Part shown: positions 1 through 64,000 of the stretch, piece by piece
Position numbering within the stretch: the stretch's first letter is position 1
Layout of the letters: every line of letters begins with the position of its first letter
NCBI GenBank assembly: GCA_005223145.1
Contig: NJBL01000002.1
Coordinates: forward strand, 3,541 to 67,540
Direction: 5' to 3'
Length of the DNA: 64,000 nt
From: a bacterium (candidate division B38) B3_B38
GTDB taxonomy: Bacteria; Acidobacteriota; B3-B38; Guanabaribacteriales; B3-B38
Notes under the pieces: generated by a model
Seen by the model: the letters and a program-made list of their open reading frames with translations, nothing else
What the model was told of the DNA's origin: nothing
The model's database searches: none
Made by a program: the position numbers and the translations under genes

Positions 1-623
1 TATTTGAAGAGGAGCACCCGGCTGTGGCTATCCAGACCATGGCGGAGTTCGACATCTTAAAGTTCATCTATCCGCATATTACTTACAACCAGACCATGGG
101 GAGAATTCTTGATAATGTTGAGAAGGTCATCTCCTGGTATAATCTCCTTTATAGGGAACCGAAGCCGAAGCTGTGGCTCATCTACCTTATGGGGCTCTTT
201 GAAGAGCTCTCTACCAGCGACCGCGAAGACGGAGCAGAGCGCCTTAACCTTCCTCCCAAAGAGAGGCAGACCCTTAAAGCCTATCCCGGAGAGATAACAA
301 CTCTCATTAACAAACTAACCAAAAAGAGAGAGGTAAAGCCGAGTCAGATATACAGCGTGCTTCATCGATGCCGACTGGAGGTGCTCCTCTACACCATGGC
401 GAGGGCTGAGCAGGAAGCGGTAAAAAAGGCAATCTCACTCTACCTCCGCCATCTCTCGCAGGTAAGGCTCAATATATCCGGTGACGACCTCCTGAAGCTG
501 GGCTGCTCGCCTGGACCCCTTTTCAATAAAATCCTCAAAAAGATTCTTCTTGCTAAATTAGACGGGCAGGTCTCCACTCCGGAAGAGGAGCTGGAGATGG
601 CTAAAAAGCTGATAAAATCGTAG
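1..623 (+). CDS. CCA tRNA nucleotidyltransferase / poly(A) polymerase family, C-terminal portion; 5' end lies outside the window
   Basis: The reading frame is open from nt 3 with no upstream stop. The C-terminal segment ...ISGDDLLKLGCSPGPLFNKILKKILLAKLDGQVSTPEEELEMAKKL matches the conserved C-terminal tRNA-binding region of CCA-adding enzymes. Confidence 0.55.
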   Translation, partial: FEEEHPAVAIQTMAEFDILKFIYPHITYNQTMGRILDNVEKVISWYNLLYREPKPKLWLIYLMGLFEELSTSDREDGAERLNLPPKERQTLKAYPGEITTLINKLTKKREVKPSQIYSVLHRCRLEVLLYTMARAEQEAVKKAISLYLRHLSQVRLNISGDDLLKLGCSPGPLFNKILKKILLAKLDGQVSTPEEELEMAKKLIKS

Positions 624-768
624 CTCTCTATCTTTTTCTGAAACTGCAAAATAATGAGAACCCGGATGGATACATCTGAATGTGACAACTTTATTAATGA
701 AGGAAGATACAGGCTGTGATAGTAATAGCTGGCAAGGAGCAGGTTACGGATAATATGCGCAGGTTATC

Positions 769-1353
769 TCACTTAACTCTTTGTGGATTCAATGCATCAA
801 TATCCAGCTCTCCAATGGGTCCTTGGTAATAATCATGTTCGCCGGGAAAGGCACTGAACTTGCCGGAGAAAACGCCAGCCATCATATCCACCCAGAAGCT
901 CTTTCTATAGGTATTGAAGGCTCTGATATACATAATCCAGTCATCCAGAGCGGTTTTAATCTCGTTAATCCCCTCTTCCACCGGGCAGCGTCCTTCGGCA
1001 ATATTCATGATGGTTCCAAAGATTCTGTCCAGATCAGCTCGGATCCTCTTCTTAGTCACTCTTTCTAAACTGAACCTTCTGGCGTATTTTTGATGCATTA
1101 TATCTACCACATAATCTATCACCTTTGGCGACTCATCACCCTCTCCGGCTTGAAACTCCCACATGGCATCAATAATATGGGCGACAAACTCAGCGGCTAC
1201 CTGGTCCAGCACCAGGGGTGGTTGAGTACCGTCAATCCATAAGTAGTTCTCTCGGGTAGGGTCGGTCAATCTTAGATGAAATCGGTGGCCATTAATGGTG
1301 GCATGCCTGATACCTTCCGAAGTAAATTGCGGTCTTCTCATATCCTTTATCAC
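769..1353 (-). CDS. hypothetical protein
   Basis: 194-aa ORF with coding-like composition and no recognisable motif. Confidence 0.4.
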   Translation of the reverse strand: MIKDMRRPQFTSEGIRHATINGHRFHLRLTDPTRENYLWIDGTQPPLVLDQVAAEFVAHIIDAMWEFQAGEGDESPKVIDYVVDIMHQKYARRFSLERVTKKRIRADLDRIFGTIMNIAEGRCPVEEGINEIKTALDDWIMYIRAFNTYRKSFWVDMMAGVFSGKFSAFPGEHDYYQGPIGELDIDALNPQRVK

Positions 1354-1653
1354 TGTATTTTAATGATTAAAGAGGGATAGGGGCTGTTTGATGACAACAT
1401 AGAATCTGTACTCACTAATGTCAAATAACCTATGATGAGCAAAATGAGCGTTCCAATCCTCCGTTTTTTAAATATATAGACTAATATCAGATTGATTGAG
1501 ATCAGTCAAGGGGGAAAATGTCGCTTTCGTCCTGAGCTTCCATCATAGAGCCATCATCAGCACAGCGACACGCTTTTGAATCAGTAGGCGATTTTGCACA
1601 AAAGAGAATTTCTCTCTTGATTGAGATTTTGGTCTCGCCTATACTCACAGCAC

Positions 1654-4047
1654 CTATTTGCCCATCCTGAAGCCAACTTCATCCAGGATAATCACACCTT
1701 TTGGCGTGCGGTTAAATATGAAGCGTATCGTCTTGAGGTCAGTCGGCTGGAACTGCGAATTAGCTTCCACAAAAGCGGAGAGCGGGAGTTCGTAGGTTTG
1801 TAGCACAGGCTCTGTGGGATTCTTATATTTCTTCCTTTCCAGATAATTCCACTTGGTAAATTGCGCGGTCAACGCAGGTGGGATAAGCGAAAACTGGCTC
1901 AAAGATAAATGGGCTGTGGAGCCGTCTTTAGTAATCAGTTCAATGGTTAAATCTAATGGTTTTTTTTCTTCCTTTGCCTTTTTGCTCTTTTCTGGCTCTT
2001 CTTTTTCGTTTTCCTCACCTGGTGTTGGTGGAGCTTCGTTTGCATCGGCAAAGGTGCAAATGAGCAGAGTATCGGGATTGAGCTGCCACTCCTGAGCGAG
2101 AGTATCAGGAAGCGTGATGGAATAGCTCGCCATCTTATTCTCTGATTGCTCAGCTTTGTCCTCTGTGTTCCAGCCCAGATATACCGCATTATTATTCTGC
2201 GCACTATCATCCTCTCGAAAATTTAATTCCTGCTCACGCCAAACCGCCAGATTTTCTCCTTGCTGAACTCCCCCTGCCACAGTGGTTGTGGTAACATCGA
2301 CATCCTCCTCATAGTCGCTGACCACCCTTTGGCGGGAGTCCTCAAATTGACTTATATATATGGTTTTAGGAAGCCACTCAGCAATAACCCGGTGGTCACG
2401 AAAAAGAGGTATATACTCTTGTCTCCTATGAAGTGTAGCCTCAAGAAAGGCGGACATGTAAACCTTGCCTATCTGGCGTTGTTCTTCTCCTTTCAGAAGC
2501 GGTTTTAAGTTTAATAGCCAGTTCGCCGGACCGTATAAATCCGTTCTTCCCCAGATGGTGTTGAACTGACCATGATTAGCCTGGTAAATATAAAGGGCTG
2601 ATTTAAACCAGTACTGCTCATCGGTAAACTTTACACGCTGGTATTGGCGAATTCCTAAGAATATGGACACATCACTATCGTGAGCTCCCTGCAGAACCAG
2701 ATAATTAATATTCTTCAACGACACCGGTTTGCTGGCAGGCTTAAATTGACCATCGACTGGCGCAATGGCTATTATCGATTTGATAGAAAAGTTAAAGTCA
2801 AACAAGATGGTGGCATCATCGGGATAGTGCGATAGCCTGTTGAAAGCTCCGGCGATGGCCACTGCTTCGCCTCCGCGTGAATGCCCAATAAGGGCAATAT
2901 TGTTCATATCTACTTTTCGATAAAACGGATTGCCCTCCACTTCGTTCCAGGAACGCCATACCTTGAGATGCTGGAGCAATATCCATCCGCGGGCGGAGTT
3001 TTCTTTCATAAGAGCACCGGCCCATGACACGTTTAAGAAATTCTCATCCACGGATACGGTGATAAATCCACGGCTCGCCAGTAGCTCTCCCAGGTAGGCA
3101 TACCCGGGGTCAGAGAACTCTTCCATCTTGTGGCCTCCATGCACAACCAGCACCAATGGAAATGGACCATCCCCCGCAGGATACCACACACGACCGTTAA
3201 GCGGGAAGTTCTTGGGTTCAAACTTCCAGTACCATTTTCTCGCTTTTGCTCTAAAGCCTTTCCATCCCTCGAGGAAAGGCGAAGCATCGACCGTATCGGT
3301 TTTCAGGTCCACAGACTCACCATATTCAGGACGGCGTATATCTGTACCGCTGCCATAGAACAGGGTTCGGACTTCATAAATACCGCGCTCAGACGGATTA
3401 GGCGCCCGGAGGCTGGGCACGCCGGAGGGAGCATCAAAATCTTCCTTGACCAGATGAGAGTCAGTACCCGAGTAAGTGAGCCATCCGATTACGGCAATAT
3501 TAAGGCACACTGCCAGAACCATCATCCCTATGGTAATGGCTTTCTTAACAGTTGATGCTCTCTTAAAGCCTTTGCCCACGACGACTACAATTGTAGCCAC
3601 GAGGAGAGCCTCCACCAGGACGATAGCAACTCCTGCGAGAGGTGCTATCTCGTCAAGCAAGCCGCACATTGGGAGAAGCACAGTGAGAAGCACAGAAAAG
3701 ACCACAATGGCGGCAACCAGAGCTCCGGTGAAAAGCAGTGGCAATGCTCTGACTAAAGCTGCAATGCCTATGACTACTGCTCCAATCAAAGTAATAGCTA
3801 TGACTCCAATGAGCGCAAAGATGAGGATATCTACCATAGAACCCAGCCCGGTCCCCAGCAGCGAGCCTATAAAGGCTGTCAGGGCCACAGCAAGGGCAGC
3901 TGCTCCCATTGCCGCCGCCTTCCATGTGCGAGGTGCAGGCTTGAGCTTCACCAGTGCAGCTCTAATCTTAGTGGATAGCTTTCTTGGAGGCTTCTCTTTT
4001 TTACGCTCCTCTTTTGGTGTTTTTTTGGGATTGCCATTGGTGGTCAT
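1654..4047 (-). CDS. membrane-anchored alpha/beta hydrolase, PAF-acetylhydrolase/lipase-like
   Basis: Basic N-terminus followed by about 150 aa of A/L/V/I/G-rich predicted transmembrane helices. Then a hydrolase core with VVHGGHKMEEF and the nucleophile elbow IALIGHSRGG (GxSxG). A Lys/Glu-rich linker and a C-terminal domain of unknown function follow. Confidence 0.6.
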   Translation of the reverse strand: MTTNGNPKKTPKEERKKEKPPRKLSTKIRAALVKLKPAPRTWKAAAMGAAALAVALTAFIGSLLGTGLGSMVDILIFALIGVIAITLIGAVVIGIAALVRALPLLFTGALVAAIVVFSVLLTVLLPMCGLLDEIAPLAGVAIVLVEALLVATIVVVVGKGFKRASTVKKAITIGMMVLAVCLNIAVIGWLTYSGTDSHLVKEDFDAPSGVPSLRAPNPSERGIYEVRTLFYGSGTDIRRPEYGESVDLKTDTVDASPFLEGWKGFRAKARKWYWKFEPKNFPLNGRVWYPAGDGPFPLVLVVHGGHKMEEFSDPGYAYLGELLASRGFITVSVDENFLNVSWAGALMKENSARGWILLQHLKVWRSWNEVEGNPFYRKVDMNNIALIGHSRGGEAVAIAGAFNRLSHYPDDATILFDFNFSIKSIIAIAPVDGQFKPASKPVSLKNINYLVLQGAHDSDVSIFLGIRQYQRVKFTDEQYWFKSALYIYQANHGQFNTIWGRTDLYGPANWLLNLKPLLKGEEQRQIGKVYMSAFLEATLHRRQEYIPLFRDHRVIAEWLPKTIYISQFEDSRQRVVSDYEEDVDVTTTTVAGGVQQGENLAVWREQELNFREDDSAQNNNAVYLGWNTEDKAEQSENKMASYSITLPDTLAQEWQLNPDTLLICTFADANEAPPTPGEENEKEEPEKSKKAKEEKKPLDLTIELITKDGSTAHLSLSQFSLIPPALTAQFTKWNYLERKKYKNPTEPVLQTYELPLSAFVEANSQFQPTDLKTIRFIFNRTPKGVIILDEVGFRMGK

Positions 4048-4136
4048 TTTATCCCTCCTTTATTGCGTAAAAAATGTGCACTTGCATCTTTCACACTTAA
4101 GATATATGAATAAGCTTATATTTGAAACCTTAGCAT

Positions 4137-4154
4137 CTACAATTATAATTGTAG
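4137..4154. promoter_or_regulatory. 18-bp perfect palindrome CTACAATTATAATTGTAG (contains TATAAT) in the promoter region of the membrane hydrolase gene
   Basis: Read directly from the sequence. It is self-complementary over all 18 nt and lies about 90-110 nt upstream of the minus-strand start at 4047. Confidence 0.35.
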
Positions 4155-4190
4155 AGGTAAACGCTGCAGTTATAATCTGAGGAGTATGAA

Positions 4191-5435
4191 TTAGTTCAAG
4201 GACAGAATCATAAGGATGTCTTGCTTCATTCCCACAAACAGACCTTCTATTTCGGCTTCTTCTCTCAGGCTGTGATTGTAGCGGCAGTAGGTACGACCGA
4301 GATTTATAGATGGGATTCCGCGTTCAATGCCGGCATTGGCATCGGTAGAGCCAAGCGGGTCAATCTCTAAATCTTTCACTTTGAGAAATTTAAGAATATC
4401 CTCGGCCGTTCTGACCAGAGTGGAGTGGCGAGCGCCGGGCAGCTGGCGGGCTCTGGCATTTTTATTCAGGCTTATCTCTACCTCAACTTCCATCTCATCT
4501 GCGACCTGGCGACAAATCTCCTCTATCTGGCGAGCTGCCTTTGCCAGCTCTGCCTGGTCTCCGGAACGCAAATCAATGCTAAAAAATGACTCCTGAGAAA
4601 CCGCGTTATTCACTTTGCCCCCGCCTATCATACCCACATTATAGATGGTGTATTTTTCAGGCGGCTCGGCAGGAACAGAGATGTTATAGATTCGGTCAAT
4701 GGCTTTAGCCACCGCTAAATTGGGGTTAGGAACTCCACGACTATTCATGGTGTGCGCACCGGGACCTCTAAATACGACACGACCGCCTCCAAACCCCAGC
4801 GCTCCATAGCTCAGACTTCCCAGATTAGCATCCAGGGCGATGAGCATATCGAATTTTTCTTTGCTGTCATCCAGGAAAAGCCTCAATCCCCTGAATCCGA
4901 TTTCCTCACCCACAGTGGCCAGAAAATAATAATTGTTGGCATGCTTAAAACCTGCATCTTTCAGCGCCCTGATTGACCAGAGAAGGTTGATACAACTGGA
5001 AGTGTCATCCCCAACACCTGGTGCTTTGAGAAGATTCTCTTCTCTTGTTACCTTTATCTCCCACACTCCCTGAAAGACCGTGTCCATATGAGCGGCAAAG
5101 ATAATGTTCTTTCCTTGATTGGTGCCTTTCCAGATGCCAACCACATTGCCAAACTCATCAATATAAGTCTCGTCCAAACCAGCGGCTTCAAATTGTTCTT
5201 CAATATATTTGGCTCTTTTCTCTTCGTGACCCGAAGGAGCGGGAATTTCGGTGAGATAAATCCACTCCTCAATAATGGCTTCTCTATTCTTTTCTATAAA
5301 AGAGAATATCTTTTGAGCCAGAGGAGATGAGGCTATTTCAGGTTTAAATAATGATTTCTCACTTTGCTGAGTGGAAGAAATAGCAGCCAGGAAAATGAAA
5401 GCGACAAATACCAATAAAGTAATGATTTTTTTCAT
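4191..5435 (-). CDS. secreted M20-family metallopeptidase (peptidase T / ArgE-DapE-like)
   Basis: Signal peptide MKKIITLLVFVAFIFLAA. M20 motifs AAHMDTV and GVGDDTSSC. RBS GAGGAGG sits upstream of the internal Met, so the start is set at the MKKII Met (5435) rather than the track start at 5450. Confidence 0.7.
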   Translation of the reverse strand: MKKIITLLVFVAFIFLAAISSTQQSEKSLFKPEIASSPLAQKIFSFIEKNREAIIEEWIYLTEIPAPSGHEEKRAKYIEEQFEAAGLDETYIDEFGNVVGIWKGTNQGKNIIFAAHMDTVFQGVWEIKVTREENLLKAPGVGDDTSSCINLLWSIRALKDAGFKHANNYYFLATVGEEIGFRGLRLFLDDSKEKFDMLIALDANLGSLSYGALGFGGGRVVFRGPGAHTMNSRGVPNPNLAVAKAIDRIYNISVPAEPPEKYTIYNVGMIGGGKVNNAVSQESFFSIDLRSGDQAELAKAARQIEEICRQVADEMEVEVEISLNKNARARQLPGARHSTLVRTAEDILKFLKVKDLEIDPLGSTDANAGIERGIPSINLGRTYCRYNHSLREEAEIEGLFVGMKQDILMILSLN

Positions 5436-5699
5436 AATGAACCTCCTCATTTTTTATTACTCAAGAGATACATTCTTGTCTATTTTTACCTGAAAGTCAA
5501 CTGCAATTTTAGTCTCCGTAACCTTCTCATTTTTCGTTAATGACATCCACTTAATTATGGAATACAGTTATCTCTTTAAACTCAAAAAATTCGCCGCAAT
5601 ATCAATATGAGCTCAAATATCGATTTTTCCTTTTAACACTGTTTTATTCTATGGTAACATTGAGTCATGTTAAACTCTGATTTTTTTAAGGAGGTTATC

Positions 5700-7700
5700 A
5701 TGAGAAAAAATCGGGTTTTTATCTTTATCTTGGGTATTGTTATTCTGTTCCTGGGGGCTTATTTACAGGGAGATGAGCTTAAAAATCGCTTAACAGTAAG
5801 CTTTTATCTTGACTGGGAATATGTGAGCAGTCCACAGATTTCTCCTGAGGGAACTCAAATAGTGTATGTGCGGCGGATAACGGAGAAGATAAATGATAAA
5901 TTCGAGAGTCACATCTGGACTATAAATTTCGATGGCTCCAGGAATCGACAGCTTATCAAAGGCTCATCGCCTCGCTGGTCGCCGGATGGGAAAAGACTGG
6001 CTTATATCTCCTCAGTTGACAACCGCTCTCAAATATTCGTCCGCTGGATGGATACGGGAGAAGCCACTCAGATAACCCATTTGGACCAGAGCCCAAGCAA
6101 CATAGCCTGGTCGCCAGATGGGAAAAAAATTGCCTTTACCATGCTGGTTCCTTCATTTACCCCGTCTTGGATTAAAATGCCGCCCAAGCCAAAGGGCGCC
6201 AAATGGGCTGACCCAGCCATGGTCGTTGACCGCCTGAGCTACCGTAATGATGGTCGCGGAAATAGACCGTTGGGATTCCGTCACATTTTTTCAGTACCTG
6301 CTACAGGTGGAACTCCCCGACAGTTAACCAACGGCGATTACGACCATGGAGCACCGCAGTGGAGCCCGGATGGGCAGACTATTATCTTCAGCGCCACCCG
6401 AAAACCCGAAGCTGAGTATCTGCCTGGAGGCTCGGAGGTCTATGCTCTCTCATTAAAAGATGGGCAGATTCGCGCTTTAACCGACCGAGATGGACCTGAC
6501 TCTAACCCTAAAGTTTCTCCTGATGGACGATTCATTGCTTATACCGGATACGACCAAAAGAATTACAGCTACCATGTCAGCAAGCTCTATCTTATGGATT
6601 CTGATGGTCAGAACAAGCGCCTTCTCTCGGAGAAGCTGGATCGCTCAATTAGAGGCGTTATTTGGGCGCCAGACAGCAGTGGAATCTATTTCGCGGTAGG
6701 CGACAAGGGAACCTCCAATATTAATTTCGCGCCTGTAAGCGGAACTATCAGGCAAATCACCAAGGGAACTCATATGCTTAGCTCCCTTTCCCTCTCTTCA
6801 AATAATCGGGCTGTGGGCATTCTCTCCGCTCCCTGGGAGCCTGGCGATTTGGTCACCTTTTCCCTTGACCAGCCAACCCATGCAAAAATTACCGGAGTGA
6901 ATGAGGATCTTTTAGAAGGGGTTAAACTGGGAGAGGTGGAGGAGATCTGGTACAAATCCTTCGATGGAAAACCTATCCAGGGGTGGATTATTAAACCCCC
7001 TGATTTTGACCCTGAGAAAAAGTATCCTTTGATTCTTTACATTCACGGCGTTCCCCATGCTATGTACAGTGTCGCTTTTAATTTTGAATTCCAGAATCAC
7101 GCTGCCCACGATTATGTTATCCTCTACACCAACCCCAGGGGGAGCACCGGTTACGGTCAGGAATTTGGCAATGCCATATGGTACAGCTATCCCGGCGATG
7201 ATTATCATGACCTGATGAAAGGGGTAGATGCTGTCCTTACAAAGGGCTACATCGATGAAGAGAACCTCTTTGTCTGCGGGGGGAGCGGCGGCGGCGTGCT
7301 TACTTCATGGATCGTCGGTCACACAGACCGCTTCAGAGCAGCCGTGGTCATGAAGCCGGTCACCAACTGGTACAGCTTTGTGGGCACCACTGACGGAGCC
7401 CACTGGTACCGCAGATTCAGAAAAATGCCCTGGGAAAATCCCCAGGAGTATCTTGACCGTTCACCTATTTCTTACACGGGGAATGTCACCACACCCACCA
7501 TGGTGTTAACCGGGGAGTTGGACCTGCGCTGCCCCATGGAGCAGACTGAGCAGTATTACAGAGCTCTCAAGATACAGAAGAAAGAGACCGTTATGGTTCG
7601 CATACCCGGAGAGTACCACGGAATCGGGCGGAGAAATCCTACGCATAAAATTGCTCAAATACTCTATCTCAGGCAATGGTTTGAACGGTATAAAAAATAG
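5700..7700 (+). CDS. S9-family serine peptidase with N-terminal beta-propeller (acylaminoacyl-peptidase / prolyl oligopeptidase-like)
   Basis: Repeated WSPDGK blades (WSPDGKRLAY, WSPDGKKIAF, WSPDGQTIIF). C-terminal alpha/beta hydrolase with GGSGGG nucleophile elbow. RBS AAGGAGG 7 nt upstream of the chosen Met; signal-anchor N-terminus. Confidence 0.75.
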   Translation: MRKNRVFIFILGIVILFLGAYLQGDELKNRLTVSFYLDWEYVSSPQISPEGTQIVYVRRITEKINDKFESHIWTINFDGSRNRQLIKGSSPRWSPDGKRLAYISSVDNRSQIFVRWMDTGEATQITHLDQSPSNIAWSPDGKKIAFTMLVPSFTPSWIKMPPKPKGAKWADPAMVVDRLSYRNDGRGNRPLGFRHIFSVPATGGTPRQLTNGDYDHGAPQWSPDGQTIIFSATRKPEAEYLPGGSEVYALSLKDGQIRALTDRDGPDSNPKVSPDGRFIAYTGYDQKNYSYHVSKLYLMDSDGQNKRLLSEKLDRSIRGVIWAPDSSGIYFAVGDKGTSNINFAPVSGTIRQITKGTHMLSSLSLSSNNRAVGILSAPWEPGDLVTFSLDQPTHAKITGVNEDLLEGVKLGEVEEIWYKSFDGKPIQGWIIKPPDFDPEKKYPLILYIHGVPHAMYSVAFNFEFQNHAAHDYVILYTNPRGSTGYGQEFGNAIWYSYPGDDYHDLMKGVDAVLTKGYIDEENLFVCGGSGGGVLTSWIVGHTDRFRAAVVMKPVTNWYSFVGTTDGAHWYRRFRKMPWENPQEYLDRSPISYTGNVTTPTMVLTGELDLRCPMEQTEQYYRALKIQKKETVMVRIPGEYHGIGRRNPTHKIAQILYLRQWFERYKK

Positions 7701-7892
7701 CCGGTAGAAGATTTAGGGGTGAGTTTTCATTATTCGTTATTTGACCGTATAGTATTGAGGTAAGGTATAGATTTTAAAGGGCAAGCTGTTTTCCTCTTTA
7801 GTATCTTTTGCTTCTCTTTTCAGCTAAGATTCTCTACCTATATTCAAATGTAAGGCAAAATCTATCGGTAATTTCCCTGTCAAAAGGAGGTC

Positions 7893-10238
7893 ATGAGGAT
7901 GAAGGCTAAAACTATTTTCTCCACCATAATGGTATTCACCTTGTGTATTATTTTGCCGAGTATCGCCTATGCCCAGGGCACCAAAGAGGATTATGAGCGC
8001 GCTGAGAAGTTTCTCCCTGCTAACATCAAAAAGTATGCCTTCAAGCTCAGGGTTGAGCCCCATTGGATAGAGGACAGTGATAGCTTCTGGTATAAAAACG
8101 ATACCCGTGATGGAAAAGAGTTTCTATTTGTCGACCCGGTGCACAATATACGCAGACCAGCCTTTGACCATTCCAAGCTTGCAGCAGCGCTCACGCTGGC
8201 TACGGGTACTGAGTATCCAGCTAAAAAGTTGCCCTTCGAGAGCTTTGAGTTTATTGATGAGGGAAAAGCGATTCAATTTGAGGTAGAAAAAACTACCTGG
8301 AAGTGCGACCTGGCAACTTATAAATGTGCGAAGGTTGAGCGGAAGGAGAGACGTCCAGACGAGCTGCCATCTCCGGATGGCCGGTGGATCGCATTTGTGA
8401 AAAACTTCAATCTCTATGTGCGTTCAGCTGACACAGGAGAGGAGATTCAATTGAGCCATGACGGTGAGGCGTTGTACGACTACGCCACGCCATTGCCTTC
8501 GCCGGACCTGGAGGTGATGGTGAAAGAGGGTAAGCTGGTGGGAAAAGTGAGAGTGGCGGCGATCTGGTCTCCCGACTCAAAGAAGCTGCTATCCCATCGT
8601 ATCGACCAGCGGAATATCGGGCGGTTTCACCTGCTTCAGTCGGTGCCGCCGGAGGGCGGATTGCGACCCGTACTGTACTCGTATGCATATCCCCTTCCCG
8701 GAGATAAGGTTGTTCCTGTGGCGGAGCTGGTGATCTTTGATGTTGAGAAGAGAGCGCAGGTAGCGGTGGACTCTGAGCCGCTCCCCCTCCTGTATTACGG
8801 GTCTCCACTAATGGGGTGGAGCAGAGCCTACAACCGCATACAGTGGAGTGAGGATAGTCATCGCATCTACTTCCCCCACATAGAGCGTGGGTACAAGGCG
8901 CTAAAACTGCGGATGACCGATGCCGAAACGGGGCAAGCGCAGACAGTAGTAGAGGAACGGGCAGCGACCTATATGGACTCCTATGTTTCGTGGAAGGTGC
9001 GCATTATGAACGGCGGTTCCGAAGTCATCTGGTTCTCGGAGAGGGATGGCTGGGGTCACCTTTACCTCTATGACGGAAAGACCGGGGAGCTGAAGAACCA
9101 AATTACGAAGGGACAGTGGGTTGTTCGCGAGGTGCTGCATGTGGACGAAAAGGGTCGGTGGGTATACTTCACCGCAGGAGGACGGGAGGAAGGTCGGGAC
9201 CCCTACTATCGTCATCTCTACCGCATCAAGTTGGACGGCTCACACCTTGAGCTGCTGACACCGGAGGATGCAGAGCACGAGGTCACCTTTTCCCCGACAG
9301 GACGGTACTTCGTGGATACCTATTCCAGGGTCAATATGGCGCCCGTGTCGGTGCTGCGAGGCAGTCCGGACGGGGGTATCGTGCGTGAGCTGGAGAAGGC
9401 GGACCTTGAGCTGCTCCTGGCGATGGGATGGTGGTGGCCGGAGCCGTTCCGCACTAAAGCCCGGGATGGCAAGACCGATATATACGGGGCGCTCTTCCGC
9501 CCTTCGAACTTTGACCCGGAGAAGAAATATCCTGTTCTTGATTACATCTACGGAGGTCCGTCATCTGTTCAGACGCCTAAAGCCTTGAACGATAGAGGAA
9601 CACTGTGGGATGCCCAGGCCATAGCCGAATTGGGGTTCCTGGTGGTCACCATAGATGGGTTGGGGATGCCCTACCGGTCCAAAGCGTTTCACGATGTCTC
9701 ATATAAGAACCTGGGAGACGCAGGAATTGAAGACCATATCGCTGCGCTGCGGCAGTTGGCGACTCGCTACTCATATATAGACCTGAGCCGCGTGGGAATT
9801 TTCGGTCATTCCGCCGGTGGGTATTCCTCCACGCATGCTATTCTCGCCTATGCGGATTTTTTCAAGGTTGCCGTATCCTCAGCGGGAAACCACGACCATC
9901 GGCTCGATAAAGCCGTGTGGATTGAACATTATATGGGTTCTGAAGTAGAAGACCATTATCGGGAACAAGCTAATTCGACCATCGCCCATCAACTCAAGGG
10001 CAAGCTGCTGCTTGTTCACGGCGACCTGGACCAGAATGTGCATCCTTATTCAACCATTCAACTCGTTGATGCGCTCATCAAAGCGAACAAGGATTTCGAC
10101 CTGCTCATTTTTCCCAATCGGAATCACTCCTTAGGGAGAGACCCCTATTTCATTCGCAAGCGATGGGACTACTTCGTGAAACATCTGCTGGGCGTGGAGC
10201 CACCAAAGGAGTATAAGATTCAAATAGAACCGCAATAA
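7893..10238 (+). CDS. secreted S9-family dipeptidyl-peptidase IV-like serine peptidase
   Basis: Signal peptide ending AYAQG. N-terminal propeller, catalytic GIFGHSAGGYSS (Ser), LLLVHGDLDQNVHP (Asp), NRNHS (His). RBS AAAGGAGG. Confidence 0.75.
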   Translation: MRMKAKTIFSTIMVFTLCIILPSIAYAQGTKEDYERAEKFLPANIKKYAFKLRVEPHWIEDSDSFWYKNDTRDGKEFLFVDPVHNIRRPAFDHSKLAAALTLATGTEYPAKKLPFESFEFIDEGKAIQFEVEKTTWKCDLATYKCAKVERKERRPDELPSPDGRWIAFVKNFNLYVRSADTGEEIQLSHDGEALYDYATPLPSPDLEVMVKEGKLVGKVRVAAIWSPDSKKLLSHRIDQRNIGRFHLLQSVPPEGGLRPVLYSYAYPLPGDKVVPVAELVIFDVEKRAQVAVDSEPLPLLYYGSPLMGWSRAYNRIQWSEDSHRIYFPHIERGYKALKLRMTDAETGQAQTVVEERAATYMDSYVSWKVRIMNGGSEVIWFSERDGWGHLYLYDGKTGELKNQITKGQWVVREVLHVDEKGRWVYFTAGGREEGRDPYYRHLYRIKLDGSHLELLTPEDAEHEVTFSPTGRYFVDTYSRVNMAPVSVLRGSPDGGIVRELEKADLELLLAMGWWWPEPFRTKARDGKTDIYGALFRPSNFDPEKKYPVLDYIYGGPSSVQTPKALNDRGTLWDAQAIAELGFLVVTIDGLGMPYRSKAFHDVSYKNLGDAGIEDHIAALRQLATRYSYIDLSRVGIFGHSAGGYSSTHAILAYADFFKVAVSSAGNHDHRLDKAVWIEHYMGSEVEDHYREQANSTIAHQLKGKLLLVHGDLDQNVHPYSTIQLVDALIKANKDFDLLIFPNRNHSLGRDPYFIRKRWDYFVKHLLGVEPPKEYKIQIEPQ

Positions 10239-10243
10239 TCCGC

Positions 10244-12343
10244 TCAGAATTTCACCAGACCTATTTTCTGCAGGTCTTCGGCAAAGTGAAGGACGAACTC
10301 TATATCTGTCTCGTCGAATTCGCAGGATACAATATGTCTGATATCCAGGAGGGTACGCTTACCGTCCATCAGGTTTACGATTTCGTAAGTCTTGGAACCG
10401 TAGGCACCTCCAGCTTTCTGCCTGTTTTCCGCATACCACTTATTACTTTCTTCATCGAGCTTCTCCCTCAGGTAGTTCCAGGGCAGAGGACCCTGGAAAA
10501 GCCTCTGGGGCTTAAGGGAAGAGGCTTTTTTATATAAATCGGTAGGGCGGAATTCCTCTTTCTTTAAATTGTATTGACGGGTCAAGAGGTCGTATATTAG
10601 CTTTATTTTTTCCTTTTCGCTGGCGACCTGACGGTATATATCTTTAGCCAGCTCATCAATAATCTTTCTGCTTGCTTGTTTATCACAGAGTTCCGTTACC
10701 TCCCTTAAGTTTGTCGACTCGATACCAGCCTGAACATGAGGATAGTTGATTATGTTGAAGTAAAGCTCAGCTAAATGCTTGCTCTTTTCGGAGTCATAGA
10801 CGTATTGCTGAAGTAATCGAATGGATTTTTGGGTTCTCTCTACAATTCTCAGTATTGCCTGACTGTAAAGCTCACCAGCGATTTTTACCGCATCCTCATC
10901 ATCGGCGTTGGCTAAAAGGAGGGCGGCTGCCAGAGAGAGACTGATTATCCTCTTCATCTCCGTGGGGTCGCACTTATCGGGAGTATCCAGGCTGCTATGA
11001 TGAAAGACATCGCCGTGACCCAGCATGGGCGTGGGGATGGAAAAAGCGGAGTCGTTAAACATGATGTGGTCTGAGCCTCCACTATAGGGATTGATGCGGA
11101 AATTGAAGCGGTATCTGCTTCCCCGCGGAGAATAGAATACGCCTCCATCCAGCCAACCCAGCAGGTTAATAAGAACATCATTGATATAGCCAGGAACCGA
11201 ATAGGGAGAGCAAGTCAGGTTGAAGTTCGCCTGGCAGAGGGCATAATCCTCGCCAATCATATCCAGGTTCAACCCGGCAATGCCCTTATCCTTGAGGTCT
11301 TGATGCTCAGTAAGATAGGCTGCTGCTCCGTGTATTTCGGGAAGCCAGAGAAAACGAAGGGTTCTCCTGGGAGGCGGAATCTCTCCCCTGCTGACCAGAG
11401 CCAGGATGTTTCTCACCATCTCCACCATACCGGCTGAACCCGAGGCGTTGTCGTTGGCTCCGGGCTTATAATGGTCGAGGTGCCCCATGATGATAATCTC
11501 CTGGGAAGGATGTTCACTTCCGGTTATCTTAGCTTCGAGCACTGCCATCTCGCCGTCGAAAAGCTCAGCGTCCACCCTGGCCCGCATGGTTACCTTTTCC
11601 CCTGCTTTAAAGAGAGAAACAAGTTCCTTCTCCTGCCTTCTGGATAAGGCGAAGCCAAAGCCAGTCTTTTCTCTTTCCTCTCCAGTGGGTGAGAGGCGGC
11701 TGACCTCTATTAAATCGGGGTACGGAAGACGGTTCTCTCTATCCGAAGGTCCGACAATAACGCCACAAGCTCCTCTCTTTAAAACAGCTTGACGATGGAC
11801 CTGCGAGCCTCCGCCGCCGGTGGCGAAAACAAGCTTACCTTTGACATCTATATTTTTATAATTGGCGTCTGATTTCCCTCCGCCCACATAGATAACCTCA
11901 CTTTCCACCTCGCCACCCCGAGAGTAAGGCATCAGGCTCACCGCCTGGTCGGAATAGCGGGCGAGAAGCTTTTTGTAAGGTTCCACCAGCCATAATTCAG
12001 CCTCTTTCACTCGCCAGCCGACGAGGGAGTTCCAGAGGAAATATTTTTTGAAGCCGTCGGCTGTATATCTTTTAATAATGACCTCTTCAAGCCCCATTTT
12101 TTTCAACTCATTGGCCAGGTATTCAACGCAGCGATTGTAATCAGAGCCCTCTCCTCCGCCCCTTATACGGTGAAAGCGCGATATTTTGGAAACCATATCC
12201 CAGGCTCGCTCCCCTGAAACCTCGTTTTGAATAGCTTCTAACAGCTCCTTATCAAGGAGATAGGGGTTGTCCTGAGGATAGACAAACAGAGAACTGGAAA
12301 GAAAGAAGATGATGGTGAATAATAAAAGAATCCTTTTTACCAT
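10244..12343 (-). CDS. secreted M28-family zinc aminopeptidase with large C-terminal extension
   Basis: Signal peptide MVKRILLLFTIIFFLSSSLFV after RBS GGGAGG. M28 metal-ligand motifs MGHLDHY and GANDNASGSAG. Confidence 0.65.
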   Translation of the reverse strand: MVKRILLLFTIIFFLSSSLFVYPQDNPYLLDKELLEAIQNEVSGERAWDMVSKISRFHRIRGGGEGSDYNRCVEYLANELKKMGLEEVIIKRYTADGFKKYFLWNSLVGWRVKEAELWLVEPYKKLLARYSDQAVSLMPYSRGGEVESEVIYVGGGKSDANYKNIDVKGKLVFATGGGGSQVHRQAVLKRGACGVIVGPSDRENRLPYPDLIEVSRLSPTGEEREKTGFGFALSRRQEKELVSLFKAGEKVTMRARVDAELFDGEMAVLEAKITGSEHPSQEIIIMGHLDHYKPGANDNASGSAGMVEMVRNILALVSRGEIPPPRRTLRFLWLPEIHGAAAYLTEHQDLKDKGIAGLNLDMIGEDYALCQANFNLTCSPYSVPGYINDVLINLLGWLDGGVFYSPRGSRYRFNFRINPYSGGSDHIMFNDSAFSIPTPMLGHGDVFHHSSLDTPDKCDPTEMKRIISLSLAAALLLANADDEDAVKIAGELYSQAILRIVERTQKSIRLLQQYVYDSEKSKHLAELYFNIINYPHVQAGIESTNLREVTELCDKQASRKIIDELAKDIYRQVASEKEKIKLIYDLLTRQYNLKKEEFRPTDLYKKASSLKPQRLFQGPLPWNYLREKLDEESNKWYAENRQKAGGAYGSKTYEIVNLMDGKRTLLDIRHIVSCEFDETDIEFVLHFAEDLQKIGLVKF

Positions 12344-12463
12344 TTTTAAACCTCCCTGCAATAAAGGTTTCAATCTATGGGGATAAATACTTTGTAATTC
12401 ACCACTCCTTCAGTTTGAGGACTTAAACGGCAAGTCTGCTGTCACATCTACCTTTTAAGATAT

Positions 12464-13744
12464 TTACCTGCTTAACTTTTTCTCAAATTTATTTGAAACC
12501 TCAATACCTGACAAATCTGTAAGCACTTTTAAAAACTGTTCTGTCGATTTCACCTTATTTATTATCAGTCGTTTTAATAACTGCAGAAAATTATCATTAC
12601 CAATTTCTGCTTCCAGTTCGTGAAGTAAAATACAACCTTTATCATACAAGACAGTAGAGGCATTTTCATCCATTCTGTCTATTCCCTTAATCGCAGGCAT
12701 ATTTTTAGATTTTTGGCGCTTAGCTTGTATCAAATCTTTAAATGTTTCGTTTCCGAATTTCTCTCTGACAGCCATTAATGCAGAATACTCAGCAAATGAT
12801 TCATTAAGCCAATCTTCCCAGGTATTAGTAGGAGCATTAAGCCACCAAATATGAGCAAATTCGTGAGCAATGTACCTGAAATAACCGATTTTGTTTTGGT
12901 AATAATCTTCATCTTCAAAATGATTAAAAACAACAAAACCCCTTCTGGCATAACCTCCGCCTATATTTCTTGGAGCAATAACAATCGAAGCCTTATATGC
13001 TTTGATATCACTAAACCATTCACCATAGTTGTCTAATATCCACAGACCTTGTTCCATCATATCAACTGCGGTAGAATCACTCGTAGCAGTGTAACTTATA
13101 TCCATACTCAAACCATTTCTTTGGTTCTTTTTCGTATGAATTTCTTTAGCTGCCATTATGATAATATCATTTGTAGGATTTTCCTGTGAAACCTGCCAAT
13201 AATCGTCCAATTTTTTTGTCTTGCCCATACCAATAATTTGATATTCTGGGTCGATTTTTACATCCACGATATATGTGAAGTTTTCAATTGCAGGCTGATA
13301 AGGAAACCAGGGAGTATACATACCCAGCTCTATCCATTCTTTCGTTATACGATTTATCTCCCATTGCGTTACAACTCCTATTTTCCCGACATATTGCAAA
13401 TTGATTTGTAGCGCTTCGCCTTTTTGTAGTGGTTTGCTCAAGTGAATCGTAAGCGTACCTGCTTCTGGTGTAAAAGGGAAAGCACAGGGATCTTCTGTAT
13501 TAAATGTGTATTCAACAAGATTTTTACATGTTAGAGTTTCAATGGAAAGATTTCTATGAAGATAAAATGTTAAAATGTCAACCCGTTCTTTTTTGGCATA
13601 GTAGGTTAAATCAACATTAGCATTGAGCAGCTGCCTATTTACATCGAGTTTGAGATCAATTTTATAAAAACTGGTGCCAGTTTTCTCTGTAACAAAACAA
13701 CTGGTCAATATAATTAACAGCAGTAAGCAGAATGTCCATCTCAT
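12464..13744 (-). CDS. gluzincin metallopeptidase, M1 aminopeptidase-like (short form), lipoprotein or secreted
   Basis: HEFAHIWW...WLNESFAEY gives HExxH-(18)-E spacing typical of M1. N-terminus MRWTFCLLLLIILTSC has a signal sequence with lipobox-like LTSC. Start moved to the internal Met at 13744. Confidence 0.55.
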   Translation of the reverse strand: MRWTFCLLLLIILTSCFVTEKTGTSFYKIDLKLDVNRQLLNANVDLTYYAKKERVDILTFYLHRNLSIETLTCKNLVEYTFNTEDPCAFPFTPEAGTLTIHLSKPLQKGEALQINLQYVGKIGVVTQWEINRITKEWIELGMYTPWFPYQPAIENFTYIVDVKIDPEYQIIGMGKTKKLDDYWQVSQENPTNDIIIMAAKEIHTKKNQRNGLSMDISYTATSDSTAVDMMEQGLWILDNYGEWFSDIKAYKASIVIAPRNIGGGYARRGFVVFNHFEDEDYYQNKIGYFRYIAHEFAHIWWLNAPTNTWEDWLNESFAEYSALMAVREKFGNETFKDLIQAKRQKSKNMPAIKGIDRMDENASTVLYDKGCILLHELEAEIGNDNFLQLLKRLIINKVKSTEQFLKVLTDLSGIEVSNKFEKKLSR

Positions 13745-14103
13745 TGGAATCTCACCCGTTATATTTTTAAATTTCGGATGATGTTCCTGGGCTTTGCGAA
13801 GCTGACGCAGGCAGTGTGGGCGTAGGGAGTGAGCCGCTAAGCCAGGATTATCTGTCATTTGCCACAAAGTTACGACTCCTTACCTCGTAGCGCACTTACA
13901 AGTCCAGCCAATACAGCGCCAAAGAGGGCTACTTTAAACGCAGTGCACCAAGATATTGACCCTGCTATCAAGATTTGCTTAACAGCTCTCTTATATGGCT
14001 TTAAGATTTATGACCTAATTATCTGCTTCTAAAGCTATTTTCGATTCCCACGGTATCGCCACTCGGGCTTTTTCAATCCGTTGCGGGAATTTTCGCTGGC
14101 TGG

Positions 14104-15324
14104 TTAGGTGATTTTTTTGATTTCTTGAGAGAATTTCTTGTATTCCCCTGAGGCTAAGATTGCATCAATCTCCCTGAATAAGGTTTCTATCTCCTCGTCC
14201 CTGGTGTAAAAGTGGGGTCCCACCCTGATTACATCGGGCTCTTTGTCTCCTCCCTTTCTGAAATCAACCTTAATCCCTCTTTTCTCTAAGGCTTGCTTGA
14301 CGGGAAATGTATGCGGAAAACCGACGGAGACAGCTCCTCCCCTCAAATTATTTTCCTCTGGCGTGAAGAGGCTGAATCCTCTCTCTCTGGCTTTGTTAAT
14401 AATCATCTCTGTCTGGTGAAGGGATTTCTGTCGCATCTGAGAGATACCTATTTTCTTGATGATATGCAGCCCAGCCAGAGCTGTATAAAGACAAGGCACA
14501 GGAGGAGTTCCTGACATGAACCTGTAAGAGCTCTGAACATATTCCATTTTCTGGGCGAAGAGAAAGGGATGCTGATGGGCAAACCAGCCTGTCAATTGGG
14601 GTTTAAGGTTGGAAGTTAACTCTGGCCTGACATATAAAAAAGCATTCCCGGGACCACCGCAGAGCCACTTCAAACAGCCGCCAATGTAGAAATCGACATC
14701 AAGCTGTTTCACATCTACCGGAAGAGTACCAGGAGCATGATAGCCGTCGATGAGAGTCAATGCCCCCATCTGGCGAGCTCTGGCAGCAATTTGGGAAATA
14801 TCCTGAACATACGCTGATTTGAAATAGACATGGGAAGTGGCGACAAAAAGGGTTTTTTCATCAATATTCTTTACAATGTCATTTACATCAATCCCTGGCT
14901 GCCCGTGACTTTTGATTACCTCAAGCTCCCATCCCATACATTGTGCAATCTTAGAGACAGCATAGAGTATAGAGGGAAAATCGTGGTCTGTCATGATAAT
15001 CTTGTTTCTTTTGTTTTTTGGGGACGAAAACATGGTCGATAGTGCTACCCAATGGCTGACCGTGGCATTGGTCATCATGGTCACTTCATCCTTACCTGCA
15101 CCGATAAGAGAAGCAACTTGATTACCGACCCTGCGAGAAAGGTCCCACCATTCCTTCTCCCAGGCACCCACACCATCCTCAGCCCACAACTGGTAATATT
15201 TTTTAAGAACTTCCAGAGCCTGTCTTGGAACAGCGCCTAAAGAATTGCTGATGAGGTAGACGCTTCGGGCTAAAATAGGGAATTCATTCCGTATTGAGTC
15301 TAAATCCCGGTTTAAGTCCCACAT
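14104..15324 (-). CDS. kynureninase-like PLP-dependent hydrolase (aminotransferase class V fold)
   Basis: N-terminal FP...VYLISNSLGAVP resembles the kynureninase (I)YLDGNSLG motif. Length of 406 aa fits. Confidence 0.5.
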   Translation of the reverse strand: MWDLNRDLDSIRNEFPILARSVYLISNSLGAVPRQALEVLKKYYQLWAEDGVGAWEKEWWDLSRRVGNQVASLIGAGKDEVTMMTNATVSHWVALSTMFSSPKNKRNKIIMTDHDFPSILYAVSKIAQCMGWELEVIKSHGQPGIDVNDIVKNIDEKTLFVATSHVYFKSAYVQDISQIAARARQMGALTLIDGYHAPGTLPVDVKQLDVDFYIGGCLKWLCGGPGNAFLYVRPELTSNLKPQLTGWFAHQHPFLFAQKMEYVQSSYRFMSGTPPVPCLYTALAGLHIIKKIGISQMRQKSLHQTEMIINKARERGFSLFTPEENNLRGGAVSVGFPHTFPVKQALEKRGIKVDFRKGGDKEPDVIRVGPHFYTRDEEIETLFREIDAILASGEYKKFSQEIKKIT

Positions 15325-15793
15325 TGTCTCTGTCTAAAAGTAATCTTGAGCAGTAAATGCTAAAAGGGCATAAGGGGTTATTTTATTGATAGACAACAGG
15401 CTTTGGCAGTTTCTGCTCATTTTTCTTCACTTCGCTATTTTTAGAATATACCACGGGAAAAGTGGTATATCAAGTGAGTATTGATGCGGGGAAATTAAAG
15501 TGAATTAATTACACTTCGATTATGTAGATTTGGTTATGCCAATATCCGCTAATCACCTTTTAAGGGATACTTTAAACAAATTGTTTAAATTTGACAATCT
15601 AACTCATTATTTCTCAGGGATAATTTTATTTTTAAAAGTTCACTTCTTAAGTTGTTTTCCCTGCCACCCTTCAGACAACAATCCTCCCCATCCCTATCGG
15701 TGATGCTCTCTGGCAGAAAAATATCACCCGCTGCGTTTTTTGATTCTAAAAGGAGCTTTGTCTTGCTATAATGTATGCACGGCAAGGGGCTAA

Positions 15794-17143
15794 ATGGGAA
15801 AAAAGAGCCGAACAATAATGATTATCTTATTGGCTTTCTTACTCCTCATCGTCATCGGAGTGGTATGGTTTCTCAGATGGACTAATCCCGACTTTGCCTC
15901 CAGCCTTGAAGGGGTCAAGCGCAATCAGGTCACCAGGAAGCTGATCATCTGTGTGGATGGGGTCCCCTGGCGAACTATAAACCAGTTGTGGGAAAAAGGG
16001 CATTTTAAAGCCTTCCACCGACCGAGCAAGGTGATAGTCGCTTTTCCCACTATGACCAATGTTACTTCTACCGTTATATGGAACGCCAGCAGGGTCGCCG
16101 GGTATGAGAGCGCCTATTTCGACAAGGAGAAGAACCTCATGGTCAGCGGGGTCGGCAAGTATCTCCACAAAAGGGTCATCGAACCGGGAGACTTTCATCA
16201 GCACTTCGATTATCTGGAACCTATCCCCTATGAATCCACCACCTATGTGCTCCCCAGAAGAATCTGCAAATCCGATTTAAAACGATTCATAGAAGCATAC
16301 AGCATCTCAGAAAAGGAGGAATTCTGCACCTTTATAAAATCGACCGACGGCATGATGCACATATTGGGAAAGGAGGGAGCAGAAGAAATTCTCCTCGTTA
16401 TTGATGACATGCTGGATAAGATTTACCATTCCCGCAAGGATGATATGGAAATAATGCTATTCTCAGACCACGGCTTTAACTTTGCTAAAAGCCGGAGGGT
16501 TAAATTGAAGTCCCTTCTTAAATCCAGTGGCTTTGATGTGAGAAACGACCTTCGGAATGAGAAAAGTGTCGTACTTCCAAGCTTTGGGTTGGTTGGTTTC
16601 GCTGCCATTTACACAGCAGAGGATAACAAGAGAAAGATAGCCCAGCAGGTACCGGCCCTGGAAGGGGTAGATTTCTCCGCTTATCGTAAAGACGATGCTC
16701 TTCATATCTTCGGTCAGGAGGGTGAAGCGAAGATACTCAAGAAGACGGTCAACCATACCGAGCTGTATAAATATGAGATAATCACCGGCGACCCCTTATC
16801 ATACAAAGACATCTTAGAGAGTCTTACACGCCTTGGAAAGGCTGACAAAGAGGGATATATTCCCGATTCCGATTGGTTTGAAGCAACGAAGGACCATCCC
16901 TATGTCGATGCCCTAAATCGCCTCTACCAGGCTTTCAGCGGTCAGGTGGAATCTGAAGCTGACATTCTCATCTCTCTGAAGGACGGCTATTTCCACGGAA
17001 ATGCCCTCTTCTCCGTAATCGCTACCATTTTAGGAACCCATGGCAGCCTGCTGGATACTAACAGTGTGGGTTTCTTTATGAGCACCGCCAAAGAGGCGCC
17101 CTCTCATATCAGGGACAATCAGCTTATTGATTATCTCAAATAA
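15794..17143 (+). CDS. alkaline-phosphatase-superfamily enzyme, nucleotide pyrophosphatase/phosphodiesterase-like, membrane-anchored
   Basis: N-terminal TM anchor. ICVDGV and FPTMTNVTST correspond to the DG(x) and FPTxT metal/nucleophile motifs of the type I phosphodiesterase/NPP family. Confidence 0.55.
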   Translation: MGKKSRTIMIILLAFLLLIVIGVVWFLRWTNPDFASSLEGVKRNQVTRKLIICVDGVPWRTINQLWEKGHFKAFHRPSKVIVAFPTMTNVTSTVIWNASRVAGYESAYFDKEKNLMVSGVGKYLHKRVIEPGDFHQHFDYLEPIPYESTTYVLPRRICKSDLKRFIEAYSISEKEEFCTFIKSTDGMMHILGKEGAEEILLVIDDMLDKIYHSRKDDMEIMLFSDHGFNFAKSRRVKLKSLLKSSGFDVRNDLRNEKSVVLPSFGLVGFAAIYTAEDNKRKIAQQVPALEGVDFSAYRKDDALHIFGQEGEAKILKKTVNHTELYKYEIITGDPLSYKDILESLTRLGKADKEGYIPDSDWFEATKDHPYVDALNRLYQAFSGQVESEADILISLKDGYFHGNALFSVIATILGTHGSLLDTNSVGFFMSTAKEAPSHIRDNQLIDYLK

Positions 17144-17216
17144 TCAATGATAAAAAGGAGACATTGAGCAGCTCCATAGCTGGTGATGGAAACATCAACT
17201 CCCCGGGAGGACTAAT

Positions 17217-18245
17217 ATGAAAGACAGGAATATCTCGCGGAGAGGGTTTCTTACTCAATTGGTAGGCGGGATGGTCACCCTGGGAGCAGCAAAACTCCCC
17301 TTTCTTATCAGACCATTGACCCAATATCTGCCGCCAAGGAAGAGCCAGGGCAATCTGTTCACCAGGAACAAAAAGCCTCTGCTAATAGTGGTTAAAGGGA
17401 ACGATGCGGAACTTATGCTGGCTAAAGGGATGCAGGCCTTAGGCGGGATGGAGGTGCTGAAGCGAAACAGCACCTCGGTAACCATCAAGCCGAACTTCGT
17501 TGCCCCCCAACCCTTCCCTGTGACCTCTGACTTAGGGATGATAGCATCGCTGGTCGAATATCTCCGCAAAGGAGGAATGTCAAACATAACCCTCTGCGAA
17601 ATTTCTACTATCTCCCAGCGAGGAAATTTGCCGGAGAGAAAGTTTGAGACCCTGGGAGTATTTAAAGCTGCCAATGAAATGGGAATTCCACTCCTCCTGG
17701 GGAAGCTGGATGAGAAGGATGACCACATATTTACCTTCAACCAGCGCTGGCAGAGGGGTAAAGAGATAGGCATCCATAAGTTTATCTACCACTCCCCCCT
17801 CATCATCAGCACCTCAGTGCTGAAGAGACATCTCCCCGGCTGGATGAGCGCTGCTCTGAAGAATAACTTTATCGCCTACGGGCCCCACCGCTGGTATGCT
17901 CACCAGTGGTCAAGTAAGGGTGACGAAGGGATAAGATATTTCGACCACACCATAGCCGAGTTCGCCGATGCTATCCGACCGGAGCTGACCATTATTGATG
18001 CCCGCTCCATATTGACCAAAAGAGGTCCCACTCTGGGTTATGGAGCAGAGGTAAGAAGCGGTGTCAATCTGCTCATCCTGGGAGGGGATATGGTAGCCAT
18101 CGACTCCTACTGCGGAAGAATAATGGAGCAATACGATGATACCTTTAAGTTCAGGATGATAGAGCCCTGCCTCTCTTATGCCGAAAGCCTTGGGCTGGGA
18201 ACAGCGGACTTGAGCAAAGTGGAAATAATTGAGCTGGAAACATAA
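17217..18245 (+). CDS. Tat-signal protein, DUF362-like
   Basis: Twin-arginine motif SRRGFLTQLVGG. VTIKPNFV resembles the DUF362 KPNlv motif. Confidence 0.45.
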   Translation: MKDRNISRRGFLTQLVGGMVTLGAAKLPFLIRPLTQYLPPRKSQGNLFTRNKKPLLIVVKGNDAELMLAKGMQALGGMEVLKRNSTSVTIKPNFVAPQPFPVTSDLGMIASLVEYLRKGGMSNITLCEISTISQRGNLPERKFETLGVFKAANEMGIPLLLGKLDEKDDHIFTFNQRWQRGKEIGIHKFIYHSPLIISTSVLKRHLPGWMSAALKNNFIAYGPHRWYAHQWSSKGDEGIRYFDHTIAEFADAIRPELTIIDARSILTKRGPTLGYGAEVRSGVNLLILGGDMVAIDSYCGRIMEQYDDTFKFRMIEPCLSYAESLGLGTADLSKVEIIELET

Positions 18246-18309
18246 GCTGGGAGCTATCCACATGGCGAAGATAGGCTTAAGGATAACCTAAACCAAAGGA
18301 GGTTATATT

Positions 18310-18870
18310 ATGGGAAAGAGGCTATTTAAGGCAGCAACCCTTTTAGCTCTGTTTCTTATTGTCCCAGGTGCTATGCTTTTCGGGGTGCAGGAAAAGAAGG
18401 CAGAAAAGCCACTAATTGCGGTGAAGATAAAAACCACTACTCCGATGAGCATTGCCTACCTGGAGCATAAGGGTTCCTACTCGGAACTGACACCGGTATT
18501 TAACAAAGTGATGAGCTATGCCATGCAGAAAAACCTGGAATTAGCAGGACCCCCGGTAGGAATTTACTACGACGACCCTGCTCAGGTGCCCGCCTCCGAA
18601 TTACGCTGTGAGATCGGAGTGCAGGTAAAGGGTAAGCCGGAGGTGGACCCGCCGTTCAGGGTAAAGGAGATACCTTCCCAAGAGGTAGGCTACGCATTGC
18701 TCAAGGGACCCTATGAGAAAATCGTCCTTCACTATCAAGAAATCATCAACTCCCTGATGGCACAAGGCTACAAGATAGTCGGTCCCATCATCGAAATTTA
18801 TCGTGTCAGTGGACCGAACGTACAACCCGAAGAATACCTGACCGAGGTTTGGTTCCCCGTAGCAAAATAA
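18310..18870 (+). CDS. GyrI-like small-molecule-binding domain protein
   Basis: Signal peptide, then a roughly 150-aa domain with the duplicated pattern typical of GyrI-like / AraC effector-binding fold proteins. Confidence 0.45.
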   Translation: MGKRLFKAATLLALFLIVPGAMLFGVQEKKAEKPLIAVKIKTTTPMSIAYLEHKGSYSELTPVFNKVMSYAMQKNLELAGPPVGIYYDDPAQVPASELRCEIGVQVKGKPEVDPPFRVKEIPSQEVGYALLKGPYEKIVLHYQEIINSLMAQGYKIVGPIIEIYRVSGPNVQPEEYLTEVWFPVAK

Positions 18871-18888
18871 AGCTCCCGGAAGCGAGAA

Positions 18889-19098
18889 CTACTTTCTCCC
18901 GTGCACGGAGAGAAAGCGGTTCAAAGAGCGGTCGTAGGTTCGCTCCACATCATCGGGAAAAAAGCAAGCGGGAAGCTCTCTCATTTGCCAGTGGTATTGA
19001 ATACACTGACAGCAGAATCCTTTGCGGCTGCATGGCTCATAAGTGCAATTGCACCGCTGGCGGTTGGTCTGAAAAATGTCACACTCTTGCTGTCCCAT
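18889..19098 (-). CDS. cysteine-rich small domain protein
   Basis: Dense Cys pattern ECD...[30 protein letters not shown] 7 nt upstream of the chosen Met. The overlapping plus-strand ORFs lack comparable features. Confidence 0.45.
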
Positions 19099-19231
19099 AA
19101 TCGGCTCCTTGCTCACAAATGTGGTTTTCTCGAAATCGGCAACAAGAAAGGAGGCTACCCACCACCTTCAAAGATAACCATCTTAACTACCCATTTTCCA
19201 ACCTTTATATTATAAGGTTTAAATCTTAGAT

Positions 19232-19525
19232 ATGTCTACCAGGAAAACAGATTATCACCCGGCAAGCACCTGTTTTCGCTGCGGAAAATATCTCCGCCCC
19301 GGAGGGCTGAAATATCGGGTGGATATAACCATCACCTCGGCTTTCAATGGTGTAATAGACGAGCACTACGAGGAGGGAGAAATGGAGAAGCTGGCAGAAG
19401 AAATAAAGCGAATGGACCCCGAAGAACTGGAAAAAGAGGTCTACCAGGAGCTAATAATCACCCTGTGTAAAGATTGCCGTGAGGGATTAATTGACTATCT
19501 CAGCGAAGCTGAAGAATTACATTAG
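19232..19525 (+). CDS. small zinc-ribbon-like hypothetical protein
   Basis: Two CxxC pairs: CFRCGK near the N-terminus and CKDCRE near the C-terminus. Acidic middle region. Confidence 0.35.
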   Translation: MSTRKTDYHPASTCFRCGKYLRPGGLKYRVDITITSAFNGVIDEHYEEGEMEKLAEEIKRMDPEELEKEVYQELIITLCKDCREGLIDYLSEAEELH

Positions 19526-19959
19526 CCCGGCTTCTTCCTTACCCAGGTTTTATCCTGCTCCAGTATGTGGACCACCACCCATCCCTTCTCCTCAAGGGCC
19601 TGGGCGATAAAGCGGCGATGACATCTCCAGGGAAACCGCTCGGCACATAGCAGAGTGGTGGTAAATCTATTCGCCCATCGCATCACTTCGTTAACTCCAT
19701 CTTGAAATCCCTGGGTCTGCGTATAGCTCTGATACCCTCCCCGGCGATACCCCCCCAGCTGCTCACCCATATAGAGATATTCAATCCCTGAGGCTTTAAG
19801 GAAATGGGATAGATTGTCCTTATTAAAATGCTCCAGCTTGCTCACAGGAAAGCGGCGCACATCTATCACCAGCTGGATATTATAGCTTTTTATCAGCTCG
19901 AGAAACTCCTCCTCGGAGCGAAGGCTGCTGCCCAGCGTATAAATAATCTTATTGTCCAA
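19522..19959 (-). CDS. DUF488 family protein
   Basis: Conserved CAERFPWRCHRRFIA motif characteristic of DUF488. Confidence 0.55.
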   Translation of the reverse strand: MDNKIIYTLGSSLRSEEEFLELIKSYNIQLVIDVRRFPVSKLEHFNKDNLSHFLKASGIEYLYMGEQLGGYRRGGYQSYTQTQGFQDGVNEVMRWANRFTTTLLCAERFPWRCHRRFIAQALEEKGWVVVHILEQDKTWVRKKPG

Positions 19960-20132
19960 TATAAAGGCTCCTCCTCTACAATCCTCTAATTAGGGGAATC
20001 TTGAAATAAAAATGGAATATCTGATGGCACCATCTTTTCTCAGCAAATGACGGAGAGGTGTTCATCCAAACTAAATAAGAAAATCCTCTGACCGGCGAAC
20101 TGTCAGATTGCAGGCAAGGGAGGGGGGGATAA

Positions 20133-21353
20133 CTACTCTAACTCAAAAAAGCTAAGTTGTTCCTCCTCGTCAGATTTTAGCGGTATTATTTTATAGTCCT
20201 CTTCTGTTCGTTGATAACTCTTGATTTTCTCCACCAGCTCCGGGCTCCAATTTTCCTCTTCAACCGCCTTGGCTAAAGCAGAGGTACTGAGGTCGGAGAC
20301 CTCCATCCACTTCCCTTCTTGTTTCAGCAAATCCTCCAGGTCTCTTCTCTTCTGAGTCTCATCCTTGCCAGGGAATTTTGCCCTGTGGTAAATTTTCACC
20401 CGGAGTTTATTACTCTTCCCTCTGATTATCTCCACCCCTTCCCGCCTGGCATAGGCGATGATAGCCTCTTTTAGCTTTTCCAGCTCAGCTTTAATCCTCC
20501 TCTTCTCAGCCACCAACTCGGTGTAGTGATTAACAAGCTGGTAGCCCTCTTCGGTGGAATACTTGTTAGAGGGAATCGCTGTGAGACGGGCGAGGTGCTT
20601 CATAAAGGGGCAGAGGTCGGGGTAAAGACACCAGTAGCACAGCGGGCTCTCCACAGGGGGAAAGTCATCAGAAGCTTCAATCCTGCGGATTTGCTCTAAT
20701 GTTTGCTCCTTTAGTTTGGCAAGCTGAGAGGGAGAGCGGGTGGAACGAAGCTCCCGGTCAAAAGCCAGGTAATGCCACACCAGGGCGAAATGGCGGGCAT
20801 CCGGCAGCATCTCTGTCAGGGCAAGCTGGTAAAGACCGAGCTGCTGGTCGGAATCAACCTCCTGCTGGTTGGGGAGCTTGGAGGAAGTCTTGTAATCATG
20901 AACCTCGTAGACACCTTCGGCGGTCTGCGCCAGGCGGTCGATATAGCCTATAAATCGATACTCACCGGTCTCATCCAGGGGAAATCTTAATTCCTTCTCC
21001 AATCCAATAGTTAAAGCATCCTCAAAGGGGGTATGGCGCTCATAATAGTTCTTGATGCACTTTCTGCCCAGCTCCTTGTAATGCTCCGCTGTGTATTCCC
21101 TTTTGACAATACGCACCAGAGGATGCCATTTTCGGCTCCATTGCTCCTCGTAAGACTCAATTAAGTCAGACAAGGAGTTCCGCTTGGTAAACATAAGGTC
21201 TTTGTAAAGCTTGCGTAAAGTCTCATGAACCTGGCTCCCCATAAAAGCCTCAATGTTCTCCGTCTCCCTTTTAATTCTATCAATATAGTGGAGTTTGTAT
21301 TGCAGAGGGCAGTTATCAAAGGTGGACAATTTTGAATAAGAGTAAACAGGCAT
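20133..21353 (-). CDS. PD-(D/E)xK nuclease, RecB/Cas4-like with Fe-S Cys cluster and long C-terminal coiled-coil extension
   Basis: N-terminal YSYSKLSTFDNCPLQYKLHY, then IGYIDRL (motif II Asp), EVHDYKTS (motif III E.K), QLGLYQLAL (QxxxY) and C-terminal CYWCLYPDLCP. RBS AAAGGGAGG upstream of the MPVYSY Met. Confidence 0.65.
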   Translation of the reverse strand: MPVYSYSKLSTFDNCPLQYKLHYIDRIKRETENIEAFMGSQVHETLRKLYKDLMFTKRNSLSDLIESYEEQWSRKWHPLVRIVKREYTAEHYKELGRKCIKNYYERHTPFEDALTIGLEKELRFPLDETGEYRFIGYIDRLAQTAEGVYEVHDYKTSSKLPNQQEVDSDQQLGLYQLALTEMLPDARHFALVWHYLAFDRELRSTRSPSQLAKLKEQTLEQIRRIEASDDFPPVESPLCYWCLYPDLCPFMKHLARLTAIPSNKYSTEEGYQLVNHYTELVAEKRRIKAELEKLKEAIIAYARREGVEIIRGKSNKLRVKIYHRAKFPGKDETQKRRDLEDLLKQEGKWMEVSDLSTSALAKAVEEENWSPELVEKIKSYQRTEEDYKIIPLKSDEEEQLSFFELE

Positions 21354-21496
21354 AAGGAGAACCTCCCTTTTCGTCATTATATTAGCATACAACCATAGGC
21401 ATTGCAAAAAATTTTACCTCCGACAATTTCCTTCTTCTAATAAGCACTCCTTAATGGTATACTCATAAACGATTTTGTTGAGAGGAGGTAAGGAGT

Positions 21497-22894
21497 ATGG
21501 AGGCACAAGAGAGAAAGAAGTCATCTTTGAAATTCCACGGCGGACTTGGAGGTGCATTATTTCCGTTTCTCATAGTAGTAGGAGGGGCTCTCTATTTAGG
21601 CATTGCCCGGGTTCCCGACATTTATGGCTATTGGCCGACCGTCGCTTTCGCTCTGGTAGCGGGGATGCTTTTAGCTAAGAACCGTTATCGCTATACCGAA
21701 GTCCTCATCGAGGGGATGTCTCAGCCAATAGTCATGATAATGGTGGGCGCCTGGCTCTTCGCCTCGGTTATTGGAAATCTTATGTATGAGACCGGCCTGG
21801 TGGAGGCTCTCATCTGGGTGTGCTTAAAGATAGGGCTTACAGGGAGGCTTTTCACAGGAGCCACCTTTATTATAGCGTGTTTAATAGGCACATCCACCGG
21901 AACCAGTGTGGGAACCATCATAACCTGCACCCCCATATTATACCCGGCAGGCTACCTTCTGGGAGCTCATCCCGTGGCTCTGATGGGGGCAATCCTTGGC
22001 GGAGGAGCTTTTGGGGACAACCTCTCTCCCATCTCCGACACCACCATCGCCTCCGCCTTCACCCAGCGAACCGACATAGGAGGGGTAGTCAAAAGCAGGC
22101 TGAAATATGCCTTCCCTGCCGGCGGCATAGCTCTCATCCTCTATATCATATTCGGGCAAGGCTCCACTGCTATCCAGGAGGTAGATGCCATTGCTCAGAC
22201 TGCCAGCCCCCGGGGATTGCCCATGCTTCTGGTGCCTGTCTTGATTGTCATCCTCTGTCTGAAGGGACGCCATCTACTGGAAGCCCTCTTCTGGGGAATG
22301 CTTACCGGGTGCCTGACCGGGATACTCTTTGGTCTAATAACCTTCAAAGACCTCTTCCGTCTGGAGAGGGAAGCGGGAACCGCCCAGGGGATAATTCTCG
22401 AAGGGATGAAGGGGGGTGTCGGCATATCTATTTTTACTATTCTTCTCATCGGTCTGGTCTATTCCCTGCAGGCGGCTGGGGTAACAGGCAGGCTCATCTC
22501 CTGGGCGGAGAGGGTAATCTCCTCTGCCCGACAGGCCGAGTTTGTGATGATGCTTAGCACCATGTTCACCAACCTCATTATGATCCAGAATACAGTTACC
22601 ATCGTCTCTGTGGGGGAGTTTGCCCGCCAAACAGGCGAACGGTTCCAAATCCACCCCAACCGTCGGGCTAACATATTAGATGTCGCCGCCAATGTCTTTC
22701 AGCATATTGTCCCCTATATGGTGACCGTACTCCTCGCCTCGGCATACAGCCATTATGGGGAAAAATATGGAGCAGCGAAGCTGACACCTATCGCCATCGG
22801 GCTCCATAACTATCATAGCTGGATGCTCCTGGCGGTGCTGACCTTTGCCGTATTAAGTGGCTATGGACAAAAGTTCTTAAAGGACGACCGTTAA
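21497..22894 (+). CDS. nhaC: Na+/H+ antiporter NhaC family
   Basis: Polytopic membrane protein with the NhaC signature GGGAFGDNLSPISDTTIASAF. RBS AGGAGG. Confidence 0.7.
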   Translation: MEAQERKKSSLKFHGGLGGALFPFLIVVGGALYLGIARVPDIYGYWPTVAFALVAGMLLAKNRYRYTEVLIEGMSQPIVMIMVGAWLFASVIGNLMYETGLVEALIWVCLKIGLTGRLFTGATFIIACLIGTSTGTSVGTIITCTPILYPAGYLLGAHPVALMGAILGGGAFGDNLSPISDTTIASAFTQRTDIGGVVKSRLKYAFPAGGIALILYIIFGQGSTAIQEVDAIAQTASPRGLPMLLVPVLIVILCLKGRHLLEALFWGMLTGCLTGILFGLITFKDLFRLEREAGTAQGIILEGMKGGVGISIFTILLIGLVYSLQAAGVTGRLISWAERVISSARQAEFVMMLSTMFTNLIMIQNTVTIVSVGEFARQTGERFQIHPNRRANILDVAANVFQHIVPYMVTVLLASAYSHYGEKYGAAKLTPIAIGLHNYHSWMLLAVLTFAVLSGYGQKFLKDDR

Positions 22895-23344
22895 AGGAAA
22901 GATGAACTCTGACCGCCAGGTTTGAGAATTTCTTATTGACATCAGAGGAATTACTATATTACTATGAAAAAAATATTGGGCACCTCAGAAAAGGAGGTGG
23001 GTAAAACTGGAAATCAGCCGACGAAGATTTCTCCAGGTGGGCGGGTTCTCAGTTTTAGCTATGGGGATGGCTTCATACCTCACGGAGACAAGACCTTCCA
23101 CTAAGCGCGTAGCCTCATCAAAAAATATAAATGATAGCCCTCATCAGCTCCTGTGGAACCATGGAAGCCCTTATCTCGGCTGCTCGACCACCTATTTCAA
23201 CAAACTGATGCCGACTGTTGAAGAACAGTGGCTGGAGATCGTCCACTTCCATATGTACCCCAAGTGCAGGGATAGGTTTTTATTCCATCTATGATAAAAG
23301 ACTCATTTAAATAAAAAGGACTAATACCGCCAAGGAGGAGGATA

Positions 23345-24790
23345 TTGAAGGAATTTACCGATTTAGCGCTCGACACCGCCAGCCGTAAAGGGGCCTCCTA
23401 TGCTGATATCCGTATCTGCTTCTATAAAAACCAGTTTATTAGCGCCAGGGATAAAATCGTCACTGGGGTGAGGGATTACGAGGACTCCGGATTCGGTGTG
23501 CGTGCCTTTTACAATGGTGCCTGGGGCTTCGCCGGCAGCTCGGTCATCTCCAGGGAAGAGGTTCAGGCAGTAGCCTCTCTGGCGGTGGACATTGCTAAAG
23601 CCAGCGCTATGACCATAAAGGTCCCCTTAGAGCTGGTCTCAGTGACCAAATATGTAGACCACTGGCAAACCCCCTTCATTAAAGACCCCTTTAAGATACC
23701 CAATGAGAAGAAGATAAATCTGCTGCTGAAGATTAACGAAATAATGAGCAAGGTGAAAGGAATCAAGAGAACCACCTCCTATATATCCTCCACCAGCGAA
23801 CAAAAATACTTCGCCAGCACCATAGGCTCCTTTATCGAGCAGCTCATAATGAGGTCTTCGGCTGGCTACACAGTCGTGGCAGTTGGCAAGGAAGGGTTTG
23901 AAAGCCGCAGCTTCCAGGATTTCCCCCTCAATAAGGGTTATGAGAATATTGAAGAGCTCCCCTTGATAGAAAATGCCCAGCGGGTGGCGGAAGAGGCGGT
24001 AAAGCACCTCACCGCCAAGGAGTGTCCAGAAGGGGTACAAGACCTTATCCTCTCCCCTTCTCACCTCTGCCTGACCATCCACGAGTCGGTGGGGCATGCC
24101 ACCGAGCTCGACCGGGTGCTGGGGTGGGAAGCCGATTATGCCGGCACCAGCTTTGCCACCACCGATAAACTGGGAAAACTGAAATATGGCTCCCCCTTGG
24201 TCAATTTCACCGGCGACCGGACTCTTCCTCACGGTCGCTCCACCTGCGGTTACGATGATGATGGAGTCAAAACCAAAAAATGGGATATTATCAAGGAAGG
24301 GATTTTAGTCGGCTACTCCACTACCCGGGATACCGCACATTACATTGAAGCTAATGAGAGCAACGGATGCAGCTATGCCGACAGTTGGGCTAGTATCCCC
24401 ATTTTGAGAATGCCTAATGTCTGCCTTTTGCCCGGGAACCAGGGGGCTCCCACTCCCGAAGAGCTCATCGCCGATACCAAAGACGGGATTTACATTGACG
24501 GAATGGGGAGTTTCAGTATTGACCACCAGCGCCGAAATTTCCAGTTCGGTGGGGACGCCTTCTGGGAGATTAAAAACGGAAAGAAGACTCAGATGCTCAA
24601 AAATGTGACCTATCAATCAACTACTCCGGAGTTCTGGGGTTCGGTGGACGCGGTCTGCGGTGAAGAAGATTGGAAACCCTGGAGCATTGCCGACTGCGGA
24701 AAAGGTCAGCCCGGTCAGCAGGGACAGATGACCCACGGGAGTTCCACCATCAGGGTGAGGAGAATAAAGGTAGGAGGAGCGAGAGCATGA
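23345..24790 (+). CDS. tldD: metalloprotease TldD (peptidase U62)
   Basis: HESVGHATELDRVLG motif; length and architecture fit TldD. Probable TTG start after GGAGGAGG. Confidence 0.8.
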   Translation: MKEFTDLALDTASRKGASYADIRICFYKNQFISARDKIVTGVRDYEDSGFGVRAFYNGAWGFAGSSVISREEVQAVASLAVDIAKASAMTIKVPLELVSVTKYVDHWQTPFIKDPFKIPNEKKINLLLKINEIMSKVKGIKRTTSYISSTSEQKYFASTIGSFIEQLIMRSSAGYTVVAVGKEGFESRSFQDFPLNKGYENIEELPLIENAQRVAEEAVKHLTAKECPEGVQDLILSPSHLCLTIHESVGHATELDRVLGWEADYAGTSFATTDKLGKLKYGSPLVNFTGDRTLPHGRSTCGYDDDGVKTKKWDIIKEGILVGYSTTRDTAHYIEANESNGCSYADSWASIPILRMPNVCLLPGNQGAPTPEELIADTKDGIYIDGMGSFSIDHQRRNFQFGGDAFWEIKNGKKTQMLKNVTYQSTTPEFWGSVDAVCGEEDWKPWSIADCGKGQPGQQGQMTHGSSTIRVRRIKVGGARA

Positions 24791-26103
24791 TTTTAACAGA
24801 AACTGAAGCGAAGGCAATCCTGGAGAAGCTTATCAGCTATTCGACCGCCGATGAAATGGTAGCCGTTCTCACCGGGGGAAGCAGAGGCTTCTCTCGCTTT
24901 GCCAACAACGCCATGACCCAGAATGTAGACAAGCGAGGCTTCTCGTTAAATGTGAATGTGGCTTTCGGAAAGAAGGAGGGTTCCTCAACAATTAATAAGT
25001 TTGATGATGCATCCCTAAAAGGCGCAGTCAAAAGGGCAGAATCCATAGCCAGGCTCCTCCCTGCCAACCCCGAACATATGCCTCCCCTCCCCTCTCAGAA
25101 GTATCAGAAAATCGAAGCATACTTTCCGGAGACAGCGGAGTTCGGTCCTATAGACCGGGCTAAGGAAATCCTCAAGGTCATCCAAACCTGCGACCAAAAA
25201 GAGCTCATAACCGCCGGAACTTTCTCCAATGGTGACGGCTTCACTGGTATTGCTAACTCCAAAGGATTGTTTGGTTATCATAAATCTACCAGCTGTGGCT
25301 TCAGCGTCAGCGTGAGAACCCAGGACCGCACGGGTTCGGGCAGAGCGCAGCAGTCAAATGAAAGGAAAATAGGTGATATAAATCCTTCTCCGTTAGCCGC
25401 TGAGGCGATAAGAACAGCAGAGATGTCCCGCAACCCCCATCCCAAGGAGCCGGGGGATTATACGGTAATCCTAAAACCTACAGCTATGATGGAGCTATTT
25501 ATATATCTCCTTTTCGGTCTCAGTGCCCGTTCAGCGGATGAGGGGAGGAGCTTCCTGTCCGACCGCAGAACCGGCGGCAATAAGCTGGGGCAAAAGATAT
25601 TCGGAGAGAACATCACCATTCGGAGTGCAGCTACTCACCCAAAACTCCTGGGTACCCCTTTTGGAGGGGATGGGCTTCCTGCCAGGGACATCACCTGGGT
25701 GGAGAAAGGGGTGGTCAAAAATCTCAGCTACAGCAGGTATTGGGCAGCCAAGAAGGGGAAGGAGCCTACCTTTGCCATGAACTTTCTGATGGAAGGCGGC
25801 GACCATACCATAGAAGAGCTGATAAAGGATACCGACAAGGGGATATTGGTCAGCAGCTTCTGGTATATCCGCATGGTGGACCCCAATAACCTTTTATGTA
25901 CCGGGCTGACCAGAGATGGGACCTTCTGGGTAGAAAACGGTAAGATTCAATACCCTATTAACAACGTCCGGTTCAACGAATCACCAGTGGTGCTCCTCAA
26001 CAACATCGAGAAGATGACCAAACCCCAGAAGGTGGGCTTCGGCATCATGCCGGGGGTAAAAGCCCATAACTTTACTTTATCCAGCGTGTCGGAAGCTGTA
26101 TAA
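24787..26103 (+). CDS. pmbA: metalloprotease PmbA/TldE (peptidase U62 partner)
   Basis: TldD/PmbA-family fold. ATGA start/stop overlap with tldD; GGAGGAG RBS. Confidence 0.7.
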   Translation: MILTETEAKAILEKLISYSTADEMVAVLTGGSRGFSRFANNAMTQNVDKRGFSLNVNVAFGKKEGSSTINKFDDASLKGAVKRAESIARLLPANPEHMPPLPSQKYQKIEAYFPETAEFGPIDRAKEILKVIQTCDQKELITAGTFSNGDGFTGIANSKGLFGYHKSTSCGFSVSVRTQDRTGSGRAQQSNERKIGDINPSPLAAEAIRTAEMSRNPHPKEPGDYTVILKPTAMMELFIYLLFGLSARSADEGRSFLSDRRTGGNKLGQKIFGENITIRSAATHPKLLGTPFGGDGLPARDITWVEKGVVKNLSYSRYWAAKKGKEPTFAMNFLMEGGDHTIEELIKDTDKGILVSSFWYIRMVDPNNLLCTGLTRDGTFWVENGKIQYPINNVRFNESPVVLLNNIEKMTKPQKVGFGIMPGVKAHNFTLSSVSEAV

Positions 26104-26178
26104 TAGAGAAAGGGAAGGGATAATTCTGCAACAAAATTTCCTGAAACCAGATAATTAATCTATTAAGGAGTGAGGGAT

Positions 26179-26550
26179 ATGTTATATAAAAGGGTTATAT
26201 TAATGGGGGTGCTGGCGATATTCACCGCCGGCGCTCTGTCTCTCCTATTAGGTCAGGGTGTTAAGGTCGGGAATTTCACTCTTCCCAGAGATGTGGAATA
26301 CAGCGGTAAGACAATACCCCAAGGGGTATACCAGCTTTCGTTAGAGACCAAGGGTGAGGATACTTATATCTGCATCTGGAAAGATGAGGAGCAACTCTCC
26401 AAGGAGCTGGCCATCATCCAGGATGCTAAGAAGAACTATGCCAAGCCTGTTATCGCTGTGGATGTGATAACCCAGGATAAGGACCAGTTTGTCAGAATTA
26501 GCGTATTTATGGAGCGGAAGGTATATAAAGCCTTCTATAAATGCATATAA
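26179..26550 (+). CDS. small secreted hypothetical protein
   Basis: Signal peptide VILMGVLAIFTAGALSLLLG. AAGGAG RBS 8 nt upstream of the chosen ATG. Confidence 0.4.
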   Translation: MLYKRVILMGVLAIFTAGALSLLLGQGVKVGNFTLPRDVEYSGKTIPQGVYQLSLETKGEDTYICIWKDEEQLSKELAIIQDAKKNYAKPVIAVDVITQDKDQFVRISVFMERKVYKAFYKCI

Positions 26551-26668
26551 GATATCCCTTGGAGAGACTGTTCACCATCTTTTATCAGTTAAAAAGAGAA
26601 TAAATCGGTGGAGAGGTGAGTCTTTGTAAACGGAGGGCTACCCTCCCCTGTCGTTATAATATAAACAG

Positions 26669-27016
26669 ATGGAAGCCAATATAAGATACCAGGAAAATGT
26701 GGTCATTGTAGACCTGAAAGGAAAACTGGTCTGGGGGAGGGAGAGACTCGTTTTAAAGGAGACTATCACCCAGCTGCTGGAAGCGGAGAAAAAAAATATC
26801 CTTCTTAACCTCTCCGAGGTAAAATATATGGACAGCAGTGGCATCGGGGAGCTGGTATCCAGCTATCGAGCGGTGAAACAGGCTGGAGGGCGGTTGAAAA
26901 TTGTCCATCTGAGCAACAGAATCTATACCACCCTGACCATTATGAGGTTATTGCCGATTTTTGAAGTCTTCTCAGATGAAAAGGAAGCGGTAAAGAGCTT
27001 CTCCACTGGAGCTTAA
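26669..27016 (+). CDS. STAS-domain anti-sigma-factor antagonist (SpoIIAA/RsbV-like)
   Basis: STAS pattern VVIVDLKG...LNLSEVKYMDSSGIGELVS with the phosphorylatable Ser in a DSSG context. Confidence 0.7.
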   Translation: MEANIRYQENVVIVDLKGKLVWGRERLVLKETITQLLEAEKKNILLNLSEVKYMDSSGIGELVSSYRAVKQAGGRLKIVHLSNRIYTTLTIMRLLPIFEVFSDEKEAVKSFSTGA

Positions 27017-27035
27017 AAGGCGGACTCCCCTCTGC

Positions 27036-28601
27036 CTAAGGCTGCATGTCCTCCAGAACCCTTTTGAACCCGCAGTGTTGACATACCCTCTCCTCCTGGG
27101 AGCACCAATCTTGATATATCTGAAGAAGCCCCTGTTGTCTTCGGGCGCTGTTGACAACCCTTTTTAGCCGATTTTCATAAGCAAAAAGCCTGTGTTCCAT
27201 ATATCTCAACAGGCTGTTGGAAGGCAACCTGGGATACCAGTAGTAGAAGCGAGCCAGGAGATTTTCCAGCTGTTTATGCTCTTTATTTCGCGCATATAAT
27301 AGCAATGCAGGAATTATAACATTCACTATAATGGCAGCCGCTCTCCCAGAACCGATTAACCGGATGGTCTTTTTCAACTTTTTCCCTGCAAAGGAGTAGT
27401 GCCAGCTCCAGTAATCCTCTTCCTCTACGAAGCCGAATAGCTCTTTCAACTCTTTGTCTATCCTTTTAAAAGGGGTTTCTTGTGCTGAAATCCCCGGAGT
27501 GCAAAATATCATTAGTAACTTATGAAGGGGAGTTAAGAGAAAGATTCGGAGAAGAAAGTGGCACATGCCGGCTATGCGTCGAGCAGGGAAGTTAGCTGGT
27601 CGCATTCCACTTTTCCATATATCCCAGGGTAGCACTTTATCCTGATATCGCCCCTTCAATCTCTCCCAGCTCTGCTCCAGCTCTCGTATATACTTATCTT
27701 GGAAAACCGCCGGCTTAAGCGGAAGCTCCTGCTGGCTGGGCAATATACCAGCCGTCCCGAAGAAGAGCGCTTGCAGAGTTATCCCCCAGATGGATGGTTT
27801 GGTTGATGACAATAATTCCCTTATCTCTTTCAAGGGAAGCCGACGGGCAAGGAGCAAGAACTGCTCCTTGTTCCGCTTGAAGCCCAGCGCCTCCATAATC
27901 CTTTCGTAAATGACCTGATTGTAATCCTCCCGGGAGAGCTCTTTTTCGAAGCGGTTGGCTTTGCTGGCTATTCGAGCATCCCCGGCTAAGTCTAAAAGCT
28001 CACCCACTTTCCTTAATTCCTTGGCTCTAATGATCGAATAGCAGGAACCCTGGCTGGAAGGAGAAGCGAAGGGGTAAGCGGAAGAGTTTATGCTGGAGGA
28101 AAGGGATGTCAGTTCGGTATCCAGGGCATAATAAAGGGGGAGTTGGGGTATCTCCCTCCCCGCAGAATTGACCAGCCTCTTGTTCGCCCCCAAATCGTCC
28201 CACATTATTACATGGAGAATAACATTATCATAATTTTTATCCTGATGATGATTGTGGGCAAACCATTCAGAAGCTAAAACATGGACTTCAATATCACCCC
28301 TCAATGCCTCTGTGGATGATATCTTTATAGCCGATTGGATAAAATCGGGACCGGACTCCGAGTTCCACTTACCCGGAGAGAGAACCTCCACCTTTTCACC
28401 CGAGTTTGTTCTAAGCCTATCCTTGCATAGACGCTGGTCGAACCATATACTCTGCACCAGCTTCTCCGCAATCCGCTTCTCCAGTCCATACTTAGAAAAG
28501 ACAACTCTACTCTCTCTTGTTATCCAATAGGTTGTGAGCTTCTTAAAGTAATTTTCGAAGAAGCCCTGGCTATCTTCCCATTTTCTTTCTTGCCCATTCA
28601 T
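27036..28601 (-). CDS. large hypothetical protein (possibly DUF2851-like)
   Basis: 521 aa with no catalytic motif recognised. The segment SGPDF...DIEVHVLASEWFAHNHHQDKNYDNVILHVIMWDD recalls DUF2851, but this is a weak, memory-based match. Confidence 0.35.
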   Translation of the reverse strand: MNGQERKWEDSQGFFENYFKKLTTYWITRESRVVFSKYGLEKRIAEKLVQSIWFDQRLCKDRLRTNSGEKVEVLSPGKWNSESGPDFIQSAIKISSTEALRGDIEVHVLASEWFAHNHHQDKNYDNVILHVIMWDDLGANKRLVNSAGREIPQLPLYYALDTELTSLSSSINSSAYPFASPSSQGSCYSIIRAKELRKVGELLDLAGDARIASKANRFEKELSREDYNQVIYERIMEALGFKRNKEQFLLLARRLPLKEIRELLSSTKPSIWGITLQALFFGTAGILPSQQELPLKPAVFQDKYIRELEQSWERLKGRYQDKVLPWDIWKSGMRPANFPARRIAGMCHFLLRIFLLTPLHKLLMIFCTPGISAQETPFKRIDKELKELFGFVEEEDYWSWHYSFAGKKLKKTIRLIGSGRAAAIIVNVIIPALLLYARNKEHKQLENLLARFYYWYPRLPSNSLLRYMEHRLFAYENRLKRVVNSARRQQGLLQIYQDWCSQEERVCQHCGFKRVLEDMQP

Positions 28602-29217
28602 CGTAATACTTCAAGTAGGTGTTAGCCACCTCCGTGGGGTCAAGCTGGAGGCACCTGGCATACTCTATGAGGAAGCCCCTCAGATATATCCTGCAAGGGA
28701 GAGCTTCGTAATTGTCCTTTTCTATGTTTTCTAAAGTTTCCACGCTTATTTTGGTAACTTTTGAAATATCGTTCAGTTCTACCTGCTTCAATATTCTCAT
28801 TCGCCTGAGAAACTCCCCTTTGTATATGCCCTCCTCCTGAGGAAACGACCCCTTCTCTTCGGTAACCTCTCCTCCTTGGAAAGATACCTCCTGACCCCGC
28901 TCAGGAGCTACCGCCAGCCCTCTCTGGAAGAGCTCCTCTGGCTTTAAGCGTCCCTCTTGTATCATTTCCTCATTGTATGCCTCCCTCCTCCTCTCATTCA
29001 CCAAGACCTGGTAAGCCTCATCCAAAGCCCGGGAGGTATTTTCCAGCTCTTCCTCGGAAAAGAGGGAGTAGATTGCCAGAGAGTCTGGCTGGTAGATGCT
29101 CTTCAGCCGCTTATAGGCTTCTTTTATCTCCTCCTCGGTAGCAGAAGGGGAAACCCCTAAGAGCTCATAATGGCTTGGCTTGGGCAGGTCTTCAGGGAAA
29201 AGCCTGTATTGTCGCAT
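28570..29217 (-). CDS. J-domain-like (HPD replaced by QPD) plus RodZ-type HTH (HTH_25) protein
   Basis: N-terminal YELLGVSPSATEEEIKEAYKRLKSIYQPD is a J-domain helix II-III with Q in place of the catalytic H. C-terminal LNDISKVTKISVETLENIEKDNYEALPCRIYLRGFLIEYARCLQLD matches the RodZ N-terminal HTH. Confidence 0.5.
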   Translation of the reverse strand: MRQYRLFPEDLPKPSHYELLGVSPSATEEEIKEAYKRLKSIYQPDSLAIYSLFSEEELENTSRALDEAYQVLVNERRREAYNEEMIQEGRLKPEELFQRGLAVAPERGQEVSFQGGEVTEEKGSFPQEEGIYKGEFLRRMRILKQVELNDISKVTKISVETLENIEKDNYEALPCRIYLRGFLIEYARCLQLDPTEVANTYLKYYDEWARKKMGR

Positions 29218-29240
29218 CTTATCCTCTGATTAGTTAGAAA

Positions 29241-30176
29241 TCACCTCTCATAACCGACAAGCAACCGATTAGTGACATTCCTGATAGCCTTAGCGACGCC
29301 GGAATCGGGGTACTTTAGAAGGAGGGGCTTCCTTAATCTGGTCGATTCCTCCACTTGCAAGTCGTAATCAATGTAGCCCAAATACTGGAGAGCAACCCCC
29401 ATGGCACCCTCGCAGACCTTCTCGATGGAATAGCCAAGTGTTCTGTGGTCAGGGGTGGTAGTCCAGTTCAAAATGAGCTTGACTCCAAAGCGGGCGAGTT
29501 CCTCTTCGATTTTCTTCCTAACCCCTTCATTCAACATCCCTCCCGCTTCACTAATTATCTTAGCCACCCTTTTTACTCCCCATTCCCCTTCCTGGTCAAA
29601 GGATGCCTCCCATCTCTTTCTTGTACTGAGATCCGGGATTAGAGTGGTTAACCTTCGCCAGAGGGCGGTCTTGATAAATTGGAAGAAGTTTTCAATGGAG
29701 GCTGGCTCTGGTCGGGCAATTACCACCTTATGATGGGCTATGAGAAAAAAATCGAGGACATTAAAGGAGACACCGGTCCCCAAGTCTAAGATGATGAAGT
29801 CTGCTGAAAGCCTTTTGATCGCCTTGAGGAGCGCCATTTTCTTCTTATAAACTATATTGGCTACCCCCAATGGGGCTTTACCTCCGGGGATGAGGGAAAG
29901 ATGGGGTACACCGGTCTGAATTGCAGCCGGGGCTAAATTGGACACCTTGCCAGAGATGAAATCGGAGAGAGTGAGCCCTTTGAGGGGGAGGTCCAGATAG
30001 GTATGAAGATTGGCATTACCGAGGTCTGCGTCAACCAATATCACCTTCTTGGAAAGCCCGGCAATGTGGATTCCTATATTAGTAGCCAGAAAGCTCTTCC
30101 CCACACCGCCCTTCCCGCTGCCCAGAGCTATAATTATTCCGCCAGCCTGACTGCAGTCCAATATATCTCGGAGCAT
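29241..30176 (-). CDS. MinD/FlhG(FleN)/ParA-family P-loop ATPase
   Basis: Deviant Walker A GSGKGGVGKS. VILVDADLGNANL and the DLGTG Walker B region are present; fold length typical of MinD/FlhG. Confidence 0.7.
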   Translation of the reverse strand: MLRDILDCSQAGGIIIALGSGKGGVGKSFLATNIGIHIAGLSKKVILVDADLGNANLHTYLDLPLKGLTLSDFISGKVSNLAPAAIQTGVPHLSLIPGGKAPLGVANIVYKKKMALLKAIKRLSADFIILDLGTGVSFNVLDFFLIAHHKVVIARPEPASIENFFQFIKTALWRRLTTLIPDLSTRKRWEASFDQEGEWGVKRVAKIISEAGGMLNEGVRKKIEEELARFGVKLILNWTTTPDHRTLGYSIEKVCEGAMGVALQYLGYIDYDLQVEESTRLRKPLLLKYPDSGVAKAIRNVTNRLLVGYER

Positions 30177-30210
30177 ATCTCTCCAATCTTAACCCAGGGC
30201 AATCCTTGAG

Positions 30211-31062
30211 CTAAGGAATCTCTTTGGAAGAGGTTTTTAGCACCTCGTTCATGCTCCCTGTGCGGTATCCTTGCAGGTCTAATGTTATATATTTGTATCC
30301 CAGACTTTTAAGCTTCTTTACAACTTTTTCGACCACAAGAGACGCGAGGAAACGGGGAATCTCTGAGGAGAGCACCTCAATGCGCGCCACATCCCCATGG
30401 TGACGAACCCGAACCTGCTGGAAACCGAGTTTCCTCAAAAAATCCTCCCCCTGATTTACAGCCTTCAACTTCTCCCCAGTGATGGTGGCATGATAAGGAA
30501 ATCGGCTTGCCAGGCAGGCTGACGAGGGGAAGTTCCAAGTCGGCAGACCGGCCTTTCGGGAGAGATAACGAACCTCATCCTTGATAATTCCGACATCTAT
30601 CAAAGGGCTTAAAACCTTAAGCTCCTGCGCAGCCTTCAATCCGGGGCGGAAATCCGAAGTATCATCCAGATTGCTCCCATCAACAACCACATTATAACCC
30701 TTCTCTGCTGCAATTTCTTTCAATCGGGTGAAGAGCTCAATTTTGCAATAATAGCAGCGGGAAGGGGGATTAGAGCGGAATTGAGGAGACGCCAGCTCAT
30801 TGGTAGCGATAACTGTATGAGCTATCCCGTAACGGTGGGTGAAATCTTTCGCTCTTTTCAAATGGTGCTGAGGATAAAGGGAACTCTGGGCGGTCACTGC
30901 CAGAACCTTATCCTTCAGGACTAACTGGGCTATATAGAGCAAATAGCTGCTATCCGCTCCCCCGCTGAAAGCCACCACCACAGAACCGTAGCCCCGCAAA
31001 AGCCCTTTGAGCCTCTTCTCCTTTTCCTCCGGGGAAAGCCCTTCTTTATATTTATTTCCCAT
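30211..31062 (-). CDS. larE: PP-loop ATP pyrophosphatase, LarE-like (sulfur transferase family)
   Basis: PP-loop VVAFSGGADSS, conserved CYYCK, and C-terminal region typical of the LarE / TIGR00268 family. Confidence 0.6.
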   Translation of the reverse strand: MGNKYKEGLSPEEKEKRLKGLLRGYGSVVVAFSGGADSSYLLYIAQLVLKDKVLAVTAQSSLYPQHHLKRAKDFTHRYGIAHTVIATNELASPQFRSNPPSRCYYCKIELFTRLKEIAAEKGYNVVVDGSNLDDTSDFRPGLKAAQELKVLSPLIDVGIIKDEVRYLSRKAGLPTWNFPSSACLASRFPYHATITGEKLKAVNQGEDFLRKLGFQQVRVRHHGDVARIEVLSSEIPRFLASLVVEKVVKKLKSLGYKYITLDLQGYRTGSMNEVLKTSSKEIP

Positions 31063-31230
31063 ATTCTGAGAGTTGTAATTAAAACCTTTTTAACTATGCT
31101 AACAAAGGCGTTAGGATTAAGTCAAGGCATTTTCCCCTAAGCTGATAATAAAAAGCACTCTGTTTTAGTTCTTGATTAGTTTGACAAATGACACTGTTTA
31201 AGCTATCTTTTTACAAAAGGCAGAAGAAAG

Positions 31231-32349
31231 GTGGATGAGGTGATTGACCTGAAAAATTGGAGGAGAGGCTTAACAATTTTTCTGTTTACCATCTTTTACT
31301 TGTTTCTCTCACCCTTATTCAGGGAAAACTATGCCTGGCAGGAGGAGAGAGGAGCAAAATTCCGCAAGCTGTGGGAGTTCCAGGTTGGAGAAGCCACCAA
31401 TTTTACGTCTTCCATAGCCATTCTCACCCAACCTATTTGTGATGCGGAGAAGGTCTATTTCGCCTCCGAAAACGGAACCTTCTATGCCTTGAATATTGTC
31501 AGTGGAGAAAGGGTCTGGGAATTCACCGCCGGCAGTCCAGTTCGACAGAGTGCTACCTTGGGGGACCACAGCCTTTTTGTGGCCACCTCGGGCATGGAAG
31601 CACTATCTCTGGACCTCATTACTGGAAATCTGCGCTGGAGAAGGAGGATGGACGGCGAAATCTTCACTCCCTTAATCTTCAATAAAGGTGCTTTGTATTT
31701 CGGCTTTTCCCGATATATCGCTTGCTTGAGAGCCTCTGATGGGGAAGAGATATGGAGATTTGAGACTGGGGATGAAGTCCATGCTCCCCCAATTATTGAA
31801 GGTGAATTCCTTTATGCGGGTTCGGACGACGGCTTCCTCTACGCTCTCACCCCACGAGAGGGTAGGCTTCGGTGGAAATTCTCCACCTCCGGGAAAATCG
31901 TAGCTGCTCCCCTGCTGTTTGAAGGAACGCTCTTTGTGGGAAGCTACGACAACTACATCTACGCTCTACACCCCGACTCAGGAAAGCAGAAATGGAAGAA
32001 AATCACTGGCGGGGATGTGAATTGCCGCCCGATAGGATGGGAAAAGTGGGTATTTGTTTCCTCCTTAGACAATTTTCTATATTGCTTGCAGGTGAAAAAC
32101 GGCTATCTCTCCTATAGGTTCAGACTTCCTTACCGCCTTTACCACTCGCCGGTAATTTCCGGAGACCTCCTGTTTATGGCTCCCTTATCTGATACACTGG
32201 TCGTTATAGACCCCATAAATGGGGAGAAGGTGGGTGGTTTTACTGCTCCTTCCTTGATAACCTCCCCTCCTGGCCTGTCCCCAAATGGAGATATCATCTT
32301 CATCGGTACTAATAAGGGGCTCCTCATCGCCCTCAAATTGATAAGTTAG
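31231..32349 (+). CDS. PQQ-like beta-propeller repeat protein (BamB-like)
   Basis: N-terminal membrane anchor. Repeated roughly 40-aa units of the form G.lYa....G.l.A......W. Confidence 0.55.
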   Translation: MDEVIDLKNWRRGLTIFLFTIFYLFLSPLFRENYAWQEERGAKFRKLWEFQVGEATNFTSSIAILTQPICDAEKVYFASENGTFYALNIVSGERVWEFTAGSPVRQSATLGDHSLFVATSGMEALSLDLITGNLRWRRRMDGEIFTPLIFNKGALYFGFSRYIACLRASDGEEIWRFETGDEVHAPPIIEGEFLYAGSDDGFLYALTPREGRLRWKFSTSGKIVAAPLLFEGTLFVGSYDNYIYALHPDSGKQKWKKITGGDVNCRPIGWEKWVFVSSLDNFLYCLQVKNGYLSYRFRLPYRLYHSPVISGDLLFMAPLSDTLVVIDPINGEKVGGFTAPSLITSPPGLSPNGDIIFIGTNKGLLIALKLIS

Positions 32350-32524
32350 TTAGCGACTTGGTAAATATCCAATTGAGATTGGCTATAAATTTATGAAAAA
32401 AGATTTAAAATAGATGTGGAAATGCAGAGATGTAATCCGAGAATGGTTAAAACAACATTATTTAGAAACCTTCAGTATCTTAAAAACATTCTTTGTATTT
32501 AGATTTATACTTTTACTCATTGTT

Positions 32525-33619
32525 TCACAGAAGAAAGCCATATACAATGTGTTCTAAATCATTGTAATTATTTGAGATGATTTTAAACTTTTCTAAATTT
32601 AATTCCATAGCCATTGATTTCAGCCTTTTTACATCAGACTCTCGAGGGTTTAGCTTTACCTCATATGCCTCTTTTTTATCCAGAATAATGTCAATTTCTA
32701 CCCCATTTTTTCTTTGATAATAATTGAACTCTCCCTTAGGCCTAAGATTCTGAAAAATACTGTTTTCGAAAAGGCTTCCCATATCCAAGTTAGCAAAATG
32801 ATTGGCTATACCGGTATCACATAGGTAAACCTTAGGCATCTTTCTAATCTCAGAATTTCTTCCTTTACTAAATGGTCTTATTGTTTTTATGAAGTATATA
32901 CCCTCCAAGAAAGAAATATATTCGCTCAATGTTGGACGAGAAATACCCAATTCTCTTGAGATATTTTGAATATCTAATTTAGAACCAAGCCGTTGCATCA
33001 AAAGTAACATTAAATCTCGAATAGCTTCGTTTCTTCGAAAATCCCCTAACTGTAGAATTTCCAGTTGAAAAAAGGAATTGAAGATTTCTTCTAATGCTTT
33101 TTTCTTCTCTTGAGCATTAGATTTTAAAACTACTCCTGGAAATCCGCCAAATTTAATATATTCATCATATAAAAGAGAAATTTCGTCAAAGATCGGTTGG
33201 GTGATATGGCGCGCATTCTCTGGTATTCTTAAAGAGCTTCCTTTGAATAAGAGACATTCACTAAAACATAAAGGAAAAAGCTCAAAAATATATTTCCTTC
33301 CAGAAAGCGATTCTGTGAAAAGGTTTTTTAAGTAGAAACTGGCTGAACCGGTCAAGAAGAATTTTACTTGATAATGGTCAATAAAATATTTAACGACTGA
33401 AGGTAGATTTTTTACAAACTGTATCTCGTCCAAAAATATGAACGGCTTACTCGTAAAATCAATTCCTAAACTCTCAAACGAGAACTTGATTCGCTCATAA
33501 TTACGCTCTTCAAAATATTTTCTATTTAATGGATTTTCTAAATCTAAAAAAACTTTATTTTTCGAGGCAATTTGACTATCAATAAATTTGAGAAGCGTCG
33601 TTTTACCAGTCCTCCTCAT
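32525..33619 (-). CDS. AAA+ ATPase of the COG1373/DUF4143 family; N-terminus lacks an ATG (possible pseudogene or ATA start)
   Basis: The track ORF begins inside the Walker A (GMRRTGKTTLL). The frame stays open 27 codons further upstream (…IVKPRLIFNTIKAYLDSPEAIIVTG), with ATA at the position where family members have Met. The gene lies in a low-GC segment. Confidence 0.55.
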   Translation of the reverse strand: MRRTGKTTLLKFIDSQIASKNKVFLDLENPLNRKYFEERNYERIKFSFESLGIDFTSKPFIFLDEIQFVKNLPSVVKYFIDHYQVKFFLTGSASFYLKNLFTESLSGRKYIFELFPLCFSECLLFKGSSLRIPENARHITQPIFDEISLLYDEYIKFGGFPGVVLKSNAQEKKKALEEIFNSFFQLEILQLGDFRRNEAIRDLMLLLMQRLGSKLDIQNISRELGISRPTLSEYISFLEGIYFIKTIRPFSKGRNSEIRKMPKVYLCDTGIANHFANLDMGSLFENSIFQNLRPKGEFNYYQRKNGVEIDIILDKKEAYEVKLNPRESDVKRLKSMAMELNLEKFKIISNNYNDLEHIVYGFLL

Positions 33620-33695
33620 TCCAGTAACGATGATTGCCTCGGGAGAATCAAGGTATGCTTTGATTGTGTTAAATATTAGCCTTGGTTTGACTATA

Positions 33696-33765
33696 CATTA
33701 CTATTTGTCAAGTATATTTCACATATAGTAATACTATTTGCAAAATATATTTTACATATAGTATA
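33696..33765. repeat. two imperfect tandem ~33-bp direct repeats (…ACTATTTG-N5-TATATTT(T)ACATATAGTA…) upstream of the AAA+ ATPase gene
   Basis: cattactatttgtcaagtatatttcacatatagta and atactatttgcaaaatatattttacatatagta lie side by side in an AT-rich intergenic region. Confidence 0.4.
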
Positions 33766-33893
33766 AACGAACTTAAAAATGCAAAATAAACCTCCATGCC
33801 AATTGAAATAAGTCTTGGATAAAGGATAAAAATAGCCCTGAAAGAAAGATAATACCATCCAATAAGACTTAAAAGAAGTTAAATAGAAAGGGC

Positions 33894-34817
33894 TTAAATC
33901 AAACCCTTTTCCTTAAGGTAGGCTTCGGCTGCGATGGCAGCTGTTGTGCCGTCGCTCATAGCATTGGTGATTTGCTTAGCTAACTGGAATCGGATATCCC
34001 CGGCAGCAAAGACCCCCTCTGCCGAGGTCAACATCTTAAAGTCGGTCTTAATGTAGCCTCTCTCGTCCAGCTCCAGATTTTTATTCAGGAGCTTACTGTT
34101 GGGTACAAATCCTATATAAATAAACACCCCGCTGACCTCAAGAGGGCTATTTTTGCCTGTCTTCACATTCCTCAGCAAAAGTCTCTCCACCGTCTCCTTC
34201 CCCTCTATCCTTTTTATTATGGTATCCCAGATGACCTCTACTTTAGCATTCTCAAGAAGTTCCTCTTGAAGCTCCTTTTTAGCTCGCAAGCTATGCCGTC
34301 GGTGAATAAGATAAACCTTCTGGGCAAACTTAGTTAAATATACAGCCTCCTGTACCGCAGCATCCCCCCCGCCGACTACTGCGATGGTCTGCTCGGCGAA
34401 AAAGGGTCCATCACACAGAGCGCAATAAGAAATTCCCTTCCCCAGAAACTCTTTCTCTCCCGGAACATTAAGCCACCTTGGCTCACCCCCCGCAGCCAGA
34501 ATTACCGCCCCTGCGTGGTAGGTACCTTTTGCCGTTTTTACCACCTTCGCATTCCTTTCGCTGTGAATCTCCTTCACTTCTTCCAGCTTTATATTCGCCC
34601 CGAACCTTCGCGCATGCTGTTCCATTCGCTGGGCTAATTCAAGCCCGGAGATACTATCAAATCCCGGACAGTTCTCAATCCTCTCGGTATTTAAAATCTG
34701 CCCTCCGGGCATCTTCTTTTCCAGCACCAGAGTATTGAGCTTTGCCCGGGCACAATACAGCGCAGCTGTGAGACCTGCTGGCCCCCCTCCCACAATTATG
34801 ATATCGTATCTCTCCAT
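33894..34817 (-). CDS. trxB: thioredoxin-disulfide reductase
   Basis: FAD motif [10 protein letters not shown], redox-active CALCDG, NADPH site. Confidence 0.85.
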
Positions 34818-34849
34818 CTTCTTCTTTCAAGGAGACTAACAAAGCCCCT

Positions 34850-35056
34850 TTAGCTACCCGACTTCTCCTTGACGAGAATCTCGTAACCCTCTATCTGGAC
34901 CTCCTCAACTTTACAATTCTCACGAGACTCCCGTTGCAGAAGATTGGTCTCCTTGGTACACTTCAGGAAAGCTTCTGCGGGGTTTCTGGCCACCACCAAA
35001 CCCCAGCAGGGGATCTCCCCCAAATGGCAGACTACATAAAGCCTTAAGTCCGACAT
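34850..35056 (-). CDS. small hypothetical protein (68 aa)
   Basis: Fits between trxB and dcd on the same strand. No motif; may be non-coding. Confidence 0.25.
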   Translation of the reverse strand: MSDLRLYVVCHLGEIPCWGLVVARNPAEAFLKCTKETNLLQRESRENCKVEEVQIEGYEILVKEKSGS

Positions 35057-35113
35057 CTTTTCTCCCTCTGCCTTTCCCGGAATTGTTTTAATAATCTGAT
35101 AAATAGTTAGATT

Positions 35114-35680
35114 TTATTCCGATTCTTTTACTCTCGATAAAATTATACCCTCTTGAGCTTGATATCTCCCTCCTTTATCTCGGTAGGAGAACTCACACTC
35201 TTCATCCGCTTCAAAAAATATCACCTGAGCTATTCCCTCGTTGGCATACAGCTTCGCTGGAGAGTGAGAATGATTGCATATCTCCATGGTGATGAAACCC
35301 TCCCATTCGGGCTCCAGAGGGGTGATGTTCAAGAGGATGCCGCAGCGGGCATAGGTGGACTTGCCCACACAGAGGGTGAACACATTCCGAGGTACCTTGA
35401 AATATTCAACCGACCTTCCCAGGACAAAGGAGTGAGGCGGGATAATACACACCGCCCCTTCGAAGTCTCTGAAAAAACCGGGCCCCATTTTTTTGGGGTC
35501 GACCACCTGTCCCTCTTGGGGGGAGAAAAGCTTGAACTTATCTGCCAGTCGGATGTCGTATCCATAGGAGGAAAGGCCATAAGATATGACAGCTTGGCTC
35601 ACCTGGGAGGGAGCGAAAGGCTTGATCATTCCATGTTCCAGAGCCATTTTCTTAATCCAGCGGTCCGACTTTATCCCCAT
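35114..35680 (-). CDS. dcd: dCTP deaminase
   Basis: KSDRWIKK...GMIKPF...[14 protein letters not shown] matches Dcd/dUTPase-fold deaminases. Start taken at MGIKSD, giving 188 aa. Confidence 0.7.
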
Positions 35681-35702
35681 GCTCTTCCTTTCTGGCAAAA
35701 GG

Positions 35703-36125
35703 TCAGGAGGGCACTTCCCGGCCATCTCTCAGTGCAATGCGCCACACCTCGTCTATGGTGTCCACAAATTGGAATTCAAGCTCTTTTTTTATGGCTTCGG
35801 GTATTTCCTCCAGGTCTTTTTCGTTCCTGGAGGGGAGGATGATGGTTCTAATACCCGCCCGTTTAGCCGCCAGCACCTTCTCTTTGATCCCCCCTACCGG
35901 CAGAACCTTCCCCCTGAGGGTTATTTCCCCGCTCATAGCAACATCGGGTCGCACCGGCTTATCCATTAACAGAGAGATGAGAGAGGTGGCAATGGTCACC
36001 CCAGCGGAGGGACCATCTTTGGGTATGGAGCCCGCAGGGATGTGGATGTGGAGGTCGTATTTATCAAAGAAGTCCTCAAACTTCTTGTGGAACTCCCAAA
36101 AATCTTCTTCAAATTTACCTTTCAT
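35703..36125 (-). pseudogene. lon: 3' fragment of Lon protease gene (C-terminal half of S16 proteolytic domain only)
   Basis: [28 protein letters not shown]...[49 protein letters not shown] aligns closely with Lon residues about 665-784, including the catalytic Ser and Lys. There is an in-frame stop 4 codons upstream of the Met, and no AAA+ or N-terminal domains precede it. No Shine-Dalgarno sequence. Confidence 0.55.
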
Positions 36126-36367
36126 GAGTTTTCTTGCTTATTGGGAACCACCATGCTGAGGATTTAATTATCCCTGAGGCTCTTCTATTCCAGCCCCAAA
36201 ATATACTCAAAAAGCCCAAAATCATCGGGAGGTCTTCCTAAAAATCTTCCCTCTTAAGCTTAAAATTAATTGGGAAGAAAAATGGGTCACGCAGGCCCAA
36301 TTTAAGAAAACCCCCCGGTTTCTGGACTTTTGTAATTTGCTCTTTGGTTTATATTTGAAAACCATTC

Positions 36368-36772
36368 CTATGCCTGGTGGGCTAAATCTGCCAAAGTTGT
36401 ATTTACCAAGACATCGGTCAGATTCTGCTGGGCTTTGCTCCAGACCTCCTTTATGCCACAACTGCTTCCGCATTCGCATCGATAATCATCGCTCAGACAT
36501 CTGTTAATAGCTAGAGGACCATTAATTGCTTCAAAAACCTCTAAGAAGCTGATCTCTCTGGCTGGCTTGGCGAGCAAAAACCCTCCCTGAGAACCCCGGT
36601 GAGACCTCACCAGCCCTTCTTTCATCAGGTTTAACAGAATTTTGGCTAAGAATTGCCTCGGAATTTTCGTTTCCTCGGATATCTCCCGCAGAATCACAGG
36701 ACGACTCATTGGCTGAGAAGAGAGGTAAAGTAATGCTCGCAAGCCGTAGTCTACTTTCCTGGTTATTTTCAT
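36368..36772 (-). CDS. Rrf2-family transcriptional regulator (IscR-like, Cys ligands present)
   Basis: MKITRKVDYGLRAL N-terminal wHTH signature. Three clustered Cys (CLSDDYRCECGSSC) consistent with an Fe-S-binding Rrf2. Confidence 0.75.
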   Translation of the reverse strand: MKITRKVDYGLRALLYLSSQPMSRPVILREISEETKIPRQFLAKILLNLMKEGLVRSHRGSQGGFLLAKPAREISFLEVFEAINGPLAINRCLSDDYRCECGSSCGIKEVWSKAQQNLTDVLVNTTLADLAHQA

Positions 36773-36816
36773 AGATGCTTCTCTATTCAATAAATAATAG
36801 GTTTTCCATCATTTAC

Positions 36817-38118
36817 CTAAGTAGACTTAATGGGACCCTTTTTTACTTCCCTCTGGCCATCCATCCTTATGGAGCAGAACTTCCCACACATACTGCAAAC
36901 CTTCTCTATATACGCCTCACTCTGTCTCCTCATCTCACGGGCGCGCTGCGGGTCAATAGCCAGCTTATACATCTCTTCCCAGTCCAAGGCTTTTCTTCTG
37001 CCAGACATCTCCTCGTCGAGCTGCCTTGCCCCCTTGACCCCTTTGACCACATCCCCACAATGAGCAGCAATCCTGGCGGCGATGACCCCCTCCCTCACAT
37101 CTTCTACCGTTGGCAACCGCAGATGCTCTGCGGGAGTGACATAGCAGAGGAAGTCGGCTCCCGCCGCTGCAGCTATTGCCCCTCCGATGGAGGCGGTTAT
37201 GTGGTCGTATCCGGGGGCAATATCGGTGGGCAGGGGTCCCAGGACATAGAAGGGAGCCCCCCGACAAAGGGCTTTCTCAAGCTGAACATTAAGGACTATC
37301 TGATCCAGAGGGATATGCCCGGGACCTTCGATCATTACCTGCACATCCTGGTCAAAGGCGTAGTGGGCTAATTCTCCCAGGGTCACCAGCTCCTGAACCT
37401 GACAGCGGTCGGTGGCATCGGCTATCGCTCCCGGGCGAAGACCATCTCCCAGGCTCAGGGTTACATCATAGTTTCTGGCGATTTCCACCAGCCGCCCAAA
37501 ATCCTGGTAGAGGGGGTTTTCCCGGCCGTGATGCTCCATCCAGCGGATAAGAAAAGCGCCACCCCGGCTGACTATACCCCCTATCCTTCCCTCTTTTTCC
37601 AGCCTCTCCACCGAGTCGCGGGTCACCCCGCAGTGTATGGTGATGAAATCAACCCCCTGCTGGGCGTGCTTCTCTATCACGGAAAAGATGTCATCGGGGG
37701 TAATCTCACCATGGGTTTCCCCCCGGCAGGCAAATTCCACCATTATCTGATAGATGGGGACCGTCCCCACCATTAATGGTGAGCGCTTCAATATCTCCTG
37801 GCGGATGGCATTGAGATCCCCACCAGTGCTCAGGTCCATAACAGAATCTGCTTTGGCTTCTACCGCCACCCTCAGCTTCTCCAGCTCCTCTTCCAACAGG
37901 TTGTGGACTTCCGATGTTCCAAAATTGGCATTTACCTTGGTTTTTAAACCTTCGCCTATTCCTCGGGGGTTGAACTTTCGGTTGATATTCTTGGGTATTA
38001 CTATGCTACCTTTGGCAACTCCTTCAGCTATTACTTCGGGCTCCAGATGCTCATCCTCAGCCACCTGCTTCATCTCTTCGGTAATTATCCCTCTTTTAGC
38101 CTGAGCTAATTGGGTCAT
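36817..38118 (-). CDS. thiC: phosphomethylpyrimidine synthase ThiC
   Basis: Full-length ThiC-like sequence. C-terminal CSMCGKFCS radical-SAM-type CX2CX4C motif. Confidence 0.9.
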
Positions 38119-38260
38119 TATTCGCTCCTAAGCTAAGTTGTCTCTTTAATTAAATATAAAGCTCTTCTGGCTTAAATTCAAGACGGTTTCCTCCCTTATT
38201 ATAGAATAATTTCACTCCCTCTTCCAGTCAAATTATTCAACCCTTATTAGGGGCTTCCCT

Positions 38261-38482
38261 CTAACGTCGGCAGGTAGTGCAGGAAGTTAGGGAGCAGGAA
38301 TTGCAGCTACTGTTCGGAGAGGAGGAGGTGAAGCCTTTATCACTTTTAAATGCGAAAGCGGAGAAGAGCTTCTCTACTTTTCGGTTCTGGCATTTAGGGC
38401 ATGAAATGGCTATCCCTTTTTTCAACACTAACTTCTCAAATTTATTTCCACACGAAAGACAGCTGTATTCAAATATAGGCAT
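38261..38482 (-). CDS. FmdB-family zinc-ribbon protein
   Basis: MPIFEYSCLSCGNKFE...CPKCQNRKVEKL is the FmdB signature. Start taken at MPIFEY. Confidence 0.6.
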   Translation of the reverse strand: MPIFEYSCLSCGNKFEKLVLKKGIAISCPKCQNRKVEKLFSAFAFKSDKGFTSSSPNSSCNSCSLTSCTTCRR

Positions 38483-38537
38483 AGTAAGTTGGGCTCTCTC
38501 CTTTAAAGGGGTAACAAAATCTTCTTCTTTCTCTCCC

Positions 38538-39476
38538 TTACATCTCTTCGCCCGCATCTTTCAGGAGCTGGTTCCATATCCGGTCAACCTCGACCTGGAT
38601 ACTTTCCAGCAGCTCCTCATTTTCGGGTCGGAGCAGATGCTTAAACCTCCCCTGGTCTTTTAACCATTCCACGACTGGTATTTTCTTCCTGGGCTTATAG
38701 GTGATGCGCACCACGCCGCTTTCCACCTCATAAAGAGGCCAGAAGCAGCTATCCACTGCTCGCTGGACAAACTCCAGCCCCCGGGTGGGGTCGGTATGCC
38801 AACCGGTTGGACAGTGGCACAGCACATTAATAAAAGCGGGACCATTTACCTCGAACGCCCGGTAAGCCTTCTTCATCAGGTCCAGCCACTTAGAAGGAGC
38901 AGCCTGAGCGGCATAAGGGATATTGTGAGCGGCCATGATACGGGTGAGGTCCTTGCGGAACTGCTGTTTCCCCTGAAGCACCTTGCCCACTTCGGATGTG
39001 GTTGTTCGGGCACCTGAAGGGGTAGCGCTGGAGCGTTGTCCCCCGGTATTCATATACCCTTCGTTATCGAGGCATACATAGACGATATTGTGCCCCCGCT
39101 CCATAGCACCAGAAAGGGCTTGGAAACCTATATCATAGGTTCCCCCATCCCCTCCGAAGGCTAAGAACTTTATCTTCCTCTCCTTGGGTATCTCCCCCCT
39201 TCTTACCTTTGCCCGATACATACTTTCCAAGCCAGCTATAGTAGAGGCGGCATTGGGGAAAGCGGAGTGAATCCAGGGGACCCTCCAGGAGGAGAAGGGA
39301 AAGGTTCCCGAGCATATCTCCAAACAACCGGTGGCATTCGCTATTACAACTGGCTCCTCAAAGGAGGCCATTATCTGCCTGACGGTGATGGCTACCCCAC
39401 AGCCCGGGCACATCTTATGTCCTTGAGCAAAAGGCTCTTCTCTGGTAGCAATATCTTTCAATTTGAAGCTGACCAT
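38538..39476 (-). CDS. porB: 2-oxoacid:ferredoxin oxidoreductase beta subunit (TPP-binding; POR/VOR family)
   Basis: CPGCG near the N-terminus. TPP-binding GDGG...NEGYMNTGGQ. Confidence 0.8.
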   Translation of the reverse strand: MVSFKLKDIATREEPFAQGHKMCPGCGVAITVRQIMASFEEPVVIANATGCLEICSGTFPFSSWRVPWIHSAFPNAASTIAGLESMYRAKVRRGEIPKERKIKFLAFGGDGGTYDIGFQALSGAMERGHNIVYVCLDNEGYMNTGGQRSSATPSGARTTTSEVGKVLQGKQQFRKDLTRIMAAHNIPYAAQAAPSKWLDLMKKAYRAFEVNGPAFINVLCHCPTGWHTDPTRGLEFVQRAVDSCFWPLYEVESGVVRITYKPRKKIPVVEWLKDQGRFKHLLRPENEELLESIQVEVDRIWNQLLKDAGEEM

Positions 39477-39491
39477 CTTACTTCTCCTTCC

Positions 39492-40703
39492 TTACTCCCT
39501 CAAGTTAAGGAAATCTACTAATTTTCCCCGTTCGCCGGTTCTGGCAATTTCACGGAGGCGAAGGTAAACGTCCTTGATATGTCTTAAGGGCAAATCCCTT
39601 CCGCCGAGACCATAGATGTAATTTATGACTTGAGGAGGGGACTTCTCCTCGTAAAGAGCGGCTCTCACTTCAAGAAAGAGGGGTCCACCTTGGGCACCCC
39701 CGGTTCCACATCGGTCCAAAACAGCTACGCTTTTCGTCCGGGAAAGGCTCTTGGCCACTTCCTCAGCGGGGAAGGGTCGGAAAGCCCGAACCTTCAGCAG
39801 ACCAGCCGTTACCCCTTCTTCTCTCAGTTGGTCAATTACATCTTTGACGCTGCCAGCAGTAGCGCTCATAACCACAATGGCATGCTCAGCATCTTCCATC
39901 CGATATTCCTCTACCAGGCCATAATACCTTCCCGTGAGAGCCCCATACTCCTGTCCCACCTGCTGGATCACCTCGGGGGCATTAATCATCCCCACTAACT
40001 GGCTCCTTTTGTGTTCCATATAATAATCGGGTCTATCAGCTGCTCCATAAAGGACCGGATTATCAATATCAAGCATGGGATAAGATGCGATATATTCGCC
40101 GATAAACCTCTTCACCAGATTATCCGGCTCAACTGTCAAGGTCTCCACCATATGGGAGGTCTGGAAGCCATCTATAGCTACCAGAACCGGGGTGCGAACA
40201 TTGGGGTTCTCCGCGATCCTGAATGCCTGGATTGTGTTATCATAAGCCTCCTGGCCATTCTCGGAATAGAGATGAATCCACCCCATATCTCGCATGGCCA
40301 TGGTGTCGCTGTGGTCTCCATGGATATTTAACGGAGAGTTCAGGGCACGGTTGGCAATTGCCATTACCATAGGAAGCCGAAGCCCTGAAGTTACTCCCAG
40401 CACTTCAAACATATAAGCCAGCCCTTGCGAGCCGGTAACCGTCATCACCCTGCCACCACCGGCAGCCGCTCCCACACAAGCGCTCATGGCACTGTGCTCG
40501 CTCTCGGTGGCCACAAACTCGGTATCCACCAATCCATCGGCAACAAAGCGAGCGAAGGATTCCACTACCTGAGTGGAAGGGGTAATAGGGTAAGCAGCCA
40601 CCACATGGGGATTGATTTGACGCATAGCCTCTGCAATGGCATCGTCTCCTGTTAAGGAGACTCTCCTCTTCGATTTTTTCTCTTCCAAAGTTCCTTTTTC
40701 CAT
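39492..40703 (-). CDS. porA: 2-oxoacid:ferredoxin oxidoreductase alpha subunit
   Basis: Transketolase-like pyrimidine-binding domain (YPITPST...). Length 403 aa. Confidence 0.8.
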   Translation of the reverse strand: MEKGTLEEKKSKRRVSLTGDDAIAEAMRQINPHVVAAYPITPSTQVVESFARFVADGLVDTEFVATESEHSAMSACVGAAAGGGRVMTVTGSQGLAYMFEVLGVTSGLRLPMVMAIANRALNSPLNIHGDHSDTMAMRDMGWIHLYSENGQEAYDNTIQAFRIAENPNVRTPVLVAIDGFQTSHMVETLTVEPDNLVKRFIGEYIASYPMLDIDNPVLYGAADRPDYYMEHKRSQLVGMINAPEVIQQVGQEYGALTGRYYGLVEEYRMEDAEHAIVVMSATAGSVKDVIDQLREEGVTAGLLKVRAFRPFPAEEVAKSLSRTKSVAVLDRCGTGGAQGGPLFLEVRAALYEEKSPPQVINYIYGLGGRDLPLRHIKDVYLRLREIARTGERGKLVDFLNLRE

Positions 40704-40769
40704 CGATTATTCTCCAGCTTTTCGAAATTTAAGGTTAACAGCTCAGATTTGTCAATCCGAGCATTTCTG

Positions 40770-41069
40770 TTAGGCTACCTCCTCAGAGATAATTTCCAGC
40801 GATTTAGGCTTGGTGGGGCACACTTCTACGCAAATGCCGCAGACCTTGCAATGATAGTCATCTATCCCTATCATTTTGCTATCTTTGACCTTGATGGAAG
40901 CATCGGGACAGTTAATCCAGCATAGAAGACAATGAGTGCATGTATCATCATGCCATACCAAACGGTTGGGGTTCCAATCCCCGGTCTGGGTTTCTGACGA
41001 ATTACCCATATCCAATATAAGCCCACCTATCGGTAGCTCCTGCCATTTCTTAAGCTTCTCTTTTTTCAT
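40770..41069 (-). CDS. porD: 2-oxoacid:ferredoxin oxidoreductase delta subunit (2x[4Fe-4S] ferredoxin)
   Basis: Two CxxCxxCxxxCP motifs: CTHCLLCWINCP and CKVCGICVEVCP. Confidence 0.8.
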   Translation of the reverse strand: MKKEKLKKWQELPIGGLILDMGNSSETQTGDWNPNRLVWHDDTCTHCLLCWINCPDASIKVKDSKMIGIDDYHCKVCGICVEVCPTKPKSLEIISEEVA

Positions 41070-41638
41070 CCTTGTTTCACCTCCTCAAAGCCCCGTTTGG
41101 CAGCTTTCAGGTTCCCTTCGATTATCTTAGAAGTGAATTTCTTACCCATTAGGGCTCGGAATTTTTCATTAAAGCTATTAATATCAGCCAGGTTGGTAAC
41201 CTTCACCAGAGCACCTAACATAGGGGCATTAGGGATGTCGACTCCAATCTCATTGATGGCTATTCTGCTTCCGTCGAGGACATATAACCTTCTTTCTCCT
41301 ATATTAAGCTTCTGTCGCAGTTCATCCGGCTGGCGATTGGAATTGGCTATGAAAATAGCATCTGGAGTCGCTCCTTCAGACACATCAACTGTTCGGAGGA
41401 GGGTCTGGTCTAAGACCAAGACCACCTGAGGCTCCTCAATTCGGCTATGGATACGGATGGGACTATCGCTGATGCGGTCGAAGGCCTCCACCGGGGCTCC
41501 TCTCTTCTCGGCACCGTATTCGGGATAAGCTTGGGTGTATTTTCCCAATTCACCAAGAACCTGGGCTAAATTGTTTGCCGCCATTACCGCTCCCTGTCCG
41601 GCACGGGCGTGCCATCGTATTTCTAATACCTTGCTCAT
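41066..41638 (-). CDS. porG: 2-oxoacid:ferredoxin oxidoreductase gamma subunit
   Basis: IRWHARAGQGAVMAANNLAQ... is a typical gamma-subunit N-terminus. RBS GGAGGAG. 4-nt overlap with porD. Confidence 0.8.
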   Translation of the reverse strand: MSKVLEIRWHARAGQGAVMAANNLAQVLGELGKYTQAYPEYGAEKRGAPVEAFDRISDSPIRIHSRIEEPQVVLVLDQTLLRTVDVSEGATPDAIFIANSNRQPDELRQKLNIGERRLYVLDGSRIAINEIGVDIPNAPMLGALVKVTNLADINSFNEKFRALMGKKFTSKIIEGNLKAAKRGFEEVKQG

Positions 41639-41674
41639 ATTTTCTCCTCCTGCCTTAATACCTGAAAAGCACAC

Positions 41675-41705
41675 GCAAAAATAATAAAAGGGTGTTAAAA
41701 CCCTT
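41675..41705 (-). terminator. intrinsic-terminator-like hairpin (AAGGGT-tttaac-ACCCTT followed by TTATTATTTTT) between nifU and porG
   Basis: Seen in the minus-strand reading as a 6-bp stem, 6-nt loop and U-rich tail. It lies only about 45 nt upstream of the porG ATG, so it may act as an attenuator or partial terminator. Confidence 0.3.
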
Positions 41706-41895
41706 CTTCAGAACTCTTAACCACGCTTTCAATCAATACTGCAATTGTTTAAATAATAGCAGACTCTTACTCACATTATGCTGCAAAAAGCCTATTATTA
41801 TAGCACAAATTATTACCCCTGCCTAATAAATTAAAGCTGTCACAAAAATATTTATAATCGTCCCCTGGGCAAATTTATTTGACGCTGGGGTGTAT

Positions 41896-42306
41896 TCAGT
41901 CCTTTTGAGCTTTATTCTCTTTCCCATCAGTTTTCTTTCTGTAATCTTCGATGGCTGCCTTTAAGGCATCTTCTGCCAAAACAGAGCAATGCATCTTGAT
42001 CTTGGGCAGTCCATCGAGGGCTTCGGCAACTGTTTTATTGCTAATGTGTAGTGCTTCTTCTATGGTCTTTCCTTTAACCATCTCGGTCACCATGGAGCTG
42101 GTAGCGATAGCAGCGCCACATCCGAAAGTCTTGAATTTCGCATCCACAATGCGACCATTCTCCACCTTTATGGTGAGTTTCATCACATCACCACAAGCGG
42201 GGTTACCCACGGTGCCCTCGCCACTGGGATTCTCAATCTCTCCCACATTGCGGGGGTTCTGGTAATGTTCCATCACCTTGGCGCTGTACTCTTCCAGGTT
42301 ATACAT
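41896..42306 (-). CDS. nifU: Fe-S cluster scaffold NifU/IscU
   Basis: HYQNPRNVGE...NPACGDVMKL...FKTFGCGAAIATSS...HCS contains the three scaffold Cys. Confidence 0.8.
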   Translation of the reverse strand: MYNLEEYSAKVMEHYQNPRNVGEIENPSGEGTVGNPACGDVMKLTIKVENGRIVDAKFKTFGCGAAIATSSMVTEMVKGKTIEEALHISNKTVAEALDGLPKIKMHCSVLAEDALKAAIEDYRKKTDGKENKAQKD

Positions 42307-42307
42307 A

Positions 42308-43468
42308 CTACACCTCTTTATACAAGGGGGACATCTCCCGCAATCGAGCCACATTTTTGCTCAGCTCTTCCACCAGATAATCAACCTCATCCTCCGTGTT
42401 GGACCTGCCCAAACAGATCCTGAGTGAACAGTGGCTCAGTGCCTCTTGAACCTTCATAGCCAGCAAAACATAGGAAGACTTCAATGAGCTGGAAGTGCAG
42501 GCGGAGCCCGAAGAGATGGCAAAATCCTTTAAGGAAAGAATCAACGATTCCCCCTCAACAAACTCAAAGCTCAGGTTCAAATTTCCTGGCAACCTCTTCT
42601 CCGAATGCCCATTAAGGTAGACACGCTTTATTCTCTTCATGACCCCTTGGTAAAGACGATTTCTCAATTTAGTGAGCCTTATAGCTTCTGCTTTCATGAC
42701 CTTGCCCGCTTTCTGGCAGGCTTTGCCTAAACCGATTATCCCAGGGACATTCTCGGTGCCCGCCCTTAAACCTCTCTCGTGTCCGCCACCATGGAGAAGA
42801 GGCTCTATCTTAACCCCCTTTTTCATATAAAGCGCCCCTATTCCCTTGGGACCGTACATCTTATGACCCGAGATGGAGAGAAGGTCAGCTTTCAACTTAT
42901 CCACTTTGGTCTCTATTTTACCTGCCCCTTGAACAGCATCCGAATGGAACAACACCCCTTTCTCTCTGGCTATCTCCCCTATCTTCTCCACTGGCTCGAT
43001 GGTGCCCACCTCGCTGTTCACGAACATAATGGAGATTAGTATGGTCTTATCGGTAATAGCCCTTCTTACCTCTTCCGGGTCAACCATGCCATAGCGGTCC
43101 ACGGGGATGTAGGTGACCTTAAAGCCCTCTTTCTCTAAAAACTTGCAGGTCTCCAGCACCGCTTTATGCTCAATCTGGCTGGTGATAATATGGTTCCCTC
43201 GGTCTCGGTAAGCGTGAGCCACTCCCTTAATAGCAAGATTATCCGCCTCGGTAGCTCCGCTGGTGAATATAATCTCTTCAGGATGGGCTCCAATGAGGCC
43301 TGCCACCTGACTGCGTGCCTCATCTACTGCTCGACGGGCTTCCCATCCATAGGCATGGGTGGAGCTGGAAGGGTTGCCAAACTTATCGGTCAGATAAGGC
43401 ATCATAGCCTCCAGTACCTCAGCGTCAAGGGGAGTGGTAGCATTGTGGTCCATGTAAATAATCTTCAT
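42308..43468 (-). CDS. nifS: cysteine desulfurase NifS/IscS
   Basis: IYMDHNATTP N-terminus. The PLP-Lys region SGHKMYGPKG. The active-site Cys region SSGSACTS. RBS GGGAGGGA. Confidence 0.8.
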   Translation of the reverse strand: MKIIYMDHNATTPLDAEVLEAMMPYLTDKFGNPSSSTHAYGWEARRAVDEARSQVAGLIGAHPEEIIFTSGATEADNLAIKGVAHAYRDRGNHIITSQIEHKAVLETCKFLEKEGFKVTYIPVDRYGMVDPEEVRRAITDKTILISIMFVNSEVGTIEPVEKIGEIAREKGVLFHSDAVQGAGKIETKVDKLKADLLSISGHKMYGPKGIGALYMKKGVKIEPLLHGGGHERGLRAGTENVPGIIGLGKACQKAGKVMKAEAIRLTKLRNRLYQGVMKRIKRVYLNGHSEKRLPGNLNLSFEFVEGESLILSLKDFAISSGSACTSSSLKSSYVLLAMKVQEALSHCSLRICLGRSNTEDEVDYLVEELSKNVARLREMSPLYKEV

Positions 43469-43569
43469 TCCCTTCGTCCCTCCCATTTATGACCAAAATA
43501 GTCTTCTTTTTAATATATTTCCTTCTTTCTATTTTGTCAATGAAAAAAACAAAGAAAAGTCTATCAATC

Positions 43570-44457
43570 TCACTCGGAGGGTGCCCACACTACAAGGCTT
43601 CTGGGGAGTATAGAGACCTTCAGTTGGGGAGCCTCAATGAAGGGGTCGCCATCCATATGAATGGGACCGGGCTTCTCCCTGATAATCTCGGTTTGAGCTA
43701 TCTGGTAATAGTCCATCTGGGGTATGGAGTCTATCTTGCCAGTGAACAGCTTGGGAAGCTTTATGAGTGCCTGCAGCAGGCTCAAATTCCTCAGTATACA
43801 CAGGTCAAGCAGACCATCATCGATCTTAGCCCTGGGGGCTATTTGGGCTCCACCACCATATTGTCTGCAATTGGCTATGGTTATCAATAAAGGGGAAACC
43901 CTGATATTATCCCTATCAATTCGCACCTGCAGTAGCTCTGGTTGGTAAAGAAAGTACTCCTTCACTCCGATGTAGAAATAGGGGAGGACTCCTCGACGAC
44001 GCCGTTTACCTCGCTGATTGTACAACAGACCAATGTGGGCGTCGAAGCCGAGCCCGGCGGTGCTGAAAAAATATTTCCCGTTTATAACTCCCGTATCAAC
44101 TTCCCTCCTGCTTCCGCGAAGGAGGGCTCGGCAGGCACCCTTAAGGTTCAAGGGAATGCGCAGGTCTCTTGCCAGACCGTTGCCCGAGCCGGTGGGGATA
44201 ATGCCCAGGGCTACTCCGGTGTGGACCAATCCGCTGGCCACCTCTTTTACCGTGCCATCGCCCCCTATGGCCACCACCAGCTCGTAGCCCTGCTTAACCG
44301 CATCTTGAGCTAAATAGTAGCCATGTCCCCGCTGCTCGGTAAGGATTATATCAAAATCCCATAAAGGACCACGAAGCTCTCGCCGCAACAGGCTGACAAC
44401 CTTTTCGGGAGCTCTCCTCATTCCGGCAACCGGATTAAGAACAAACTTAGCCCTCAT
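43570..44457 (-). CDS. diacylglycerol-kinase-family lipid kinase (YegS/DgkA-like)
   Basis: DAGK_cat motifs AIGGDGTVKEV and PTGSGNGLAR. Confidence 0.7.
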   Translation of the reverse strand: MRAKFVLNPVAGMRRAPEKVVSLLRRELRGPLWDFDIILTEQRGHGYYLAQDAVKQGYELVVAIGGDGTVKEVASGLVHTGVALGIIPTGSGNGLARDLRIPLNLKGACRALLRGSRREVDTGVINGKYFFSTAGLGFDAHIGLLYNQRGKRRRRGVLPYFYIGVKEYFLYQPELLQVRIDRDNIRVSPLLITIANCRQYGGGAQIAPRAKIDDGLLDLCILRNLSLLQALIKLPKLFTGKIDSIPQMDYYQIAQTEIIREKPGPIHMDGDPFIEAPQLKVSILPRSLVVWAPSE

Positions 44458-44695
44458 AATCCTTCACTAAAGTGATGAAACAAACTTTCTAAATAAGTTA
44501 TCATAAAACTCCTCTTTTTCCAAGCCTTTAAGGCTTGGCCAGAGGATAGAAGATATGAGGGGATATTGGTATTGAATCTCATCCATTTATATTGTAATAT
44601 TTCTTAAGAGCTCTCCTTAATAAAGGAGAACGGGCAGGTATGAAGTCTGATGCTAAAAGTATTTCTAAAAGACCATTCTTCTGAGGAGAACCCTC

Positions 44696-45148
44696 ATGAA
44701 GGAAAGAATAGACTACGAAAAGATTCTTCGCTCTTCACCCACGGTAACCATCAAAGAATTGAAAGAGTGCTATCCTGTCATCAGGAGGTTGCTTCGGCGT
44801 CTCCAGAAGAGATTAAAGCTTTCTGATGATGAGGTGTACAACTTACAGTTAGCTGTAGGAGAAATCTGCGCTAACGCCATCGAGCATGGGAATAAATGTG
44901 CCCCGGACAAGTCGGTGCACGTCTCCTATGCCTTTCATCAGCATAGATTAATTTTTCAGGTGGAAGACGAAGGCGAAGGGTTCAATCCCGAAGACCTCCC
45001 TGACCCCACTAAGCCGGAAAACCTTCTGAAGAAGAGGGGGCGGGGCATATTTTTAGCCTGCTCGTTGGTGGATGAGATAATCTTCCAAGATAAAGGAAGA
45101 AGGGTCATCCTGGTGAAAAAGCTGACCCAATCGTCATCCCCTGCCTAA
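44696..45148 (+). CDS. anti-sigma regulatory factor, GHKL Ser/Thr kinase (SpoIIAB/RsbW-like)
   Basis: N-box EICANAIEHGNK and G1-box VEDEGEGF. 150 aa. Confidence 0.6.
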   Translation: MKERIDYEKILRSSPTVTIKELKECYPVIRRLLRRLQKRLKLSDDEVYNLQLAVGEICANAIEHGNKCAPDKSVHVSYAFHQHRLIFQVEDEGEGFNPEDLPDPTKPENLLKKRGRGIFLACSLVDEIIFQDKGRRVILVKKLTQSSSPA

Positions 45149-45175
45149 CTGACTCCCCGAACCCTAACTCCCCCA

Positions 45176-46120
45176 TCAGGGCGTGCTAACCTTTATGATG
45201 GATGAGGTGGAAGAAGTAGCATCATCATCATCGGTGACCGTCAGGGTAACCGTCTTATCTCCTGATGTGCTGTAGGGATGGGTAACTATTTTGCCCATAC
45301 CCGTGAGAGCATCTCCAAATTCCCAGCTGTATTTAACGATAGTCCCATCAGGATCGTAAGAAGAGGAGGCATTGAATGTCACCGATTCGCCCACTTTGGG
45401 ATCGGAAGGAGAATAGGTAAAGTTAGCTGTAGGGAAGATGTTAGGTGGAGTAATCACCTTAATAGCTATAGAAGAAATGATAGCCCCGGCGGTGGCGGTC
45501 ACCGTCACCGTATCCACATCCTTATCCCAACTGCCAAGCGTGAGGGTATCGAAAGCCTCCCCACTCTCATTGGTGAGGACAATCTGCCCACCAGAATCGA
45601 GGGCACCGGCATCGGTGGAGAAGGTTATCGCCGCATTAGCAATGGTCTGAGCATTCTCATCAAAGGCAATCGCCGTAATGGAACTGGTGGCTCCCTCCTC
45701 AAAAGAAATGGAAGCCGGCGTGGCGGTGAGGGAGATGAAGGCGATAGCCGCCCCAATCTGGACTATAATGGGCTCTGCAGTGCCCACCACACCTGAACTA
45801 ACCGTTATCTCCGCAATGCCAACCTCAATCCCGCTGGTGAGGATGGAGCGAGCCATACCATCGGTGGTAGTCACCCGCCCATCAATGGTGCCCATGGTGG
45901 TGGTCAGATAAACCACTGTCCCATCGGGCACTGGATAGCCATCACCTCTGGTGATGATGACGGTGATTACCGCGTTGTCTCCCCCAGGGTTAATGACCGC
46001 GGGATTGACACTGATGGTCATAATGGCATCCTCTGGTGCTACAGGGTCGACCTTCTGACAAGACGTTATCAGCCCTATGCAAAGCCCGATGGAGGCGAGA
46101 GTTAACAATTTTTTAATCAT
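45176..46120 (-). CDS. lipoprotein with Ig-like (Big) repeats and C-terminal PKD domain
   Basis: Lipobox LITSC. Thr/Val-rich beta-sandwich repeats. C-terminal YSWEFGDA...GDKTVTLTVTDDDD is a PKD signature. Confidence 0.55.
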   Translation of the reverse strand: MIKKLLTLASIGLCIGLITSCQKVDPVAPEDAIMTISVNPAVINPGGDNAVITVIITRGDGYPVPDGTVVYLTTTMGTIDGRVTTTDGMARSILTSGIEVGIAEITVSSGVVGTAEPIIVQIGAAIAFISLTATPASISFEEGATSSITAIAFDENAQTIANAAITFSTDAGALDSGGQIVLTNESGEAFDTLTLGSWDKDVDTVTVTATAGAIISSIAIKVITPPNIFPTANFTYSPSDPKVGESVTFNASSSYDPDGTIVKYSWEFGDALTGMGKIVTHPYSTSGDKTVTLTVTDDDDATSSTSSIIKVSTP

Positions 46121-46167
46121 AGGCTATACCCTTTTTAGTCAGAATAAAGGGTTTTCTTTCCTCCTTA

Positions 46168-46578
46168 CTACCATTCCCGGTAATAGGTTCCATCTAAAGC
46201 CTGCTCATAAGAGCCACTGTGAATATCCCATATGCCTGGTTCTTCGTCAGGCTCTAATTTCTCCCAGTCAATATAGACTTCCACCCAAGTTTCAGCCGAT
46301 TCGGTAAATGGGTCCACCGGTATACTCCGCAAATAGCCCTCAGTGACCAGATCTTCCAGCGTGTAGGGGTATCTCTCCTTATCAACATAGAACTGGTCTA
46401 TGCAGTCCCTCATATAAAACAGGTCCTTCTTCAACACCGCCTCTTTTGCTCGGATATGGGAGTAGCGAAAGGTCGGCAGGGCTAAGGTGGCTAAAATCCC
46501 TATCATAGTAATAACTATCATTAACTCAATCAGGGTAAAGCCTTTCTGCTTTGCCGAAATAGCTCGCATCTTATTCAC
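46168..46578 (-). CDS. type IV pilin-like / T2SS GspG-like pseudopilin
   Basis: Prepilin leader and methylation site KGFTLIELMIVITMIGIL. C-terminal ...LDGTYYREW. Confidence 0.7.
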   Translation of the reverse strand: MNKMRAISAKQKGFTLIELMIVITMIGILATLALPTFRYSHIRAKEAVLKKDLFYMRDCIDQFYVDKERYPYTLEDLVTEGYLRSIPVDPFTESAETWVEVYIDWEKLEPDEEPGIWDIHSGSYEQALDGTYYREW

Positions 46579-46590
46579 TCTGTTATTTTC

Positions 46591-47079
46591 TTACCAATCT
46601 TTATATTTAGTGCCATCCAAGGCAATTCCTTCGCTTTTAGAGTAAACATCGAAGACATTCTCCCCTCCCCAAGAGGTGGAATCAAAATCATCCTGATAGG
46701 AACGCATTTCCCAATCGGTGGAGTTAGTCATCGGGTCACGGGGTATGCGGCGCAAAAATTTCTTCATTACATCCAGTTTACCCACCTCTTCCACGCCCTC
46801 GACCAGAGCCTGGAGATCGGGGGGATAGCCTTCGGAGCCGAATTCTGCCGTAATCTGCCCCAGGTCAACCATTTTTTTATATTCGTCGATTGCCCTTCTT
46901 ATAATCCTCAGATTCTCCCGCAGCTCAACCTCTTTAGCCCTCTTGATGGCGATTCGGGCTACCGGCAGGATGGATGCAGCTAAAACAGATATGATGGCTA
47001 CTACCACCATTAGCTCTGCCAGGGTAAACGCCGATGTAGAGCCTCGCATATTGATTTTGGAAGCCAGAACCTTTATCAT
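46591..47079 (-). CDS. type IV pilin-like / T2SS GspG-like pseudopilin (second copy)
   Basis: SAFTLAELMVVVAIISVLA prepilin N-terminus. C-terminal ...LDGTKYKDW is paralogous to the neighbouring pseudopilin. Confidence 0.7.
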   Translation of the reverse strand: MIKVLASKINMRGSTSAFTLAELMVVVAIISVLAASILPVARIAIKRAKEVELRENLRIIRRAIDEYKKMVDLGQITAEFGSEGYPPDLQALVEGVEEVGKLDVMKKFLRRIPRDPMTNSTDWEMRSYQDDFDSTSWGGENVFDVYSKSEGIALDGTKYKDW

Positions 47080-47088
47080 CCTTTCTCC

Positions 47089-49353
47089 CTATTGGACCTG
47101 AATCTTCGCCGGCACAAAATTAGCGGGGAGAGTGTTAGAGGTGGCATCGCGCACACTGTTATTGGAGAAGACTATATCCGTGCTCCCTGCACCGACTGCC
47201 TTGAAAACCACAGTGCACAATATCCCCGACCCATCCACTCCGGTATCCTTCCCTAACCTGGCGAGACTCACCCTCAGCTGTCCTCCCTTATTGTCATAAT
47301 CCCTGACGAAGCTCACCTGGGCACCATCCTTTCCCAATAAGGGTCCCATAGTTACCTCTACTATCTGCAGAACATTGGGGTCAAAGCCCAGATTGAAGGG
47401 TACATGCCCCACATTACGAGCGTTGTCGAGATTGATGTTGACCGAAAATCTTTCTTCCCGAAAGACGATAAGGCTGGCTGGGGTTATGGAAACCTCAGCG
47501 GGAGTGAGTTCTTCACCCATCTCTTCTGGTTCTGGCTCTGCTTCTTCTTCCTCCGGTGGCGACTCCTCGGCTGGAGGGGTTTCCTCCTCTGTCTCCTTTT
47601 TAGCGGGAGCTGGCTTCTCCTCAGGCGGCTTCTCCCCTGCTGGCTTCATCTCTTCCATTACTGCTCTCTCCTCCAATTCGGCAATGGGTGGCGCCTCTCT
47701 ATAAACCATAGCCCTTTCAGTCCCCGCCCAAATAGCCCTCAGGTCTTCCTCGGTAATGTTGGGGGTTTTGATGATGTGAGGGGTCATGGTAAGAACGATG
47801 TCGGTTTCTACATTCTGGGAAAGCTCTTTGGAGAAAATTTTGCCTAATATAGGTATATCGCTCAACCCCGGGATACCAGAAATGGACTTGCGCTCCTCGA
47901 ACCTTATCAAACCTGCCAGCAGGTTGGTCTCCCCATCCTTCAACCTTATTGTTGATTCTATCATCCGGCTGGTGAAGGTTGGCTGCCCTTCCAGCATTTC
48001 GGCCAGAATCGATTCTATCTTCACTGTGAGTGCGAGGGTGATCTCGTTGTTATGGTGCACTCGGGGGGTCAAATCTATCTGAATCCCTACTCGGCGATAC
48101 TGGTAGGAGTGAATAGGGGTCACCACTCCGATAGTCTGTGCCGGGGTGATGGTGGTCACCCGGATGGGGATTTCCTCTCCGATGAACAGAGAAGCCTTTT
48201 CCCCTTCGGTGATTCTGAGCTGAGGCTTGGCCACGAGGCGGGCGTCACTGGTCTGCTTCAGCAGGGTATAAGTAAAAGAGGGAATAGTCAGGAACCAATC
48301 GGCTTGACTGATATAGGGGATTTGAGAAAGACGGATACCGGTCTCCTCCTGAGCCAGGCCCTGAGTAATGCTGTAACTGCTAAGCAACAAGCCGTATTCG
48401 TTGAGCTTGGTTCGGTTAACCTCTAATATCTCAAGGTCAACTATGACCTCCCCTTTCGATTTATCAGCTCGGTTAATTAACTTTTCGGCAAGGGCAATGA
48501 TATCGGCTGAATCGCGAATGGTGACGGAATTGAGCTGAGGATCCGCGGAAATGTTCCTAATCCCCAGAACGGTGCGGAGCCCCTGTAAGACACTTTTGAC
48601 TTCGGCGTTAGACAGGTAAAAGGTCTGGATCACCAGTTCAGTATACTCCCTTCTCTTGGCCGGGTTGTCGGGGACTACAACTATAGTGGTTGGATTGACG
48701 ATCTTGTAAAAATGACCATTAGTGGTTACCAGAGAATCTAACGCATCCAGGAAGGAGACATTGGCCACCTCAAAGCTCATCTTGCGGTCTCTGATGGTGG
48801 GGTCTAACAGGATGTTTATTCCCGAAAGCTTGGCTAAAGCGGTGTAGACTTCCTTCATGTTGTTGCTGGGGAAGCTAAGGGTAATCTTTTCCGGGGATTT
48901 GGGGCTCAAGTAGACAGGAGGAGCCTTCTCAGTCTCTACCTTCTCTTTGAGCATCTCAATCTCGGTCTTCTCTCTAAGCCTCTCAGCTTCCTCCTCTACC
49001 TTGGCTCGGGCTTTATCCATTTCGATGAGGGCAAGCTGATTGGTGGAGTCTAACTCTATCGCCAACCGAAACTCCACCATTGCTTGCTCGATGTTCTCCT
49101 CTTCCATCATCTGTTTTGCCTTGCTCAAATGCACCTTTGATGCCTGACGACGAGCAGTTTCCAGGCTCAGGCGGTAAGCGAGGTTGTCGGGGTTCAATTT
49201 CATGGCTTCGAAGTAATAGAGCACCGCCTGGTCCCAATCGCCCTCTCTCTCTGCCTGCACTCCCCTCTTATAGGTTTTGGTAGCTGCACAGCCGGCTAAA
49301 AAGAAGAGAAGGAGAACGATTACCAACCTTTTTATTAATAACCCGTTTTTCAC
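47089..49353 (-). CDS. pilQ: secretin (PilQ/GspD family) with N-terminal lipoprotein-TPR module and C-terminal Pro/Glu-rich linker plus cohesin-like domain
   Basis: Lipobox LAGC followed by TPR-like helices. Secretin C-domain ending ...DIVLTMTPHIIKTP. Then the PEEKPAPAKKETEEETPPAEESPPEEEEAEPEPEE linker. The final 140 aa (NLGFDPNVLQIVEVTMGPLL...GSGILCTVVFKAVGAGSTDIVF...AKIQV) match the type-I cohesin beta-sandwich pattern. Confidence 0.8.
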   Translation of the reverse strand: MKNGLLIKRLVIVLLLFFLAGCAATKTYKRGVQAEREGDWDQAVLYYFEAMKLNPDNLAYRLSLETARRQASKVHLSKAKQMMEEENIEQAMVEFRLAIELDSTNQLALIEMDKARAKVEEEAERLREKTEIEMLKEKVETEKAPPVYLSPKSPEKITLSFPSNNMKEVYTALAKLSGINILLDPTIRDRKMSFEVANVSFLDALDSLVTTNGHFYKIVNPTTIVVVPDNPAKRREYTELVIQTFYLSNAEVKSVLQGLRTVLGIRNISADPQLNSVTIRDSADIIALAEKLINRADKSKGEVIVDLEILEVNRTKLNEYGLLLSSYSITQGLAQEETGIRLSQIPYISQADWFLTIPSFTYTLLKQTSDARLVAKPQLRITEGEKASLFIGEEIPIRVTTITPAQTIGVVTPIHSYQYRRVGIQIDLTPRVHHNNEITLALTVKIESILAEMLEGQPTFTSRMIESTIRLKDGETNLLAGLIRFEERKSISGIPGLSDIPILGKIFSKELSQNVETDIVLTMTPHIIKTPNITEEDLRAIWAGTERAMVYREAPPIAELEERAVMEEMKPAGEKPPEEKPAPAKKETEEETPPAEESPPEEEEAEPEPEEMGEELTPAEVSITPASLIVFREERFSVNINLDNARNVGHVPFNLGFDPNVLQIVEVTMGPLLGKDGAQVSFVRDYDNKGGQLRVSLARLGKDTGVDGSGILCTVVFKAVGAGSTDIVFSNNSVRDATSNTLPANFVPAKIQVQ

Positions 49354-49394
49354 TCTTCCTCCTTAAATGACATAATCCATACCGATTATACAAA

Positions 49395-50024
49395 TCAGAA
49401 GTTGCCATTCACTAAGGGGATTTTCTGCTTCAAGCTGGTATTTACTACCCCCAGCTCAATATATTGATAATCTATCTCAAGAATGGTGAATCTCTCCTCT
49501 ATGATGTCCCCCTTGATTCCTACTAAGATTTTGTCCCCTTTTTTGAGGGTAGCTATCATCTGGCTATCCTTTCGGGCAAATCCGAGGAATTTAAATCCAG
49601 CTAACTCCTCGAGCGCGGGGGGAGAACCGGGAGAGGAAGCCTGCTGTTCAGCAGTGGTCTTATCTGCGACCACCCCCCCTTCAGTCTTTCTTGGAGCGTC
49701 TGTTTGCTGCGTCTGCGATGAGGATCGTCTTCTTGTAGAAGCTGGTGCGGCAGCCTTAGCTGCCCCGAACCTGAACAGATTCCTCCCCAAAACAGAGTAA
49801 GCGGGCATCTGCTGGTTGAGGAGCTTCAGGTTTATCTCTGGCAGAAGCGATTTCCCCTGAAGTGAGGAAAGGCGTGCTTCCCCTTCAGATGGAGCCTCTG
49901 AAGTGATAGGGATGCTGGCTATCTCTCCGCTCCTTCCACCTATCCTTCTCAGTTGGTAGGCCACGAGGGCAAAGAACACCACTAACAGAATTAATAACAA
50001 AATCTTTTTCTGCCGTCGCTCCAT
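49395..50024 (-). CDS. PilP-like pilus assembly protein (membrane-anchored, low-complexity linker, C-terminal beta domain)
   Basis: Position between pilO and the secretin. N-terminal TM anchor, Ala/Ser/Thr/Gln-rich linker, C-terminal KGDKILVGIKGDIIEERFTILEIDYQYIEL. Confidence 0.45.
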   Translation of the reverse strand: MERRQKKILLLILLVVFFALVAYQLRRIGGRSGEIASIPITSEAPSEGEARLSSLQGKSLLPEINLKLLNQQMPAYSVLGRNLFRFGAAKAAAPASTRRRSSSQTQQTDAPRKTEGGVVADKTTAEQQASSPGSPPALEELAGFKFLGFARKDSQMIATLKKGDKILVGIKGDIIEERFTILEIDYQYIELGVVNTSLKQKIPLVNGNF

Positions 50025-50071
50025 CTGGGAAACCTCTTTTTATATAATATCAGTCTCCTTGCTCTATCTAT

Positions 50072-50620
50072 TTATAGCAGAGAGAAATAGGTAGACAGCT
50101 TGATGTTGAGTTTGAGATTACCCCCTGTTTCCTCTGGATTAGAAAGCTCTACACGGTCGATAATGAGGAAATATTTGGAGTTTTCAATCTGGTTGACGAA
50201 GCGTCTCAGATTGGCGTAGCTTCCCCGCAGAGGGAAGGTGATTTCAAATAAAATTACTTTATCTTCCTCAATAATTTCGTGGTTATATTGAATGTTCTGC
50301 TTTTCCACCTGAAATCGCTTGGCTAACCTCTCCACCTCGCCAAGTATATCAACCAACCCTTCCTCTTTTTGGCTCAATGTCTTGGAGTAGAAGTTCTCCA
50401 CCTGCCGGCGGATTTCCTTAAGCCTCTTGTCATTCTCTTTTCTTTGAGCCAGCTCCTGCTTTCCTTTCTCTATCCTCATACCAAGGGCAGCAGCTTTACT
50501 ATCCAGTTTTTTGAGCCATCTCTCCCGGGGCAGGGTGAAAATAGTCAGAATAAGGATATTAGCTACCATAGCGACCAGAACCGGTATCACCAACCATTTA
50601 CGATGCCAGAGAAGTTCCAT
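50072..50620 (-). CDS. pilO: PilO-like inner-membrane pilus assembly protein
   Basis: Single TM helix, coiled coil, and C-terminal domain. Positioned after pilN. Confidence 0.6.
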   Translation of the reverse strand: MELLWHRKWLVIPVLVAMVANILILTIFTLPRERWLKKLDSKAAALGMRIEKGKQELAQRKENDKRLKEIRRQVENFYSKTLSQKEEGLVDILGEVERLAKRFQVEKQNIQYNHEIIEEDKVILFEITFPLRGSYANLRRFVNQIENSKYFLIIDRVELSNPEETGGNLKLNIKLSTYFSLL

Positions 50621-50664
50621 TGACTCCCTTTATCAGAACCTATAGCAGAAGTTTCTATAAATGG

Positions 50665-51243
50665 TCATTCGGAAACCTTAACTTTCGGAAAATAGTCCAA
50701 CTGGAGCTTAAAGTCTATCCTCTTAATCCCCTGATGTTCCTTTTCACCTTCTGTGTTTGGGTAGACAGAGGAGAACACTGGTGATTGCTCCAGGTTTTCA
50801 ATAAACTTTAATATATTTTGATAACCATCCCCTATTAAGCGAAGGTTGATTTTGATCCTCCCACCCTCCACTGTAGGGTTGATGGAGACCATCATAATCC
50901 GTGGTGGCATAATATTCTCGAAGTGATTGAAGAGCTCGGTCCAGGAGAGTTTCCGCCAGCTGATGATCCGATTAATGAAGTCAGTATAACTTCTTAGCTC
51001 CTCGACTTTCCGAGGTTCAATGGCGCGCTCGTAATAGCTTAACGCGTGCCCCTGGCGTCGCAAAGCCGCTTCCTTTAGCAGAATCTGCTCCTTTATGTCC
51101 CGCGAGCTATCCACATAATGCACATAGTTCAACCAGTTATAATAGGATAATCCAACCACTACCAACACTGCCATGGTGAAAATAAAATAGAATAGAGCCA
51201 TATTTCTAAAGGGACGAGAAGCTAAATTTATGGATATTCGCAT
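50665..51243 (-). CDS. pilN: PilN-like pilus assembly protein
   Basis: N-terminal MRISINLASRPFRN (the conserved INLLP-like PilM-binding peptide) followed by a TM helix. Confidence 0.65.
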   Translation of the reverse strand: MRISINLASRPFRNMALFYFIFTMAVLVVVGLSYYNWLNYVHYVDSSRDIKEQILLKEAALRRQGHALSYYERAIEPRKVEELRSYTDFINRIISWRKLSWTELFNHFENIMPPRIMMVSINPTVEGGRIKINLRLIGDGYQNILKFIENLEQSPVFSSVYPNTEGEKEHQGIKRIDFKLQLDYFPKVKVSE

Positions 51244-51247
51244 AGGC

Positions 51248-52261
51248 TCAGCCCCTCACCAGTAAACCAATGGTGGCTGCCAACCTTGAGAGCTCTCCTT
51301 TATCTATAGAGACTCCTTCATCCAGTTTCATTGCCCCCCAGGGATTGATGGTTTCCACCTGGAGATCAAAGTTTTCCTGAATCTGGCTTTTAAGCTCTGT
51401 CAAACGGGGACTAATTCCACCCACATAGACCATTTTAAGCCCATTCCCCCCTAAGCGCTCTTTATAATAGATATAAGATGAATTAAGCTCCCGGAGGGCA
51501 ATTTGAAGGATTGATTTTCCTGAAAAGCCAGCTCCTAATTCTTTGGTGCGATAGAAGATAAGCTCCTCCCCTCGGAAGATCACCATAGAGATATATGCCT
51601 CAGAGAAGTTGACCACCATGCTCTCAGAACTATCATTATGCCCTCTTGGTATAGACCAATGGCAGAAATTGACCAGGCCAAAGGAAGAAGGAATAACCAC
51701 ACCGGGAACAACCCCCCAGGGCTCAAACAACCTCTCAAACTGAGCCCGTACATCCCTCTTAATAATAGCTGCCAGAAGCTTTGGAGAACCATCCCTGCTC
51801 ACCATAGGTTGAAAGCCTATCATAGCCTCTTCTATCCTGAAAGGTAAGGTCTTCTTCAGCTTCCATTGGATGAGCTTCACGGTCTCCCCTTCCCTATGGG
51901 GTAAGCGTTGAAGGTTATCGAGGAGAACCACCTTTACTACGTTGTCCGGAATAAGAAGGTAGATTTTTTTTATCTTTGCCTGATCATTGCTCAGGATGGA
52001 AGCGATCTTCTGTTCTACCACGGGTGGAATGACCATATTGGAGCCGAGCATAGAAGCCTGTACCCCTTCCGGGGAAAGCTCCTCCAGAGAGTAATCAGCC
52101 AGAAAGTAGCTCCCTTTGTGGCGGGCAACCCTCGCCCATCCCAGCCATCTCTGGGATATCTCTATCCCTGTAAGGGGGGCTTTGGAGGGGAATCTCACCA
52201 CATCAGCTATAGACTTAAAAGGATTCATTTCTAACAAAGGATTTAGCCTCTTATTCCACAA
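51248..52261 (-). CDS. pilM: PilM-like actin-fold pilus assembly ATPase
   Basis: Actin-like fold of about 330 aa. C-terminal ...LSRLAATIGLLVRG. The start may instead be the internal Met at 52228. Confidence 0.7.
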   Translation of the reverse strand: MWNKRLNPLLEMNPFKSIADVVRFPSKAPLTGIEISQRWLGWARVARHKGSYFLADYSLEELSPEGVQASMLGSNMVIPPVVEQKIASILSNDQAKIKKIYLLIPDNVVKVVLLDNLQRLPHREGETVKLIQWKLKKTLPFRIEEAMIGFQPMVSRDGSPKLLAAIIKRDVRAQFERLFEPWGVVPGVVIPSSFGLVNFCHWSIPRGHNDSSESMVVNFSEAYISMVIFRGEELIFYRTKELGAGFSGKSILQIALRELNSSYIYYKERLGGNGLKMVYVGGISPRLTELKSQIQENFDLQVETINPWGAMKLDEGVSIDKGELSRLAATIGLLVRG

Positions 52262-53903
52262 AGGTGACCCGATTTATCTCTTGCAGGGTTGCAATTCCAT
52301 TGAGCACCTTCTCCAGAGCCGACTCCCGAAGAAACCTCATCCCCTCTGCTTTTGCCTGCTTTTTAACCTCTGCCCCTGCCCTTTTTTCCAGAATCATAGC
52401 CCTGATGGTATCAGACATCTCCATAAATTCCATAATAGCAGTTCTTCCCCTGAAGCTGGTCCCTCCACAATCGATGCACCCTTTCCCCTCGTAAAAAGTG
52501 AAATCGCGGTATTTCTCTACCTCCAACCCCGACTCCTCCAGTAGCTGGGGAGAGGCTTTAACCGGAGTCTTGCAGGAAGGGCAGATAATCCTTACGAGCC
52601 TCTGGGCTAAAACGCAGTTAACCGCAGAGACGAAGTTATAAGGCTCTATTCCCATATGGAGCATCCTTCCCATAACATCGATGACATTGTTCGCATGGAC
52701 AGTGGTGAAGACCAGGTGCCCAGTGAGAGCTGATTGGATGGCTATTTGAGCGGTTTCGGGGTCTCTGATTTCTCCTACCATAATTTTATCGGGGTCGTGC
52801 CTTAATATAGAACGCAGCCCCCGGGCGAAGGTGAGCCCTTTCTTTTCGTTGACCGGCACCTGGGTAATTCCCTCAATCTGGTACTCCACCGGATCTTCGA
52901 TGGTTATAATCTTATCCTCCTCCCGCTTGATTTCTGAAAGCGCAGCATATAGGGTGGTGGTCTTGCCGCTCCCGGTGGGACCGGTCACCAGAAGCATCCC
53001 ATAGGGTTCGGATATATATTTCCTTATCTTCTTCAGCTCCCGGGGGGAGAAACCGAGAACATCGAGCCTGAGCTCAGCAAACTCCTTATTGATGGACTCT
53101 TTGTCCAAAATCCTGATAACGGCATCCTCTCCGAAGATGTTGGGCATAATGGAGACCCGAAAATCGATGGTCCTCCCCTTATATTTGAGTTTGAACCTTC
53201 CATCCTGGGGGATGCGCTTCTCAGCTATGTCCAGCTCGGACATAACCTTTATGCGGGAGATTATGGTCCCGCTGTGCTTATTATCAATGGGCTCCATCGC
53301 CTGTAACAGAGAGCCATCGATCCGATATTTTATGAGCACCTCATCGTCCTTGCTCTCAACATGAATATCACTGGCTCTTCTCTCAATAGCATTGAAGATA
53401 ATGGAATCGACCAGCCTGATCATAGGGCTGGTATCCTGGGTCAGCTTATCGATGGAGAGGCCCTCTTGCTCCCCTTCTTCCTCAGAAACCAGCTGAAGAC
53501 GGAACCCTTCGGTTGCTTCCTCCAGAATCCGCTGCGAGGACTCGCTCTTCTTCAATATCTCCTGGATGGCACTTTTGCAGCCCACCTTAACCTCTATGTG
53601 GATTCCCAGCAAGAGCTCTATCTCATCGACCATAAGGATATCCGAAGGGTCTGCCATGGCGATGGTAAGGGAAGCTTCATTCTTCTCCAGAGGGATAAAA
53701 TTGTACTTCATCATGAGCTGAACCGGTATTCTCTGAAAGAGGTCGTGGTCAACTATGAAATCTGTAAGGTCGATGTATTCGAGACGTAGCTTCTGGGCTA
53801 ATTGCCTCGCTTCTTCCTCCTCGGCTATTTTCGTCTCATTGAAGAATGAGTACCCCTTTGCTCCTTTTGGCAAGTTTTTGTTTTCCTCTTCCATAATGCT
53901 CAA
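52251..53903 (-). CDS. pilB: type IV pilus / T2SS assembly ATPase (GspE/PilB)
   Basis: Walker A LLVTGPTGSGKTTTL. Asp and His boxes. Tetracysteine CPSCK...CIDCGG. Confidence 0.85.
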   Translation of the reverse strand: MSIMEEENKNLPKGAKGYSFFNETKIAEEEEARQLAQKLRLEYIDLTDFIVDHDLFQRIPVQLMMKYNFIPLEKNEASLTIAMADPSDILMVDEIELLLGIHIEVKVGCKSAIQEILKKSESSQRILEEATEGFRLQLVSEEEGEQEGLSIDKLTQDTSPMIRLVDSIIFNAIERRASDIHVESKDDEVLIKYRIDGSLLQAMEPIDNKHSGTIISRIKVMSELDIAEKRIPQDGRFKLKYKGRTIDFRVSIMPNIFGEDAVIRILDKESINKEFAELRLDVLGFSPRELKKIRKYISEPYGMLLVTGPTGSGKTTTLYAALSEIKREEDKIITIEDPVEYQIEGITQVPVNEKKGLTFARGLRSILRHDPDKIMVGEIRDPETAQIAIQSALTGHLVFTTVHANNVIDVMGRMLHMGIEPYNFVSAVNCVLAQRLVRIICPSCKTPVKASPQLLEESGLEVEKYRDFTFYEGKGCIDCGGTSFRGRTAIMEFMEMSDTIRAMILEKRAGAEVKKQAKAEGMRFLRESALEKVLNGIATLQEINRVTFVE

Positions 53904-53940
53904 TCTCCAGTAAGGATGATAAATAAACCTCTGCGCCTGT

Positions 53941-55146
53941 TCACCTCACTGCCGATATCACCCTGAACAGGGGGAGATACATCGACAGAAGCATCCCGGC
54001 AACAACTAATCCCATTCCCACAAGGAGAACTGGCTCCAGCAAGGATATAAGAGAATTGAGGTTATTATCAATCTCCTCGTCGTAGAAATCGGATATATTG
54101 CTCAACATCTCAGAAAGGGAGCCGGTCTCCTCGCCTACCTGTATCATCTCCAGGGTCATTTCGGTCATCAGACCTGTCTTCTCTAAAGAGTCGGACAAAC
54201 TCTCCCCTTCTACTACCTTTTCCACCACATTGCTTACTTCACGGGCGACCAGCTGGTTGCTCACCGATTGAGTGGCAACCTGCAAAGAAGGGACCAATGG
54301 TATTCCTCCAGAAAGCATGGTCGCCAGGCTACGGGTCAGCTGGGAGATAGAATACTTCTTCCAGATACGACCAAACAGCGGGAGCTTGATCCCTACCCGG
54401 CTGAGTAATATCCCCCCCTTCTCCGTTCTCTTCCATAATTGGAAGAAGGCTAAAGCAAGGACGATTATCAAAGCAATAAAGACGATATTCTGCTTTATAA
54501 ACAGGGATACGCGGATCAAAGTTAGGGTCAGAAGGGGCAATTGGGCGTTGAATTCGGCGTAAAACTGGGAAAATTTTGGAAAGACATAGGTAAGCAATAT
54601 GACTACCAGACCGATAGAAAGAGCGATAAGAACCAGGGGATAGGAGATAGATGAAAGCACTTTCTTGCGTAGAGAAGATAGTATACGCACATATCTGGTA
54701 TAGTGTCTCAGCATCCCCTCTAAATCACCGCTCTTCTCCCCTGCCACCAGAGAGGCAATATATATGCGAGGGAAAGCCCCGCCCTGCATATCAAAAGCAT
54801 CCGACAGGGAGAAGCCAGATTTGACCTTTTCCCTCACATCTTGCAAGATGGTCTTAAACCTCGACTTTGGACGCCGCTTGATTAATATATCCAGGGATTG
54901 AAGCACAGGGAGCCCCGCACGGATGAGGGTGGCTAACTCCTGATTGAATATCAGAAAGTCGTCTATCTTGATCTTTTTTCTCCAAAAAGGGAGACCCCCA
55001 GCCAGCGATAGCTTCCTCTTTATGTGGAAGATATAAAAATCCCCCTGCTCCAGCTGTCGACGGAGCACTTCCTCATTAGGAGCGCTGAAAATCTGCTCCA
55101 CTATCTCCCCGGCAGAGTTGCCCACCTTGCACCTATAAAATGCCAT
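53941..55146 (-). CDS. pilC: type IV pilus / T2SS platform protein (GspF/PilC)
   Basis: Two T2SSF repeats with three TM segments. Length 401 aa. Confidence 0.8.
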   Translation of the reverse strand: MAFYRCKVGNSAGEIVEQIFSAPNEEVLRRQLEQGDFYIFHIKRKLSLAGGLPFWRKKIKIDDFLIFNQELATLIRAGLPVLQSLDILIKRRPKSRFKTILQDVREKVKSGFSLSDAFDMQGGAFPRIYIASLVAGEKSGDLEGMLRHYTRYVRILSSLRKKVLSSISYPLVLIALSIGLVVILLTYVFPKFSQFYAEFNAQLPLLTLTLIRVSLFIKQNIVFIALIIVLALAFFQLWKRTEKGGILLSRVGIKLPLFGRIWKKYSISQLTRSLATMLSGGIPLVPSLQVATQSVSNQLVAREVSNVVEKVVEGESLSDSLEKTGLMTEMTLEMIQVGEETGSLSEMLSNISDFYDEEIDNNLNSLISLLEPVLLVGMGLVVAGMLLSMYLPLFRVISAVR

Positions 55147-55156
55147 CTTTCTATGC

Positions 55157-55876
55157 TCACCTCTGAACTTTGGCTGTAATGACCATCAGCAGAGCGCGAT
55201 CGCTCATCTCGCTTTTAGATGCCCCCACAATGATGGTCTGCTGGTTAATCAGGTTCAAGGCAGAACTGAAGAGCTTTTTATATCGGTACTTGCCATTAGG
55301 AAGAAGCTCACTCTTAAACAGCGTGAAGTTCCGCAACTTAATAACCCCCGGACCATCGTCAATAAACTCTCCATAGAAGCTTATAAAATATCGATTGCCC
55401 GCCTGATGCCGGAAATTCTCCCCCTCCACTGCCTTCAGCAAAACCCTGTCCACCAATTCATAGTGGTTGAAGTTCAGAACTCCGCTCAGCCTATTGGCCA
55501 CCTCTTCCAGCTCCACGGAGACCTTGCCTGGCTGAGCGGCTTTGCTGGCTTCAATGAAGTGGATGGCAATAATGAGCCGTTTCGGCGGAAGGTCAAAAGC
55601 CCTTATCACCTTCTCTATTTTCTCGAGGTTGTAAGGGAAGTCTTTGACCACCAATTGCTTCTGCTGCGGCCTTATCAGAATAGACCCCTGGCTGCTGACA
55701 AATGGTCTGATCTTGAGAGTAGCCTCATTGAGGTCTCTAAACCTCAAGGTAAAGGTTTTCTCTTTCAACTTCTGGTCAGAAGCCTCCTGATAACAAAAGG
55801 AGGTAGCAGTAAAACATAGCACCATAATAAGGGAGAGCATTAACCCTATCTCTCCTCTCTGACAAAAATTTCTCAT
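55157..55876 (-). CDS. secreted protein with Secretin_N (NolW-like) domain
   Basis: Signal peptide. LRFRDLNEATLKIRPFVSSQGSILIRPQQKQLVVKDFPYNLEKIEKVIRAFDLPPKRLIIAIHFIEAS follows the Secretin_N pattern (…v.vD.r.N.Liv….i…I..lD.pp.qv.I…iiE.). RBS GGGGGA. Confidence 0.5.
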   Translation of the reverse strand: MRNFCQRGEIGLMLSLIMVLCFTATSFCYQEASDQKLKEKTFTLRFRDLNEATLKIRPFVSSQGSILIRPQQKQLVVKDFPYNLEKIEKVIRAFDLPPKRLIIAIHFIEASKAAQPGKVSVELEEVANRLSGVLNFNHYELVDRVLLKAVEGENFRHQAGNRYFISFYGEFIDDGPGVIKLRNFTLFKSELLPNGKYRYKKLFSSALNLINQQTIIVGASKSEMSDRALLMVITAKVQR

Positions 55877-55895
55877 ATCATCCCCCTTCTGACAT

Positions 55896-56438
55896 CTAAA
55901 GGTCAATTTCTGAGCCGAATATTAAGATAAGATTTGTTTTGTCCTCCAATAGGAGGTTGTAAACTCGGAGGTTAGGGCTTTCTACCTTCTCGAGGGTGGG
56001 ATAACGGTTTTCCAGCTCCTCAGCTTTCTCCGGAGATACCACCTCTCCCCTTCCCTTCCAGGGCTCGGCTATAAGGGAAGGCTCCTCGCCCTTCTCGGCT
56101 TGCTGGAAATGTAACCAGGTAAAGGTAGCTAATAAGGCAATAAGGAGCCCGGCTGCCACGCTGGCAATAACTCTATAGCTCCACCTGAAACGGTAAACCG
56201 GCGCCCTCTCCCACTCAATGGCCGCCTTTATCCGGGACCAGAACCCCTCCCAGAAATATTCCTCCTTTTCCTGCAGGGTTAACAAAGAGAAAAGCTTGGA
56301 AGGCTCATTTAAGCAGACCGCCTTATAACATCTGGGGCAGCGAGCTAAATGCCTCTCTATTTCTCTGGTCTCCTCCTCGGAGAGCTCATATCTGAGGTAA
56401 GAGTCCATTAAAACAGCAATCTCTTTGCAAACTTTCAT
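55896..56438 (-). CDS. zinc-finger (zf-HC2) anti-sigma factor, single-pass membrane
   Basis: HLARCPRCYKAVC motif plus the TM helix VIASVAAGLLIALLATFTWL. Overlaps the sigma gene by 4 nt. Confidence 0.6.
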   Translation of the reverse strand: MKVCKEIAVLMDSYLRYELSEEETREIERHLARCPRCYKAVCLNEPSKLFSLLTLQEKEEYFWEGFWSRIKAAIEWERAPVYRFRWSYRVIASVAAGLLIALLATFTWLHFQQAEKGEEPSLIAEPWKGRGEVVSPEKAEELENRYPTLEKVESPNLRVYNLLLEDKTNLILIFGSEIDL

Positions 56439-57046
56439 TTTCTATTTATCCAGGTTATATATTCCGGGAAATGGCGTTCAATCTGCTCTCGCAAGAACTT
56501 CTTAGCCAGCCAAAGGTTATTCCTTATGGTCGATTGTGTTGCTCTCATAATCTTCGCTATCTCCCGGATAGAAAAGCCATGGATCTCCTTGAGCACAAAA
56601 GCCGCCCGCTGCTTGGGAGGAAGACGGGAGGCGAGACAATTGAAAATCGCCTGCAGCTCCTTGATGAGAAGCTTCTTCTCGGCATCCGGCTGGATGGAGG
56701 GAAGCTCCTCAGCCATCCCCTCCACCGCAGATACCCCACCCGCACCTCTCTTCTTATTGCGAAGATAATCGATGCTCCCATTCACCACCATCCTGTAAAG
56801 CCAGGTATTAAATTTTCTCCCCCGCTGAAACCTCCCTATGCGCTGCCACAGCTTGATAAAAGTTTCCTGGGTAATATCCAGAGCACCATCTTCATCGCCG
56901 GTTATCTGATATGCAATCCAGAATATCCGCTGTCGCTTCCGCTCTACCAGCTCTTCAAACGCTTGCCAATCCCCTCTTTGGCACCTCTTGATGAGAAGCT
57001 CTTCCTCCTCGCTACTGACTTCCCAGCGCTTGTCAGGCTTATCCAC
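56435..57046 (-). CDS. ECF-subfamily RNA polymerase sigma-70 factor
   Basis: Region 2 (FEELVERKRQRIFWIAYQITGDEDGALDITQETFIKLW) and region 4 (FSIREIAKIMRATQSTIRNNLWLAKK). Confidence 0.8.
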   Translation of the reverse strand: MDKPDKRWEVSSEEEELLIKRCQRGDWQAFEELVERKRQRIFWIAYQITGDEDGALDITQETFIKLWQRIGRFQRGRKFNTWLYRMVVNGSIDYLRNKKRGAGGVSAVEGMAEELPSIQPDAEKKLLIKELQAIFNCLASRLPPKQRAAFVLKEIHGFSIREIAKIMRATQSTIRNNLWLAKKFLREQIERHFPEYITWINRK

Positions 57047-57077
57047 TAAGCTTCACCTTTATATACGCAAAAAGTTG

Positions 57078-57107
57078 CTGAAGTATCTAAAAAATTCTTA
57101 AGTTGCC
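57078..57107 (-). promoter_or_regulatory. candidate ECF-type promoter (GGCAACTT-N16-CTTCAG) upstream of the ECF sigma gene
   Basis: Minus-strand reading is tGGCAACTTaagaattttttagatacTTCAGCAACTTtt. It resembles sigma-E-type GGAACTT-N16-TCnAA elements and lies about 30 nt upstream of the sigma start. The GCAACTT half-site is duplicated. Confidence 0.3.
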
Positions 57108-57298
57108 AAAATATAGCACATACCACAGGCTTCGTCAACATCCCTCTCTTTGAATTGTAATACATAATTGGAGGGAATTTAACTATTTTAGTATTGTTAG
57201 ATAATATCCCTTATGATAAGATAAAAAACATTAATTATAAGAAAGACCGCTAAATGAATAAGATGGGTCAACCCTGGTAGTCGGAAAGGTTAATTACT

Positions 57299-59137
57299 AT
57301 GAAAGAAAATATCCTGAATAGATTGGAAAAAGAAGTTCTCCTGTGCGATGGGGCGATGGGGACCCTGCTAAACTCAAAAGGAGTCCCCTATGATAAATGC
57401 CGAGAGGAACAGAACCTGGTCAACCCCGAGTTAGTCCGCACCATTCATCAGGAGTATATTGATGCCGGCGCTCAGATAATAGAGACCAACACCTTCAGAG
57501 CTAATCGGATAAAGCTCCGCGCCTTCGGCTTAGAAGATATGATTGAGGAGATAAACAAAGCGGCAGTAACAATCGCCAGGGAAGCTGCCGGGAAGGAGGT
57601 TTATGTAGCCGGCTCGGTAGGTCCATTGGGAGTGTTAGCCAAGCCCTATGGGCACCTCACCGTGGAGGAGATCAGTCAGCTCTTTCAAGAGCAGATAAGC
57701 TATCTGGTGGAAGCAGGAGTTGACCTTCTGATGATTGAGACCATCTCCAGCCTTCTGGAAGCGGTAGAGGCAATAAGCGCAGCCAAAAAGGTCTCCCCCA
57801 CCGCCCCGGTGGTATGTATGATGAGTTTTCTGGAGGATGGGAAGACCAAATTCGGGGACGAGATGATTAACTCCCTGAATAAAGTCAAGGAGGCTGGCGC
57901 AGATATAGTGGGAGTCAACTGCACCATAGGCCCCAAAGAGACCTATGACTTAGCCCGTATTTTTATCCCCCAGGTGGATGCCAAAATCTCCATAATGCCC
58001 AATGCCGGCTACCCCACCATAGTTCAGGGAAAGACTATTTTCCTCTCCTCCCCCGAATATCTCAAAGAATACGCCTCTCTCTTCGTTGAGTTAGGTGCCA
58101 ATATAGTTGGGAGCTGCTGTGGGACCACCCCCGAGCACACCCGCGCCATGGCTCCCCAGGTGCGGGGTAAAAGACCCGCTCGGGGAGTCTCCACAAGTCC
58201 TACCATAACCCCTGTCGAGGGAGCAGCGGAAATTTCTAAAGTTGCAGTAGCAGTGGAGGCAAGGAGATTTACTGAAAAGCTGATTCAGGGGAAGTTTGCC
58301 ATCACCGTGGAGGTCGACCCTCCCAAAGGCTCCGACTACAATAAGATGCTGGAAGGAGCGGAAATGTTGAAATCCCTTGGTGTTGATGCTCTCAATATAT
58401 CCGACAACCCTATGGCTCGGGTGAGAATGAGCTCGATTGCCTTAGCCCATCTTCTTCAGGAGGAGGTGGGTATGCAGACCATCCTCCACTTCACCTGCCG
58501 CGATAGGAACCTCCTGGGGCTGCAATCGGAGCTTATAGGCGCCTCCGCTCTGGGGATTACCGCTATTCTCGCCCTGACCGGTGACCCCTCATCAATCGGC
58601 GACTTCCCCAAAGCGACCTCTGTGTTCGATGTCGACTCCATCGGTTTAGTCAAGATAATAAAAGGTCTTAATAACGGAAAAGACCTGGCAAATAATCCCA
58701 TTGGTCGCCCCACCTATTTCAAGATAGGGGTAGCGGTGAAGCCGGCAGCCGAGGGGCTTGAGCTGGAAATTCAGCGTCTGGAGGAAAAGGTAAAATCCGG
58801 GGCTGATTTCGCCCAAAGCCAACCGATTTACGATATCGAGGTGGTAGAGCACTTCCGAAAAAAGACCGCCCACCTGCGCCTCCCATTGCTGGTGGGCATC
58901 CTCCCCTTGCGCTCCTATCGCCATGCCCAATTTCTCCATAACGAGGTCCCCGGCATCACCATCCCCAAAAATATATTGAAAAGGATGCAGAAATCGACCC
59001 CCGAAGAGGAGATGCGAGAGGGACTGAAGATTGCGTGCGAGTTCGTCCGTCAGGTCAAAGGACTGATCGATGGGTTTTTGTTCATCCCACCCTTTGATAA
59101 GTATCATCTGGTCGAAGAGATGATAAGAGCGCTCTGA
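57299..59137 (+). CDS. yitJ: bifunctional homocysteine S-methyltransferase / 5,10-methylenetetrahydrofolate reductase (YitJ-like fusion)
   Basis: N-terminal Hcy-binding domain (LLCDGAMGT...GVNCTIGP...CCGTTPEH). C-terminal MTHFR domain (AITVEVDPPKG...HFTCRDRN...LALTGDP). Confidence 0.8.
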   Translation: MKENILNRLEKEVLLCDGAMGTLLNSKGVPYDKCREEQNLVNPELVRTIHQEYIDAGAQIIETNTFRANRIKLRAFGLEDMIEEINKAAVTIAREAAGKEVYVAGSVGPLGVLAKPYGHLTVEEISQLFQEQISYLVEAGVDLLMIETISSLLEAVEAISAAKKVSPTAPVVCMMSFLEDGKTKFGDEMINSLNKVKEAGADIVGVNCTIGPKETYDLARIFIPQVDAKISIMPNAGYPTIVQGKTIFLSSPEYLKEYASLFVELGANIVGSCCGTTPEHTRAMAPQVRGKRPARGVSTSPTITPVEGAAEISKVAVAVEARRFTEKLIQGKFAITVEVDPPKGSDYNKMLEGAEMLKSLGVDALNISDNPMARVRMSSIALAHLLQEEVGMQTILHFTCRDRNLLGLQSELIGASALGITAILALTGDPSSIGDFPKATSVFDVDSIGLVKIIKGLNNGKDLANNPIGRPTYFKIGVAVKPAAEGLELEIQRLEEKVKSGADFAQSQPIYDIEVVEHFRKKTAHLRLPLLVGILPLRSYRHAQFLHNEVPGITIPKNILKRMQKSTPEEEMREGLKIACEFVRQVKGLIDGFLFIPPFDKYHLVEEMIRAL

Positions 59138-59241
59138 GGCAGATGAACAACCTTTTCTTATAGACACATTTAACATTTTGCCTTCAGAGCTTAGGAGGGA
59201 CGCCAGACATCTTCAGCAAAGACCGGAAGAGGAAGCTTCCT

Positions 59242-60540
59242 ATGAAAACTATTAGATGGGTAGCGCTTATCTGCCTGCTCCTGCTTTGGATATTATGTTC
59301 GTCGTCGCCTATATGCTCTTATAGTAGCCCTGCTGAAAGGAAAATAGAGCAATCCAACCGCGTACCCGTTGACAAAGAGCTGTATCTTTTTATCCTCAAT
59401 CCCCAGATGCAAATGCCGGTGGGTGCAGTTGACCTGACCACCCTCCACCAGATAAGCTACCGCTACGAGAGCCGACTGTTTAACCTTTTGCCCATTAAGG
59501 AGAAAAACCTTGCCGGAAAGCTCTGGGGTGTCTCTGTCCGCCTGGGAAAAAGCATCCTTATAGACCTGCCTGTGGCCAGGTGGCTTGCCGTGGTGCAGCA
59601 CGAGGTCTTCGGGCATGGAGCCCGGGTGAGGGAGTTTAGAGGGAAAGCCTCCTATACCCTTTACCACCCCTGGAGCAGCAAGAGGGCCTTCACCAGCTTC
59701 CGCCTGCAGGATATCACCATCAGCGACCTCATCCAGTTCACCGGAGGGGGAATAGAGAGCAATCAGGTAATGGCATGGGAGATGGAGCGGCGTATGTATG
59801 GAGACTACCCCCTCCACTGCTATGACTGGCTATCCTTTGCCATAAATAAATATGTAGTGAACAACTACATATACCACACTCCTGATCCTCGACTTTACCC
59901 CCAGGTTTTTAACGAGGAATACAAAGAAGGGGGTGATATAGCCCACTTCCTGGGAGAGATGAACTATAAATATCACGGGCGTTACGGGATCTTCCCTGAG
60001 GAAGTAGACCCGCTGGTGGCTGATAACTATCGAAAAATCAAACGAGAAGCAATCTGGAATCTCCTCGACCCCGCCCTATGGCTGGGGATATACTATTACG
60101 GCAGATATATTCTCACCGGAAAGGAGAGGTTTACCCTCCCTATGCTCCCCCTGTGGGGTATGCGGCTAATGGGAGGCACTCGTTACAACCTCACCCCTAT
60201 TGGAGGGGAAAGATACCTCGACATATACATTAAAAAAGGAGGGCATCACTTCAACTTTTATCTCCGAAGGGGGTCCTTTGAGGGAATGAGCTGGTATGGG
60301 TGGGGATGTGGGGCTGACAGATTGTGGAGATATGATAACTCTCATCTGGGATTGAGGTTTGATTGGTGGAACCAGTTAGAGACCGGCGGAGGAGGTAATC
60401 TGGAAGGAGAGCTTCATCACTATATAACCCCTGATGTCGGCATCACATTACAGGGGGGTTACAAAACCCAGGGTTACCTAATGGGTAAGGCTGCCGATTC
60501 CGGGTTTTACACCTTTTTTGGTGCCCTGGTCAGATTTTAA
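59242..60540 (+). CDS. secreted hypothetical protein, outer-membrane beta-barrel-like, with HEVFGH motif
   Basis: Signal peptide. Tyr/Trp/Gly-rich. C-terminal ...FFGALVRF ends in Phe as outer-membrane proteins do. VQHEVFGHGARV is a possible metal site. Confidence 0.4.
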   Translation: MKTIRWVALICLLLLWILCSSSPICSYSSPAERKIEQSNRVPVDKELYLFILNPQMQMPVGAVDLTTLHQISYRYESRLFNLLPIKEKNLAGKLWGVSVRLGKSILIDLPVARWLAVVQHEVFGHGARVREFRGKASYTLYHPWSSKRAFTSFRLQDITISDLIQFTGGGIESNQVMAWEMERRMYGDYPLHCYDWLSFAINKYVVNNYIYHTPDPRLYPQVFNEEYKEGGDIAHFLGEMNYKYHGRYGIFPEEVDPLVADNYRKIKREAIWNLLDPALWLGIYYYGRYILTGKERFTLPMLPLWGMRLMGGTRYNLTPIGGERYLDIYIKKGGHHFNFYLRRGSFEGMSWYGWGCGADRLWRYDNSHLGLRFDWWNQLETGGGGNLEGELHHYITPDVGITLQGGYKTQGYLMGKAADSGFYTFFGALVRF

Positions 60541-60557
60541 AGAGGGGGCTCACTGAT

Positions 60558-62993
60558 ATGAAGAGGGATGAGTTCTTAGCCCGTCTGCAAGAGGAGATAT
60601 TGGTGCTTGACGGAGCGATGGGAACCTTGCTGCAAAGCAGAGGACTCCTCCCCCCTGACCAGTTACCTGAAGCCCTTAATCTCCATCATCCCGAGGTGAT
60701 AGAAAAAATCCACCAGGAATATGTAGCCTCCGGAGCCAACATCATCATCGCCAACACCTTCGGTGCCAACCGTCTACGGCTGACCGAATACCATTTGCAC
60801 GACCGCCTTGAAGAAGTCAATCGCCAGGGTGTGCTCCTCGCCCGCCGAGCAGCCGGGAGAAGTTCTCTGGTGGCTGGCTGCATAGGTCCTACGGGCAAAT
60901 TCCTGAAGCCCATCGGCGAGCTGGAATTCGACCATGCCCTCCAAATCTTCAAGGAACAAATAACCTTTCTCCTGCAGGAGGAGCCCGACCTTTTAGTGAT
61001 AGAGACCATGTCGGATATCCGGGAGATAAAAGCAGCTCTTATTGCCTGCCGGGAACTCACCAGCCTCCCTGTCATCGCCAATATGACCTTCGCTGAAGAC
61101 GGACGCACAGTGACCGGGACCGACCCCCTCACCGCCTTGACCGTCTGCCAGGCTCTGGGAGCTGATGCCGTAGGGGCTAACTGCAGCACCGGTCCTTCGG
61201 ATTTAATAGAGGTCATGAGGATAATGGCTTCTGCTACCGACCTCCCCCTGTCGGTGGAGCCCAACGCTGGCATGCCTGAGCTGGTAGAAGAAAAAGTCGT
61301 TTACCGCCTCACCCCTGGCCAGATGGAAGAATATGCTGAAAAGTTCGCCCTGATGGGAGTTAACATCATCGGCGGCTGCTGCGGGAGCACCCCAGCGCAC
61401 ACCCGAAGAATTAGTGAAATGGTAAAGAGGCTAAAGCCGATCAAGAGGGAACCGAGGTCTGTCTTAAGGCTATCCAGCAGGACTCGGACAGTGGAAATAG
61501 ACCGCAGCCTCCCCTTGCGCACCATCGGGGAAAGAATTAATCCCAGCGGTCGCCCCAGGCTCACTGCCGCGCTTAAGTCTCGGCAATACAACCTGGTCAG
61601 GGAAGAGGCGCTCAAGCAGATGAACGCCGGAGCTAACATCCTCGACCTGAATGTAGGGGCGGAGGGGGTGGACGAGAAGAAAGCCCTGACGGAGGCGGTG
61701 AAGGTAGTCCAGCAGGCGGTCCCTTTACCCCTCTCACTGGATACCATAGACGCCGAGGCGCTGGAATGCGCCCTAAAAGAGGTGGAGGGGAAATGCCTCA
61801 TAAACTCGGTCACCGGCGAAGAGGAGAAGCTGCAGCGAATCCTTCCCTTGGCCAAGAGATACGGGGCGGCGATAGTGGGGCTCACTATAGACGAGAAGGG
61901 CATCCCGGAGAAAGCCGAAGATAGGCTGAGAATCGCAGAGAAGATAATCAAAAGTGCAGCAGACTTCGGCATCTCCCGAGACGATGTTCTCATTGACTGC
62001 CTGACCCTCTCAGCAGCCACTAATCCCGAAGGAAGCCTGGAGACACTTCGAGCCCTCCGGCTGGTAAAGGAGAAACTCGGGGCGAGAACCATACTTGGAA
62101 TAAGCAACATCTCCTATGGTTTGCCCGCCCGCTCGGTACTCAACGCCACCTTTCTCTCTATGGCTTTGGCGGCGGGCTTGGAACTCCCCATCATAAATCC
62201 CTATGACCCTTCGATTAAACAAGCCCTGGATGCCGCTAATCTCCTGATGGATAGGGACAGAGGAGGGGTTCAATTTATCCAGACCTATGGTGTCAAATTG
62301 GAAGAAGCCCCTCCCGCCGAACTACCAATCCCAGAGAAAAAGCCCATAGGAGAGGAGATGTATCATGCAGTCCTCACCGGCAATCGGGAATCCATTGAAG
62401 GGCTTGTAGAGGAGGCTTTACAAAGTGGGATAGCTCCTTTAGAGATTACCAACCGGTATCTGATAGCTGCAGTGCAAGAGGTGGGCCAGCTATTTGAAGC
62501 CAAACGATACTTCCTCCCGCAGGTTCTCCTTTCCGCCGAAACCATGCGCCTTGCCTTTCAAAAGATAAAGGCAGCCTTATCAAAAAAGGAATCCCTTCCC
62601 CAGAAAGGGACCATCGTCTTTGCTACGGTTAAAGGAGATATCCATGACATCGGAAAAAACATAGTGTCCACCCTGCTGGAGAGCAGCGGCTATCGGGTAA
62701 TAGACCTGGGCAAGGATGTGGAGAGGGAGAAAATCATCGCCGCCGCCAGGGAGAGCCGGGCAGATATTATCGCTCTCAGCGCGCTGATGACTACCACCAT
62801 GCTGGAGATGCCCAGAGTGATTGAGGCTGCTCACAAGAGCCACTGCCACAGCCTTATCATAGTAGGCGGTGCGGTAATAACCTCCGACTATGCCGAGAAA
62901 ATCAAAGCTGACGGCTACGCCAAAGATGCCATCCAGGCGGTAAAGCTGGTGGAAAGGTTAATCAAAAAAAGAACCAAGCCCAACTCCGTCTAA
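60558..62993 (+). CDS. metH: cobalamin-dependent methionine synthase, short form lacking the AdoMet reactivation domain
   Basis: Hcy domain (LVLDGAMGT, GANCSTGP, CCGSTPAH). Pterin-binding domain (ERINPSGRPRL...LDLNVG). B12 cap and B12-binding DxHxxG (GDIHDIGKN). Ends at 811 aa. Confidence 0.85.
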   Translation: MKRDEFLARLQEEILVLDGAMGTLLQSRGLLPPDQLPEALNLHHPEVIEKIHQEYVASGANIIIANTFGANRLRLTEYHLHDRLEEVNRQGVLLARRAAGRSSLVAGCIGPTGKFLKPIGELEFDHALQIFKEQITFLLQEEPDLLVIETMSDIREIKAALIACRELTSLPVIANMTFAEDGRTVTGTDPLTALTVCQALGADAVGANCSTGPSDLIEVMRIMASATDLPLSVEPNAGMPELVEEKVVYRLTPGQMEEYAEKFALMGVNIIGGCCGSTPAHTRRISEMVKRLKPIKREPRSVLRLSSRTRTVEIDRSLPLRTIGERINPSGRPRLTAALKSRQYNLVREEALKQMNAGANILDLNVGAEGVDEKKALTEAVKVVQQAVPLPLSLDTIDAEALECALKEVEGKCLINSVTGEEEKLQRILPLAKRYGAAIVGLTIDEKGIPEKAEDRLRIAEKIIKSAADFGISRDDVLIDCLTLSAATNPEGSLETLRALRLVKEKLGARTILGISNISYGLPARSVLNATFLSMALAAGLELPIINPYDPSIKQALDAANLLMDRDRGGVQFIQTYGVKLEEAPPAELPIPEKKPIGEEMYHAVLTGNRESIEGLVEEALQSGIAPLEITNRYLIAAVQEVGQLFEAKRYFLPQVLLSAETMRLAFQKIKAALSKKESLPQKGTIVFATVKGDIHDIGKNIVSTLLESSGYRVIDLGKDVEREKIIAAARESRADIIALSALMTTTMLEMPRVIEAAHKSHCHSLIIVGGAVITSDYAEKIKADGYAKDAIQAVKLVERLIKKRTKPNSV

Positions 62994-63001
62994 GCTCCCT
63001 T

Positions 63002-64000
63002 TCATCCCCTCAATACATCGATTAAGTGCTTCGCCTTAACCGGGAGCTTCTTTAGTTGAATACCCTGACGGAAATAAATGAGACACCCGGGGCAGGCGGT
63101 AACTACAGTATTTGCCCCTGAGCTCTCGATATTTTTCATCTTCCTCTTGTTAATGGCAGAGGCGGTCTGGCTGTGGAAGAAGCTGTACAGACCTCCAAAG
63201 CCGCAGCACAAATCAGCCTCGTCCATCTCCACAAACTTCCCATCCGCTATCATCTTCAGCAGCTTACGCGGCTCCTGATCAACCCCCTGGATATGCTTGA
63301 GATGGCAGGGGTCGTGATAGGTCAGAATGCCATCGGTAAATTTTGGAAAAGAGAAGAGCTCTTTATGACGCCATAAAAACTGGGAGATGTCCAAAACTTC
63401 TATCCTCTCCCCCCTCTTGTTTACAAGCTCATAATACCCCTTCAATGCCTCCCCGCAGGTAGGGCAGGCGGTGACTAACACCTGTATATCCAGCCCCCGG
63501 AAGGCTTCCAGGTTCTTCTGGTTCAATTTGTTAGCCAGCTCGGTCTGTCCGCTTAAAAACGCCGGCAGCCCGCAGCACCCCTGCTCTGCCGGCAGCACCA
63601 CCGAGACTCCATTCTTGGTCAGCACTTCCAGCAAGCTGGTGCCAATTTCAGGCAGGACAAAATTTATTAAACAGCCGACAAAGAAGCCGACCCTCATCCT
63701 CTCCCTGGAGGCTTTGTGGGTTGAGGAATATTTGGGGAGGAAAAACTCCCTGGCGATGGGTGGGAACGCCACTCCCCGATTGAGCAGCGGAATGGGATAG
63801 CGGAGCCTCAAACCTCTCTCTTTGGGAATTCTCCTCAGAAGAAATTTCTGAAGCCAGCTCCCCAGCTTGAAGGCAAAGTAAAGCCGCTTGCGGGGATAGA
63901 AGAGCTCCATAATTAGTTTGCGGGAGAGGGGCATACCTAAAAACCTCGCCAGCTCAGACCTTCCAGAGCGAATGAGCTTGACTACTTCCACCAGGTTGGG
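63002..64000 (-). CDS. CCG-domain Fe-S protein (HdrB/GlcF/LutA-like), N-terminus beyond window end
   Basis: Two Cys-rich CCG motifs (GCCGLPAF...CPTCGE and LCCGFGGLYSF...CPGC). The frame remains open through nt 64000. Confidence 0.6.
   Translation of the reverse strand, partial: PNLVEVVKLIRSGRSELARFLGMPLSRKLIMELFYPRKRLYFAFKLGSWLQKFLLRRIPKERGLRLRYPIPLLNRGVAFPPIAREFFLPKYSSTHKASRERMRVGFFVGCLINFVLPEIGTSLLEVLTKNGVSVVLPAEQGCCGLPAFLSGQTELANKLNQKNLEAFRGLDIQVLVTACPTCGEALKGYYELVNKRGERIEVLDISQFLWRHKELFSFPKFTDGILTYHDPCHLKHIQGVDQEPRKLLKMIADGKFVEMDEADLCCGFGGLYSFFHSQTASAINKRKMKNIESSGANTVVTACPGCLIYFRQGIQLKKLPVKAKHLIDVLRG

Follow-up and report, generated by a model that had tools for sequence, protein, structure and literature searches.

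Type II and type III secretion, type IV pili and the export of filamentous phage all use secretins as their gates in the outer membrane, and the way in which these pores are piloted and supplied with cargo has mostly been studied in Proteobacteria. Where secretin structures have been solved, the S-domain at the C-terminus is the binding site of pilotins, lipoproteins that follow the Lol pathway and have their anchor in the outer membrane (PMC6532946, PMC10499894, PMC10653833). TPR pilotins are anchored at the inner leaflet of this membrane, where Tgl has been placed (PMC10653833), and in the TPR lipoprotein TadD the TPR groove binds the C-terminal tail or tip of the RcpA secretin (PMC10499894). 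A secretin may also be piloted without a separate protein: HxcQ of Pseudomonas aeruginosa is described, where PMC3542185 cites Viarre et al. 2009, as a self-piloted lipoprotein secretin.

Here we analyse a secretin gene encoded in a 64 kb window (the whole stretch of DNA studied, to which all positions refer). The protein is a predicted lipoprotein secretin that has a putative built-in lipid anchor and a TPR module at its N-terminus and a tethered cohesin at its C-terminus.

Domain organization of the secretin

The first-pass annotation of this DNA had called an open reading frame at 47089-49353, and the gene is indeed found there, on the minus strand, where it encodes 754 amino acids. It begins with a GTG codon at 49353, which has an AAGGAGG ribosome-binding site immediately upstream, and ends with a stop codon at 47089-47091. 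From the N-terminus the modules are the lipobox cysteine, TPR, a long helix, N0, N1, the secretin barrel, a post-barrel segment, an acidic Glu/Pro tether and the cohesin, and all of them are present in each of the 78 relatives that were aligned.

The chain starts with a lipoprotein signal peptide (residues 1-22, MKNGLLIKRLVIVLLLFFLAGC; 49288-49353), in which a basic n-region and then a hydrophobic h-region precede the lipobox L-A-G-C at residues 19-22, matching the pattern [LVI][ASTVI][GAS]C. The putative acylated residue, Cys22, is kept in 78/78 homologues. A lipobox and a secretin domain on one chain are what mark a self-piloting liposecretin of the HxcQ type, and this chain carries both, with the lipidation being predicted. 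The signal peptide is followed by a TPR-like helical module of about 2-3 hairpins (residues 23-105) and a long charged helix (residues 106-141), together covering 48931-49287. AlphaFold2 places helices at residues 3-37, 40-53, 58-84, 88-101, 106-127 and 131-141, which pack as hairpins from residue 23 to residue 127, and pLDDT exceeds 90 to about residue 120. The family profile of the N-terminus (A2) matches consensus TPR proteins in the PDB (CTPR, OGT) with E values of 1e-15 to 1e-44; the single sequence also matches Pfam TPR_1 / TPR_2, but with 22.6 bits, short of the gathering cutoff of 27.8. The median charge of the TPR module across the family is -1, which does not support a simple electrostatic pairing of a basic TPR module with the acidic tether, and we rejected that idea.

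This N-terminus had been read as a PilF/PilW-type pilotin built into the secretin in place of the usual N0/AMIN domains. The lipobox and the TPR helices are real, and a check on whether the region might be a signal-peptide artefact came out in favor of the observation. The likeness to PilF/PilW did not hold up as well, because the module has only about 2-3 hairpins (83-120 aa) as against the 5-6 of those proteins, and we do not count it as a pilotin of that type; when the module was examined for a signal specific to PilF/PilW, the 60 PDB matches listed were all to generic TPR proteins. Nor has the TPR module taken the place of N0, as both N0 and N1 are present between it and the barrel.

The N0 (STN-like) periplasmic domain (residues 157-228; 48670-48885) has an alpha/beta fold in the AlphaFold2 model, with pLDDT 83-91. 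It is supported by the alignment to the NCBIfam HofQ model, which begins at residue 152, and one homologue, P0012, has a precomputed PF07660 match. N1, or Secretin_N (residues 240-299; 48457-48636), is matched from residue 243 by Pfam PF03958 (E 2e-9, 37.9 bits vs a cutoff of 28.2). The beta-barrel and gate (residues 365-531; 47761-48261) were identified both by Foldseek and by PF00263, which matches residues 365-529 with E 6e-38 and 130.5 bits (cutoff 27.5), so that the secretin core recognized at first pass is confirmed; the secretin motif DIVLTMTPHIIKTP lies at residue 518. When the full model was compared by Foldseek with cryo-EM structures of secretins, it matched PilQ 6w6m (E 2e-18), GspD 5zdh (2e-17) and InvG 6q14 (3e-16), the matches to PilQ, GspD and InvG structures ranging overall from E 1e-18 to 1e-13. 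No Pfam match to an AMIN or other peptidoglycan-binding domain was found in the secretin. Immediately after the barrel, in the position of the S-domain, is a conserved segment, ITEEDL..W.GTE (residues 532-552; 47698-47760), in which D537 and G544 are invariant and L538, W542, T545, E546 and R552 near-invariant in the 78-sequence alignment.

The barrel and the post-barrel segment are joined to the C-terminal domain by an acidic tether (residues 553-614; 47512-47697), recognized by its composition and pLDDT. The Pro/Glu-rich linker reported earlier was thus correctly seen: 24 of its 62 residues are Glu and 13 are Pro. AlphaFold2 pLDDT is below 50 across residues 541-614, and the disordered stretch is about 62-74 aa. 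Across the family the tether varies in length from 11 to 157 aa and has a median net charge of -14.

The C-terminal domain (residues 615-754; 47092-47511) is a true cohesin, as had been proposed from its conservation pattern and is now borne out by HMM, by profile search of the PDB and by predicted fold. PF00963 matches residues 634-744 (E 6e-14, 52.8 bits vs a curated cutoff of 24.1), and the family profile matches PDB cohesins with E 3e-9 to 1e-5. AlphaFold2 models the 140-aa domain with pLDDT 95.6 as a nine-stranded flattened beta-sandwich (jelly-roll), and the closest folds found by Foldseek are those of type I cohesins whose structures were determined together with dockerins. The region is 139-142 aa long in 78/78 aligned sequences, with Gly670, Gly708, Gly710 and Gly723 invariant, and its most conserved blocks are V-x-H-L-P at the end of strand 3 and G-A-S-R-L-G...G-V-x-G-x-G at the strand 6-7 junction. 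These blocks presumably lie on or beside the sheet with which type I cohesins such as that in 1OHZ contact dockerin. The conserved polar residues His650, Asp658, Ser698 and Arg699 suggest a specific binding surface. Related cohesin modules also occur in multi-cohesin proteins that the type IX system delivers to the cell surface.

Operon context and distribution in Acidobacteriota

The secretin gene is part of a 12-gene operon on the minus strand, in the order ECF sigma, anti-sigma, SecN-like, GspF, GspE, PilM, PilN, PilO, 209-aa protein, secretin and pseudopilins, with intergenic gaps of -11 to +47 nt. At its head are an ECF sigma factor and an anti-sigma factor (55896-57046; NCBIfam), a pair that heads the operon in related loci as well. 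Next comes a secreted protein of 249 aa in which a domain weakly resembles Secretin_N (55157-55906; Pfam/NCBIfam); it keeps this place in the ten genome loci whose sequence reaches far enough upstream (L002-L004, L006-L011) and in L013 and L014. A GspF/PilC platform protein (Pfam T2SSF, E 3e-52) and a GspE/PilB-type ATPase with an MshEN domain (T2SSE, E 4e-131) occupy 52251-55146, followed by a PilM, PilN, PilO-like alignment subcomplex (50072-52261; Pfam PilM_2 E 3e-9, PilN E 4.5e-4, which is below cutoff, and PilO E 2e-6). The gene just upstream of the secretin (49395-50024) encodes a 209-aa protein made up of a TM anchor, disordered sequence and a beta domain at the C-terminus, with no Pfam or NCBIfam match; its position and layout suggest a GspC-HR/PilP-like protein. 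It is detectable at the same position in 7/12 genome loci, and L013 and L014 have a similar-sized unannotated gene where it sits. Downstream of the secretin are two pseudopilins resembling GspG that carry prepilin N-methylation motifs (46168-47079; Pfam N_methyl, NCBIfam GspG below cutoff), both of which end in ALDGTxYxxW. In operons of the Aminicenantes type the final gene encodes a lipoprotein with Invasin_D3, Big_1 and PKD domains (45176-46120; Pfam), kept only in L001, L002 and L014.

An attempt to assign this machine to either the T2SS or the T4aP failed. The secretin scores 137.3 bits against the GspD equivalog TIGR02517 (cutoff 351.35) and 102.5 bits against PilQ TIGR02515 (cutoff 284.35), and the ATPase and the platform protein are likewise below the NCBIfam equivalog cutoffs of both the T2SS and the T4aP sets. 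Because all three fall below both sets of cutoffs, we label the machine T2SS/T4P-like; its output may be secreted proteins or a pilus.

Synteny of the operon extends over 14 loci in four lineages (Aminicenantes, Thermoanaerobaculia, Holophagae and other Acidobacteriota), and one of these loci is on a 5.8 Mb contig. The present copy belongs to a relative of Candidatus Aminicenantes. Precomputed PF00963 and PF00263 matches occur together in 98 of the 120 best database relatives. Judged from these sequence comparisons, the Secretin + Cohesin architecture is common in the databases and is conserved across the phylum Acidobacteriota. The rarity implied at first pass is not supported, although we found no published description of this architecture in a search that did not take in the non-cellulosomal cohesin survey of Peer et al. 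2009. Across Acidobacteriota, which are among the most abundant soil and sediment phyla, a different solution is fixed, in which a predicted lipid anchor and TPR are built in and every subunit carries a putative docking domain.

Location and possible partners of the cohesin

We consider it somewhat probable that the protein, as the outer-membrane secretin of a T2SS/T4P-like (type IV filament) machine, pilots itself and carries a periplasmic ring of cohesins as docking sites. By virtue of its acylated N-terminal Cys the protein would reach the inner leaflet of the outer membrane by way of the Lol pathway, so that the secretin would pilot itself as HxcQ does, and the adjoining TPR module may act in cis as PilF, PilW, Tgl and TadD act in trans. 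The C-terminus of the secretin would leave the barrel at its membrane-proximal rim, facing the periplasm, and the 12-15 cohesins of each pore, held on flexible acidic tethers, would lie just below the outer membrane at the site where an S-domain classically meets its pilotin. There they could serve as protein-docking sites, for which the candidate partners are the TPR module, whether of their own subunit or of an adjacent one, some other component of the envelope, or cargo in the periplasm.

The cohesin had been described at first pass as facing outward, ready for a dockerin-like partner at the pore; neither point is supported by our analysis. A periplasmic location is the most likely one because, by homology with proteobacterial secretins, the C-terminus and its S-domain meet the outer-membrane-anchored pilotin lipoproteins on the periplasmic side. 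As for a dockerin, the search covered the window and 14 related loci (about 290 kb of sequence besides the window), and no dockerin was seen. No EF-hand-like dockerin loop pattern (Ca-loop) was found in six-frame segments of the 64 kb window and loci L001-L012, and phmmer searches of the same segments with two Clostridium dockerin queries gave no match. The Dockerin family was also absent from Pfam scans of 41 window ORFs and from the precomputed Pfam matches of two distant neighbourhoods (L013, L014). The partner of the cohesin would thus probably be something other than a canonical dockerin encoded nearby.

One idea about the ring, which we regard as speculative and rather doubtful, is that the 12-15 tethered cohesins capture specific partners, either cargo in the periplasm or lipoproteins with a cohesin-binding tag of a cryptic, non-canonical kind, or, less likely, surface enzymes, if the tether reaches outside. 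If such capture takes place, it would be a principle of substrate recruitment or cargo display not known from any type II secretion or type IV pilus system and would extend cohesin-based assembly to the diderm envelope. Recruitment of cargo or envelope partners by the cohesin would also widen known cohesin biology past cellulosomes and give a testable handle on substrate and partner selection in a phylum rich in uncultivated members, with the recombinant 140-aa domain as bait.

The finding that TPR and cohesin occur together in 78/78 aligned relatives would also fit binding of the cohesin or the tether to the lipidated TPR of the same or a neighbouring subunit, which would clamp the ring and serve assembly and stability only, with no external partner. 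The TadD groove that holds the RcpA tail offers a precedent for such contacts, but the strongly acidic tether is not matched by a basic TPR module, and a tether ranging from 11 to 157 aa would be odd in a fixed clamp; we think this arrangement unlikely. If the cohesin does merely stabilize assembly, the protein would be a clean natural case of pilotin and S-domain function in one chain.

A purely structural role, with the cohesin on its acidic brush acting as a periplasmic bumper or as a peptidoglycan or polysaccharide anchor that replaces the AMIN domains of PilQ, seems to us quite unlikely. The secretin does lack AMIN and other peptidoglycan-binding domains, and similar beta-sandwiches are frequent in adhesins and carbohydrate-binding modules (fold-search ranks 21-60), but the conserved polar residues His650, Asp658, Ser698 and Arg699 hint at a specific surface, and we know of no cohesin that binds peptidoglycan.

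We give still less credence to a cohesin at the cell surface, at the mouth of the pore, where it would dock dockerin-bearing secreted enzymes in a cellulosome-like display coupled to secretion. This improbable arrangement would suit a true cohesin whose nearest folds were solved with dockerins, the many potentially exported peptidases encoded in the window, and the outward-sorted multi-cohesin proteins with related modules. However, the S-domain of characterized secretins engages pilotins anchored to the outer membrane from the periplasm, the barrel is followed by no membrane-crossing segment, just the disordered acidic linker, and neither the window nor the 14 related loci yielded a dockerin. 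Finally, an artefact in which misassembly or a frameshift fused the genes of a secretin and an unrelated cohesin can be dismissed, as this chimera is ruled out by conservation across relatives: over 100 independent assemblies show the full-length architecture, some of them on contigs of 1.6-5.8 Mb, relatives with 90-93% identity are identical in length, and GC content is uniform along the gene.

Comparison with known systems

Among described proteins the liposecretin HxcQ shares with this one the property of being a secretin that is itself a lipoprotein, as predicted here. To our knowledge HxcQ has no TPR after its lipid anchor and no cohesin. It belongs to a proteobacterial Hxc T2SS. The present secretin, with 137 bits, does not reach the GspD equivalog cutoff of 351. 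PilF, PilW and Tgl of the T4aP and TadD of the Tad system are separate proteins with 5-6 TPRs, while here about 2-3 hairpins are fused to the secretin.

The cohesin is best compared with the non-cellulosomal cohesins of Archaeoglobus fulgidus (2XDH) and of Clostridium perfringens NagH/NagJ, which are extracellular or archaeal and have known or suspected dockerin partners. Unlike these, the cohesin described here has no dockerin found in the window or the 14 loci, is probably periplasmic and is fused to a diderm secretin.

The GspD/PulD secretins have the order of N0, N1 and core in common with this protein (the Foldseek alignment to 6hcg extends over 583 columns), as well as a C-terminal extension that, at the barrel rim, is (or here would be) a site of interaction. 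The systems differ at the inner membrane, where GspD/PulD machines have GspL/M and the present operon encodes PilM/N/O-like proteins. They differ also in the extension itself: in GspD/PulD it is the S-domain, which forms a short helix-turn-helix and has a small pilotin as its ligand, whereas here a tether of 62-74 aa leads to a 140-aa cohesin.

Domain layout of the secretin

The secretin gene occupies 47089-49353 on the minus strand, running from a GTG start at 49353, with a strong AAGGAGG ribosome-binding site immediately 5' of it, to a stop at 47089-47091, and encodes 754 aa. The protein was searched against Pfam and matched Secretin_N (PF03958; residues 243-299, E 2e-9), Secretin (PF00263; residues 365-529, E 6e-38) and Cohesin (PF00963; residues 634-744, E 6e-14, 52.8 bits versus a curated cutoff of 24.1), together with TPR_1 and TPR_2 at residues 28-57, both slightly under their cutoffs. 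At its N-terminus the protein has a textbook lipoprotein signal, MKNGLLIKRLVIVLLLFFLAGC; the secretin motif DIVLTMTPHIIKTP is located at residue 518, and residues 553-614 form an acidic linker having 24 Glu and 13 Pro in 62 residues. All the elements named in the first-pass annotation (lipobox, TPR, secretin, Glu/Pro linker and cohesin) are present, well above chance.

The structure of the whole protein was predicted with an alignment of 78 sequences as input (mean pLDDT 77.5). In this model a signal-peptide helix continues into TPR-like hairpins and then a long charged helix (residues 3-141, pLDDT >90 to about residue 120), followed by an N0-type alpha/beta domain (157-228, pLDDT 83-91), an N1 domain (240-296), the secretin sheets (371-529), a disordered stretch (541-614, pLDDT <50) and an all-beta C-terminal domain (615-754, pLDDT 93-98). 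The earlier proposal that TPR helices stand in place of the usual N0 was wrong, as the protein has both N0 and N1; the alignment of the NCBIfam HofQ model to the protein begins at residue 152, and a 45%-identical relative has a precomputed STN match (PF07660). A profile built from the family's N-terminal 128 residues matched consensus TPR proteins (E 1e-15 to 1e-44), and no specific PilF/PilW-type pilotin affinity was seen among the 60 matches listed.

The C-terminal cohesin and its distribution

A family profile of the last ~143 residues was compared with the PDB, and the significant matches were all cohesins: 3l8q (3e-9), 6kg8 (2e-7) and 2xdh, a non-cellulosomal Archaeoglobus cohesin (9e-7). 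Modelled on its own, the domain reached pLDDT 95.6 and pTM 0.89, and Foldseek with the full-length model retrieved the same cohesins at a target TM-score of ~0.8. The C-terminal domain is a cohesin, as first proposed, and none of the outcomes named beforehand as refuting this (a lack of significant cohesin HMM matches, an unrelated fold, a signal-peptide artefact) was seen. Conservation within it is highest in two blocks, V-x-H650-L-P where strand 3 ends and G-A-S698-R699-L-G...G-V-x-G-x-G at the strand 6-7 junction. These blocks probably lie on or beside the dockerin-binding sheet of type I cohesins (1OHZ), a placement that favours a putative conserved binding surface over a passive spacer.

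An exhaustive search of 1.84 billion cluster representatives with the cohesin profile matched 26,005 proteins when the threshold was E <=1e-3, of which 451 reached E <=1e-30. The top scorers were multi-cohesin, scaffoldin-like proteins; two of the four scanned have CarboxypepD_reg domains together with a sorting tail for type IX secretion, and are therefore surface proteins. The best matches, P0121, P0125 and P0126, each have 4-5 tandem cohesins and a CarboxypepD_reg domain, with a type IX C-terminal sorting domain also present in P0121 and P0125, and are scaffoldin-like surface proteins outside Clostridia. Five short single-domain matches were scanned, and the two with a second recognisable domain (P0210 and P0244) are contig-edge fragments of the same secretin family. 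Since multi-cohesin surface proteins share this cohesin type, it is not unique to the secretin, and the distinguishing feature is the fusion.

The closest relatives of the secretin are from Candidatus Aminicenantes MAGs (93% and 90% identity), and remoter ones (31-42%) are from Thermoanaerobaculia, Holophagae and other Acidobacteriota. Precomputed Secretin and Cohesin domains occur together in 98 of the 120 best matches from a 5.8-billion-protein database; the rest are of equal length, and those aligned keep the cohesin domain. Some relatives already carry the NCBI name 'cohesin domain-containing protein'. All 78 aligned sequences have the lipobox Cys22 and a cohesin region of 139-142 aa with four invariant glycines, and the linker, 11 to 157 aa long, is acidic throughout the family (median net charge -14). 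The architecture is thus fixed in the phylum and not the peculiarity of a single bin. An assembly artefact was ruled out, since the gene is found on contigs up to 5.8 Mb.

Between barrel and tether, most non-Aminicenantes members in the family alignment carry a further conserved segment, 'NITFRGGSPRVES..EGPFD...AERIREMIRRRIQNLPRGL', which may be an S-domain-like helix. The window secretin does not have this segment (region ~548-560).

Operon and neighboring genes

The secretin gene lies in a tight operon of 12-13 genes, all on the minus strand and spaced by -11 to +47 nt. The first two genes encode an ECF sigma factor and an anti-sigma factor (55896-57046) and the third a secreted protein of 249 aa (55157-55906), whose Secretin_N-like domain is weak. 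These are followed by a GspF/PilC platform protein, a GspE/PilB ATPase with an MshEN domain, PilM, PilN and PilO (genes 6-8), a 209-aa membrane-anchored protein that is GspC-HR/PilP-like in appearance, the secretin as gene 10, two GspG-like pseudopilins and a Big_1/PKD lipoprotein (45176-46120) that is confined to Aminicenantes-type loci. This gene order is repeated in 14 of 14 related loci, within reach of each contig; the flanking genes in the window are housekeeping. The secretin, ATPase and platform protein each score under the NCBIfam equivalog cutoffs for both type II secretion (T2SS) and the type IV pilus (T4aP), so we term the machine that the operon is predicted to encode T2SS/T4P-like.

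In every related locus that extends far enough upstream, the gene for the 249-aa protein lies between GspF and the sigma/anti-sigma pair, and its product may be an additional periplasmic ring component. The sigma/anti-sigma pair heads the operon in most related loci examined, which suggests that an envelope or extracytoplasmic signal switches the machine on. The closing lipoprotein (signal LITSC; Invasin_D3, Big_1 and PKD domains), seen in the window, L001, L002 and L014, is a candidate cargo or partner.

Convergent to the operon end is a gene for a 150-aa HATPase_c_2 protein (44696-45148, plus strand), an RsbW-like anti-sigma-factor kinase, which is kept in this position in loci L001 and L002. 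Elsewhere in the window, six consecutive genes (1654-13867) are predicted to encode an alpha/beta hydrolase and M20/M28, S9 prolyl oligopeptidase, DPP-IV/S9, M28 and M1 peptidases. This run is consistent with a proteolytic lifestyle, and the enzymes it encodes could be cargo for the secretion machine nearby. Two neighboring TldD/PmbA-family metallopeptidase genes (23345-26103, plus strand) have listed ORFs that overlap by ~120 nt; the real start of the second is probably farther downstream.

Cohesin location, partners and comparison with known systems

By homology, the secretin C-terminus would leave the barrel at its membrane-proximal rim, facing the periplasm, and no segment predicted after the barrel could span the membrane. 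This would place the cohesins in the periplasm directly beneath the outer membrane, in the zone expected for the secretin's own lipidated TPR module. This topology, an inference rather than an experimental disproof, contradicts the "outward-facing" dock of the first-pass annotation and makes its most striking reading, a dock of cellulosome type where the pore opens, unlikely.

The dockerin-like partner also suggested there was not found in the window or the related loci searched: the six-frame translation of the window had zero matches to a dockerin Ca-loop regular expression, a looser Ca-loop expression and phmmer searches with two dockerins had none in the window and loci L001-L012, and the Pfam Dockerin family was absent among the 41 window ORFs and in two annotated distant neighborhoods. 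These searches covered the window and related loci, and a dockerin may be encoded elsewhere in the genome. The most novel of the viable readings, in which the cohesins would form an array on the secretion pore that recruits cargo or partners, is one we consider rather unlikely.

No description of the secretin-cohesin architecture was found in the literature searched, with an earlier mention possible in the survey of non-cellulosomal cohesins by Peer et al. 2009. The family is plentiful in databases and functionally uncharacterised, and a putative phylum-wide cohesin ring on a secretin would be notable to specialists and is readily testable. The window protein is a secretin superfamily member with a bona fide cohesin module, and falls outside GspD, PilQ and the PilF-type pilotins in the membership tests. 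It resembles a combination of three systems. One is the HxcQ-type liposecretin, HxcQ being self-piloted via its own lipid anchor (PMC3542185). The second is the TPR pilotin, whose TPR module is here truncated and fused to the secretin, and the third is the S-domain-bearing GspD, with a tethered cohesin in the position of the S-domain.
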